Positions 1-61,838 of a DNA stretch of 61,838 nt are shown in pieces (position 1 is the first letter of the stretch; each line of letters begins with the position of its first letter). The translations under genes were made by a program, and so were the position numbers. This stretch comes from Klebsormidium nitens (taxonomy: Eukaryota; Plantae; Klebsormidiophyceae). The notes under the pieces were generated by a model. That model searched no databases, was not told the DNA's origin, and saw only the letters and a program-made list of their open reading frames with translations. Location of the stretch: NCBI GenBank assembly GCA_000708835.1, contig DF237483.1:1-61838 (forward strand). Reading direction: 5' to 3'.

Positions 1-65
1 CCATTTTGAAGATCCGGCTTTCCGCGTGTGAAGTCTGCTCGCAAGTTGCAACGTGCAATTTTCAA

Positions 66-337
66 CCAAGTGAAATGCCAAATGGTCTCAAAGTTCAACC
101 GAACGTTAAACAGTACCAAAACCCTTACTAGTATCCTAGTAGGAACCTAGAAACTTATTAACTAAGGGATCATCGTCATCGTCACAGTGTGACGATGATC
201 CCTAAGTTTATAAGTTTCTAGGTTCCCACTGTGACGATGATCCCTAAGTTTATAAGTTTCTAGGTTCCTACTAGTAAGGGATTTTGGTACTGTTTTAACA
301 TCGGTTGAACTTTGAGACCATTTGGCATTTCACTTGG
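66..337. repeat. Foldback/MITE-like long palindrome with an internal tandem duplication
   Basis: 66-102 (ccaagtgaaatgccaaatggtctcaaagttcaaccga) is the exact reverse complement of 301-337. Arm symmetry continues inward with small indels to a centre near 186. The 39-bp segments 188-226 and 230-268 are identical direct copies. No convincing target-site duplication. Confidence 0.85.
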
Positions 338-863
338 AACAGTGACAGTGACAGTTCACTTCAGAAGTCCGAAGCTGGATTCATTGAGTTCTGTTGTTAG
401 ATTGGGATATACCGAGATTTCCCAATTGCAGTTCAAACATGGCCGAAAACTCAAAATATGTAGCGACGATCGAGGCAATTGTCTAGTGTGGTGTGCTGAT
501 ACCAAATAAAATCACAATCGGGCCTCCAATCTCGGATACAATTCAACGGAGCAACTCCGAGCGGGCAATGCTGAGCCGAAATATAAAAGAAAAAATCCGA
601 TCGAACGTTTTATGTTTCGTGCGTATGAGCACATTCTCAACATCGAAAGCTTGGTCATTAGAAATGGCCATAACATCTCAACCGAGCAACCGCCACGGTC
701 GCTGCCATTGACCATCGCTGGTCAAAGAGCTCGATCATGGAATCTGGTTTTGAATCAGCATACTTCTCGGATTTGCTCTGCTGAACACAAGCATACTTTT
801 ACTGTTACTTTGCGATATGATCGAGAAGTCTCTTAGACGCGATGAGCTACCAAGAAACAGGAG

Positions 864-3854
864 TTAAAGATTTGAACACATGCGAGACTGAATAATCCCA
901 CTTAGCAAATCTCTCGCTTCGATTACTGACGTCCTGGTTAAGGGAGGTTCTAGCTTGGGAATGGCCTTCCTTGGAATTCCGAGGTCCATAGCTTCTTTTG
1001 CCATGACTTCGTAAGCATTGGCCCACGTTTCTAATAGGTCAGAGGAAGAGCCATCTTCTACCGAGTCCTCCGCCTGTGACAAAGTCTGGAACGCCAGCGA
1101 ATCATGTGTAGGTAAGTCTTCGAGCGCTTCAGTCCTGCAAAGCACGGTTCGATTGGATGACAATCAATAATAAGTACATAGTAAGTGGTTTTTGAGTGCC
1201 TGAGTGCCTTGAGTGCCTTGAGTGCCTTCATCATAGTTGCATGGACAATACTAGTCGGCTGAGATTGTCGATCAACCTCATCCATGGAGCATATTATAAA
1301 CTTCGAACGAAGTGCGAAACCTAAGACCTTGTCCAAGCTGCTTCAAAGGTATCCGGAGCTCACCTCAAATCTGTATTCTCCCTCTTCACTCCAACAATAG
1401 CATAAAAGGGATCGGATAACGTAGAGACATTTTCGTCTCCGAGCTCGTGAGTTAATACCGTTTCGATGTCCTCGAAGCCAGCCGTCTGCAACATGCTTTT
1501 GACAAGGTCGAGTCTCCTGTTCACAAAGAAATGCAACAATAAACGACGAATCAATATTTACTGATCGGCTGATCCACAACAGAAAGAGGCGGGTGACATT
1601 AATTTGATGTTTCAGATCAGCTCTCCAGAATGACTGTAAGTGTCCTGCTAACGAGCGTTAGAGGTACGTTCGTGAATTAGATCAGGTCATTGAGCAGACA
1701 CCTCTCACGTTTGTAGAACAAAAATCTCGCGCGGCAGACTGTGAAAGCCTACAACCTATATGTCTTCAGCCCATTGACAATCTCGATTCGCGCCCTCTCA
1801 AATCCAACGTTCTTCAATATACGGGGATACTTGCGCCTTCAACCTTTTGCTCGGTCAAATCGGAAGTCGAGATGTTTCGACGCTCACTTCTCAGCAGTAC
1901 GCCGCAGCCAACCGGCAACAGCCTTTTCCCCATAAGAGTGCTTGCTGCACAGGTGATATCGAAAGTGAATCAATGAGAGGCCGTTGACCTGATTTGACTT
2001 GCTATTAAGCAGAAATTCAGTCTGCGAATTACATGGTGAACAGCAAGAGTAGTCAGTAATTCTCGTTCAAGAAGTCGTGGGTGAGTCTCGGATCTTGCTC
2101 AATCGCGAGATACGTAGATTAGCAACTTTTGTGATGGTCTTATCCGTTCGATTTTAGCGTCTCACCTGAACGTGACTATGAGAAGGCCTCCAGGGGCCAA
2201 GACGCGCGCAATCTCCTGAATGATCTGTTCATAAAAGTGAACACAGGAAGGTAAATCTCCCAACCGGAGGAAAGATCTTAGACCCATGAAGTCTCGTCAT
2301 CACCTGGCCGCAGGCGTCAAGGCGATCTATGATTGTCCTACATGACTCCAGTGCCACCTACAGAGTGCGAGATGCTAGAGAGCAAGGAAGCGAAATTGAA
2401 CGAGGTGGTCGGCGCTTCGTTTTCACAGGTCGATTTTTGGTCGAGCTTGTCAACGCGCACCAAGTCATGGTTGACTAGAAATCTTGAAGCAATCTATGAA
2501 TCTAATGCTGGATCTTTGCCGCAAGTGCAGCGACCACCTTCTACAAGGAAGACGGCTTCCGCTCAAAAGGACCATAAGAAAGTCTTCAGAAGAGAACTTC
2601 TAATTGCAAAAACAAGATAACCTGAAACCTCCATGTAGCTGCCAACGAGCTGTACAGGGCTTATTACAGGAACTCGGAAAGCAAGGGGATGCCACAAAAG
2701 CCCAATAGACTAAGAGAGAAACGATGAGAAGCTTCTTTCGTTTTGCATCTTACTTCCTTTGGTCGCTCTAGGTATTGAATGGCAAGTGAGATGAGCACAG
2801 CATCAAATGTGCCGTCCTTGTGGGGAAGGTGTTGACTTTTGTTCAGATCCTGCAAGCAGATTGATCTACGATGCTTTCAGATCCATATTACACTCGCGCC
2901 TCAGTATGCTTCGGAAAAACAAGAGTACTGTGATGAGGATTCTTGACAAGACCCAAGTCAGGCTGCCTTTCGCTTACATGAAGTTTTGGCAGGCATTGTG
3001 AAACAATTTATTGCAGAGAACAGGACTTGGATGCGGTTCAAAGGGACAGGGAAGCCTCTCACCCAGCTCTCACCACCTTCACAAAGAACGTGCAGATCTC
3101 TCCGATGGATAACCACAATAAGAAAAGGGCAAGAAAGTCCCCATACCTGTACCCAAAATCGGTGAAGTCTTGTGTTGGCCAGCAATTCCGCCTCATTCAT
3201 ACCCTGCCCCTCAACCCTCTCAAAGCTCATGTCTTCCGGCAGGTGCGACACCCAACTTGACATCAAGTCGAGAACACGCGAACCTTCTCTAAGTTTCTGT
3301 CTGTACAGTGCAGTGAGCTTCTCTCTGTAGCCGTCATCTGCGTGCTGCACAAACCGTGGCCGTTCATAGAAGACAGCGTCGTCGGTGGTGTCTAGTTTGA
3401 CCCAATCGGCTTCTTCGTCTGCTTGTTGCCGGACTCGAAGGACTCTGAAAGCGGGCTCTGGAGACTGATCTGAGCTACCTGAAGACTCCTCTTGATTGCT
3501 AGCTTTGATAGGGCATGAGCGTGTGGTTTTCATTCGAGATCTGTTCTCGCCCAGTGTTGTGGCTGGCAGGCTACTAAGGGATTCCTTTCTTGTGCTGGAT
3601 GCACAACAGAGCAATCTAGCGCTTTTGTGGCATACAGACATCACATTACATAAGTTGGTTGTAACCTCCTGTGACAAATGTCTATACTTCCTCATAAGAC
3701 CAGGCTGCAACCTGTGCACTTCTTTGATCCAAGCATCTATACTCTTAGTTGATCCCAACTGCTGGGCACTGGCTAGTTTGCAACAGGGACGGCCTGCCAA
3801 GCGACGCAAGTCACTAGGCGCCATGGGCATGGACAATTGCGCAATGCTGACCAT
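864..3854 (-). CDS. Class I SAM-dependent methyltransferase (plant/cyanobacterial Methyltransf_11-like type), probably plastid-targeted, about 447 aa
   Basis: Exons 3854-3147, 2849-2754, 2224-2166, 1944-1888, 1516-1364 and 1134-864 join in frame through GT..AG introns. Motifs: DDAVFYERPRFVQHADD, VLDLMSSWVSHLP, GQGMNEAELLANTRL, FDAVLISLAIQYLERP, EIARVLAPGGLLIVTFS, DPFYAIVG. The long Ser/Arg-rich N-terminus resembles a transit peptide. The start could also be ATG 3830 or 3824. Confidence 0.85.
1193..1227. repeat. 9-bp intronic tandem repeat (tgagtgcct) x4
   Basis: Read directly from the sequence; first unit is one base short. Confidence 0.8.
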
Positions 3855-4750
3855 GTTTATGCTTGCTCTTGAGCTGACAGATGAGCTACAGAAGAGCTAT
3901 CAGATTCAAATGAAGGGACCCCTCAGAGCATTGCAATTTGCAATTGGCAAGCGCCTTCGCATTCTGCATGGAGAGGAACTTAGCGTGCAGAGCGGGCTGG
4001 ACGGGCAAGCGCGTGTTGCAAAGCCCAGGACTCCTCTTATGCACAGGCCGCTTTCTCCTTGAATTTTCAGCGGTTTCAAATGCGTACTCTGCATGTAGAA
4101 ATGATACCTTCAGGTTCCTGTAACGGGCTTCGAACCAGGTGTGGTTAAAATTAAAGTAACGCAAGGATGAGCTGGCTGCTGATTGAGCTGTCTCGAGTTT
4201 CAAAATGTTGTGGTCTGCCAGCAGTCAAAAGCGCATCCCTTTGCCCACATCACGAGAGCAAAGGTCCATCTGCCAGCATTTCGACAATCATCCTTTCGCC
4301 AGCAACACATTTGCTGGTGGCGAGTGCGACGCCAAGCCCCTTGGCAGTTTATCAATCAAGCATTCCAGCAAGCTCAAAGACGTCAGATTGTTTCTAACTC
4401 TCAGTTGAGGATGAAGCAGCATTGCTACCAGTGTGCACAAACCGCAAAAGCAACTGTTGGTGGTATGGTGCATCAGTCCTGCGATGGCATGTGCCTGCTG
4501 CTACTCAGCAATTTCTAGCAGCTAGAGAATTCCTCATGAATCTAGCATCTGATCTTGTGATGCAGGGCTAAGCTATGCTCCCAACAAAGTTGCAAGTATC
4601 AGCTTACACGACATGAGCTTCCAGAGAGGGGCAACTGGCTGTTCAAGCGAAGCTTGACTCACCCCGGAATTTCATCTCACTGCACTCACATTGAAGCTCA
4701 AGTGTGGGCACTGTTGCATCCGGAAAACTTTTAGCAGTGTAGCAATTAGT

Positions 4751-7700
4751 ATGGAAGAACTTCAAGAGGGGGAGTTGGCTGACTTTGTCTTTACCCCCAG
4801 CTCAAAGCCGGGGAGAGAAGCCAGCAGATTGATTCCTCCCCGCTTTTCCAGGGTCAGGTTTCCTCAGGTGGGGAGCGTATCTTCGCATGTTCAGGCAGTT
4901 TGCCACGGAAAAAGTAATTTGCCAGATATGAGTTTAAGTTGATGTTGTTGCCCCGATCCCAGTCAATGATTCAGCAGTGATCTCATAGTTTTCCAATTCT
5001 ACAAGCGGTGGGGCGGTGTGCAAATTTTGCTCACTTGGTTCTCATTTTTCTTCTAGATCTTGATGCCTTGCGACTTACGTCACTTGCGGTGAACTAGCCT
5101 TTAGTATGCCCGTTGGGACCCCCCTCTATATCAGCTAAATCAAACATTTCAGAGCTCCTCTGACCTTATCGCACGAAGTCCATTTGGCGGTTGACAAGAA
5201 AGTCGGAGATTTGGAAGCGTAATTCCATGTTTCCAACTCAGCCAAACCCGGCAAGGCATGCCAGCAGATCTCTCATCTTGTCAGAGTCATCACAAGCCAA
5301 CTACCAATTCGTTCCCCAAAAGTCGACAAGATCCTGCACCAGCACTCTCTAAAAAGATACACTCTGAATACCTTTGAAAGCGTTCTTGGAATATTGCAGC
5401 TCAACTTTCTTTCATCATGCAGGAGTACTTCTTTGTCAACAAAATGACCGACCCAGAAGCATTGCGGATGGAGAATGGAGAAGAGGGCCATGCGACTGGT
5501 CCTGCCACGGGCTCTTTCGGCCTCGACTTTGGGATTGACTTCAGGGAAGGCCAGGTGAAGAAACGAATTGAGCCTTTTCAGTCATGCCGGAATCCGCTCC
5601 GCTTATACTGCTTGAAGAACACTGAACACTCTGCCTGTCAAAGAAGTGGTATGAGCCTCCTATTACTTGGTTTGTCCCTGGTCTTCCTTGAAAACTTCCA
5701 GAACAAAGATGTAGTCTTTCACGGGCATCAAGAAAGAGTCTGTTCCGCCTCAAATGTACATGAATTGAAAGGCTAAAATTCCATCATGGAGCAGTCGGGA
5801 CATGTTACTCAAACACCGAATTGACATTGACTAGCAGCTCAGAGACGTAAGCAAGGAGACTGATCGGTAAAGCACAGCCTCCGCCGATTTTTGCGTCGGT
5901 CGTTGAATCCCTCTTTTGCCTGCCTGAAGAAACGAATGACCTCTATGAGATTCTTTGAAGCCATGCAAATCATGTCCTCAAGCGCTTCAACACTGGTCAG
6001 TTCCTACTGTCTGTCATATTTTGAGTACTCTATTGTGGTCCTTCCCAGCCTCTCCTTAACATGTTACCTCCGACCATCGAGATGGGGATTCAAAAGACAC
6101 TGAACTACAGGATCCCAACCTATTTGAGTTGAATCGTCGAGTTGTGCTCTCCGTTACTCCGGTTTCCCCCTCGGAACTGGCCGTCAGGATCGGACTCCGA
6201 TTTTTCAAGAGGCCGGCCGCTTTCTCACTTTCATCTCGACACTTGTACCCTTACGCGAGCAAGGTGCGTCGTAGTGTCAAAGCCTGGAACAGTCGCGTAG
6301 GAACTGCTCAAGCTTATCAGTGTCCACTCTGCCGACCATTTTGTCCCTTCGCCAGCTCGCTCTCGAACCGTCTGTATCAGACTTCGGACCCCCACAGAGC
6401 CTCACCGAATCCGATTGAGTGCTTTGACACTCGCATCTTCATGAGTGCACACCCCGCTACTGTCAGACCTTAGAAGCATCCGCTTACTTAAAACTAAGGC
6501 CCTCCAAAGTTACAATCTACGATCTTTTCCTTGTTTCCGCAGCTCCCTCCCGAACCGTCCGAATCCGACTTCGGCCCCCCGGACAGTCTTGCCGAGTCCG
6601 AAAAAGGTTTATGGGAGCACGGGATGCCCCTGCTGCGGAGCCTCTTCGACGAGCGTCCGATCTGGAGCCGTGCGATGATCCAGAGCTGCGTGGATGCCAC
6701 GTGGACGCACCTGGTCCGTCCGATGCTTCTCAAGCTTGCGTACACGTTCCACAACGGGCCGTGGCGGCTGCTGTGGGTCAAGAAGGGGGCCGACCCGCGG
6801 ACAGATCCGTCGCTAAGGAAGTGAGTGTCAAGTTGCTTGAAAGGACGAACTTGAAACGGATGGTGTGTCTTTCTTCCAGAAAAATCAGCTCTGGAAGCTC
6901 ACCGCAGGGTAGAATGTTCGCTCTTTTGATTCGACAAATGTTCGGCACCGCTCGTCCTGATCTTGAATGGGAATCGTCAATTGATTCACTACTCTGCATA
7001 GGAGCCGGGCTGGAGCATCTCCCGGCTCCAACAGACAGCGCGAATGCGGATTCTGTCATGAAGATTCTACCTGCTTCGTCACTACGTCCGTGTTGGCTCA
7101 AATGAATCCCCTCCCAGCCGCCGCTTGCGACCACAGGTCATCGTCGAAATGCTACCGCTCAAACCTTCTAACTCTGGAAACCTGAAACCTCCCCCCACAG
7201 GAAGCCATGATATCAGGACTAAAAGCCTTAAAGAGGGCGTCAAATTTCAAGGCACACTCGTGCATCTGAGTCCTGAGGGAAAATTTCATCCCACGGCGCA
7301 CATTCCATCTTGAAAACTGCCCTCGGCGACCAAGACTGCGCCATGCGGCGCTATCTGGTCGCTGGAGGGGGGAGCGGTCCCCCAACGCCCTCTTTAAAGT
7401 AGTAAGACGGGAACTTAATACTTAAGCTCTAACCATTAATTTTCAAGCCGCTCCGCACCCGTAAATTACCCTGACCTCCAAACTGATCCTACCCGTCCCA
7501 GGCTGGCAATCCTACTATTTTTGGGATAATTATTCGTGGATGTTATCACCGGTTCGCAGATATCAGCTGCTCGACTTCCGCGTCCCTCGTGCGTGGTACG
7601 ACGCGATGCCAAAGGGCCACGAGGCCTTCTTCCAGTCGTCGCTGATGCGCCCCTGGGGGGGCATGCTCAACAGCCCGCGGTGGGGGGGGGAAACGGAGGA

Positions 7701-9477
7701 GGCCGTGGCGACCTGGCGGGCCACGCAGCGCTTTGAGCGCGCGCCCGTGCAGCGCTCCACCTTCTTCCAGCTGTGCGACCTGGAGGATGACGACATCCAA
7801 CGTCATCTGGCGAAGCAGCCAGTGCCCGCCGCATGCGATGTGAGTGCGGTGGATCGAATCTAAAGCAAAGATGGGCCGGAGTAGTATTTACTGGCGGGAG
7901 ACGAGTGTGCGCCAGTTTGTAACGGGCCGCAGCCAATTTGGTTAAGGGTTCAGTGAGGTCAGGGAATCATAGACAGAGCGGTTTACGTAGGTAAACGTGG
8001 ATGGGTGAAAGGTTCCACGAATCGAGCTTAAAGACGTAAAGTTGAGCCTGGCAGCATGCTGCTACAGTCTCGGTTGAATTGGGACCACGCCGATGGGATC
8101 TGCAAGGAGGTGGAATGTACGTGAGTTTCGTTGGCGCTCTCGTCGCATACGGTCTTGTTCGGTCGTGCGAGCCGACACTTACTTTTGCTTCAGCCGGTCG
8201 TCAACATTTTTCAAGACTGAGGCTACAAACTGTCTTTGCGCCCTCTTTGAAACTCCGGCTGATTGTAGACATGGGCCCAGCAGGAGAGAAGCATTTGTCA
8301 CGAATATTGGAGACAATCTCGAACCTGCTTCTCAGGTGAGATAGCTCCTGCTCGACTCTTGATGCTAGTTCGGACGGAACCTCGTTGCGATTTGCAGGGG
8401 TTTGTATAGAAAACGACCGTTACGGACGAGCTCGGCGTTACAAATGTCACCAGCTTTCATTGTCTCCCCACCGACTTCTCTGGTCCTTCTTTTCACCTTT
8501 TGTCTCGTTGCTTCCAAAATTCCATTTCGCCCCCTCACGTCTTCCTACACCAGAAACCTCGCGTTTACTCGTGTCGCTCTTCTTTTCACGTCGTGCTGAC
8601 GTCATTCGCTCTTGTCTTGTTCTCAGAGCACCTCCGGCTGGTACACGTCAGCAGCGCTGTCGGAGGTGCGGCGGCTGATGAAGGAGCGGTACCGGCGGTT
8701 CCTACCGGAGGGGAACCCGTGGCGGGACCTGGCGACGCCCGCTGGCGTGGGCGGCCATGGCCGCAGCATATGGGACCTGGAAGCGGCGCGGAGCGGGGGG
8801 GGGGGGTGAAACGGAAACGTCCGGAAGCCAGTCAGACGAGACTGGGGGCGGAAGCTGGTATTGATTCTTCTGGGGGGGTGAGGGAGCAGGGGGATTCAGA
8901 GGAGGAGGGGGTGAAGGAACGGAGCGAAGAACGCGGGGAGGTGGAAGGGGAGGGGGGGGATGTAGCCGGTACCGAGAAAGAGCAGGGAAACAATCACGCA
9001 GCGGCAACGAGTCGTGAAGAGGGGGTAGAGGAAGGCGGGGCGGGATCCCAGGACGAGGAGGATGACGTCAGCAGCAGTAGCGAAGAGGAGGAGGGGGGCG
9101 TTAGCGCCGAAGAGGAGGAGGACGACGAGGAGGAAGAGGAGGAGGAGGAGGAAGAAGATGATGATGACGTCAGCGAGGACGAGGACGATGAAGAGAACGA
9201 GTACGGGAGTGACGTCAGCGAGGAGAAAGGGCCGGCGGCCACGTTGGACCGGCGAAGGGGGGAGGTGTCCGGAACGTTGCCGTTACAGTCACCGTTGCCC
9301 GCCGTGCAGAAAATGCCACAGGGTTACATGCATGCGCTTCTCGGGAGGTTTCCAGAGGAGGTGCGGGCCGGCGAGGCCCTGCCACGTGGCAACGCCCAGG
9401 CTGAGCTAGATTCCGAGGAAGCGTTTCCGATCTTTGAAGCCGACGAGGAGAGCGAGGAGGAAGATGCTGGGCGGTGA
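4751..9477 (+). CDS. GTF3C5: General transcription factor IIIC subunit 5 (Tau95/Tfc1 family); 5' end unresolved; apparent frameshift at G12 run 8795-8806
   Basis: Exons about 4751-4867 (LADFVFTP, LIPPRFSR), 6543-6820 (LFDERPIWSR, LAYTFHNGPWRLLWVKKGADPRTDP), 7560-7839 (YQLLDFRVP, PVQRSTFFQLCDLED) and 8627-9477 (SGWY, then an acidic tail and GYMHALLGRFP). These match Tau95 motifs from recall. A possible upstream exon lies near 4260-4380 (FDNHPFASNTFAG). Confidence 0.8.
5040..6050 (-). pseudogene. Possible decayed coding remnant inside a GTF3C5 intron
   Basis: Protein-like reading (LTSVEALEDMICMASKNLIEVIRFF; MPVKDYIFVLEVFKED..RMALFSILHPQCFWVGHFVDKEVLLHDE) broken by several stops. No family recognised. 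Confidence 0.2.
6349..6430 (+). repeat. Decayed duplicate of the acceptor and 5' end of GTF3C5 exon 6543
   Basis: cag|LALEPSVSDFGPPQSLTESD* mirrors cag|LPPEPSESDFGPPDSLAESEK about 187 bp downstream. Confidence 0.75.
7415..7507 (-). repeat. Dispersed G-rich repeat, copy 1 (intronic)
   Basis: Reverse complement ccagcctgggacgggtaggatcagtttggaggtcagggtaatttacgggtgcggagc aligns with 25300-25357. Confidence 0.7.
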
Positions 9478-10366
9478 CGTTGGTTGACTTAATTAATCAA
9501 GTGAAAACAGGAGACTCTGCACTATTTTGCAGTATCCAATCTGCAATGGAGTTGCATTGGATCTATTATGCAAGATCAGATTGAATGCAGAGTTCATCCA
9601 GGCTTGTCACGGTCAGTCAACCACGGTGATCAAGTGCATTTTGCCACTCCAGTCGCCTACCCATCATTCGATGAGGCTGCATGATGCGTTCGAAGTGATT
9701 GCAGTGGCGTAGTCCTCGATGCGAATACATTGAGGTGGCATGAGGGGCGAGCGCGACAATAGGTTGCAATGGCTGCGCGCAATGATGCAACCATGGTGCA
9801 AATGCAGTACTGCGCACACCAGGGTATATGCAGCTGCACTGTCATATAGTGCCATGGCCGCCAAATTGTGCTCCCGGTTGCATGATGCCATGTATACGCA
9901 TATATTGACTCGCTGACGCGGTATGGTGTAGACACCATCACATTGGACCACATGTTTTGTATACAGCATCTCATGGAAAGACTGAGAATGACGTTCTGGC
10001 AGTGCATTGTAGGAAACGAATAACGTAATTATCTGTTGATTAAGCCTGACACGTGGATGCATGGCCATTCGATGACGGTCGTCGGACAGCAGCTAGCTAG
10101 GTCACGTCTGGCCGGTCATCCCGACCGAGACTTTGCACGGCCACCCTGATGTCTTCACAAGTTGATGCCATGAAAAAGTCTGACTGTCCATAAGCTCTTT
10201 GACTTCGATTCCTACCTTGACTGACGCGACTGTTCTGACCTCTGAGGTAGAGATGCTTGCCAACTCTACCGAACCGTTGATTCACGACGGTACTTGACTC
10301 AAACAACATGACAACTCAATCACTGTATAGCAGTCCTAATGCCTGACTGCACCTCAAAGCGCAACC

Positions 10367-12718
10367 TTACCAGAGCCTGTTCTTCAGGCCAAGCGCTACA
10401 TATACAAGGCCCAGAAGGACCGGCACCTCGATCAACGGGCCAACAACCGCCGCAAGTGCCTCCTCGGAGTTGATCCCAAAGCTTGCCACTGCCACAGCGA
10501 TTGCCAGCTCAAAGTTGTTGCTTGACGCGGTAAACGTTTGGGTGATGCTCTTCGGATAGGAGATCTTGAGAGCGCAGCAGACGGCCAGCGTGCCCCAGAA
10601 CGTGATGGCGAAGTAAACGAGGAGAGGCACCGCCACGCGTGCCACGTCACCCAGGTTGTGCACGATCTGCTTGCCTTGCAGTGCAAACATGACAAAGATG
10701 GTGTACAAAAGCCCAATCAGCGCCGTTGGCCCGAACCAGGGCAGAAACTTCCGGTCGTACCACTGCGCTCCCCTCCACTTGCGCAGCACGAGGCGCGTCA
10801 GAAAGCCCGCGGCGAGGGGAAGTCCCAGGAAGAGCGCGACGCTCTTGGCTACGGTGCTGAAGCTGACGCTGACCGAGCCCCCCGAGACGACGTTGAGGAA
10901 GAAGAGCACAGCGGGGGCGTACAGCACTATTTGCAGGATGGAGTTGAAGGCAACTAGGATGGCGCAAAAGTCGGTGTCCCCGCACGCGAGCTGGTTCCAG
11001 ATCAGCACCATCGCGATGCACCGCGCGCAGCCAACCAGGATAACCCCGTTTCTGTAACCCGAAAGGTCTGGCAGAGTGGCCCATGCGATCCCAGTCATGA
11101 GCGCGGGCCCGATGAGCCAGTTAAGCACGAAGGAGATGGCAAGCTGGTTTCGGAGGTCGGGTTCCAGCAACTGCTTGCCGAGAAGCTCGTAGCGGACTTT
11201 GCATAAGACGGGGTACATCATCCACCAGAGGCCGATGGCGATGGGGAGGGACACCGAGTCGATCTTGGAGCCGTTGAACCCGGTCTCGATGCCGGGGATG
11301 TAGTTCCCCGCAACGACGCCGAGTACCATAACAATGATGATCCACACGAAGAGGTAGCGGTCCAACCACCCGAGCGCTCCAACCACAGCTGCAAGTGGAG
11401 ACAATCGAATGCTTGACTGTTTTACACTAGCATTTGTGACTAATTAGAATGGTACCAGGAGTAATTCAGGGTGTGTCAAGCAGGAAGCAGTGCGGGCCAG
11501 TGTCATAACGAGAAGGAACCTCACAGTTACTCTCAGAATCTTTTCTGCCAGGCTCCCCAGAAGCTGCACCTGATTACTGATAACCTGAAAAATGTTCCTC
11601 CAAGGAACTCTCTTTTAGAATCTCAGCTCTTGACTTTCTTACAAGAGATTCAATGACAAGTTTGAACAACTCACATCTGAAGTTGGCGGGGCTTGAAGCT
11701 GAAGCCTCCTGCCCGACAGGTTCGGTTTCAAACGTTCCGGTGGGAACAGGTGCTGACTTGCATGGGATTGGCTCGTCCTGGTTGTCAAGCAGTACAAACG
11801 CTTTGGAATCGCAGTCCTGTAAGGACAAGATCGATCTTCGTTCACAAGGATCAATTGGGACTCCTGGTGCTGGATTTCATTGGGTATTGCGATGCTCAGT
11901 GAAGGAGTTGCCCTGTGGAAACTGTGCCTATCTGCGCAGAAGACAATTGACCAGAGTGTTTACAAACATTGATGAAGTTGCTCTGTATGTACTGGAAGAA
12001 CATGTCTTACTTGCATCTGAAACCGCCGACGTGTAGATAAGTTGTTTTTGTTGTGGTCTTGAGAAGAAATGCTTGACCTGTCAAACAGAGCCCCTAGCGC
12101 AATCATCCAACTTACTGGTGACATTAGTGTGGCGATAGTGAACCTCTGGTGACTTTCATTATGGTATTCTCAGAACAAGACTCCGTCTCTACGTCTCTAC
12201 AAGAAAGCCCCGGGGCACCTGGCTAAGAGACTATCACCTTGATGACAAAGTCAAATTGAACGCACAAAAGCATATGCCTCACACGAATAGCACACAGTCC
12301 ACCTGTTGGAGTGTCAGACTTGTACCACCCAGTCAGGGACAGCTTACGCATTTCACCTGTTGGTGAATGTCGGAAAAGGAATGTGGTACCGCCTCCGCTT
12401 GTTCTGCTTATAACCTCTCGCGCATATTCTTCTGCGCTTCACCTATAGCGGACGGCAGGCTTTATGGAGCTTGCATGACGGTTGGGGTGGATATTTGCGA
12501 TAACAAGATGAGGTATGCAGACCACTCAGCTTCTGCTTGCTTACCTCTGTCTCCACTGCACACTGCGCACTGCATCCATCTTCCGTGTAACTTGCATCCA
12601 CGTCATAGGCACTCCCAGAAGTGTTCACAAACCGACAGCGCAGCCCTTGCCGCTGCTCGATGTCAGCTCCAGAGAGAATGCCTGACACCTCCAGCGTGCA
12701 AACAAGCCTGTGCGCCAT
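10367..12718 (-). CDS. ACR3: ACR3-family arsenite/antimonite efflux transporter with a Cys-rich N-terminal extension
   Basis: Core exon 11388-10367 has about ten hydrophobic segments plus WLDRYLFVWI, GLWWMMYPVLCKVRYE, LVGCARCIAMVLIWN, FTASSNNFELAIAVA and GPLIEVPVL. Upstream exons 12718-12545 and 11816-11675 join in frame. Candidate microexons 12356-12348 and 12016-12011 are less certain. Confidence 0.93.
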
Positions 12719-14922
12719 GATGGCGCAAAAGGCACCTCTTTCTTACAAAAAGGTTTTCGTCCCAGCAGCAAGTAGCGGGCAAAAAAGTGCTAGGATAGAC
12801 AAGAAGTACGCCAGCCAATGCGGCCACCTTTTGAGCTGGTTTGAGGGGAGCAATACTTTTCTCTCGCAGGACACGGAGGCACGCACGGGACTTCAACACG
12901 GTTATACACTGAAGCACGCTGGAGTACCTTTTCCCCTCCACAAAAGGCGGGCCCAAGTTAAAAGCCAAGGGACCTCGGAGGGGTTTTTAACGGCTCCAGT
13001 GTAGTCATATAGACATTCTTCAATGTAGAATCGTGGTAGAAGTTGCCGTAGCGTTGCCTATAAAGAACCTGAAATTTTAAGAACGTACGGTAGTATAAGT
13101 GCCCTGATTAGTCATAGAATCGGCGTATACGCCTCTAGCTGCTTGCGGTAGTCCTATGCTCTTTTCGGCAGAGAATTGGTTGGAAAGGGTTCTCGAGGGC
13201 GCGCGACGGGATCGCTTCTCGCCAAGCACCGACATGCAGCTGTACGCGTGTTCCGATCGACGATCTTGGACCGGGGCACGTGAACCGAGCCAATGACAAT
13301 GGCGCACCCCTTTGACATCCATTGACCAAATCCAGTCAGGCCGACGGTTATTTTGAGGCTTCTCTTTTGGCTAGCAAGCCCCTGTGAAATTAAAAAGGCT
13401 GAATTGCGCTGCCTTGGAAAGGCTGGGACATCTAAACAATACCGTACCGAGAACCGCTTCGGTAACTGCATAAGGGAACCGGCCACCTTCACCGGCTGTC
13501 CTAGATCCCCTCTGCAGACCTCCCGGGGCTACCCCTTATTACTCCCGGGCACGACCGGGTTGGGGTGAAACTCTTATGCATAAGAAGCCCTCGACAAGCT
13601 TCTTATTGAACTGTGCTCTCTGAATATTAGATGGCAATCTGTTGCCCGAATTTTGTAAGACTTTGTGCCGCTGGATTTCCTATCTAAAATATTCGTCAGT
13701 GCGAAATCGTTGTCAGACTTATCAAGGAGATCAAGCCCTTATGAGTACAGCACTAGGTCAGATACTAACTCTATGGTGAATTTATAAGTAAGAGTATACC
13801 GTACCACGCTATTTCCGAAGCGGTACTCTCTGCCCGGGCGTGGTTGGGTCTGTAGGAGCATAGGATGTGAACCATTGACACAGACCCTCTCCGTACCGGT
13901 AAAACGGTCGGATTGTAAATATCACCATACTTTGCTGCTGGAAATAACTGTGAAGGCGACGGTGGACGTAGGAAAGTCGGGCGGTCTGTCGCCGAGCATT
14001 CTGGTCATGCCAATGCTTGCTAGATGTACCGCACTTGGATCATACCCCTCCAACGACTGGGGTTCGATCTACGGTAAAACGACAGACGAGATCCCCGATC
14101 GACGGTAGTCAGGTGCGCCCTGTTGTGCGCGCGCAGCTTCATGTCTGAGAATACCGCGCGAAAGATCTCTTGTACTTGTTTTGATCGCTACCTAGACGTA
14201 CATACCGGAATTCAGATTCGTTGCGGTACGCAGATAGGTGCGCCTGTTGTCCAAGTACGGACTCGATCTCTGGCCAGCATCTGTGAAATACAGGTGCGGA
14301 GTCGAGCGTTGATGCCAATCCTACACATGTAGCTCAAACACTCCGCGTAAAAGTGAGATAGAAGTTTGTACTGTGGCTTCAGTCCAATCTGTACTGTCTA
14401 TTCGAATTCTTCACAGTAGCTAGCTCCAAACATATATCCAACATTTTGTCTGCAATGCTGCATGCATGTGCGCAAAGCAGATTTCCAGCAAGATCAGAGA
14501 CAATGCTGCAATGGGGCAATACTGCCATCGGTGCTCTGTGTCTGCTGTTCAGGCCTCCATTTTAGCCTGATTACATTACCTGATTGCTAAATCTCACTGA
14601 TCAGCATTGCAGCATCAAGGAGACCCAAGAGAGGAGGGTGATTGTGTGCGAAACGGAACAGCATTCTGCACCTTAGGATCGAGAATCATTTAGGAAGGAG
14701 AGGCCCTTGGCCTTGTTGGCCAAGCTCTGTTCTCATGTGACTGAACACGAAGGGTTTTTGGCACGCAAGCCTCCAAACAACAGCAAAGCCTCTCTTAACT
14801 ATACAATATAGCACTGTTCTTTTCTTTCTTTTAGGAAGCAAGTCTGCATGGCGTCTCTTCTGAGGTCTGCATGTGACATCATCCCTGCGCAAACATAGTG
14901 AGGACGAGAGACAGCAGCGCAG

Positions 14923-17900
14923 ATGGCGCTCTTCAAGTGCTGCCTCGCCCCCAAGGGGGCCGCCAAGACCGCGCCGCTGGAGTCATCTTCCTCCCCAGTG
15001 ACGTCATCAAAGAGTGCCCTCAATGCAAAGCAAGGCTGCCTAGTCTCTTTGCAATTATCCGCTGGGTCCAATGTGCCACGTGGCATTCACCAAAAGGCGT
15101 CCGACGGCGGCACGGGCGTCCTGATCGGTCCGAACCTGGTCCTCACAAGCCATGACACCGTTTCCAGCAAGGAGCAGGCAGCCAGGGGCGAGGTCCAGGT
15201 GGTAGTGTCAAGCGGGGCGGGAGGGAAGGAGTACTTAGAACGGAGGCGCCTGTTGCCAGAACGGCTGTTTGTGACAGACCCCGAGTATGACGTCACGATC
15301 TTGGCCTGCGAGAGCGCAGCGGGGTTGTCGGGAGTGACACCGGTTGCACTGGAGGAGGCGTTGGAGATTCCAGAGGCAGATGTTGTTACTGGGAGGTAAG
15401 TACTTTTCTGACCATTGTTGAACATGACCCTCCGATTTTGTGGAGTGGATGCTGACTTAGGTGTGATACAAGCATCTTTGCACTTACATTGCAACAAACT
15501 TGCTTTGCTTTGGGAAGCCTGCCATGTCAAGGCTAAGGCATACAACTTTGTTGAAGGGTTTGTTTTGTAAAATGGTGGAGACTCCACTTTTTCTGGACGA
15601 GCTTTAGCTGGCGCTTCATTTCGTTGACGCTAAAATCCACCCAGAAAACTCTTCCAGGAATGGGAATGCCTGAGTCAAGAATCCTAGAGAAAGGTGTCTC
15701 AGTTCTTTCCTTGCTGCGGGTTCATTCTGCAGCAATGCTGTGTTTGTTCCCAAGTCTTCTTTGCAAGGAATACTGACAGCGGATGCTCAAGTCCTCCTTG
15801 ATGAAGAGCTCTTTCAACATGTCTCTGAGCCAGCCATGGATATTTACAACCAAGTTTCCATAGCAACTGTAAAGATGCTTTTGTCATGAAAGCACCAAAA
15901 GGGATGTAAGCTTGTCAACTACTGAGCTTTCCAAGTTAACAAAACAGCGCTTCACAAAAAGCTGCAGCACAAAAACTCTTATGTGTGCTGCACTCCAGAA
16001 TGGACATCTATCTTGAGAGAGTCATCCCAATCTTTCCGCTGGAAACGACATGGGGATGTCCACAGCTAAATATCCACATCTTTCTACCGGGAACGACGTT
16101 GAGATGCCCCACAGCGAAAAGTCCTGATAACATACGTCGTGCACTCCTGAGTGTTCAGCCGCACGCGTTTTGGCTCAGATAGCTCATTCTCGCAACTGAT
16201 TGGCTTCCCTGCTTCTATCTGCAGCCTCATCCACGTCATTGGGCGGCCTGCTGACGTGGCAGACCTGGAAGGCGACCACCTGGCGGTCGTGACGGGGCAG
16301 GGGAAGATCAAGTCGGTGGACGGTCCGTTCCTTAAGTTCGCGTCGAACAGCGAGACCTGGGCGCCCGGGTCTGCTGCTTTCGACGACAAAGGCCGTTTCC
16401 TGTTCCTAGTGTGTGGGCCCACCGAGGGAGGAGACGCCTCATCGCCCAAGTGAGTTGCAAATGCCTGACGGCTCTTCATCGGCGAGTTCGCAACATAAAT
16501 TAGGTATCTGAGATCGGAGTTGACCTGCTTCCTGATTCGACGAGGCTCTGGGAAGAAGCGCAGTCAGGCCCACGGCCATGTTGTTTGAGACATGGTTACG
16601 AGCTCAGAAGATATTTACATAAGGTCCTTTACAAAGAGTGGCGTGCTTTGAAGGGAAAATAGGATCGAGTACTTTGATGGGAGCGTTCTAGAGCAGTCGA
16701 CGTCGAATGTTCGACGTTTGTAATAGCGTGGGAGATTTGATGCAATCCTGGGGTCCGGCCCAGTGCGCTCTCATCTACTTTCGTTCTCGTAACTCTCAAG
16801 TATAACCAATCAAAAAGCTTGCAGAATTTCCCTCACCTTGATTTGCTGAATCGGCCTTGAATTGAACGCGAAAGCTGAGTCTGATGGCGACCTGCTCCTC
16901 GCTTCCAGGGGTAAAAAAGTCGCCGCCAAGCCGAAGAAGGGCGGCATCCAGTCGGGTACCACGGCGCGGGGGATCATCCACTGGCTAGGCGAGCAAGGGT
17001 TTAAGGACTTGGCGCGGCTCGGCCGTGACGACGAGACGCGGCCGGCTCAGGGTTTGGAGGTTCTGGCGCCTCTGGCGGACGAAACCGCTCCTCAGGCTCC
17101 GACGCTTCTAGACAACAAGATCGCTTCGCAAGGTTTGGCGGGGCCCCGATCCGAGGTTGGTGAGGCGTCCGAAGAGCATCTTTCTATGATAGAGATTGCG
17201 ATTGGAAATGGGTCAGAGGGACGAACGGAAACGGATTTCGTTGACAGATTGAACGGGGAGAACGGAACGGGGAAGCAAATTGCGGGAGAAGAATCCGAGC
17301 AAACGTCGGTGCAAGAGGACGCAGACAGGGCTCGCTTGGAGGCCCCTGAGACGGTTTCGGGCGGGGCGGGTTCCGCCCGTGACCCAAAGACGAGCGGAAC
17401 GGAACAGAAGGAAGCAGCCAGGGGCCCGGCACAGGGAGCGCTTGATGAGTGTTACGTGGACGAGATCGGACTGGTGGCAGCGGAAACAGCCGGCGTTTCA
17501 GGAGCGAATGGCGGGGCGTCCGCTTACTCTGCTAAGATCTCAGATGATGTACTACGTGGCGAGACGGTATTGGCTGCAGATTTGACACCGGAGTTCGGCG
17601 AGATGGTGATGGGAACGGCCGGAAGTGCAGCCCAGGAGGCGGTAACAACGGAAAAGGGACCGGACGGGACGGACTTGAACGGAGCTTCCAACAAGGAAGC
17701 TTCGCTAGGAGTGACGTCGGCAGTCGTGGGGCCTCCTTCAGAAGAAAAGACAAGCCCTGCAGGCGAAGCGACTGAGGGAGGACTAGCGTCTGGAAAGGAG
17801 GAAGCTCCGGCGATTCCGGCAGCGGCAAACCAGACGGCGGAATTGAAGCCGGGGGGCTCTCTGAAACCCCTTTCAGTCGGCGGATCGTCCCCCCAGAGCA

Positions 17901-20900
17901 CACCGAAAGGCGCCGAAAATTCACCGAAGTCCCGGGGGAGCCCAAAAGCGAACGGAAGCCCCAAGTCAGTCTGGAAACACCCCGGTGGAAATCCGGTGTC
18001 TTCCGCTGGGAGTTCCGGCCGGGGCGGCGGAAAGGACACCGAAAGGGACCAGAAGATGATCAAGCACCTGCAGAAGCAGGCGAAGCGCGCGGCCGCGGGC
18101 GCGAAGCCGGCCAACGGCGGGGAGACACGTGGCGGCGCGTCGGGGCAGCTGTCTCGGAAAGGAAGCGGTCGCCTAAAGGAGAAGCTTAGCGATAGCAGTG
18201 CGGGTTTGATTACACCGACTGGAAACGAGAAGAAGGCTGAGCCGGAAAGCAAGGCTTTGACACCAGGAGTGATGGCCCACGACGCGACGGCGGTGGAGCC
18301 CGCTGTGGTGTCAACTGGAGTGGAAATGGAGGAGAATTCGAAGCCGGTCGCGAGCGAAACGACAACGGAATCTGACGGAAAGCCGACGCCTGATGCAACT
18401 GAGAACGCCGGATCAGCTGCGAATGACGAGCCGTCCGTTCCGTCCTCCGTTTCCGGTGGACCGGAATCCGCTGTGCAAGACAAGGCTGCCACGGATACAC
18501 CCAATCACGCTCAAGAGGCAGAGACTGGTATCAGCAAAGAGAGGGACGGGAAGTCAGCCGAGGGTGAGATTGACGAGAAGAGGGAAGCGGAAACGGAAGC
18601 ACGGCGGAAAGCGGAAGTCGAAGAGCAAAGAGAGATTGCTGCGAGCAGGTTGAAGGAGGCGTGGGGAACGGAAGCGAGACGCGGTTCAAAAGACGGGGCT
18701 GGGGTCGAGAAGACCGGATCGGAAACGGAAAACGAGGCGCCGGAATTGCTGAGTGTGGGGAAAGACCTGGAGATCGGGGGCGACCGCTTTCTGCAGTTTT
18801 CCATGTCCGTGGCCGCCGCCAAAGAGAGCTTCGAAAAGCTGGCAAAGAGGGAGGAGAAGAGCCCGGAACCGCAGAGAAAGACAAGCAGCTTGAGCTCGCA
18901 GAGAGGGGCGTCAAAGAGCGGGGCTCGACGGGAAGCTGAGGAGGCGACACGTGGCAGGCGCAGGACGAAGGGATCCGTTGATACAAGCCCGATTGACGGC
19001 GAGGAACGGATGAAACGCACCGGCAGCTTGCGCCGGTTGCGCAGAACGGAGAGCGGTGAGAAGGAGAAACTTGGGGCGAGCTTGAAGGGGGGCAAGAAAA
19101 TGGGCCTCAAACCGCCCCCCGGGCTGGCGTGGAAGGCCAAGGTCGCAGAGGAGCGGAACGGAACGGCCGGAGAGCGGAACGGAACGAAGAAAGCGGTCAT
19201 TCTGGGGCGGGGCCTTGTGCCGATCGCGGGTGTCGAGTCCAAGCGGCGCAGCGGGGACGAGCTTTGGGCAGCGCAAAAGGGTTTGAGCTCGCAGGGTTTT
19301 GCGAGGGTTTCGGGCGGCGCGGCCGCGGAGCGCACGCTGAGCGTCAGCGACATCGACCTGGAGTCCGATTCGGACGCCTCTGAAAAGATTGTGGACGGCG
19401 AGAAGTATTCGGACGGGGAGGAAGAAGTCCGGCCGAAGGAGGCTTGGCCGGAAGAACGGAACACCGAGCAGACGGAAACGGAGCGGACGGAAGCGGAGCG
19501 GGCGGAAGCGGACACGGCGGATGTGGCGAACGGGGAAGGGTCCACTGGAGCCTGGAAAGTGGAAGGAGCCTCGCAAACGGAAGAAACCACGGCCGCTGCC
19601 GACGTTCCGGCGGAATCGGTCTCCAATCCAGCGGAAAGCGCTCCGGCTCCGGTAAACGGCGAAGTCGCGGCTGGGAGCGTTGCGGCTGAGCTTCCTGAGG
19701 CGACCGCTTCCGACGGGAAAGCCCATGGTACATCCGAGAGTCCTCTACAGGTTTCTCAGGCCGAAACCCACACGACGGAACCCCTAGAAGGTGACGCTGA
19801 AAACGCGACCGAAGCGGCCGCTGTCGCACCCACGACGGAGCCGGGGGCGGCGGAAGCGGCTGCTGACGTCATCGCCGGCATCATCGCGAGTGCTGACGTC
19901 AGCGGCGAGCCCGCCGCCGGGGATGCAAAGGAGCGGCCGAGCGTGACGGGGAGCGATTCCGGCGTGACGGAGGCCGCCGGAAGAGCGTCTGAAGACGCGG
20001 CGCGGACGCTGCGGGCGCGGAGCTTCTCGGCGTCGAGTGGTGAGCAGTTCACTCTTTGGAAATGATTAGCTTTCACGCTTTGGGCAGTCCGTTGAATATC
20101 CTTTTCGGCGTTCGAAAGTTTGGAGGCTGCTGAAGTGCTGCGAGAAACGGATGGGTGGTCGATGTTGCAAAAGCGTCGAGCTCGACGGGAGAGGCTGAGG
20201 CATAACTCTTAACGACGAGGCTGATCACGGAGTTGGATTGCTCCTAAACGTGGTTGTTTAGATCACTTGCACTTGCTTCTCTGATTTGTCCGACGAAACT
20301 GATTGCCAAGTTTGAGCCTGTGCAGCAATCGCTGGGAGGACACAGACGGTAGCAATTACTCTCCACAGTCTGGACAGCATGAAACATGGTAGCGGAATTC
20401 TGCAAGAAAGACTCGTCTTTGATCTTTGCCCCCTCCTTTTCGTAGGAGCCGAAGCGAGTGCCTCTCTAGTGAAGAGCCGCATCGAGGGCTTCGGCCGGCA
20501 GACCATCGAAGTCCCCAAGCCCCGCGCAAAAACCACCGAGGACAAGATCCGGACCGCGCAGGCGAAGCTGAAGTCGAACGTCCCGGTTCTGGGCCCGGTT
20601 CTAGGCCTCGGTTTAGAAATGGGTCTCCAGTTGGAGAAGAAGCTGAAGCGGGAGGAAGACTTGCACGGGCTGAAAAAGGCGACCAAGTTTAAGGTGAAGA
20701 AAGTGACGCCCCTGGAGGTCCCGGCGAATGCTACCGGGCAAAACGGGGGGGGACTGTCGCCGCAGACGAGGGGTCGGGAGATCCGCCCCGGGGTGTACGA
20801 GTCGGCGGCGCAGTCGCCCACGTCTCCGTCAGAAGCAGGTGAAAGAGGAGCGAAAGATTAGATGCATTTGCAGAGCGAAAATGAGAAGCTATTGCTTTGA

Positions 20901-23441
20901 CGCTTATCGCTTCTTGCTAATCGAGATAATTGTTGACGTCGAATTCTTTAAGATGAAGCTGTTTTTGGTGTCGCCTGAGAGCCTTCACAAAAGTGTTGAT
21001 TTGCAGTTTCTGTTGCGTCATGTGCGCTTTGAGACGCCGTCCTCTGGCGGGTCTATCGACTTACCCTTTGCCTTCAAAGGAAGCACAATACCCTAGCATT
21101 GCTTTGAGCAGAAGTGTTGCGTCACATCCATTCTCACCTCATTACGTTCAATCAAGCCCTGTTCCGCTTTTTGTAGGCTCCCCCAAGTTCATTCCGGAGG
21201 TGTTGGTGAAGGTGACGCAAGACATCAGCCGCGGCGTGAACAAGGTGACGCACGAGATCAGCCAGGGGGTGAAGGACGGTGTCAAGGCCGTCACGGAGCT
21301 CCCGGGCATCAAGGAGGGGCTGGGGATCATCATGGAGCCCATCAAGAAGGCGGAAGAGGTCGGTAGACTTGACACTATAACTTGATGTCAGATTCTGATT
21401 ACTTCGATGGATCATATTGATAGGGCGGAGAGGTCGGTAGACTTGACCCTGTGATTACGTATCAGAATCTGATTGGTCACAGAGGTAGGGAGAATTAAAA
21501 TCTCAGAGGGTTCTCGGAGGCGGGTGTAAGTGAGCGGATGCATACAAACTGCTCGCCAATTCAAGAAAAAATGTCAGCTGTCCGGCATGCGAAGATTGAG
21601 TACTTGCTGAGGAAAGCTCATAACGACCAGATTCAGCGGGATCGCTCGTTGCTCCAAGTAGCCACTGGATCTATTACCTCTAGAGGCCGTTTTCTTTATT
21701 CCTCCTCGACCAATCCTGATAGAAATTGGAGAGGGCTCAAAAGATCGAACAGACGGTGTCCAGCTTTTAAGGGCAGAGTCTGAGCCGGTCATGGCATTCC
21801 GTTCGCTTCCGCAGGAGAAGAAGGAAGCGGAACGGAAGCGGCTGGAGGCGGCCGCGGCAAAGGAGCGCGCGGTCGCGGAAGAGAAGCAGGGGCGGCTGGA
21901 CCGGCTCAAAGTGAACGACGCCAACGAGACGATGCGCGACATCAAGGCGTCCATCCTGGGGCTCAACTTTGGGTGAGGGGGCCGAGAGTTTCGTCATTTG
22001 GCGTTTTCTCCCGATATTTACTTTCTGCATTCTGACTCAACTTTCGGGTGAGGGGGCTGAAAGTTTTTGGAATTTCTGGGAGCATTTTCCTTCTTATTGG
22101 CGCTTCAAGTGGGTGGGCACTTGGCCGAATGGCTAGAAAGATCCTTTCCTGGATCGATTGGGGACAGCGTATATTGAAGCTTGAGCGGATGAAATTTTGG
22201 GCGCCTCAGGTTTGGAAGTCGTCCTGAAGGATTGGAAACAGCAGTTTTTCAGCGGTTGATTGGTGTTTGGAGTTTCCATGAGTGAACTTTGAGCAAGAGG
22301 AGCAGGGCCCTCGTGCCGTACGATTCCGTCGTGCCGTACAATCTTGCTGATCTTTAATTCCTGACCGTTCAGGATGGTCGCTGACAAAAGTGATGCTTAT
22401 CAGCATGAGGAGGGCCGACTGTTATTCGCGCAGCCTGGGCTCACACTGTTTTTTTTTTCCTGCAGCGGAAAGAAGAAAGCGGCGCTTGCCGGCTTCAACG
22501 ACCCCGACCTGGACGCGGACACCGACGACGCGGCCGCGCGCGCGGTCCATCGCGCAAAGCTGGAGCGCAGGGTTTTAGGTTCCTTCTCCGGCCTGCTCGC
22601 GAACACCGAGACGCTGACGCAGCTGACGCAAGCTTCCGTCGAAGATAGGGACCGGAAGCCGGAGCACGACACGCGACGGGCGTCGCACCTGTGGCCGGGA
22701 CACGTGGCGCCCGCGGGTTCGTGGGAGAGGGTGCCGACGCGGCTGCACAAGTGAGTGCCATGTGGATTCTCAGAATCGTCTCCTTGCATTGGAGTGGACG
22801 GATGGCAAGTTTTATTCAGGGCGGCCGTTTGTTACGACAGAATTCGCTATGAAACGTTGTTGGCAGGTTGAAAGCGCCTAACTTCCGCGAAGATTTAGAA
22901 GGTACTTGAGATTGTTCGTTCCGTTTCAAATCTATGATATATATGACCCATATGACCCATCCCTTCTACAAGGAATCCAACCTTTACCGTGTCAACTCGT
23001 TGCGTGAACGAGCTTAAGCAAGTACGAATTGAGTATCACGCCGTGCTCAGCTCTTGAAGTGCTCTCAAGGGCTCTGTAGAAAGCGCTCGCAAGTGAAGGC
23101 CTCAAAACACATAAAAGGGATGTTCGAAATTCAATCGCGGCCCCTTGTCCAGATTCGTCCGGAGAACCGGTGAGATGACGTTGCAGCAGCAAGCGGAGGT
23201 GCTATGGCACGCAAGCCAAGACGCGGCGACCGATCCCTATGAGCGTCTAGCTGGGGAATCGCCTGAAACGGACGAAAATGCGGTAGCCCAGGGTATCAAG
23301 GGTCTGCCGTCTACGGCGGCTTTGCAAGACTCTCAATTGGTTGCGACAGTGGAATCGGAGAAGGTTTATCGGATAACCAAGTGGCAGGATGACTACTGGA
23401 AGAAGCGGATGGCTGGTTTCAGGCACGAGAATACGTGGTAG
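14923..23441 (+). CDS. 1711-aa protein: N-terminal trypsin-like (Trypsin_2) domain of an uncharacterised plant family plus a very long low-complexity region
   Basis: Exons 14923-15395, 16225-16449, 16909-20039, 20446-20838, 21177-21358, 21815-21972, 22466-22750 and 23153-23441 give 5136 nt in one frame. Motifs: GTGVLIGPNLVLTSH, LLPERLFVTDPEYDVTI, GQGKI, WAPGSAAFDDKGRFLFLVC, GIIHWL. Confidence 0.8.
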
Positions 23442-24314
23442 AGAAATGAGGACTGATCCAGAGACATATCTTGCTAGCAGATTTACAACTTCATGTGTTG
23501 TTCACCAAGTTACACAGTTCAACTTTTCAACTGTAGACGTAGTCATATAGTCAGGTTACAGGAATATGATGAACCACTCTTCGGAAGCCTAGTCTTACGT
23601 TTAACGAAACCCTTGCTACCGGCAATTTCCAAAACATGGGAAACAACAGCCGTCTGACTGATGAATTTGCAGCAGTATCTGGGAACAGAAAAAGTAAGGC
23701 ATGGAATGCTGTGCATAGACATCCAATGCAACTTCATGATGCCATATAAGAAGGCGAACCCTCGCAGTCCGAAGGAATGGGGCACTGAGCAGTGGCTGCT
23801 CCTTTAGACTGAGAATTGGGCCTTTTTGCTGGTTTGGCTCTAGTCATTATCAGAAACAAAGAACTCGCCTTCAACTGATTTTTGTCTCTTTAAGGCGGGG
23901 CTAGTATCGTAAGACCGTCGTCGACCGATACGAACTTCATGATATGATGCAATTGGCGCAAGAGTGGTAGTCACGACCCGATGGTGGAATATAGGGGTCG
24001 AATCGTCGAAGATTGGAGGCGAAAATTTATCGGGCATTGATTAAGCATACTATGCACCAAGAAACGCTGATTGGAAGCATGTTACGCATGCTTCCTTATG
24101 CAACTTAATTTGAATAGGAAAAAAGCACACTGTTCCTCCCCTCAACAGAGTCATACGTAGCTTGCTTCAAGACCCAAACAAGGAAAAGATGTTGAGCTGA
24201 GGAAGACAAATCAGGATTCTTTGTAGCGGGGTACGGCTTGCCTGCACAAACGGACGAAGCAAAACCGATCCAAGGAGGCTGCTCAACCAAGCCTCTCAAC
24301 TACGACCAAAACGA

Positions 24315-27300
24315 TCATGCCAAAGACCGCAACCTTCCGCCGCTCCGAGACCACCCCTCCGCTTTCTTTTTCAAATCTACCACCAGAGCCGCCTCAAAGT
24401 ACACACTCAAAATCTCCCCCCCCTCGTCAAACTGGTTCCCGTGATACCCGCTCTCCTTCGCGTCCAGCAGAGCCTTCTGCCCTGGCCGGGGCGCCACAAA
24501 CAGGACCTTCTCCGCGCGCGCGGCCGCCTCCCATTTGTACTTCGGCTTGGGCCCCTCTCCCATCAGCCACGCCAGGTCCTCCTTTGAAAACGCGTAGCAA
24601 GAACAGACGGACGTCCCCTCTCCGTCCGCGAAGTTCTCCGGATCGTCGCATTCGTGCGGCAGAGTCCAATGGTCGCGGAGCACGACCGTCAGCATTTCCA
24701 CCGGGTATGCGCGAGACACCGCCTGGTAGAGAAAAAGATCCATGCTTGCGTTCATTGCGTTCGACTGCAGAAAGTGAGGGCCGGATTTAACCCAGTCCAA
24801 AACAGTAACTTCCTATTTCAGTGCCTTCACTTCTGAGGTGGAGAGGCCTTCAAGTAGCCACGGGACATAAGCTGACATTTTTTGGGTATGTATTGCAAGG
24901 GCCACTGCCTAGGACGGCCGGAGTCGTTACAAAGCTTCTGGGTGGCTTTTGACTGCGGAGCGGGCAGTATTTCGCTTTCTTGTCACGATTTTTCTGTCGC
25001 TGCAAAAGGATGCCCTTGCAAGTCATCGAGTCAGGAGTAACCTGGTAAAGCTCCCAGTCGGTCCCTTTGAGCATCTCCGGGCGGACCAGGTTGGCCTGCG
25101 TGTAGTCGTGGCTCAGCAGGATGGTGACGTACTCGGTGGCCGGGTCGAGCGCCCCGAGCGCTTCGACGACGGCCTGAGCCTTGCGTTCCGCCCCCGGCTT
25201 GTTCCAGGGGCCACCGGTGAAATCCTCCTGCAGAAATTAAAAGACTGAAGTCACGATTCTTCGATTTAGCAATGATAAGCTTCAGCAAAAGTAAGCTAAC
25301 CAGCCTAGGACGGGTGGGGTTAGTTTGGGGGTTTAGGGTGGGTACGGGTGCGGAGCAGGTTTTTTTGTGGGTTAGATTTTTAGCTTTAATGCAGGAGCTT
25401 ATTTTTGCTAGAGATTAGTTTCGCTAGAGTAAAGAAACATAGTAAAGTCTGCTTCTTGTCAAAATGGGCTTTTTTTTCCCTTGGTAAAGAGGCTTTGAAC
25501 TAGCTGTGAAAATTGTGTCTGTCTTTTGGAAAAGCGACGTTACCAAGTTTAGCCTCTCGTCTTCCTGCTTAAAGTCTGCTCTCAAGGTCTTTCAAGATCT
25601 CGTGGCGACCAATGAAACCTCTGCAGTTTTGACTATCTCATCGGTGTGTGATTTCCTGTCGTTCCAGATTTCCATGAGAAAGACTGGTGGAAGGTGCAGC
25701 CCCAAACCAGCGAGGTTCAAGGAGCTCAACTGTAAAGTAAGGCCCTTCAATGCATCAAAAGAGCAGAAGGTGTTTGTCGCTTACCTCCACTTCTAGATAA
25801 TGATGAGAGTCATCGTCGTAGGTGATCTTGTATCCAGTCTCTTGCAGATTGTGCGGTAAGCGATGGCATCGGTTGGGGGCCCAAAAGGTACCCCCCTTCT
25901 GCGCTTCTTCCTGGATGATGCTGAATGTGAGGGTCGCACGATACCCGCTTTTGACCTCCTTGACCACGTGCAAACAATCGCCGTACATAGCTGCCCACTG
26001 GACGGTTTGCCGGTCCCCGGAAAGGGGGGCAAAGTCAAACACGTGGTCGACCCCCCCATGAGAGACCACGAGCTCGCCTGCATTGCGGAGATGAAAAATG
26101 TAGCCCGGGCAGGTTTTACGGAGGTTTAGAGACGAATGAGGAAAGGACCACAGGAAATCTTGACTTAACCAGATCTGCTTTAGCGGATTCTTGATCTGGT
26201 TTAGCGGATGTTTGTCAGAATGTTTGTCAGAATACATACCAGTCTAACGTGGGAGAGTGGCATCTAATTCTCGCATGAGCAGGCTTGTTTGGACATATTT
26301 CCTCTCTGTGAAGGCAAGATCGTCCTGAAGAGTGTTGAGGCGTTTCAAATGGCCCAGTCGCCTCAAAGAAGTGGGGATGCACTTCACATACCCATCCGAA
26401 GGCTCTTGATAGTACTTTTCACATCGCGCAATATTGTTATGTCAATGGCAGAATCTTGGACAAATACGTCAGCCAGACGTGGTCTTTTCAGTCGCTTACC
26501 GCCTTCATGCTCCGACGGCAGGCAGACCACCAGCGTCCCGATCATGTTCTCCGCGTTACGGGGGGAGTCCACGTGGCGCTTGAAGAACCCTCCCTCCCCG
26601 TAGACGTTGATCTTGTACGGCAGGAGCGAAATCCGGTGGCCGTGTGCCATGTGCTTCTGAATATGCTCCATGATAGGCCGCAAGAAGATCGCCTGCGTAA
26701 GAACCATGATAAGACTGGTTTACGGTCGGGAATCATGAACGGGAGACAATTGGCCCAGGCCAGTTCGAAATCTTTCAACCGGAGTCTAGCGCAAGTCTCT
26801 TCTAAGGCAGACGTACTCAGTGCCTGTGTCATCAAAGCACATGTAACCCGTGTGATACGCTCTCACGCAGGTAGCGAAGATGTCGCAGGCGTGTTGATCG
26901 GGAAGCTGACGCAAGATGCCTGCTGCAACCGGCAACTCGCCTTCAGCATCTCCATGAAAACGTAGTCAGACCGCCTCAATCACTCAATTCTCACCTCAAT
27001 CAGGCTCCCGCTCCGTTAGGTTACCGCTTCCTTGCTGGTCATGAGTGTTCCTTTAAGATGCGTAATTCTCACACCTACGCAAAGGAGCTTGCAGATTACC
27101 TTGTAGTATTTGTAGTCCGGACGCGACTCTCCGGCAAAAGGATCGACCACCTCGACAAGAGTTGCCAACGCGTGCTGGCACCAGGCAGCGGTTGGCGACC
27201 CAGCTTGTGATCCACAGTCGCAGACGTAGGAAAACGACGGAGACTCCCAGTAACCAAAGCCTGCTCTGGAGGAGTGCGGTTCTGGAATGTTGGTTGCGGT

Positions 27301-29123
27301 GATCCTCGATTTTAACAAGCGCTCGCCTTCTGTGACCTGCAAAACCTCACAACGAATGCTCAATTGCACTGATGTACTCGCAGCATCGCCTTTAGTTGGC
27401 ATAACGCATTTGAACTCACTGATTTGATCAAATTGTTCCTATGCTGATTAAGCTGACCTAAAGAAGGCATAAATTCGAACATGGAACTCGCGGCTTTTGC
27501 ATGTTGTGACGAGGGATGTCTTGGTGGTTCTGGTCCACTTGCGTCATTCAATCACCGTCTCGACACAATTCGAAAGAAGATAGTTAGATTGTGACAACCA
27601 CTTTGTCTTCATTAGGAGACAAGTTAGGTGAAATCATCACGATCTGGTTCATGCTCTTACCCTCGCCTTGAACGTAGCTGTGTAGTAACCCTGACTCTCA
27701 TTGTGCCTCGACTTCTGGACAGATGTTTGCGTGATGGTCTGGACCGTGGCATGCCCCTTCAACAGCTTGAGCTTTTGCTCCTTGCCGAATCCCAAGCGGA
27801 CGAGAGTCTCCTGAAGAAGTAAAGATTAGAGAAGTCTTGTCCATCTTCCACGTATAATGAGTGAATCCTGTCTTGGACCTCGATTTGCGCGCCATGATAG
27901 ATATCAAGCCATCTACATGCACCAGAATCTATCTTCGATTGTCGCCTGGGTGTGCTTTTTACTAGAGATATTGTTTGCAATGCATGGTCCAAGCGGGTTA
28001 TCAGTTTCAGTTGGCAGCCTAGTCGTCAAAGCCTTCCCTTTCGCACTTGCTTTTGTAGCGACTGCGTTCCTAATTGTCTGCTTCTTATCGACAAAAGCAG
28101 AACGCGGAATTGGAAAAGCATTTCTTACCATAGACAGGCCTGGGACGTATGTCCTATGGTCATCGATGTGAGTATAGTCAAAGTCAAGATGGAAAAAGGC
28201 CTCCCAAGCTTTCCGAATGGAGTAGTTGACCACATTAGCTCCCTCCTTCAGGTCTCCAAAGCCCGCAATATTGCTCTTCTCAATGACGGTCTTAAGGGCA
28301 AGGTTCGTGATAGTCTCAGCAAGCGTGGTTTTTGGAGCTGCAAAGTAGGAGGAAAGAAGAGGTTGGTAAAAGCCAATCTGTACTAGCCCTCGTAATGCTG
28401 CTGAAAGTTGAGACGCACATTTGCTAGATGATAGTTGGAAAATATAAGCGATACTGTGAGGCTATAAACTCCAAAAGTTCTGGACCTGCCCAGCCAAAGG
28501 CAAATAGATGATTCAGAGCGCTGGCTAATGGTCTACGCAATCGACCCCAGGATATTTTTGAGGCTTTGATCAAACTTGGCAACAAAACAAAAGAATGAAC
28601 AAAATTACACAAAATCAAAAGGCAAGAAGGTCTTTGCCCTCGGATAGATTTGTACTTAAGCGAGTCTGGCCTCAAAGAACAAGCAGCCTGTAAGCGGTTT
28701 CCGAGTCAAGCTTTGAAAGTGCACTCGTAGTTCGCTCCAGGTTACTTTCGTTTATAATCTGTTCTAAGCAATGATGGAAATCGAGGTTTTTGTTCAAATG
28801 TACGTACCGGAAGAGGACGAGGTCAATGTGCATTCCTGAGGATCCCCATCCAGAAGCTTGACCAGCAAACTCTTCTGGTCATTGTCAGGTAGCTTGACTG
28901 AACCTCCACAGCAGAAGACGTTTTCCTCCGAAAATCCCTTGAAGAGCTCATTGACTCTTCCTGCAAGAAGACGCTCCTTTTCGCTGTAATCGTCACACTG
29001 GACTTCCTCAATTTGATTCACGCCCTTGCTCCGGAGGCTTCCCAACGGGATGCCAACTTCCTCAAGCTTCTGAAGCGCCTTCTGCAGCTTTAGGAAGTTC
29101 CTGACCAAATGAGTAGGCTCCAT
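24315..29123 (-). CDS. 2OG-Fe(II) dioxygenase (P4Hc/2OG-FeII_Oxy_3-like) with inserted SWIM-type zinc finger, copy 1, 663 aa
   Basis: Exons 29123-28808, 28337-28129, 27810-27661, 27336-27100, 26692-26500, 26077-25785, 25227-25042 and 24722-24315 total 1992 nt in frame. Catalytic motifs YKINVYGEGGFFKRHVD, IGTLVVCLPSEHEGGELVV, YGDCLH..EVKSGYRATLTF. Zinc motif CDC-x11-CQH. Confidence 0.88.
25300..25390 (+). repeat. Dispersed G-rich repeat, copy 2 (intronic, multiple G3+ runs)
   Basis: ccagcctaggacgggtggggttagtttgggggtttagggtgggtacgggtgcggagc. The host intron is 557 bp versus 290 bp for the paralogous intron. Confidence 0.7.
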
Positions 29124-29982
29124 CAGGGAAGAGGCCTTGGCTTTCAACTGGATAAGACTAAATGTGTCTTAAGCAACCTGCTCTTGAAAGAACCAGCGAA
29201 GACGAGAAGCGAATAAGCCGCTGCGAAGGCGGGGCCGTCGCCAAATCGAACATCCAAGATGCTGTCTCGCCTCAGCGGACGCCACAGAAGTACTGAGCAG
29301 GATAAACGAATGAACAAACACCGTTGTTTTCTCCGATGCACGGCAGCCGGGCGACACGGCGGCCGCCTGCAGTCGCGTCACGTGCCAGGCCGCCAGCTCG
29401 GCAACGCAGAGCGGCGGCACATTGCGCGGCCGCGCGCCGAAAGCCGCGCGCGTCCGGAAGAATTACACCGTGGCAGCGCGCAGGGGCCGTCGCATCGCGT
29501 CGCCAGGACCATTCCTTTCGTGACGCCCAGATGCTTCGCTGTCCAATACCTTCGGACCGCGTGCCTAGTAGTGGCATGCTCCGCGATTTTGATAAGTGCT
29601 TTGAACTTGAGGGCACGGAAATCATTGGGCTCGTTATCATCCGCACGTCTTTCCCGACAGCTTATTGGACTTGTATATTGAGGAGCTAAGCTGAACAGGT
29701 TGAACCCTGCGGCTTATGGTGGTTTCGACATTCTGAGGTGCTCCAGCCGCGTAGGTCACCCAATGAGTATGAGACAGTCAACGCGCAGACTGAATCAGCT
29801 TGGCGGCTAAAACTTGATTGTAGCTGTATTGAATACGAAGCCTGTGCATCTTGCAGACAAATCAAGTTCAAAATGTCGCCGCGCAAAAGGCAACATGCAT
29901 CCGAAGAAACCTGCTTAGACCTTGAGAACCTGCCGTCCAGACTTTCTCTACCGGGTCTCTATCTTCCTTCTTCGACTGTCCA

Positions 29983-32900
29983 TCAGACTTTCTTTGCTAT
30001 CTCGATCACTAGCGCTGCCTCGAAGTACACGCTCAGCGTTTCCCCGCCCTCTTCGTACTCATTCCCCGAGTAGCCGCTCTCTCTTTCTTCCAGCTTCGCC
30101 TTCTGCGCGGCCGTCGGCGCGACGAGCAGCGTCTTGCCCGCGGCCGCGGACGCCGCCCACTTGTACTCCGGCTTAGGTCCCTCCCCCACCAGCCACGCCA
30201 GGTCCTCCTTCGTGAAAGCGTAACAAGAGTATTTGGCCGCTCCCTGACCCTCGTGGAAATCCTCATTACTTTCATCCGGAAGATTCCAGTGATCGCGCGT
30301 CACGACCGTCAGCATCTTGACCGGGAAAGCCCCGGCCACTGCCTGGTGCAGCACCCAGTCGCTCCCCTTGAGAATCTCGGGGCGGAGAAGGTTGGCCTGC
30401 GTGTAGTCGTGGCTCAGCAGGATGGTGACGTAATCCGGGGCCGGGTCAAGCGCTCGGAGGGCCTCCACGATGGACTGCGCCTTGCGCTCCGCCTCGGGCT
30501 TGTTCCAAGGGCCGCTGCTGACCTCATCCTGAAAAAGGTCGACAAAAGCATATTCGGATTGCGCAGGCTTGAAATGAAATCTACTCTTGATAGAAGCACC
30601 TAGTACAAGCTAACAGGTCTTGCTGCGCACATCATCTGTTCCGTCCGTGCAGATCTTTCAATATGGCCAGATTGAAGAATGGATATTCACGGACCGTGCT
30701 TACGAAGCGTTTGCTATAATTGAACCAGACTTGAGAACCTGGAATACAAATTCAGCAGAAGCATCGATTATCATCTTGGAAAAACAGCTATGGAAATGCG
30801 GAAAATCCGGCTGCCCACCTCCATTTTCGGAAGGTCGTAATGGCCGACGTCGGCGTTGATCTTGTATCCAATATCTGACAAGTTGTCGCGCACACGAGGA
30901 ACCTCGGGGTCGGAGCGACAAATCCAGTAGGGACTCTCCTCCTCCTTCGGTTCTTCTTCCTGGATGATGCTGAAGGTGAGGGTCGCCCGGAAGCCCCTCT
31001 TCACCTCCTTGACCTCGTGCACGCAGTCGCCGTACATGGCGGCCCACTGGACTCGTTCCCGGTCACCGGAACGAGGGGCAAAGTCAAACACGTGGTCGAC
31101 CCCCCCATGAGACACAACAAGCTCTCCTGTGCACAAAAGAAAGCCTGTTGACGGGGCCGGAAAAGTGGATTGCTGGGGCCGAAAAAGTGGATTGCTTAGT
31201 TTTATCGCTTCAAGTCGTGATCGGAGACGAATATGGGCGGAGCTAAGAAAACACTTTGGTGTCAGCTTCATCCACGAAGGTGGGTTTATACTTTTCACAA
31301 GTTACATCACCCTTGTGAAGCAGGTGATCCCTGGAAGGTGAAAACGTTTTTTGCACGCTAGTCAGAGAAGCCGCATCGCATTATTTTTGAGGACACGTAA
31401 AGTAGTAGCTCATTTTCACGGATTTGCTGGCATGGAGCCACTCACCGCCCTCGTGCTCTGACGGCAGGCAGACCACCAGCGTCCCGATCATGTTCTTCAC
31501 ATCCCGGGGGGAGTCCACGTGGCGTTTGAAGAAGCCGCCTTCCCCGTAGACGTTGATCTTATACGGCAGGAGCGAGATACGAGCGCCGTGGGCCATGCGC
31601 TCTTGGATGTGCTTCATAATGGGTTGCAAAAAGAGCGCCTGCAGAAAGGTGGTAGATAAAGTCCATCAAGGGCTCTGAATTTCACCACGATCGAAGTACT
31701 GGAAGGAAAAGCGCACCTGCAGAGATGATCGGATGCAGATCTGGCAGCCTTCAGTGTGTGGACACTAATGTGGCCTCCGATGTTCTGGTTATTAGCGTAG
31801 ACCCGCGTTTCCTACGCTGTCCGGATTGGAACGCAACTGATCGCGATAGCTGCTTACCGGAATTTGGTGGTGCCTTGCAACCATTGGAAGTCAAAGACGT
31901 GTCGAAGTCGCTGCTATCAGTTGTTTCATGGAGAATCACGCTTACCTTGTTGTATTCAAAGTCCGGGCGCTTCTTGTTCGCCAACGGATCGACCAACGCA
32001 ACGAGAGTCGCCACGGCGTGGTCACACCAAGTCAGGGCCGACTTTGCTGCCCTTTCTCCACATTCGCACTCGTACGATAGTTGTAGGGCGTTCTTGTCGT
32101 AAAGGTCAACGTGAGCATAAGCCTCCTGGGGCTCCTCGACCTTGCCAGCAGTGACTGTTGTCTTCAGGGAACGGTCGTCTTTTGTAACCTGCAAAGCAAG
32201 GAACTTTTCCAGTCGAACTCAACACACAAGATTTGAAACATGCAAACTCCCAACTTTGGAAGTGTGATCCAAGCAGCGCATAGATAAATGTCAATCCGCA
32301 GATGCCTCTTTAGTAACTCCTTTAGACCGTTCCTGCCACGTACTGGATGGCCGAATGCTAACGGATAAGACCCGTGGTTCTGGTTTGCTCCTCACAAGTG
32401 ACACAAAGGAGCTCTGCCTTTTGAGGAGCAGACTCACAGGGGAGAGATCTCAGTTGCTTAGCAATAGGCTCACGTCAAGCAAAGCTCGCGTCAAGCAAAC
32501 AATCACTCACCTTTGCGGTAAAAGTTGCTGTATAATATTCCGGATCTTCCACGCTCCGTTTCGTTTTCAGTGCCTTTGTTGAGACCGCTTCGATCGTTGC
32601 TCGCCACTCCAAATGATCCAGCCGCCCTTGGCTCCCCAGTCCCAGACGGACGAGATATCCCTGAAGGAAAGCACTGCGCCCTTTAGAAAACCGCCAAGAC
32701 AGCAGAATAGATTGCTTCTGAACCAGCTAAGAACAAGCTGAGAGATGTACATGTGATCTAGGAAGTTTCAAAACGTACTTCTCGAAGAACCTTGTTCTAA
32801 AAGCTGGGCAAAGCCTCCTTACTTCAAATCCTACTCTTCATTATCCAAAGAACTTCTGAATTCGGAAGCAGTTAGGACACAGTATACCTTAGCAAATGTG

Positions 32901-34175
32901 AGATGAGAAGATTTGCAATTTTGGAGCCAGAACGTTATTGGATCCTGCAGTTTTCAGTGACCAATCGAGCTTGAGCTATTCGTTCCGTGCTTGTAGAGAG
33001 AGATAGCTTAGTAACGAGGTTGCTGCCGAAAGAGGAAATGCAGACGAAGGCAAAAACAGTCGGTCTATGAACAGAAGATGGCTTCTGAGCGACCGACTTA
33101 AATTCCGAACATCAATTCATTGATTCTTACCCTGGACAAGCCTGGAATGTAGGTCCTGCTGCTTGGCTTGTAGCTGTAGTCGAAATCGAGATGGAAGAAG
33201 GATTCCCAAGCCTTTCTGACAGAGTAGTCGACTACGTTTGCTCCTTCTTTTAGGTCGCCGAACCCTGCTATGCTGCTCTTCTCAATCACATTCTTGAGGA
33301 TGAGGTTCGTGATACTCTCAGCAAGGGTAGTGTTTGGTCCTGCACCGTAAGTTGAACAGAGCTAAGCAAGTTATCATTTTGTGGTCACTTGATTGGAACA
33401 GGGTGATACCTCAGCGCGCCCGCTAGCTAGATTGTACCTAATAGGTTCCACAGGAGTTTCAATCATGCAAGAATCTCTTGTCTACACACATTGATCATGG
33501 AAAGCACCATGCACAAGCTTCAGTGCCGCGGCATCCTAGAAGTAGAGGTTGAACAAACTCAGGTGTAAAAGATGTAAGCAAAGGGCACAGTATTCGGGAT
33601 TCACAAGTCTCAGCAGACGGTCTTGAAAGGCGTTTGGAAGATGCTGAAAGCCTGCAAAGCTCTGGTTCTCACTTCATGGTGACTGTTAACATTTTTGAAC
33701 GAGCTCAACTGCGTGACTTCTGACGAATAGGCACACAAGGTTTTGCGTAAATGTAGGGGATTGGTGCTTGTTCCTTTGGTTGTGGATCAATCAAAGCGCC
33801 TTCGTTGCGAGGAGCACTTTGTCTTGGAAGTTGGTTTTACTCACCAGATTGGCCAGTCTCTGTAGCGGACGAAGGCAGCGTGGAACTTTGGGGGGGCCCA
33901 TCCACAAGCTTCACGATCACGCTTTTCAGGTCATGTTCTGGCAGCTTGACCAATCCTCCACAACAAAACACATTCTTCTCGGCAAAGCTTCCGTAGAGCT
34001 CCTTGACCGTGTTTGCAAGAAGACGCTCTTTCTGTCCGTAGGTGGTGGACTTATACCGTTTCCCATAAAATGTCCCTTCGGTTTCGATGCTTCCAAGACG
34101 GAGACCATCTTTTACAATCTTCCTTAGGGCAGTCTGCAGCTTCTGGAAGTTCTGGACGAGAGACAGGGGTTCCAT
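29983..34175 (-). CDS. 2OG-Fe(II) dioxygenase with inserted SWIM-type zinc finger, copy 2 (tandem paralog), 659 aa
   Basis: Exons 34175-33845, 33339-33131, 32660-32511, 32188-31946, 31638-31446, 31126-30819 and 30528-29983 total 1980 nt in frame. RHVD and YGDCVHEVKEVKRGFRATLTF intact. Zinc motif CEC-x11-CDH. Confidence 0.88.
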
Positions 34176-36221
34176 AATGAAGAGCGTCTTGTGATGGTTG
34201 TTTAAAAACCGCTTTTTAGAGCCAGAACACTTCCTTCATCAACAGATCAACGTTGAAGAAAAGGGAGTCTGGTGCTCCGACGCGTTCACGCCGGCCGCCG
34301 CGAGCGCGCAGCGGCCGCCTGTTAGGCCACGATGGCGGGCCTGAGGTTTGCGGGCTTACTGCAAGTTGCGCGGCCGCGGGCCGTGGCGCCGCAACAATGA
34401 TCGTCTCGGGAGCAGCACCCGGCCGCGTCGTCGCGTTCCGCGCCCAGCAGCGGCGCGGCCTGACAAGCGCGCACGAGGCTGTCCAGGTGCCGCTGTCCGA
34501 TGTGCACGACTGTGCACCGACAACTTGCGCTCGTCAAGTGGGAGCAAAGCCTAACTTTGAGGTTTCGGTCTCGTCTGAACGTCATCAGTGTCATCATGAC
34601 TATGGGGACCGGCCGGGGACGACGAGATCGTTTGGCTTGCTCTGTCGCTTTGCACAAGGCATGTTGCACGAGTCTGCTTGGGATTTCCACGTGATCGGAG
34701 TAGATGTGTTGGAGCTGAATAGGAATGCTGCTTCGCTTTCTAGTCCTTAAAATTCAAATACACCTGGGGCACCTGCGGGGCACCTGCGCTATCGGGCTGC
34801 CCAAAGTTTGGATTTGGAATTGATTGCTCTTCTTTTCCAGGAGGCGCTCTTTAGCATACATAGCTGGACGAAGCAGCCTGCTGTCGTACTCACGGACATT
34901 TGAGTCAGCAGAAGGCGATATCTGAGCATTTGAATAGCGTAGGGTCTCACATTGAGAAAGCAAAGCTGTACCAGACCTTCTGTTTGGCAGGCCGACCGTC
35001 TTATAATGCTCAAGAACCCTGCAGACTAAAGAATTGCATCTGTCATCTTCCTACTCCACAACGGCAGCCACTCGTACTCCGATGCGCGGGCACGGTCTGT
35101 TTGCTTCTCGAAGGCGTTCTTAAGCCTTGCACTTTTCCAAAATGCCTTCAGAACTGTGTCGGATTGCAGGAAAGCTTATCAAGGGTTTCCAGCAAGGGTT
35201 GCTGGTAATTTTGCTGGAAAATGAAATATGCAGCATTTGACGACCCACTCACTTCTCAAAAGCCGAATCAAACCACCCATCTGGTGCGGCTGCCCCCGTT
35301 TGACATGCTGAATTCGGCAGCTGCAGGCGTGCTGCAGGCCGTCAAGTTCGACCACTGTGCGGACCGCATGTTTGTCAACCTGCGCGATTCGTGGTGCGGC
35401 GCCAGCCACGGCGATACGGTGGACGCCAATAACTCACCCCGGAATCTTCCACTCGCCCGAGTTTCTATCCAAGGAACAGGAGCGCATCGACCTGGGAGCC
35501 CATTTTAAGCAAGCAGTCCGGCAAAGAAGTGGGGCGACGAGTTGCCTTGACAACGAAACCGTATCCCCGAGTGGTACTTTCAGAGTACTTATAAGTTATC
35601 GAGGGCCTTATCGGCAGAGCTTCTGAGGGAATGAGCTTCTGAAGGATTGCACTGTGCCGCCCTTCTTCGTCAAAGTTTGAGAGGGCTGGCGGGCGGGCCG
35701 GGTACGAAAGAATGGTACACGCAGAATAACAACGAGAGTGACGATGACAAGAAGCAAACACGAACAAATAAGAATAATGATAAGATGAACTGGCGCCTTC
35801 TGGTACATCCGCTTTTGTCGTAAGCCATCGGACTGTGTTGGGATAAACCTTCTTGAGAGTGGCGCTGCCTCTGCTGGCCTTGTACGGAACCCCAAAGGAA
35901 CCTTCGCTCAATTGCAGGTGGACTCGATATTTACAAAGCTTGCCCCCCTGGACGCATGGCACGTGCGTGGGTTCGTGCGGAAGCGCCGCGAAGCGCTCTC
36001 GAGTGGCAGTACGCTCGCGCGCGAGTGGCAGTACGCGCGCGGGCACCTGCACTGCGCTGACCTATCATTCGGTGACCAGTAGCAAGGTGGGCATCCCCGT
36101 ACGGAAACCCTTCTGTGCAATCGATGACTGCTAGCCACCTTAAGATCATAAAAGCGGACAGCATTGCAGCTGTTTCGGTTTCGTTCCTCAGTTTCGGAGT
36201 GGAGAGAGGACGGAGCGGCAG

Positions 36222-36319
36222 AAAAACTCCCGCTCATTCTGCTCTTGTTTCGTGGCCGGTGTCGGTTCACAAAAACTCCCGCTCATTCTGCTCTTGTTTC
36301 GTGGCCGGTGTCGGTTCAC
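36222..36319. repeat. Perfect 49-bp tandem duplication
   Basis: aaaaactcccgctcattctgctcttgtttcgtggccggtgtcggttcac occurs at 36222-36270 and 36271-36319. Confidence 0.92.
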
Positions 36320-37533
36320 CATCCTGCGCCAGAAAGGGGCACTGGTGGGTCTTCCTCCGCCTTTCATGTGGAATCCAGGAGTATGTAGAGCGGGGAATTT
36401 CGGAGAAAGGGGTTTACTTATGAACGGCCAAATCAAGGTCGACCTGGGTATCGTGCTGGCTTGCAACGTTTGGGCCCTTACCTGGCTAGATATAGACACG
36501 TCTTCCTGGTTGGCTGCCATTTTCAAACGTTTGTTTAACCACCATTCGTGTAGGTACAGATCGCAAACCTTGTAATCCAGCCTTGAAACCTCAGGTAGCG
36601 TCAACAGCGTCCGTCATTGGATTCCCTTTCGGGCACATGAACTAGAGAACGATCCAAGACTACCAGCCCAAGGGGCTGCGATATAGACCCCTATGATCAG
36701 CAGATCAGGACGCTGAAACATCATCGCCATGTGATCTGCTGTCGCACTTCCATTGTTTGTCCGATCACAAGCTCATTACCATGCATGATTGCAAGAGTCC
36801 CTGTGTAGTTCCTCAAAACGTAGCATGACAGGCTGCAAAGGAGTAAGCGATTCGAAACGAGCGAGTTCACTCAGGGCCACGCTTTTAACATCCATGCTGC
36901 ACACTGGCCGAGATATGGGGTTGCGGATGCATCCAACTGTTACTGGCATATTCGCTAAGGTTACGAAGCTAGAGAGTTGAGTCCCGGTTGTCGCTGGAGC
37001 TTGCAGTGACTTACTGTGGGCGGGCCCTCAGTCGGTACACGCTCATGCGGCTCACATCAATGTAGAGACTATATGGTTCAAGGTTTGATCAAGGCACTAG
37101 CAGCATCAAGTTCAGCCAAGAGAGCATATACAATGAAGATCATACTCGACAGTATGACGAATTGAATCCTGGCAAACTGTGTAAGATAGGATTGTATAAG
37201 TTATTGAGTCGTCTCCTTACAACTTCACAAGTGTCTACATCAGCATTGTCTTCCCGCTACTTACAAAGCCTGCCAAACTCAAAAGGTACTTCTGCATAAC
37301 AGGAGGTATCGCTACACTTATTCCCTGAACTAGCTGCCTAACAAACACTTCTGACAAAGTCGGCTTTTATCAAAGATACTAAAAGCACGTTATGGGCCAA
37401 ACGCAGACTTCTTACAACACCCAACAGAGCATCAGTACTACTACAATCATAATACTAGCCTCCTCAGAATCTTGATTAGCGTCGTTTAGGATTAGGTTCT
37501 TTCTTTCCTAGCAGTGTCCTGTCTATCTTGACA

Positions 37534-38481
37534 TCAGGCCGCCTTGACTTTCGCAGACTCCGCCTGAATTTTCTTTGGCATGTTGAACAAGAGGCTCCCA
37601 AGCACCCAGTCAAACGCACGGTCGCTTAGCGCCGACCGCAGCCACAAAAACACCTTGCCCGAGAAGGGCGCCACATAGCGCGACCTCGGACGCTTCACGG
37701 TGACCGCCGTCCAAATCGCGTCCGAGATAACTTTGGGCTCTGCTGCATGGGGCCCCAACTTGGAGTGCACCTCCGCCGCCCTCTCGGCTATCTCCCGGTA
37801 AGGCCCCGTTCCCGAGGTCTTCATCATGTTGTCCACCATAATGGGAGCCCACTCCGTCTTGATCCCCCCTGGCTGAACCACAACCACGTCAATCCCGAAG
37901 GGACGCAGCTCGTTGCGGAGGCAATCAGAGAAGCCCTCCAGCGCAAACTTGGAAGCCTGATACCAGGCCCCCAGAGGTGACCACACCCGGCCCCCGATCG
38001 AAGAAACGTTGATGATGCGCCCCGACCCCTGCGCGCGCATCGTGGGGAGCGCCAGCTGGATCAGGTGCGCTAACCCAAAAAGGTTAACCTCCATCTGCGC
38101 CCGCGCGTCGCTCAGCGGCACCTCCTCGACCGCCCCGTACGCGCCGTAACCCGCGTTGTTAACCAGCACGTCGATGCGCCCGCTGGCCGCCAGGACCTCC
38201 CCCACGAACGCCTCGATGCTTTCGGGCTGGGTCAGGTCCAGGTGGTGTAAATGCGCCCCTTGCGCCCCCAGCTCGCGCATTGCGTCGACCCGCCGCGCGC
38301 CAGCGTGGACCTCGTACCCCCCCTTGAGCAGCCGCAGGACCGTCGCCAAGCCAATGCCGCTGGAGGCCCCTGTCACGATCGCCGTCTTCTTGCCGGAGGG
38401 GGGAACGCCATTGGCGGCTGCCTTCAGAACAGGCGTGGTGTCTTCGTTGGTCTGAGCTGCAGATGTCTTTGCTGTGGCCAT
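37534..38481 (-). CDS. Intronless classical short-chain dehydrogenase/reductase, probably NADP(H)-dependent, 315 aa
   Basis: Single ORF from ATG 38481 with TGASSGIG, ARR, DVLVNNAG, SS and YQASK motifs. Confidence 0.95.
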   Translation of the reverse strand: MATAKTSAAQTNEDTTPVLKAAANGVPPSGKKTAIVTGASSGIGLATVLRLLKGGYEVHAGARRVDAMRELGAQGAHLHHLDLTQPESIEAFVGEVLAASGRIDVLVNNAGYGAYGAVEEVPLSDARAQMEVNLFGLAHLIQLALPTMRAQGSGRIINVSSIGGRVWSPLGAWYQASKFALEGFSDCLRNELRPFGIDVVVVQPGGIKTEWAPIMVDNMMKTSGTGPYREIAERAAEVHSKLGPHAAEPKVISDAIWTAVTVKRPRSRYVAPFSGKVFLWLRSALSDRAFDWVLGSLLFNMPKKIQAESAKVKAA

Positions 38482-39244
38482 CTTGGTGGAACGTGACTGC
38501 AGCTGGAATTGAAAGGATCTTAGAGGATGCTGCAGAATAGAGACAGAGGAAACGTCTGCTTGTGTTGATCGAAAGACGGAAGCTCAAGCTGATGATCTGA
38601 AGGATTGAGGGGGGCTTTGGGAGCTGATAAAGAGACTCTGCAGCTGTGAATTTGCTGATCAGTAGGTTGGGACTGCCCGTGCTCATCCAGATATATACCA
38701 GTGCAATGGATCCTTGAAGATTCGCAATGTGGTGTCTCCTCATGCAACACTACCTTGAGCTGCTCTAGCTTCTGAGAACAATGCAGTGTTTCTCGCTTTT
38801 GTTAGAGGTGCGCCGGTGCTCAGACTTGAGCAGCACTTTGCATCTTCTATGAAAGTGACCTTTTGAAAGTACCCCCACCAGCTGCAAGAACCTCGAAGCA
38901 CCGCCATCATTATGTTCACGTTCGATGATGCGCAGCGAGCATTGTTCAACCATGTACAAGATGCATCTCCGTCGCCCGAGAATGCTCCTTGTGACGAAAC
39001 TTGAACGTCATCAACATGTCAGTTGCCGCCTTACTTAGCGTGAGGCGTCGATTACCACACACTCCGGCCATCCCAGCCGTCGATATCCGGATTTCAAGTT
39101 TCGCGGCAGGTAAACAAAGATCGAATCCCATCCGGCATGTACGGAAGCTTGTTGCGACAATTCCCGGCCAAGGAGTCGGCAAGGACAGAGTCGGCCGGGC
39201 ACACATGAACCGGAAAACCTATAACCTGGACTAGCGGACGCCTG

Positions 39245-39297
39245 CAGACCCGCCCTAAACCCCTCAAGATCCCAAAAAACCCTAACCCGTCCCCCGG
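39245..39297 (-). repeat. Dispersed G-rich repeat, copy 3 (degenerate)
   Basis: Reverse complement contains ccgggggacgggt, identical to 56446-56458, followed by tagggttttttggg..gtttagggcgggt. Confidence 0.5.
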
Positions 39298-41323
39298 TCA
39301 CGTTCGTTCACGAGCGTACTTACCCGGTTCGTGTATGCCGACCCAGCCAATCATTCAATGATCGCACCTAATTCAGTAAGTGACCCGGGCCGGCCGCCGA
39401 CACGACACGGCCGCCCGCGACTGAGCTAGTGTGCTAGCGCGTCCGGCGCGGCAGCACCCGCGGACTCCCTCAATCCGAGCGAGGGCCGGAGGTTTTGATG
39501 TTTGACTTGCCCTTCAACAGGTTAGTAGTATGTTTAGAAACTGGTCATGCAAACCCATTCAGTAAATACAAGTACCTATTGATGTCGGTGTTTTTGACGG
39601 TTTCGAAAGCGGCAGATTGCTCCCGCGAGGAGCCACAGGAAGATGCTCCATTGAAGGAGGCAGCAAGCACAGGCCAAAAATTTGTCGGGCCGCGAACAGA
39701 CATTTGCCGGTTCTCTTGCATATTGCCACGGGCTGTGGTAGACCGTCCAACAATGAAGTCAGGATTCAGCACACTGTACCCTGTCGGTACCCTGGTTGTA
39801 ACCCAGGGTTAGGAATACCCAACCCTTCAGTTCATTGTACCATTTTACTAATACTATAATTAGCAAGCGGGAGCTGCATTGTGCAGGATTAGAAAAGGTG
39901 GAGACAAAAATCTTGCAATGGCGCTTTCTTCGTGTCACTGTCATGGCCACACTGGTATTTTAGCTAAGACGAGGGATCAAAGGTGCAAAGAAGGTGCAGG
40001 ACATCTCGTAGCAGGACGGGAGTCACTCTTTTGGACGCTGCGCTCTGCTTTTAAGATTGACCAGCAACGGTAGGTCTTGAAAGAATGCTGTACATCAAAT
40101 CACCTCCAGTTGACTCTGTTTGATGATATGCTCGGTATTGAGACCTTCTAATTGGACTCGGTATAGGGTTTTCGCCGCGAACCTGGTCCATTATGGATTC
40201 AGGAAGAGGTTCTTGCGCGTGTTAGGAGGCCAATGCAAATGCATCGTGAGCGTGCTGTACCAAAACAACTTGCTCTAGCACTCAGAAGAAAAAAGCATTG
40301 AGGCTGAAACTTGTTTGCAACCTAAAAACTCAACGTGTTCCTCAAGATTGTGCTCCACCAAAACTGAAATCTGGTATACATTGTATCTTTGTTATGGTGC
40401 CACAGTATGTGCAGTCCAAGCCGCTGACCCCTTTCCTTCTCCCACAATGCAACAGCACCGATGTGTTGAGCCGCGACCGCCGTCGCTTCTGCAACGACAC
40501 AGTTCAGTGTAGTGCCACTGAGTGGCAGGTCACGGGAAGCTCTGACTTCCGAGCCTGGCAGAAATCAAATGCAGAACCTAGCACATGGGATCAGGATCAA
40601 CAAAGCGAGCCTGTGAAAGCACTAGAGCCAGTCCCCGCTTCTCATGAGGGAGCAACAGGGCAGGAATCGCGCCTGGAAGGGAGCTTCTGTCTGATGAATG
40701 AAGGCCCCGAGTCTTGTTCATTCAGGGTGAGGGGTTGATGCCTTTTCTGCCTTTCGGCCTTCTGCGACGGCCATGCCTGCTTTTACATCCAGTGGTGAGG
40801 AAAGCGCGTGCGCATTATTCTGACTTATGTGGAATCCAACAATTTGTGGGTGCGGCGCAAATAAGTGAAATTAGCCCTTGACTATCACAATTTCTCTACC
40901 ACCCATTCCTTCCGGTTCCGACCAAACTTTGACAGAGAAGAAAAGGGTTTCTGAAGCAGATGGTGTGCAAGTAACAACATAAAGCTGCGAGAAATACTCT
41001 CCCAAGCCCTACTGGGTACTTGAACCCGAATTCGCACAATCCAAACACACACCCTCTGACTTTCTGCACCTTGCAACACCCCATTGATACATTCGTTTCT
41101 TTCCTGCAATACCCTGACCGCGAAAGCAGCGACCTCTTCAAAAGTGCTGAATTGTACTCAACATGATATAAAGATAAACACTGAGTGTCCGGGAAGCTTC
41201 TATTTGCAGAAACAACAAAATCAACACAACGGTATCTGGGTCCCGCAATTTCATTGAGGAGCCCATGCCTTTGCCTTGGAGTCCACTAAAAAGCATTCTT
41301 GACATGACACAAACGGAAACTGC

Positions 41324-41575
41324 GAGCGTCCAAGAGAATTTTTGTCCGTAAAATTGATGTTACTAATGGAGCATTCCTTGGCCTCCCGCAGTTGGTGGCC
41401 CTGACTGAGGAGGACATCCTTGCTTCTTGGAGTCTTACTGACAAGCTTTCTTGTCAAGATACAAAAGAAATCTACGAGCGTCCAAGAGAATATCTGTCCG
41501 TAAAGTTGATGTTACTAATAGAGCATTCCTTGGCCTCCCGCAGTTGGTGGCCCTGACTGAGGAGGACATCCCTGC
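41324..41575 (+). repeat. About 100-bp duplication (period 152 bp) spanning the acceptor of the first identified GNAT exon
   Basis: 41324-41423 and 41476-41575 are near-identical, and both contain cctcccgcag|TTGGTGGCCCTGACTGAGGAGGACATC. Confidence 0.9.
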
Positions 41576-44215
41576 CATGGAGGCGTTGCTGAACACCGTG
41601 CACTTTGACCCCCCCGTCTGGGAAGACCTACTGCAGATGGACAGACGAGACCTCCTTGGAATCTGGGACTGCGATGGCCAAGTAAGGCATATTTGATCTA
41701 CTCTGGAGAAAGTTTTCTGTTCAGATTCGTCTCCTTTTGGAAAAAACATCCGACCTGATGAGTAGTGTGCAAGATAGGAAGGTCAGATCGTAAAATACAG
41801 GACGGCTGGATTTTGGGCAGAAAGGAGAGCGGGTCTCTAGCTTCTTTGAACGCTGTCAATCTCTCGTAAATATCGACAGCGTTGTATTCCACTTTGAACG
41901 GCGACGGAGACTTGGATGTTGCGCATTGTCATAAGCGTCATTCGAAGTCAAAAACATGTGTGCCACTTCAGCATTTCTTCTTGGCGTGCTGCAGACAATC
42001 TGAATAGCTAACATGAGGCGTCACTTCTGATCGGACTCTCCTCGCAGACATCCTCAGCCTTCCAAAGAAGGAGGAACATTGATGAGCTGGCGGTCAGTTT
42101 TTCGAAACTTTGAAAGAATGGAAAGATTCCTGTCTTAAAGATGCTCACGCCGTGAAATTGGTTATCAACAACTCGATGTGCGACGTTTCTGTTTCTGTCA
42201 AGGCTCATGCCAGACGCTTTCAGACATCCGGAGGGCCACAGCGAGACGAACGTCTCAAACTTGATGCAACAAGAAAACACCGCTGCCATCGAACCACAAG
42301 TCTTGACACACGCGATCTTCTTCTGTCAGGGCCAGGACTTCCTTGCCGGTTTAGTGTCAGCTGTGTACTACCCGAGACCCAAGCACGAGAGCGTCCGCCC
42401 TCCAGACGACCGCAACCCCTTCGGCTGGATTGGAAACGTGGTGGTTCATCCAAGGTACCAACACCGATTAGACTTTACTCGAAGAAGAGGGCTTGAGTTG
42501 TCCAGCTTCAAAAACCGCAAAGTGATGAAATTGTATGATCTTCTTTTGTATGCAACTCCGAGTTGGCACATGAAAGGCACCTACACTTTTCTTCTGCATT
42601 AGACGTCCATCTTAAAAGTGCACTGCGCCGAAGTCGAGGCTTTATACATGCTTCTCACCCACTTTCGGAGCCGTGTCCGTAATAGCAAGCAAATGCCGGT
42701 TCCCCGTCCTTGACCCTACGTTTGCCCCTCTTTACCAGGTACCGCAGCCGGGGTTTAGCCCGGGTTCTGCTTTCGGACGCCGTACACCACCTGCAGTCCG
42801 GACGGCGGTGCCGGGCGGTCCTTTTGGACGCGACGCCGATGGGCAAGCAAGTGTACGACAAGATGGGGTTCCAGGACGTGTGCCCGGTCCACCGCATGCA
42901 GATCGCGCCGGAGGATTTGCAGCGAGCACTGGAGAATCTAGAGAGTGGCGGAGTAGAAGCTGGCGGGGGGGCGACTTTAGAGGTTAGCAGTTTAGGGGGG
43001 GACAGAACGTGGAGTGAATCAGAAGCGGGGAGTGTTTCCGGGGCTGAGGATGGAGAGAGCAATGAACGGGGGAGCGGATTTAGAAGAAAGCGAAGGAGTG
43101 AAAACACGGGTTTTGGTTTGCTGGGTTCGATTCTGCGGGACATCACCGAGAGCGACCTGGACCAGGAGGTGACGCTCGCTGACGTCAGCAGCGCGGCAGC
43201 GGCCGTGCGGCGCATCGACGAGGAGGACACGTGGAACGCCGTGGTGGCCTGCGACGGGCAGGTGTTCGGCGCGGACCGGGCCCTGTTGCTGCGGCGGTGG
43301 CAGCGGCGGAGCCCGGAGTGCGCAGTGTGGCTGCCGAACACGGGCCCGAACAGGGCCTCGGAAGTTGACGGCGAGAAAGACCGGGCAGAGAGCAGTTCTC
43401 TGGGAGGCCCTGTAAAAGGGTTCGCTTTCGCGCACTCCAGGCGAGAGTGCCACTACTTGGGGCCCGTCGTGGCGGGGGACGGGGCCTCGGCGGGGGCCCT
43501 GCTGCTGACGCAACTGAAACAGGTGTGCCCTTCGCATCTTCTGTGTCTGCCTTTGGGCTTTGTCATAGCCGTTTTGCCATTCTCATTTTATCTGCTGATA
43601 CTTCGAGTCGCAGCTTTTGCGCGAGCTACTTATCTCGTTCCCGGAATTTCACCCAGTCTGCCGGGTCGACTTTGTTTGGAGCGCTGAGTGCGAGCGAATT
43701 GATCTGGCTTTGACATTGGAGAGTTTGCTGTAGTCGGTCGTTTGTCTGTAAGTCGCCAGTCAATGCTCTGTTTTCTCACCAGCAAGCTCGAACCCTTTGA
43801 ATTTGTTTAAGCACTTGTCGGTGCTCAGCCGGGTCTCGATGCTCGCATAAGCTCTGATGGTGTGCTGAAGCTGTGGCAAGCGCAGTGAGGGAGTTCAAGA
43901 TGTTACGAGCTCCATTTCGACCATCTTCGTCGAAGAAGGCTCCGCGAAGCGAAACGAGTAATACCAAGACCTTAGAACAAGCCCGAGAAAAAGCAGCATT
44001 GCTTGCAAGCCCCCAAGATAGATTTACCAACAAGCGTTCTTCCGCAGATTGCCCGGCAGAACCGGTCCGGCGATCCTCGCCCGTGTGTCATCTACATTGT
44101 GGAGCCACCCGAAGGGCTGGAAGCGACCGGGCAAAGCACCCGGGGGGACTACCTGGCGTGGAGCCGGTTCCTGGAAGGCCTCGGGTTTCGGCGGGAGGAC
44201 ACGACCATACGTCAG
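41544..44215 (+). CDS. Two-domain GNAT N-acetyltransferase (YitH/Acetyltransf_18-like); both termini unresolved
   Basis: Exons 41544-41681, 42330-42454, 42739-43522 and 44048-44215 join in frame. Motif A WIGNVVVHPRYRSRGLAR; LDATPMGKQVYDKMGF; second-domain motifs DGQVFGADRALLL and YLGPVVA. Confidence 0.85.
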
Positions 44216-44539
44216 GTGACCTCATGTTCTCTCTTTTTCTCTTGAGCAAAGTTTGCGTTTACGGCTGAAGGGAGGAGGCTGCAAGATCTTCTTGATCGGA
44301 GAGGGTGTTCCGTACAAGGATCATGAGTTTGCGGGGGGCTGAGCCTGACACTGGGGTGGCTCCTTGTCGCCTAACCTGACTGCTTGAGGCTGAAACCTCT
44401 TGGAACAGGTGGTCCTATCTGTCATAGCACGTCGTAGGGACGGCTGTTATGGTCAGGTCCGCATTCAGAGTCCCAACCTGGTCGTTTGCCAATTGACCGC
44501 CACGACAACAGCGAAAATCAGGACTCCTGAGGCTGATGA

Positions 44540-44750
44540 AATAGCCCCTCTTGTTGTAAAGCCTTCGATAAGTTCTCCGACTCTCACAGCTCAACGCGCT
44601 GATTGTGTCGTCTGTTTCTGTCGGGCCTTAGGCGATAAAACTGCCCCTCTTGTTGAGAGGCTTCTGTCCCAAGCTTCAAGGTATCTCTCTTACACTGACG
44701 CGCTGATTGTGTTGCCTGTTTCTGTCAGGCTTTGGGCGATGCCCCTGACT
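44540..44750. repeat. Degenerate tandem repeat, period about 102-105 bp
   Basis: gcccctcttgttg recurs near 44544 and 44643; acgcgctgattgtg recurs near 44594 and 44698. Confidence 0.65.
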
Positions 44751-47158
44751 GCAACTCCCTCCAACACTACTTCGCGGTTGCCGCCCTCGACCTTGGCTGA
44801 CTCTCGACCTGCCGCCGCTTTTAGCGTGTTTACATTCATCCGTCCAATCACGAGCGCTAAGCGCAGGCGTACGCACGCGTTTGTGACAGGGACTGACCAT
44901 GACCATACGCTCTGCCATTCCTGCCAAAGAGAAAGAGCCCACTCTCCAAGAACTATGCTTTCAACCACTTGCCAAAACGATGTTTGTGGCCAACTTTTCG
45001 GACCAATCGGATTTCGGACGCTTGTGGTCAAACGTTCGCTCATGTTGTTCGCCCGCTTACTAAATGTCTAGGCCTAAGTCAGTAGCCGGCCAGTTCAGGC
45101 TGCGTAGAATCGGAGAGTTTGAGAATGACGAAAGTGCGGCAGCTCCATAACATTGAATCCACTACTAGAATGTTCGTCAACGTACCAGCAATCCGTCGTT
45201 CATCCAATCTTTCCAGCTTTGATGCGATTGGTTCACTCTGTGCAACAGGCATTACTCAGCTCGGTGATGTCGAGAAGTTCTTGAAATCTGGATCATGTGT
45301 GTGCTGGCATGCGGCCAGCCAGCGCAGCCGCCATTGTGAATGATTGACGTCCTTTCCATCCATGCATCATGACCTATGAGGCGCCGGATTGAAAGAGTAC
45401 AAACCCGGCTACTTTCGAGCCTGCGGGATTAAGTTGATGTATAGCAGATTTGACCGTCACTGCACATGGATCTATAACGCAATTATGGCCATTGCGGCGC
45501 CGCGCCTTTAACATCCGCTATATGCGAGTGTCTTCTCCATATTCAATCGTACGACGGTCTCGGCAACATCGGCATGGCATCCAGATTGCGGTCCCCATGT
45601 GGCAGTAAATGCAGCGATCTTAAACCCTGGCAAGCCGCCATGCACGTTCGGATCGAGTCGACAGATACCTACCACCAGAGTTGCAGGTGAGCCTGCTCAT
45701 ACCGCAACCTCTCCATTGGTTTTAATTCTGGTCCTCAAAGGCATCCTCATGAGCCTTTCAAGGCAGTTCGAGACCCAGCCGCCCACTTGAGCGGGGCTTA
45801 AGAATCGACGGTCACATCTGGCGGGAAGACCATGATTCGATTGCGACAAAATTCGAGTGTGGTACCTAGTAACAGGACGACTAGACATGTTTCGGGACGC
45901 TTGATTCGGCGTCCGGCTACGCTAGAATGTGACAAGGACCCGTTAGTAAACCTGGGCAGCATCAGGCATGGCACAGGATTCTCAGAGCAGTCCACGTTAC
46001 CGTAGCCCACTCGTCTCTTCAGAAGCTATAGAATACAAAATGGTTTTTCCGTACGTACCAAAGCGGCGCTCGTAATACTTGCAAAGGTCTAGAATGGCTA
46101 CCAGTTGTGACACTTCAAGTACCTACTGTACAAAACCTCCATTGGTACGTAACAACCCTTATCGTACTCAATTCTTCGACGGTAATCTTTCTGCCGAACT
46201 GCTGGTGCAGCGTCTACGAATATCAAATATTAGCTGTTCATTATACAAGTCAGTACTCACTTCTCGTGTTGCTTGCTGCTCGAAGTTTCGAGTGCCGCAG
46301 TCTCCTCAGTCTCGTTCTTCTTTACAAGGAGGACCGGGCAAGGAGCATGGTGGATCACATAGTCACTGTGAACAGACAGGAACAGTTGTCATCAGCATGT
46401 TGTGGCTTTTTGCCACAGGAAGGAAACGGATTTGTGCCACAGGAAGGAAAGGGATGGTACACAGATCTCCGCAACTTGACTCTCTTTTGGAACGAGGCTG
46501 TTGATTAACAACGAGATTGAGCAGATTATTCCAGAACTCGTGCTTGTACCTCTAACAACGAATGTAGCAACGATTCTTGGAGATTGGCCTGACGAGGTGC
46601 CCTAAAACGTGTTTCCATTGCTGAACACTGTGCTGGTAATTCGATCTGGCAGAATGAAAGATCACTTTGATGAGCAACTCCGTCAACAGAAGTATGTGCC
46701 AGTGGAATGTTACAGTCTCAAGAACTCGTTACTTACTATAAAATGCAGGCAAGCGGGGAGTCTAAGCCATGCACGTTATCATTACTTTGCAGGAATGCAC
46801 ATTGAAACCAAAGTTTGCTTAGGGAGAGTGAAATGCACCAATACTTGGAATGGCAATATCTCAGCAAATTTAATGAATGGCTTCAAAGATCTACGGCTTT
46901 GCTCTCAGAGCAGGTTCCGGCAAACCAGAGCTGGAAGCTGCTCCGCCCCCCTGTTCAAACGAAGAATTTAGTTTGACAACAGTACAGAGACAAGTGCTCT
47001 AACTGCTGGATAAAACTCCATGAATGGGGCATGCGGTCCGCCCTGCGGTTAAACCCGTGAGCAGGAACCCCTTATGGAAACCACTGACAGTTTCTTGCAG
47101 GGACTGCAAATGTCAACAAAGGCTCCATCCGACTGCAATTCTTTTCAGAATCGCTCAC

Positions 47159-47953
47159 CTGATGCTGCCAAGCAGCGCTCTCTGCACGATGCCCATCTCC
47201 CGACCCCCCAGGACCACCATGGTTGCCCCTAGTTCTTTGGCCGCAGAACAGATGGCCTCCTGTATGTGCCCCGACTCAATCACCTTGGTTTCGTACTCGA
47301 TGCCCTCTGCAGCGATCGGCTGCCCTGCCTTGTGCAAGACATCCTGAGGACAGCAAGTTTGATTCAGCTTTCAGGTATTGAAGTTCCCTAGAAACTTAAG
47401 CACGATTCAATTGGCAGGAGATTCCTAGATTGTAAGATGGGGACTCAGTGCAGATTTCTAAAGGGGGTTTTTCAATGCGAACATCCTGAAGGCAACAGCA
47501 ATGTAGCAGACTGACATACTTGGTCAAAAGTTTTGCCCATTGGATTGTTTGTACGTCACCACTCACCACTTGTTGCAACATTGGCAGCCACTCATGTTTG
47601 GAGCTTCCAATACTAGAGCACTGAACATCAGGGTTTGCTCACTCTCCCAATTGCCAGCATACGGCGCGTCGACCGACGCGGAAAGAAAACCAGCTTACCT
47701 CCCCAATCGACTTGTATGTATCCTCCACCATATGCAACTTCACATCTGGAGTGACGGTCTTTCCATCTGCAACTGCAGTCCCCGATCCGTCTGCCTTGAC
47801 AAAGTGATCGAACACAGATATCTGGGGGCGAAAATGGAGCAACACAACCGTATCCTCCTTTCTCAGAAGGTACTTGGCGGCCCAGCTGACTGTGTGATTG
47901 CACTCAGGAGACTCATTGACAGGCAGGATGATGGTCCGAGGTAGAGGAGCCAT
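47159..47953 (-). CDS. Universal stress protein (UspA-domain) family protein; last exon unresolved
   Basis: Exons 47953-47699 (RTIILPVNESPECNHTVSWA..DTVVLLH) and 47343-47159 (EAICSAAKELGATMVVLGGREMGIVQRALLGSI). A candidate final exon lies near 46950-46906 (GAEQLPALVCRNLL*). Confidence 0.85.
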
Positions 47954-48784
47954 ATCAGGAAACCAGTTGCAATGGGGGGCATCAACCTACACAGAGAACC
48001 AGACTTGACGCTCAAAAACCACGGCTGGGTGTTCAAGGAGCGCCTTTCATATCAGCCTAGCTCTCTCTCTTGCGCTCAATGTGGCTCAAAATGGATGCAT
48101 GCACAATTGGAACAGAACTTGAAGACAACGAAGGCGGAGTTCACGAACGCTTTTCGCAGCGTTCTTTGGCGTACCGGGCATTGACCGGGGACCCCTTCTC
48201 CTCACACAAGCGCCCTGAGGAACGGTGACCGGGGGAAGACTCCTGGGCTCGTGTTTTACCCTGCTTTCACCAAACCCTAAAAGAAGAACGGTCAGGGTAC
48301 ATACCGCCTCAGCAAAACGTGCGGACCTTCTACCGAATCGGTATGTACCGACGCAAACCATTCAGCAAATTGGGGTGTGAAGAAGGACTCCACTTTTCAG
48401 GTGTGTTCTCGACTTTCACCGACAGTTCTGGCACATTAACTTCTCCTCGTGAGCTTCGCAAGGTAGGATCTGAGTGTCCACGAGGAATGCTGTGACAGAG
48501 AAGAAAACAGAGAGAGTTTTTGCTGATGTGCAACAACGAGATGGCACGCCACGATCTTCCTAGGAGAAACGTGTAGGGGTGAAGGAGCGCTGGCAATTCT
48601 ATATAGAAGACCAGCTTCTCAGTTCTGAGGCACAGCATTGCGCAGTCTGGCCAAGACTGGAGCTTAGGGCTCAGCATTGCTCACACCCCTCCGGGTTGAC
48701 ACTTGGACGGTGCAGTCTGAGGAACTTTTGCTATGCTGGGCTCTAGAACTGCAAGTTTGAACGCCTCGGACTGCCCCAGGCAAC

Positions 48785-48837
48785 AGACAGATGAGAGTGT
48801 TGATGAGACAAGACAGATGAGAGTGTTGATGAGCCAA
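48785..48837. repeat. 26-bp tandem duplication
   Basis: agacagatgagagtgttgatgag occurs twice in tandem. Confidence 0.85.
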
Positions 48838-49012
48838 GTCCTCATTGCACCTCATCCTGAAAGGTTCTGGTGGCAGCTTGATACTCCCCTCAGCTTACCT
48901 TCCGAGAACCTGCAAATCTGAATATAGCTTGTTGATTTCCTTCACCAAGCTTTCCCCAGGTTCTACTTCACAGAACCTTGCAGGGGTTCTGACACGAAGC
49001 AGCGCAACTAGA

Positions 49013-52000
49013 ATGGTCCAACCGGTTTGGCCATGTTTCCTCTTAACCATGCTAGCGAGGATAAGCATTCTGTCAACCATTCTAGTTGCCGCTGAAGCAC
49101 GGAGCCCCTGGCCAAGTGGCCTCAGGGCAGCCGTTTCAGGATGGAAGAGCGCAGCTCCAAAAGTGTGCCCCTGTCGCGGCCAACTCTCAGATGACTGTCC
49201 GGACGGCTTCCCAGCGGTGGGTGAACTTCCCTGGTGATCAAGCCCCCCCCTGGAAATAGGACTCACACTGCATACAATCAAGTGTTTGATTGAGAGCCTT
49301 TGAGCCGGCTGCGACACAATTGTTCCTCCCTTGCAAATGATGAGGTGAGAATTTGTATGAGAGCAGTTTTGACTGAGTGGTGTAAAACTGTTCCTACGTT
49401 ATAAGGGTTGTGAAGGATACGGAGAAACTTGCTACGTACATATCATGATTCCCTGATTTCCTGATGCAGATAGGCTGCTTCCGCTTGCGACTTCAATGCA
49501 CTTGCCAGCTCCCATCCTGCAACGCAACAGTTTCTTGCGCCGCCGGGAGTTCCTGCGACCTTAACTGGAACAAGGTAAGTCCAGGTCGCAAATGGTGTCA
49601 TGAACTGCAACACACGGCTCGTGTGCTGCGACGTGAACCCGCCTTCTCTTGAGCATTTCAAGACGCGAGCTCGTTGATGGTTCATACTCTCGGCCTTTCT
49701 TTCGATTACTTCAGGAGACTCTTGCTTTTTTCTTGAGAAGCATCTCAGTCCCTTCGGACCCCTGTCCTCGTCAGACCTACTCTGCAGCTTGCTCAGTTGC
49801 AGATAACGAAAAGCACGCTTCCCTCTGCTCTGCGTTTATGTATCATTATCATCTCTGTGTTCGTACACTTTTGCCAAATACCTTTCTCCTGAATATCACT
49901 TTGTCTCTTGACCCTTTCAGACACTCGTACTGCTTTTTACGTTCCATGCCAGTGTTTCCAAAGCCCAAAACGGGTAGGCGACCCGTGCACTGGCGACGTT
50001 GACTGTGGACCAGGCCTGGTGTGCGGTTCCAACTCTGGCCTTTGTAGAGCGAGGTCAGCCTCAGCCCCTGTTTCACCATTTCGACTGTTCCTTGTTCTCC
50101 AAGCTAGAAGCTCAGCAGGGCAAAATGGGGGTCTGGTGTTCCTGATCTCGAGGCTAGAGTTTGCGTGCTTTTGGAGCCTCCGTATCAGCCACCTTGTTGC
50201 CGGTGCTCAGTATCAAAGTCTCTTTACATTCTGAAAAGAACAACGACGTCAGTAGTCGACAGCAGCTGAGTACCCGTGCTTGTGATTGGCGCCTACTTGT
50301 AGAAAAGGGCTCGTAGCCCCTTCATCTAGCGCCAAGATCCAAGCAACTGTTGCTTGGATCTTCCTCCCACCTTCCCGAGCAAAGGTCTCGACACGATTGC
50401 CCTTCACCTTATTTACCCACTCCCATCTTCTTTCTTGGCTTGACATTCTTCTATACTCTCAGATTGCAAACCCTTCAATTTTCCGTCTCTGACTCTCATA
50501 CAGCGTAAATGCTCCCCAGTCGAGTCCACCGCCCCTCCCCCTCCTCGCCCCCGCGCAATCCCCCGGAGTCGCAAACCGGACCACATTAGTACAGTCGACA
50601 GTCGCCACCGTTAAGCTCGGCGGCACATGCTCGTTGACGTCACAGTGCGGTCAGGGCCTGCTGTGTGACCAATGCCCGGGGGGTGGTGACGTCACCACGT
50701 GTCGGCAGGGGAGCTGGGCGCTGCAGCCGTCGGTAAGTTCGATGCCGGGCCGTGTCATTCCTTGCAAAAGCAACGAGAGCTTCTTGGTCTTCACTCTGGG
50801 TTCAGTCTTCCTGTGACCACTATGAATTCTTCTGAGTCTGTTTCAATCGTTGCTTGCTTGAAGAAAACAAACGACCCAAATCGGTTGGTTTCCGTCTCGA
50901 AGTTCGTGGTTGTCATCTCCCACAGTTGAGTTCAGCTGCTTCCTCTGCAGCTCAGAAAATTGCCTACGCTTATTGTTTCGTAAAAAGTCCTCACTGGAGC
51001 ATTCTCAGGAAGGAAAGCTCTTGTTACCTTTTCGACCCCTGCGGAATTTTCTTGAACGAAGTCGGAAGCAGTATTGTACGAGAGCCGACGCACCAGGCAA
51101 AAGTCATTCGGCGAACCAGCCAACCCGCCGCCTCTAGTTATGGCGTCGCCCAAAAAGTCCGGATATTGAAGTCATGATTTCCTTGAGAAACTTGGGAGAA
51201 AAAAGCGGACCGGTTCAAGGGTCCAGCCGACGGCCAAGAAAACAGTCGTCTTGGGAGTCCACAGAATCAAAGCGCCGTATTGACTGCTCGTCCGAAACGC
51301 AATTATTTCATGTGTAGGACTACGACCGGCCGTACAACAAGGTCCCCTGGCTGGTCGCACACAACGCGTATGCGCAGAACGTGGCTCCGCCAAACACGTG
51401 GCCGTACGCCGTCTTTCTCAACCAAGACCTGTCCATTACCGACCAGCTAAACGTGAGATGCTCCCCCTCGTTCGCTTCGGGTCCGGTGAAAGTGAAGGCA
51501 CGTCGTTTGGCATTTTCAAGAAAGGAAACGGTGGCTTTCTGGGAACTAGAGAGGTTAGCCACTTCCGAGTGTGGACAAGGAGTAAAGGGCGTCCGCAGTC
51601 TTCAATTACGGTACTCATTCCCGCCTGCGACGGGTTTCAAAAGTCGTAGCCGTGACGGCATCTTCAGATGTCCGGACGGCAAACAGAAGTTGGTTCAAGA
51701 AGAAGCTTGAAATCTACGACCTCTTCTTTCTTATCTCTGTGTTGAATCTGCGCGAATGTCCTTCTCGAAAGGCGAATCTCACTGCTTCCCGACTTTCCGA
51801 TCTCAGTCCCCGGGCTTCATCCAAAAGACTGGCACCGCGTGCATGTCTGCTCGACCGAGAGTTGGTCCCTCTATTTGCGCACGTGAAACAAAACCAGAGG
51901 CGTCAACCGAGATGAGAATGCGAAACGAGAGAATGAGCGAAAACGTGAGATACTCGCCTTTGCTTTGCAGTATGGCGCGCGGGGCTTGATGCTAGACGTG

Positions 52001-53773
52001 TACTTGGTCAAGGGTGACGTGTACCTATGTCACAACTACTGCAATTTTGGAAAGGTGAGGAAAAGCCGGAAATACCGAATCTATATTCCCGTTTTAATTT
52101 CTCCCTTTTGAACCGGCTGCGGCTTGCGCGCATACGACCTGTAATCGGTCGGGTGCGGAAGTTCATTGGAGTACAGCTGCTGACATGAAACTGGCACCCA
52201 TGCTTCTCAGAACGTGGTTGTCTTCGCATTTCTTGAGCCGCTTCCATTCAACTATTTCGTTGTCTGAACGGGTTGAGTATAACGGGATCCATTGGAAAGA
52301 GACAAGCCTTCGCGGCCAGGTTCTTCTCGAGCTCGTGGCCTCCTTCGAAAACGTGCTCCTCTGAAAGTTTACGTCAGTATCCAGGCAAACGCTCTTCAGC
52401 TGTGCTTCCCCTACCATTAAGCCGCCACCGGCAGTGCTTATACAAGCTCTCTCGTTGAAATGGCCTACGCATCTTGGCTGGTCGCCGGCGTTCGTCGTTG
52501 GCAAGCTGACGAAAGCGCACGTCGGCAAAGGCCCCAGCCTGCGCAGCGCCCCAGGAAACTGACGTCAGCAAATCAGACAATCCCACCGGAGCAGACGTCA
52601 TCCTCCTTATTTGCAGGTCCCCTTGGGCCCCGTCCTGTCCGAGATCAAGTCCTGGATGGACGCGCATCCGTCCGAAGTCGTCACAATTTTCTTCGAGGAT
52701 TACGTCACGCGGACGTCACCAAGTCTACTGACGTCAGCGCTCGCAGCGGCGGGGCTCTCGCAATATTTATTCCCGCGCGCCCAGATGCCAACGGACGGCT
52801 CAGATTGGCCCTCCGTTCGGGCGATGGCGGCGATCGGACGGCTGGTGGTGTGGACGGACGCGCGAGGCGGGGACTTGCCCTGGCAGTGGGACTACTACGT
52901 GGAGGCGATGTGTGAGTGACACGTGGCTATGTTCTGAACGACAATTAGAGAATTATTCTGAGAGAAGTTCACTCACGTTTACTGTTCCGTTTTAGCTTGA
53001 CCGTGTCTTGATCAGTTTTTGACGCAACTCTATAGCACTTGTATGCAAGGAATGCTGCCAATTAAATGTTATTCCCTCTCGAATAGGCTGTCTCTCTCGT
53101 AGCTGACGGCGGCCCTCTTTCGCTCGAAAAGTTTCAGGTCTTTGTGTAAGCCTCTTCCTGCTCGTAGGCACTCGGCAGGCAGGTTATGGTCTCGGAGAAA
53201 TAACGACAAATCTAGTCCTTCGACGTGACCGCTGTCTTTATCGCCTCACATCTAGCGTTTTTCCCGAAGCTGCGAAAGCTGTACGATTCCAAAATCATAT
53301 GGTATGAAAGCAGAGACAGGAGAGATGAGACGAGTAGCGATCGAGGCCAGCGCGACCCGTTCAACTCGTCCACAGTCGCGACCTACTTTCTTACAGGAGC
53401 ATGGGTCCCTGCTAGATTGAAAAAGATTTCTGTAGCTGTTCGTACACATCTCGTGCAGTCAGTTATGCACGCGTTCAAAGCCTTCCCATTCTCATAATCA
53501 ATCATGAAACGGTGCCTGATTCGCGGTCGCGGCTTTTCCGCAGACGGCACGCGAGGGATGGATTCGGCCTCCTGTCCCGTCCGCGACAACGGTTCGTCGG
53601 GCCTCAGCGACCGCAGCAAGTCGCTCGTCCTAGTTAACTGGTTCGGCGACCTGGAGGCCTCGTCCGCCGCGTGCACGGACAACCAGCTGGTAACGCTGCA
53701 GGCAAAGCTGCAGGCGTGTTACGCCGCGGCAGGGAGCCGGTGGGCGAACTTCCTGGCAGTCGATTTCTTCCAG
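49013..53773 (+). CDS. Secreted PI-PLC X-domain protein (At5g67130-like) with Cys-rich N-terminal modules; 3' end runs into the assembly gap
   Basis: Signal-peptide-like MVQPVWPCFLLTMLARISILSTILVAAEA from ATG 49013. Cys-rich exons near 49531, 49921-50052 and 50595-50732. Core exons 51318-51452 (PYNKVPWLVAHNAYA, NQDLSITDQLN), 51971-52054 (GARGLMLDVY..LCHN), 52617-52911 (HPSEVVTIFFEDYV, WPSV) and 53544-53773 (SLVLVNWF, RWANFLAVDFFQ). Confidence 0.85.
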
Positions 53774-53886
53774 GTAAGACGCAACGGTCTGTGTATCCTT
53801 AGCAAGCCTCGGCATTGCGACTGGGAAATTCTGTTGGAGCCGACACAGTTTAGGAATAGTAAGCTTCAGGAATAGTAAGCTCACCA

Positions 53887-54084
53887 NNNNNNNNNNNNNN
53901 NNNNNNNNNNNNNNNNNNNNNNNNNNNNNNNNNNNNNNNNNNNNNNNNNNNNNNNNNNNNNNNNNNNNNNNNNNNNNNNNNNNNNNNNNNNNNNNNNNNN
54001 NNNNNNNNNNNNNNNNNNNNNNNNNNNNNNNNNNNNNNNNNNNNNNNNNNNNNNNNNNNNNNNNNNNNNNNNNNNNNNNNNNNN
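53887..54084. other. Assembly gap (198 N)
   Basis: Run of N in the sequence. Confidence 1.
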
Positions 54085-55949
54085 ATATTCTGTTGGAAGC
54101 CAGTTCACAAAATCTTCCAGCTTTGTCTTACTCATGAAGCCGAGGCACGTGTCAATTCGAAATTCGGTCCAGGTGCCCCGAGCAAAGCGGGCAGGAAAAT
54201 TCACCGTCCAATATCGTACCAGAATCTGATACCAGCCATTTTAGACTCGGCCATACAGCAAGCCAATGGTATCCTCGGATTGCCCCCGCTCCATTTCCTC
54301 CGTCTCTCTATCTGCATCTTGATCAGGGCAGCAATTGTCCCGTGCAGCACAACACCGATGGCGGAGCGTTCAAATCTCTTGAATGGCTGAGCCAACAGTG
54401 GCGGTCGTCTGCACCCTGAGCGATTGAGGGTGCGCAAGATCAAGCGGAATATAAGTTATGACCACAATTGCAGCATCGGATAGATGAATGCATTTTTGGG
54501 TTGCTTCATTGGGTAGAAACATTCAAACATTGCATTCATCGTCCTCGAAGAGTATAAATTGGCTACGTTCCTTAGACGATCATGGAGCCTCCGGTTGCGC
54601 GCTAAGAATAGAAGGACTGTTACTAACTCCGCCCTAGGAGCAGCAAGGGAGCAATAGATTAAGTATTCTGAAAGACATTGACGATTCAACGTCGATTATC
54701 GACTGCATAGCAACGGCCATATTATCAGTGGCTTGACTTGGCGCTCAAGTCACTGATCACTGCGTCTTGATAGTGATCTAACATGGACATTCTCACACGG
54801 AACTGAAATACTGCATTTTCTTAATGTTCAAACCATACAAAGTTTTAGTATCCTCGACAGGATGCAGCGGCATTTTGTTGCAAACGATCTAGCTGCGTAT
54901 ATTCAAGAGCGCGGTTTGCAAGGACAACTTCCACTGGTTCGGTTGGCATCTTTGTATAAATCTAGAAGTGTGTTCATGCAGATGCCGGATTGTTCATACT
55001 TCGCATCCAAAAGATCGGCGTTCGGGCATACCCGATGGCATTCGCGCATGTCGAAGTCTCTGGCGTCCGCATCATCTGCCCGGTGCATGTTGAGTTTGAT
55101 TATTGGTTGCAAGAAACAATTAGCAACCGGCATTTTAAAGCTTGGCCGATCGATCTGCCAATGATTTCGAAGGCTGGTTATAGCTTTTATGCTCGGATCT
55201 TGCAAGAAGTTCGGCCTCCATTTCCGAACTTATGAGTACTCCTAAGCTTTTGTTGACTCAGTGACAAACTTGGGTATAATAGTGCGCCCTCCGACGTTCA
55301 TCGTTGAAACCTGGTGATTCTTCATGCACCGGATTCTTGAGTACAATCAAAGGAACCGGTCAAATAAAGCAATAATCCAGCTGCAGGATTCCTTCGACTG
55401 CCAGGCTGAGAGGAGACCAATGTGAATCTGATGGTGTTATTATACGATCCGACCGTTTTACCGATACGGATAGGGGTTGTGTCGATGGTTCTCATCCTAT
55501 GCTCCTACAGGTCCCCAAAAGAGCAAAGGACTACCATAAGCAACTCGAGGCGTATACGCCGAATTCTACCTTCAGAAGCAAGTTATGTTATTTTCTTGTA
55601 TGTTAGAGTTCATATAGGCAACGCTTATGAGTGTTTCCTTAGGCTTATACACTAGCATTAGCCTCACTCAAACGGAACTTCCTATCGACGGTTCTACATC
55701 AAAGCATGTCTAAATTAGACTACACTGGAGCCGTTAAAACCCCCCCCGGGGTTCCTTGGCTTCTTTCTTGGACCCGCCTTTTGTGGGTGGGGAAAAGGTA
55801 CTCCAGTGCGCTTCGATGTAGAACCGTGAAGGAGCCCCCTGCGTGCCTCCAAGTCCGCGTTGGGCGTAAAATCTGCGAAGGGAAAGACTGGGGCGCAAGG
55901 ATCAAGTGCGTCATGCATGGAGGGACTGGCTATAGTAGGCGACCCTTCC

Positions 55950-56329
55950 GGTCGATTTATTTAGTGACTGCCTCAAGCCTAGAGGCAGTCCAAGTGTCAC
56001 CAATTTGTTTGGCGACTGCTCCAGTATGGCGGAGTTCTTCGAGGTCGCTCGCACGATTCTGGCGACTGGGTAAAATGGTCGTCGATTTATTTAGTGAGTG
56101 CTTTGAGTCGAGAGGCGGTCCGTTAGCGCGTTCCTTCCGAGTGTCACCATTTTGTTTGGCGACTGGTGCAGTATAGCGGAGTTCTTCGAGGTCGCTCGCA
56201 CGATTCTGGCGACTGGGTAAAATGGTCGTCGATTTATTTAGTGAGTGCTTTAGGTCTAGAGGCGGTCCGTTGCGGTCGCCAGCGCGTTCCTTCCGAGTGT
56301 CACCAATTTGTTTGGCGACTGATCCAGTA
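55950..56329 (-). repeat. About 2.5 copies of a 147/156-bp tandem repeat within an open frame
   Basis: Units start at 56000, 56147 and 56303. Minus-strand translation repeats VAKQ(I/N)GDTRKERA..NGPPLD(L/S)KHSLNKSTTILPSRQNRASDLEELR. Confidence 0.9.
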
Positions 56330-56436
56330 TTTGATGCTTCATCCTCCCTCGCATTGATCACTGAAATGTCAGGTACATGCAGTACTCTAGGTACGAGGTA
56401 ACTTATCCGGAACCGCTGGAGCAACTGGCACGATGA

Positions 56437-56492
56437 TAACCTCACCCGGGGGACGGGTGAGGTTACCTAGTTGGGTAGTTAGGCTGGGTGCG
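56437..56492 (+). repeat. Dispersed G-rich repeat, copy 4, overlapping a perfect 12-bp-stem hairpin
   Basis: taacctcacccg (56437-56448) pairs with cgggtgaggtta (56454-56465); the sequence continues to gggtgcgg as in copies 1 and 2. Confidence 0.65.
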
Positions 56493-57214
56493 GGGATGAA
56501 GCGATCATGAAGCGCGTCATTCTTTGGGTTAGCTTTATTGGTTTAGCTCCTCTTTTGACCGTCCTCGGGACATCCTCCCCCTGGCCCCTGGGCCTCGGTC
56601 CCGGGCCCTCGGCCCTCGGTCAATTAACTTCTGCGTATGCCGCCCTGGGGGCAGGCTGGACGGAGACGCCACGCGTCAGCTGCACAGGCCGTCCGTCAGT
56701 GCATATTAAAACCGAATATTCTGTTCAGAGTCCTAGACTTGGCCCGTCCTACGTGGCGGAAAGGGTCGACAACCTGAGGCTGTGGCATCGCGGGACTGGG
56801 GATTCGGAGATTCGTCGGAAGCCCACTGGCTGGCGCCCGGAGAGTGTCTCTCGCTGCAGTCACGCAGCAAGCTGCCGTCAGTCTTACAAAAGTTTTGTTC
56901 AGGCTCATGCGAACTTCGAGAAAGCACAGGTCTAGATTGGATTCCTACCTCGGCTTTCCAAGCTGCATATGCACTGGGAGTTGGGACTATCAAACCGCAG
57001 AAGGCCGTCACGCACCGTCATACTTGCCCATCGATTGTCGAGCATATATAATTAACTGCAAGCAGAAGCGCCGAGCATTCGAGTTGAAGCCTTGAAGAAG
57101 GGATAGTAACATAGTACTCGAAGGCGTCTCCCACAAGAAACCTTCTCTCATACCTTCGTTTGGCTTACAAAATCTTCTTCCCAAGTAAGTTTATCCTCAA
57201 TTCTGCGAAACACA

Positions 57215-60200
57215 ATGGCGTCCAACATGACCACCAAGGAGAAGCTGATGCACCCTGTGGCTGCCGCCAAGGAGATGATGGGCAAAGGAGGCATCCTCAC
57301 CTCCGCAACCAAAGATACTGAGACTGGTACGCACATGCCTGGTCCCAATGTCACTGGTACTCAGAGGCGGCCTGGTACCCACGCTGGTACTCACATGCCT
57401 GGTACCCACACCGGTATGAACAATGAGGTGAGAATGCTGACAGTTGTAGTCAAAATCTGAGTGCATTTTGGGAGCAGCGTTACAATTCCTGCAGGCACTG
57501 TAAAATTCCAGATTGTTGGGTTTTGAAACGTGAGTGACAGAGGGTATTCTAGTATAGAAACAAGCTCAAGTGACTATTTTTTGCCGTTGGTCCAGGTTTG
57601 GGAAGTTTTGAAGTTTTCCTGATCCAGAGCTTCTCAATCTCGCTTTCCCAACCAGGCATGCAAAATTGCGCTGAGCTGCTGAATATCCTGGGGTCACTGA
57701 AGTATCAGCTAAGATTTGGGTTTTTCAGCCACAATCCATTTGGTTAGCTCCTTCTTGACACCAGACTCTGCCAAACAGAATGCTGACGGTGCCCCTGCTG
57801 TTCCTGTGTCAGGCTGGAGAGATTGGCCGCTACGAGCAGCCCATGACCGGCGTGACTCACACCACTCCCACCACAATGGGGAATGAGGAGCAGCTGATGA
57901 CCAATGAGCTGGGAGGAACCCCGACCATGGGAACCACTGCCGGTAGTGGGGCACGCCCCGTCTTCTCTGAGACTGGTAAGAGCACTTTGCAAGATTTGTT
58001 TGGGACAGGCTTTTAACAAGACAGAAGATGAAGTGGTTCTCAGAAGAGAAACCTCCCTTTAAAACTGCTGCGCCAACAATTGACCTGTCTGTTGTGGCTT
58101 CTTTCTAAGGGATTGCCGGAGAGGCTTGAGTCAAAGGATAGAAGAGACTGTACTCATTCGAGCAAACACTTGACACTGCTGCATGCAATGCACTCTCAAA
58201 TTAGAATTATGAAATCTGATTGTGAGTTGCAGGATTTCCATTCACCAACTTCTAAGAGACATCTTTGTTGTTCCGTGTCTTTCTGGTGCTCTGTTTGCGA
58301 CTCCTTTCACCTGCTTCCTTGATCTGGCTGCGGCAGTTTGACGGGTGTCCAAAGATGTCTGTGTGATGCATGCATGCAGGCAGCCAAATTCTGCATTCGA
58401 AACATGGTGGCAACCAGTTCAATTACAAAGGCAGACCTTAACATATATGGCAGAGTCGTTCGGTTGACGTTATCATTGTAAAGGCCGACTTTTCTTGTGT
58501 TTGTGGAACTTTACATAACTGCGCCACATGTTCCTGTGAGTTTCTACAGCTTGAGATGCTCCGAGGAAATGAATGTTTGAAAAATCTCTTAATATTTGGC
58601 TATAAGAGCTCCTCTAATTGAGTATACTACATGTGCCAAGTAGAGCGGCAGGCTTTCGTCTGAAGTGTACCTCTTCCGAAAAGCAAGTTGATTAGTGATA
58701 TTTTGTAAGAAGTTGTTTCCTTTTCAGATGAAGAAAGTCGATCAATGAACCTGCAAACTATTGAAATAACATTTAGCACTTTCCCAGTCGCAAATGACCG
58801 AGAATAATGGCATCCTGTACTCCTCTGCAGCGGGCTATGGAGGCGACAACCGCTTGGGCCTTCACCAACACCACACAGGAACTGGTGTTGCTGGCGCTAC
58901 GGGTGCCACTGGTCTTGGTAAGCCAGAACCTTCATCTCGAGTGTCAACCAGACATCATCTTGCGCATCAAGAATCGTACTTTGTGATCCTTACCGCAGTC
59001 TGAGCGGAGGGAAAGGGACTTCGAAGCAGGGGGTGTAATTTCGGCAATATTTCGCTCTCCAAGATTTGGCATCTTCTCCAAATCGAAGTCAGGCAACCGA
59101 CATTCGACATCCGCCAATGTGCTTCTCTTCCAATGTTTAGCGCGCGTGTCCTCGTGGGGAGCTTGCCCTGAGATTCGGACGAATGGATTCGGAAATCTGG
59201 ATAAGCTGTCACAACCTTTGTGTATGCGCGCAGCCGGCTATGAAGCCGAGAAGCATCTGGGCCACCACAGTCAGCACACCGGTCACCACATGGGGCAAGA
59301 CGTCGGTGCAATGGGGGCCACTGGCGTTGGTGAGTATTCGTTCCTTAACCCTGATCTATAGTTCAATCAAGGTTTCAGGTTTTGAAAGGTTGAGGTGTTT
59401 AAGATTTTTCATTGTTTTTCCGCAGAAGTCTTGTCCGTGGCAAACGCGTCTTTTTAATCCCGCAGACGCCGTACCGATTAAAGACGTGGACACCTCCGTT
59501 TAGCTCGAAGCATTTTGTTGTGCCTTTGTTCGGCTACTCCCGGAAACGCTTTTCTCTGACCATCTTTCGTGCGACCTTGTCGGATGCTTTCCAGTTGAAT
59601 GGTTCGTAACCCGACGGTTTAGAGCATACTGGGAAACATCGATGAAGGGACCGTCTTTAAAATCTCCGGGATTCATTACATACACAAGCTCGGCTCGTCA
59701 GGTTTCGAGTTGCGCCAGGTTCTAAGATTGCACACTTGATGTCTTCAAATTTAGCCCGCTGTCCTGACGTCTGCCGTTGCCACGTGGCAGGTGCCTACGA
59801 GGCCGAGCAGCACATGGGCCACCACAACCGTCAGAATGACGCGTCCGTCCTGGCCGGTACCCCCGGTCTGCCCGGTACCACCGGTACCAGAGGAGAGGGT
59901 AAGCTCCTTTCAGATTAAAATCACCTTCACGAGGATTTCATGTTGGCACCTCTTGAATGTCATATACTCTTGCGAGGTTTACATAAGCACCTCTTGAACG
60001 TCATTCACTTTCGCAAGTTTACACCAACGATAGGGCGATCTGTTGGCTGGTCCACGAGGAGGGCAACTTTTTCCTTTTGTACATTCAGCACTCTGTACGC
60101 CCTCTATTGGTTGCTTATTCTGGAAGATGAGTTCTGTCTGGGTGCTCTGTGTTACGTAGCGTCTACTGATCCTCCGTGTGTCCGCTTCGAAAACGTTTCG

Positions 60201-61633
60201 TTCCAAGATCTCGGTTGCATAATTTGAGTCCGTTCATTCGAGGACCTCATACTCAAGCACGCTTTTCAGAACGCTCGTGTGCCCGCATTTTTCTCTCGAA
60301 CAGCGTCCGGTTTCCTTCCTGCACTCTGAATCAAACTTCCTGTACTTTGGATCAACTTGGAAGATCACGAGACGCAGTCTTGCAGCAAAAAGATGGCTCC
60401 TTTCAAATCACTATGGACCTGGATTCCAAAGTTTACCACTCAATAGCAGGTTGCAACTGTCCCGCTTTCTCTTGTGCGTCGCATCAACTCGCTCAACACC
60501 GATTTACTCGGGTCTTTATCCAACTCCGCTGTCCTGATCTGCCATGTCGAACCGTCGCAACCTTGACTCGAGCGCTTTCTAGACCTCTGTTTCTCTGCAG
60601 ATTGCAGTATCTACCCCTGACGACCCCCACAACTTCGGCCTAAACGTGTTTGGGATGAATACCCCCCACAACACAAGATTTATTTCAGTCTCTTATCCAT
60701 CTTCGCGTTCCCAATCTGCTTTGTCGAACGGTCGGTTGTTTTTTTCGAGCGCTTCTTAAAGCTTTGTGTTTTCTGTGGACTGCAGTGTTCCACCCCAATG
60801 ACTCAAAGCCCCACAACTTCGGGCTGAACGTGATCGGGATGAATACACCCCACAACACCAGCGACGTGCGCAGCTACGACAACCCGACCGCGGAGTCCGT
60901 TCCTCACACGACAACTGGTACGTACCAGGACTTGTCACGCCTGACTTCGGGTCGATCTGAGACTCGGAATACATCTAAGACTTTGCAGGGCAATATAATT
61001 GTTGAGGGAAAGTATACAAGATCTTACCACTTGACTCGGAAGGTTACGGAACCTCTCGAGGGAGAAACGATTTTGCGTGAACACCGCGCACATTTGCGTT
61101 CTCCATTTCACAGTTGCAAACGCATTGGCGGCGAAAGAAACGAATGGCTGTTGATCGCGGGCCGAGGAACTCTCTCTGATTTGACGCAACATGAGACGCC
61201 GTTTTGCGTGACTCTGCGCACGGATCGTCGCGTTCTCCGTCACACGGTTGCGACCGCATTCTGCGCGTTGAAAGAAACGCCGAACGGCTTTTCCTGGCAG
61301 GCTGAGAACTTTCGTACAGAAGACGTGCCATGAGACACCTTTGGCATCTCTCTTTCACTATCAGGTACTTGATAACGTTCCGTCTCGTGTACAGCCCCCC
61401 ACGTCAAGGAAGACCGCCTGGCAGCGACCTCCCTCCCCGCCAACCCCGTGATGTCCGCCTTGACCGGAGGAAAGATCCCCCCCTCCATCCACAAGGGTAT
61501 GGAGCAGGCCGGAGTGTATAATGGTGCCAACACCGGCACAAGTGTTTCTGACGTCAACCGCACGGGTGCTTATGACACCACTGGCACCACAGGGGCGCAC
61601 GGCCACACTGGATCCAGGCGTGATCTGGTTTAA
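57215..61633 (+). CDS. Gly/Thr/His-rich hydrophilic LEA/hydrophilin-like protein, 345 aa
   Basis: Exons 57215-57427, 57813-57975, 58831-58917, 59234-59329, 59791-59898, 60786-60917 and 61395-61633 total 1038 nt in frame. No Cys or Trp, repeated GT(T)G and GHH motifs, no dehydrin K-segment. Confidence 0.8.
60602..60678 (+). repeat. Partial duplicate of exon 6 of the LEA-like gene with intact acceptor
   Basis: tgcag|..PDDPHNFGLNVFGMNTPHNT mirrors tgcag|..PNDSKPHNFGLNVIGMNTPHNT at 60786. Confidence 0.85.
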
Positions 61634-61838
61634 AGCGATTGGATGAAAACCAAGTTTCTGAGTACTGGCGTACTGAGATTATGGAGCTTTGACAGTTGAC
61701 TTTGACTTCGGCCCGAGTCCTTGTATAGTAGAGCGTTTACATATCAGTCTGCGCCGCGCATAGAGCCTGCTAAACAACTCTTAATTGGCTGGTTACATTT
61801 AGATTTTTGCAAGCACATCAATTAACGATCGTTATTGG

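Follow-up and report, generated by a model that had tools for sequence, protein, structure and literature searches.

Zinc-finger-bearing 2-oxoglutarate (2OG) oxygenases are well known: PHD2 carries a MYND finger, and chromatin demethylases and TET enzymes carry PHD or CXXC fingers. In PHD2 (EGLN1), the MYND-type finger is a docking module for p23 of the HSP90 machinery (PMC6916684); it lies N-terminal to the catalytic domain rather than inserted into it, and its class is other than SWIM. SWIM fingers (PF04434), found in bacterial and archaeal proteins and in Shu2/SWS1, ZSWIM and MULE/FAR1 proteins, combine the signature CxC-xn-CxH, with n usually 6-16 (PMC5727457), with a hydrophobic helix directly after CxH, and are either terminal or adjoin SNF2 or transposase domains. 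The prolyl hydroxylases Pseudomonas putida PPHD (which acts on EF-Tu; 4iw3/4j25) and Dictyostelium PhyA (6t8m) consist of one domain, measure about 200 aa, and have no zinc finger. Here, we describe two genes of the alga Klebsormidium nitens in which a candidate SWIM-type finger is embedded in the fold of a putative prolyl-hydroxylase-type oxygenase.

The tandem oxygenase genes and their family

The genes lie in contig DF237483.1 of assembly GCA_000708835.1, of which positions 1 to 61,838 (61,838 nt) were analyzed as one window. Gene models were built by comparing the paralogs with each other and with homologs and by reading splice sites, and searches with the algal sequences were made exon by exon. 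Gene B (34175..29983, minus strand) has 7 exons (34175..33845, 33339..33131, 32660..32511, 32188..31946, 31638..31446, 31126..30819, and 30528..29983) that sum to 1980 nt, or 659 codons plus a stop, and would encode a PHD-like 2OG-Fe(II) oxygenase with a SWIM-like insert. Its paralog, gene A (29123..24315, minus strand), has 8 exons (29123..28808, 28337..28129, 27810..27661, 27336..27100, 26692..26500, 26077..25785, 25227..25042, and 24722..24315), with 1992 nt, or 663 codons plus a stop. The two are arranged head to tail, 860 bp apart; all exons are open in phase, and all introns are GT-AG. Amino-acid identity between A and B is 38-78% by exon, and dS is saturated. Orthologs of gene B with identical exon order are present on other contigs (L002, L004, and L009), and the ortholog of gene A is the first copy in L010, which has the extra last intron in common with it. 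A recent intron gain in gene A, where a 9-nt repeat stands at both intron ends, was considered and rejected because the L010 ortholog keeps the same intron without the repeat. The neighbors are ordinary genes, for an SBF transporter, a short-chain dehydrogenase, and a GNAT; a transposon origin, as for the SWIM fingers of MULE/FAR1, had been considered.

Both products look like active Fe(II)/2OG oxygenases of the PHD/P4H structural type. In gene B, the HxD of the iron-binding triad lies within RHVDSP in exon 4 (31507..31524, minus strand), and the distal His (DCVHEV, 31028..31011, minus strand) and the 2OG-binding Arg (FRATLT, 30992..30975, minus strand) lie in exon 5. Their counterparts in gene A, on the same strand, are RHVDSP (26561..26578), DCLHVV (25979..25962), and YRATLT (25943..25926). 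In a 68-sequence family alignment, the triad of A and B falls on the invariant H234, D236, and H296, and the RxT of (F/Y)RATLT on the nearly invariant R326 and T328. Because the catalytic domain is split across exons 4 and 5, these were searched separately with PF13640; exon 4 alone scored 24.5-25.1 bits (gene B, E 3.5e-5), below the cut-off of 27, and the full-length homolog P0014 scored 38.3 bits. The remaining family motifs (FxCGG, PAxFGD..VRxA, the jelly-roll, HxYT..LKGxD, and GNE near the C terminus) are all located in exons 1, 2, 4, 5, and 6 of both genes, and BLAST aligns these exons with family members in collinear order. The original prediction had assigned to both paralogs a full Fe/2OG set and the flanking motifs FCCGG, FGD..VRKAWE, and LSHDYTQANL..LKG.DW; HVD, the distal His (DC[VL]H), R-A-T, and each of the flanking motifs are indeed found in both copies. 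The expected activity of A and B would be protein hydroxylation.

The host enzyme family is uncharacterized and widespread, with members in starfish, fungi, chytrids, amoebae, and metagenomes. Its proteins consist of three regions: FxCGG / PAxFGD..VRxA marks the N-terminal one, HxD...H...RxT the jelly-roll core, and HxYT..LKGxD..GNE the C-terminal domain. A search of a representative library with the last exon returned 17 matches, mostly exon fragments, and yielded P0014 (Asterias rubens LOC117307226), an insert-less full-length homolog; the same exon gave no usable match in the ESM atlas, and a PDB sequence search with P0014 returned nothing real. P0014 and the metagenomic homolog P0028, also insert-less, have all motifs from FxCGG to GNE in the same region order as the algal proteins. 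The AlphaFold2 model of P0028 (pLDDT 76.9), which is not a model of the algal protein, superimposes on Pseudomonas PPHD with a Z of 14.2 (rmsd 3.4 A over 164 residues, model residues 120-335), on PHD2 with a Z of about 13, and on AlkB with a lower Z of 11.3. By this model, the family appears structurally closest to prolyl hydroxylases (PPHD and PHD2; Z 13-14). PPHD and PhyA, the best structural matches to the family catalytic domain (Foldseek E 1.4e-8), have the HxD...H...R chemistry in common with the family but lack the C-terminal HxYT..LKGxD domain, and PHD2, of the same catalytic fold type, is only 12-15% identical in sequence to the algal family, which has extra N- and C-terminal regions. 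Other family members have likewise gained small binding modules, repeatedly and in some cases between the domains of the enzyme: SAP (P0066), BTB and a PBZ zinc finger (P0083 and P0094), UBA (P0062), and Sel1 (P0136). These modules and their positions differ from those of K. nitens; none is SWIM, and none occupies the loop that holds the K. nitens insert.

An insert of two symmetric exons

In both genes, a stretch of 131 aa (B) or 129 aa (A) separates ...HLDFDY...GLS(R/M) from A(L/I)F L(Q/R)PIM.HIQ. It is encoded by two exons, each phase 0/0. In gene B, exon 3a (32511..32660, minus strand) specifies 50 aa of basic character (pI 9.2) between the acceptor cttcag and the donor gtgagt, and exon 3b (31946..32188, minus strand) specifies 81 aa between ttgcag and gtaagc and contains the finger CEC-x11-CDH (32068..32018, minus strand). 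In gene A, exon 3a (27661..27810, minus strand; pI 10.2) likewise specifies 50 aa, and exon 3b (27100..27336, minus strand) specifies 79 aa with the finger CDC-x11-CQH (27222..27172, minus strand). Exon 3a is basic (pI 9-10) and the finger exon 3b acidic (pI about 5), and the net charge of the insert gives no clear hint to its function.

Nine other contigs have the insert at the identical position, and every gene copy found has kept it. Among 13 independent copies from the window and these nine contigs, pairwise identity ranges from 26 to 91% (median 43%), and only 7 of 81 columns are invariant, including all four Cys/Cys/Cys/His ligands. By our own arithmetic, the chance that four named positions would all be among 7 invariant columns of 81 is about 2e-5. 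Conserved positions other than the ligands include a Trp before the third Cys and an Ala and a Leu in the helix. The dN/dS of the insert is 0.18-0.33, compared with 0.14-0.45 for the core exons; for gene B against L002 and L004, it is 0.22-0.32 in exon 3a and 0.23-0.25 in exon 3b. In the original prediction, ligand conservation was taken to imply selection and dN/dS was proposed as a check; the four invariant ligands and the dN/dS values agree with that view, and the latter indicate purifying selection on the insert at a level like that of the core exons. The predicted boundaries (32660-31946 and 27810-27100) were exact and the length of ~130 residues correct, but the finger does not form the very end of the insert, as had been proposed: it spans roughly residues 91-107, and a predicted helix plus tail of about 24 residues comes after it. 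Conservation, phase, and dN/dS together indicate that exons 3a and 3b are genuinely coding in the two genes and are probably included in the mRNA.

Between VRxA and the jelly-roll, the A and B copies have 183 aa, compared with 30-79 aa in 103 homologs, none of which has a CxC..CxH in this segment; in P0014 and P0028, this linker of 30-79 aa has neither a Cys/His cluster nor a counterpart of exons 3a and 3b. The two insert exons had no BLAST match in about 170 family members, whereas exons 1, 2, 4, 5, and 6 do match them. A metagenome scan with the insert profile gave 181 pattern matches, none of which was confirmed, and a word search with this profile recovered only additional exon fragments of algal origin, none from an outside relative. 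In the literature searched, nothing beyond gene lists joined SWIM to 2OG oxygenases or other oxygenases. Because about 170 relatives from other organisms are without the insert, it appears to be lineage-specific, and it is probably a handle for a partner or substrate. The architecture had been put forward as an unfamiliar one, and it is absent from these family members and from the literature searched. Its description as an undescribed system was overstated: the locus encodes one type of protein, with a lineage-restricted domain insertion, in a PHD-like family that already carries SAP, BTB/PBZ, and UBA modules. Zinc-finger-decorated 2OG oxygenases being established, what would be new is a SWIM finger within a prolyl-hydroxylase-type fold.

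Likeness of the inserted finger to SWIM

The spacer of the CxC-xn-CxH signature is 11 residues in A, B, L002, L004, and L009 and 10 in L005, both inside the usual range of 6-16, and 17 in the divergent copies L007, L008, P0181, and P0182. As in SWIM fingers, a predicted hydrophobic helix directly follows CxH. In hhalign comparisons, the insert profile matched 30 bacterial SWIM segments (27 of which pass PF04434) with 86.2% probability (E 4.9e-6) and a set of 67 SWIM segments with 81% probability. The reference set was fetched by a CSCP..CKH pattern, which overweights the ligand columns, and a shuffle control with these columns fixed corrects for this only in part; the shuffled profiles had a mean score of 16.6, compared with 31.9 for the real one, and 2 of the 150 scored at least as high as the latter. 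Matches of exon 3b in the ESM atlas were SWIM clusters in 28 of 30 cases, with 174 shared features.

Pfam returned SWIM as the sole match of the insert copies, below threshold: 14.3 bits for the L005 copy (E 0.029) and 11.2 bits for P0182 (E 0.27), against a PF04434 gathering score of 19.6 bits. The copies in the window itself had no match to Pfam SWIM at E up to 10, and no significant family emerged when these exons were scanned against Pfam and NCBIfam. PDB sequence searches with exon 3b and with its profile gave nothing real, the one match, to factor H (E 0.8), being due to chance. The insert also departs from SWIM fingers in two substitutions, of Trp for the residue that normally precedes the third Cys and of Gly for the Pro that normally follows CxC, and in being embedded in an enzyme fold. 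The roughly 90 residues ahead of the finger have no detectable likeness to SWIM proteins; a profile comparison of exon 3a with the N-terminal portions of SWIM proteins from bacteria found no similarity, nor was anything similar to exon 3a present among all that was searched. AlphaFold2 applied to exon 3b alone placed a strand over CxC and a helix from CxH, an order that fits SWIM, but with a pLDDT of 45.7 that makes the model too poor for use, so that SWIM is a candidate fold for the insert. The original assignment of the insert to SWIM is supported by the signature, the profile matches of 81-86%, and the atlas matches (28 of 30), but applies only to a finger and helix of about 35 residues and not to exon 3a. 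These comparisons support the identification of the last third of the insert as a SWIM-type Cys2-Cys-His zinc finger, which would be expected to bind zinc and to fold accordingly.

Possible origin and role of the insert

We propose that an ancestral gene in the Klebsormidium lineage gained two symmetric phase-0 exons, adding about 130 residues of which the last third would be a SWIM-type finger followed by a helix. The exons would have entered a surface loop between a beta-strand and the helix leading to the jelly-roll; the corresponding loop of P0028 (residues 188-197) is placed inside the catalytic fold because the PPHD match spans model residues 120-335. The insert-bearing gene would then have duplicated, partly in tandem, with the insert retained in all copies found. 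The insert most likely lies outside the chemistry and may serve as a zinc-stabilized docking module for recruiting a partner or substrate, a role suggested by analogy with the MYND finger of PHD2 and with the SAP, PBZ, BTB, and UBA modules of the family. A protein would be a likelier docking target than a nucleic acid. Taken as a whole, this explanation, a PHD-type oxygenase with a lineage-gained, phase-0, SWIM-type insert acting as a docking module, is the one we favor, with slightly better than even confidence.

The module might instead bind nucleic acid and tether the hydroxylase to DNA or RNA, its targets being chromatin- or RNA-bound proteins or the nucleic acid itself. In favor of this are the DNA and protein binding first predicted for SWIM (PMC5727457), the basic character of exon 3a, and the SAP and PBZ modules of other family members, which are linked to DNA and poly-ADP-ribose; yet the exon that holds the finger is acidic, and the family fold is nearer to protein prolyl hydroxylases than to AlkB, which leads us to regard nucleic-acid tethering as unlikely. 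We give similarly low credence to the idea that the Cys2-Cys-His site is a structural zinc clip, a loop stabilizer or regulatory lid that recruits nothing, and that its likeness to SWIM is convergent. The short alignment of about 35 columns, the subthreshold Pfam scores, the 2 of 150 ligand-fixed shuffles that equaled the real score, and the lack of any homolog of exon 3a would fit such a clip. An insert of 130 residues in every copy, with a dN/dS as low as that of the enzyme core, exceeds what a clip would need, however, and the predominance of SWIM clusters among the atlas matches, with their shared features, as well as the agreement of the conserved Trp, Ala, and Leu with the SWIM helix pattern, argue against convergence.

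A further reading, in which a long intron contains exons 3a and 3b as transposon relics or pseudo-exons and the mature mRNA specifies an insert-less protein, draws on the phase-0 state of all four flanking junctions, such that skipping both exons preserves the frame. We consider it very improbable: both exons are open, their GT/AG sites are conserved in all copies, a Val codon (GTN) follows the last Lys or Glu in 13 copies, the exons evolve under constraint (dN/dS 0.18-0.33) while the surrounding introns diverge freely, and the insert is retained across paralogs that are merely 26-45% identical. Since phase 0 holds for the two insert exons as well as for the four junctions around them, the cassette could also be an alternatively spliced switch, its inclusion giving a tethered enzyme and its skipping the ancestral free form. 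This is a long shot, if less so than the pseudo-exon reading; if true, the finger would tether the enzyme to a specific partner, to nucleic acid, or to chromatin, and in this lineage, which is near the origin of land plants, splicing would determine the targeting of a modifier that depends on oxygen and 2OG.

The locus would be a clean case of domain gain, in which two symmetric exons entered a phase-0 intron and were then held by selection through several duplications. Its practical value is modest: the finger may offer a handle on the partner and, through it, on the substrate of an enzyme family that is widespread and functionally uncharacterized. With the insert, protein modification that depends on oxygen and 2OG, presumably hydroxylation, would have gained a streptophyte-alga-specific elaboration.

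Two collinear genes and their copies

The DNA of the window is eukaryotic and rich in introns. Two collinear paralogs on the minus strand emerged from ORF pieces, translation in three frames and a comparison of the two halves at the DNA level. With splice sites read directly, gene B (34175..29983, minus strand) comprises 7 exons (1980 nt, 659 codons), and gene A (29123..24315, minus strand) comprises 8 (1992 nt, 663 codons). Every intron is GT-AG, and every exon, checked in phase, is open. The genes share their structure except that the last exon of B corresponds to two exons in A, split by an additional 319 nt intron (window 24723-25041, minus strand). This exon is undivided in gene B and in copies on three other contigs (L002, L004 and L009). 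The sequence CT(T/C)TACCAG, found at both ends of the extra intron in the window, is probably a chance repeat. An A-like copy on contig L010 has an intron at the same codon without it; thus, whether the extra intron postdates or predates the A/B split, it is not recent.

The genes around the pair are ordinary: an SBF-family bile-acid/sodium symporter (10370-11404, minus strand; E 6e-52), a short-chain dehydrogenase (37537-38481, minus strand; E 8e-50) and a neighboring GNAT acetyltransferase (42710-43684, plus strand). No transposon genes adjoining the pair were seen in the window. A 1067-codon open frame (16862-20065, plus strand), with long ORFs on the opposite strand, has no Pfam match; it falls in the GC-richest and most skewed part of the window (18-20 kb; GC 0.635, AT skew 0.36) and looks like low-complexity or repeat sequence.

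Two JGI samples and several Logan runs yielded nine other contigs that contain the same gene with the same exon order, insert included. The copies on L002, L004 and L009 are B-like, and those on L005 and L006 are more distant. On L010 (1-5808; Logan SRR23617307), an A-like copy precedes a B-like one, making this pair tandem as well; the order is opposite to that in the window, suggesting that the array is longer or rearranged in some relatives. At L007:6500-10750 and L008:3300-11100 lies a divergent "type II" paralog with a 17-residue spacer (CEC-x17-C(E/V)H). In the L007 copy, the distal iron-binding His is replaced by Cys, and the L008 copy has an apparent frameshift within exon 4. These may be decaying or noncatalytic copies that still carry the finger, or assembly errors.

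An insert within a prolyl hydroxylase-like fold

The full Fe/2OG set that the original prediction had described is retained in both genes: RHVDSP, DC(V/L)H with the distal His, and (F/Y)RATLT with the Arg. For exon 4 alone, the match to Pfam PF13640 (2OG-FeII_Oxy_3) has E 3.5e-5 to 5.5e-5; it falls just short of the cut-off, as exon boundaries divide the domain. The alga's exons were searched singly, one per query. Against 1.8 billion representative proteins, the last exon returned only 17 matches, among them a full-length relative from Asterias rubens (LOC117307226, here P0014; 507 aa) with PF13640 at 38.3 bits. Word searches recovered 57 family members from P0014 and 161 from the closer metagenomic seed P0028. 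They derive from starfish, many fungi, chytrids, Balamuthia, Physarum, Pythium, some bacteria and many metagenomes, and all are nameless or labeled "Fe2OG dioxygenase domain-containing protein". Neither a solved structure for any member (by sequence search) nor a paper on this oxygenase family (in the literature searched) was found. The family motifs run in the order FxCGG, PAxFGD..VRxA, jelly-roll (invariant H, D, H), HxYT..LKGxD and GNE; by BLAST, exons 1, 2, 4, 5 and 6 of the alga are collinear with family proteins.

The extra residues predicted inside the enzyme correspond in both paralogs to exons 3a and 3b, which follow exon 2 (last residues GLSR in B, GLSM in A) and precede exon 4 (first residues ALFLQPIM in B, AIFLRPIM in A). 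Exon 3a encodes 50 aa in both genes, and exon 3b encodes 81 aa in gene B and 79 in gene A. Since each runs from phase 0 to phase 0 and the neighboring junctions are also phase 0, the two exons behave as a symmetric cassette. The distance from VRxA to the jelly-roll is 183 residues in the alga versus 30-79 in the 103 family members with both landmarks, and CxC..CxH is absent from this segment in all 103. Neither exon has a BLAST match within the family.

In an AlphaFold2 model of the insert-less P0028 (pLDDT 76.9, pTM 0.79), the fold is closest to solved structures of protein prolyl hydroxylases. Pseudomonas PPHD matches residues 120-335 (Foldseek E 1.4e-8; VIA Z 14.2, rmsd 3.4 Å, 164 residues aligned), and Trichoplax PHD and human PHD2 score Z about 13; algal and viral P4H, PiuC/YbiX-like enzymes and OGFOD1 are further down the match list. 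The insertion point maps to loop 188-197, preceded by strand 184-187 and followed by helix 198-211; this helix connects to the first strand of the jelly-roll. Because PHD-like superpositions of this model begin at about residue 120, the insertion site lies inside the catalytic fold, not at a domain border.

Conservation and probable SWIM identity of the finger

Thirteen distinct copies of exon 3b share 26-91% pairwise identity (median 43%). Invariance is confined to seven columns (C, C, W, C, H, A, D), among them all four proposed ligands, in agreement with the claim that the ligands persist amid strongly differing residues. For unsaturated pairs (Nei-Gojobori), dN/dS was 0.22-0.33 for exon 3a and 0.18-0.25 for exon 3b, within the 0.14-0.45 of exons 1, 2, 4 and 6. 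The protein collections searched held no transcript-derived sequence, only exon-sized ORFs from genomic contigs. That exons 3a and 3b are pseudo-exons is nevertheless very unlikely, given together the conservation, the low dN/dS of the insert, the introns of A and B, which have no detectable similarity in DNA comparison, and the Val codon (GTN) at the donor position after every copy. A word search with the insert profile returned further fragments of these copies and nothing outside this group.

The signature in exon 3b, CxC-x10/11-CxH followed by a hydrophobic helix, has a spacer inside the usual SWIM range of n = 6-16 (PMC5727457). PF04434 is the sole Pfam family matched by any copy (E 0.029 for L005 and 0.27 for the protein P0182), and both alignments fall exactly over the finger; no copy reaches the Pfam SWIM cut-off of 19.6 bits. 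Of the 30 named look-alikes that the ESM atlas gives for exon 3b, 28 are clusters of small bacterial proteins assigned to PF04434, and the score (0.92, 174 shared features) is in the range reported as typical of true family members. As a SWIM reference, we collected 120 bacterial and archaeal loci by a CSCP..CKH DNA pattern and cut out 30 segments, 27 of which pass PF04434 at E up to 0.01. An hhalign comparison of a six-copy insert profile with these segments gave 86.2% probability (E 4.9e-6, 33 columns), aligning ligands onto ligands and helix onto helix; a wider 67-segment alignment gave 81%. Because the reference set had been chosen by its ligand motif, we shuffled all columns except the four ligands as a control. 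The mean score was 16.6 (sd 5.0) compared with 31.9 for the real profile, which was reached in 2 of 150 shuffles, indicating that the resemblance to SWIM extends beyond the ligands. Exon 3a does not resemble the N-terminal part of SWIM proteins. An AlphaFold2 model of exon 3b alone was unusable (pLDDT 45.7), although its order of elements, a strand over CxC and a helix from CxH, is that of a SWIM finger. The predicted SWIM identity is supported by profile, atlas and control but not by the Pfam threshold or by exon 3a, and we consider it quite likely that the finger is a SWIM domain.

A putative docking module and its scope

With the catalytic set intact and a fold of the protein prolyl hydroxylase type, the enzyme would most likely carry out 2OG-dependent hydroxylation of a protein residue. 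The insert is unlikely to be catalytic, as it sits in a loop and carries its own putative metal site. It may best be read as a module for docking, which would recruit a partner or substrate for the enzyme. Where SWIM domains have been solved or studied, they serve as interaction surfaces, for example Shu2 with Shu1 (PMC5727457), and PHD2 docks on p23 of the HSP90 machinery through a MYND zinc finger (PMC6916684). The algal protein would resemble PHD2 as a 2OG oxygenase with a docking zinc finger. Nucleic acid binding by the insert is a live alternative, favored by the basic exon 3a but not by exon 3b, which is acidic; alternatively, the insert may be a zinc clip whose role is purely structural or regulatory.

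Other family members likewise carry modules (P0066, P0071, P0083, P0094, P0062 and P0136): SAP motifs between the jelly-roll and the C-terminal domain in some, BTB and a PBZ-type zinc finger in Physarum, and UBA and Sel1 repeats on further members. These modules hint that the family may act in chromatin, DNA-damage or ubiquitin-linked processes. Two long members, P0127 (residue 698) and P0069 (C-terminus; apparently bacterial, an impression based on its composition alone), show a cluster of Cys and His (for example CDC..C..x12..CEH) close to the far C-terminal end, at a position that bears no relation to that of the algal insert.

The original prediction took the architecture as a candidate for an undescribed system. 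As a general kind, 2OG oxygenases that carry a zinc-finger targeting module are already known; the specific arrangement, a SWIM finger placed within a PHD-type fold by two symmetric exons, was found neither among family members nor in the Pfam annotations of about 170 relatives nor in the literature searched, and so far seems restricted to Klebsormidium-like algae. The insertion is real, and the scope of the finding is this one lineage-specific event in an enzyme of an uncharacterized family.
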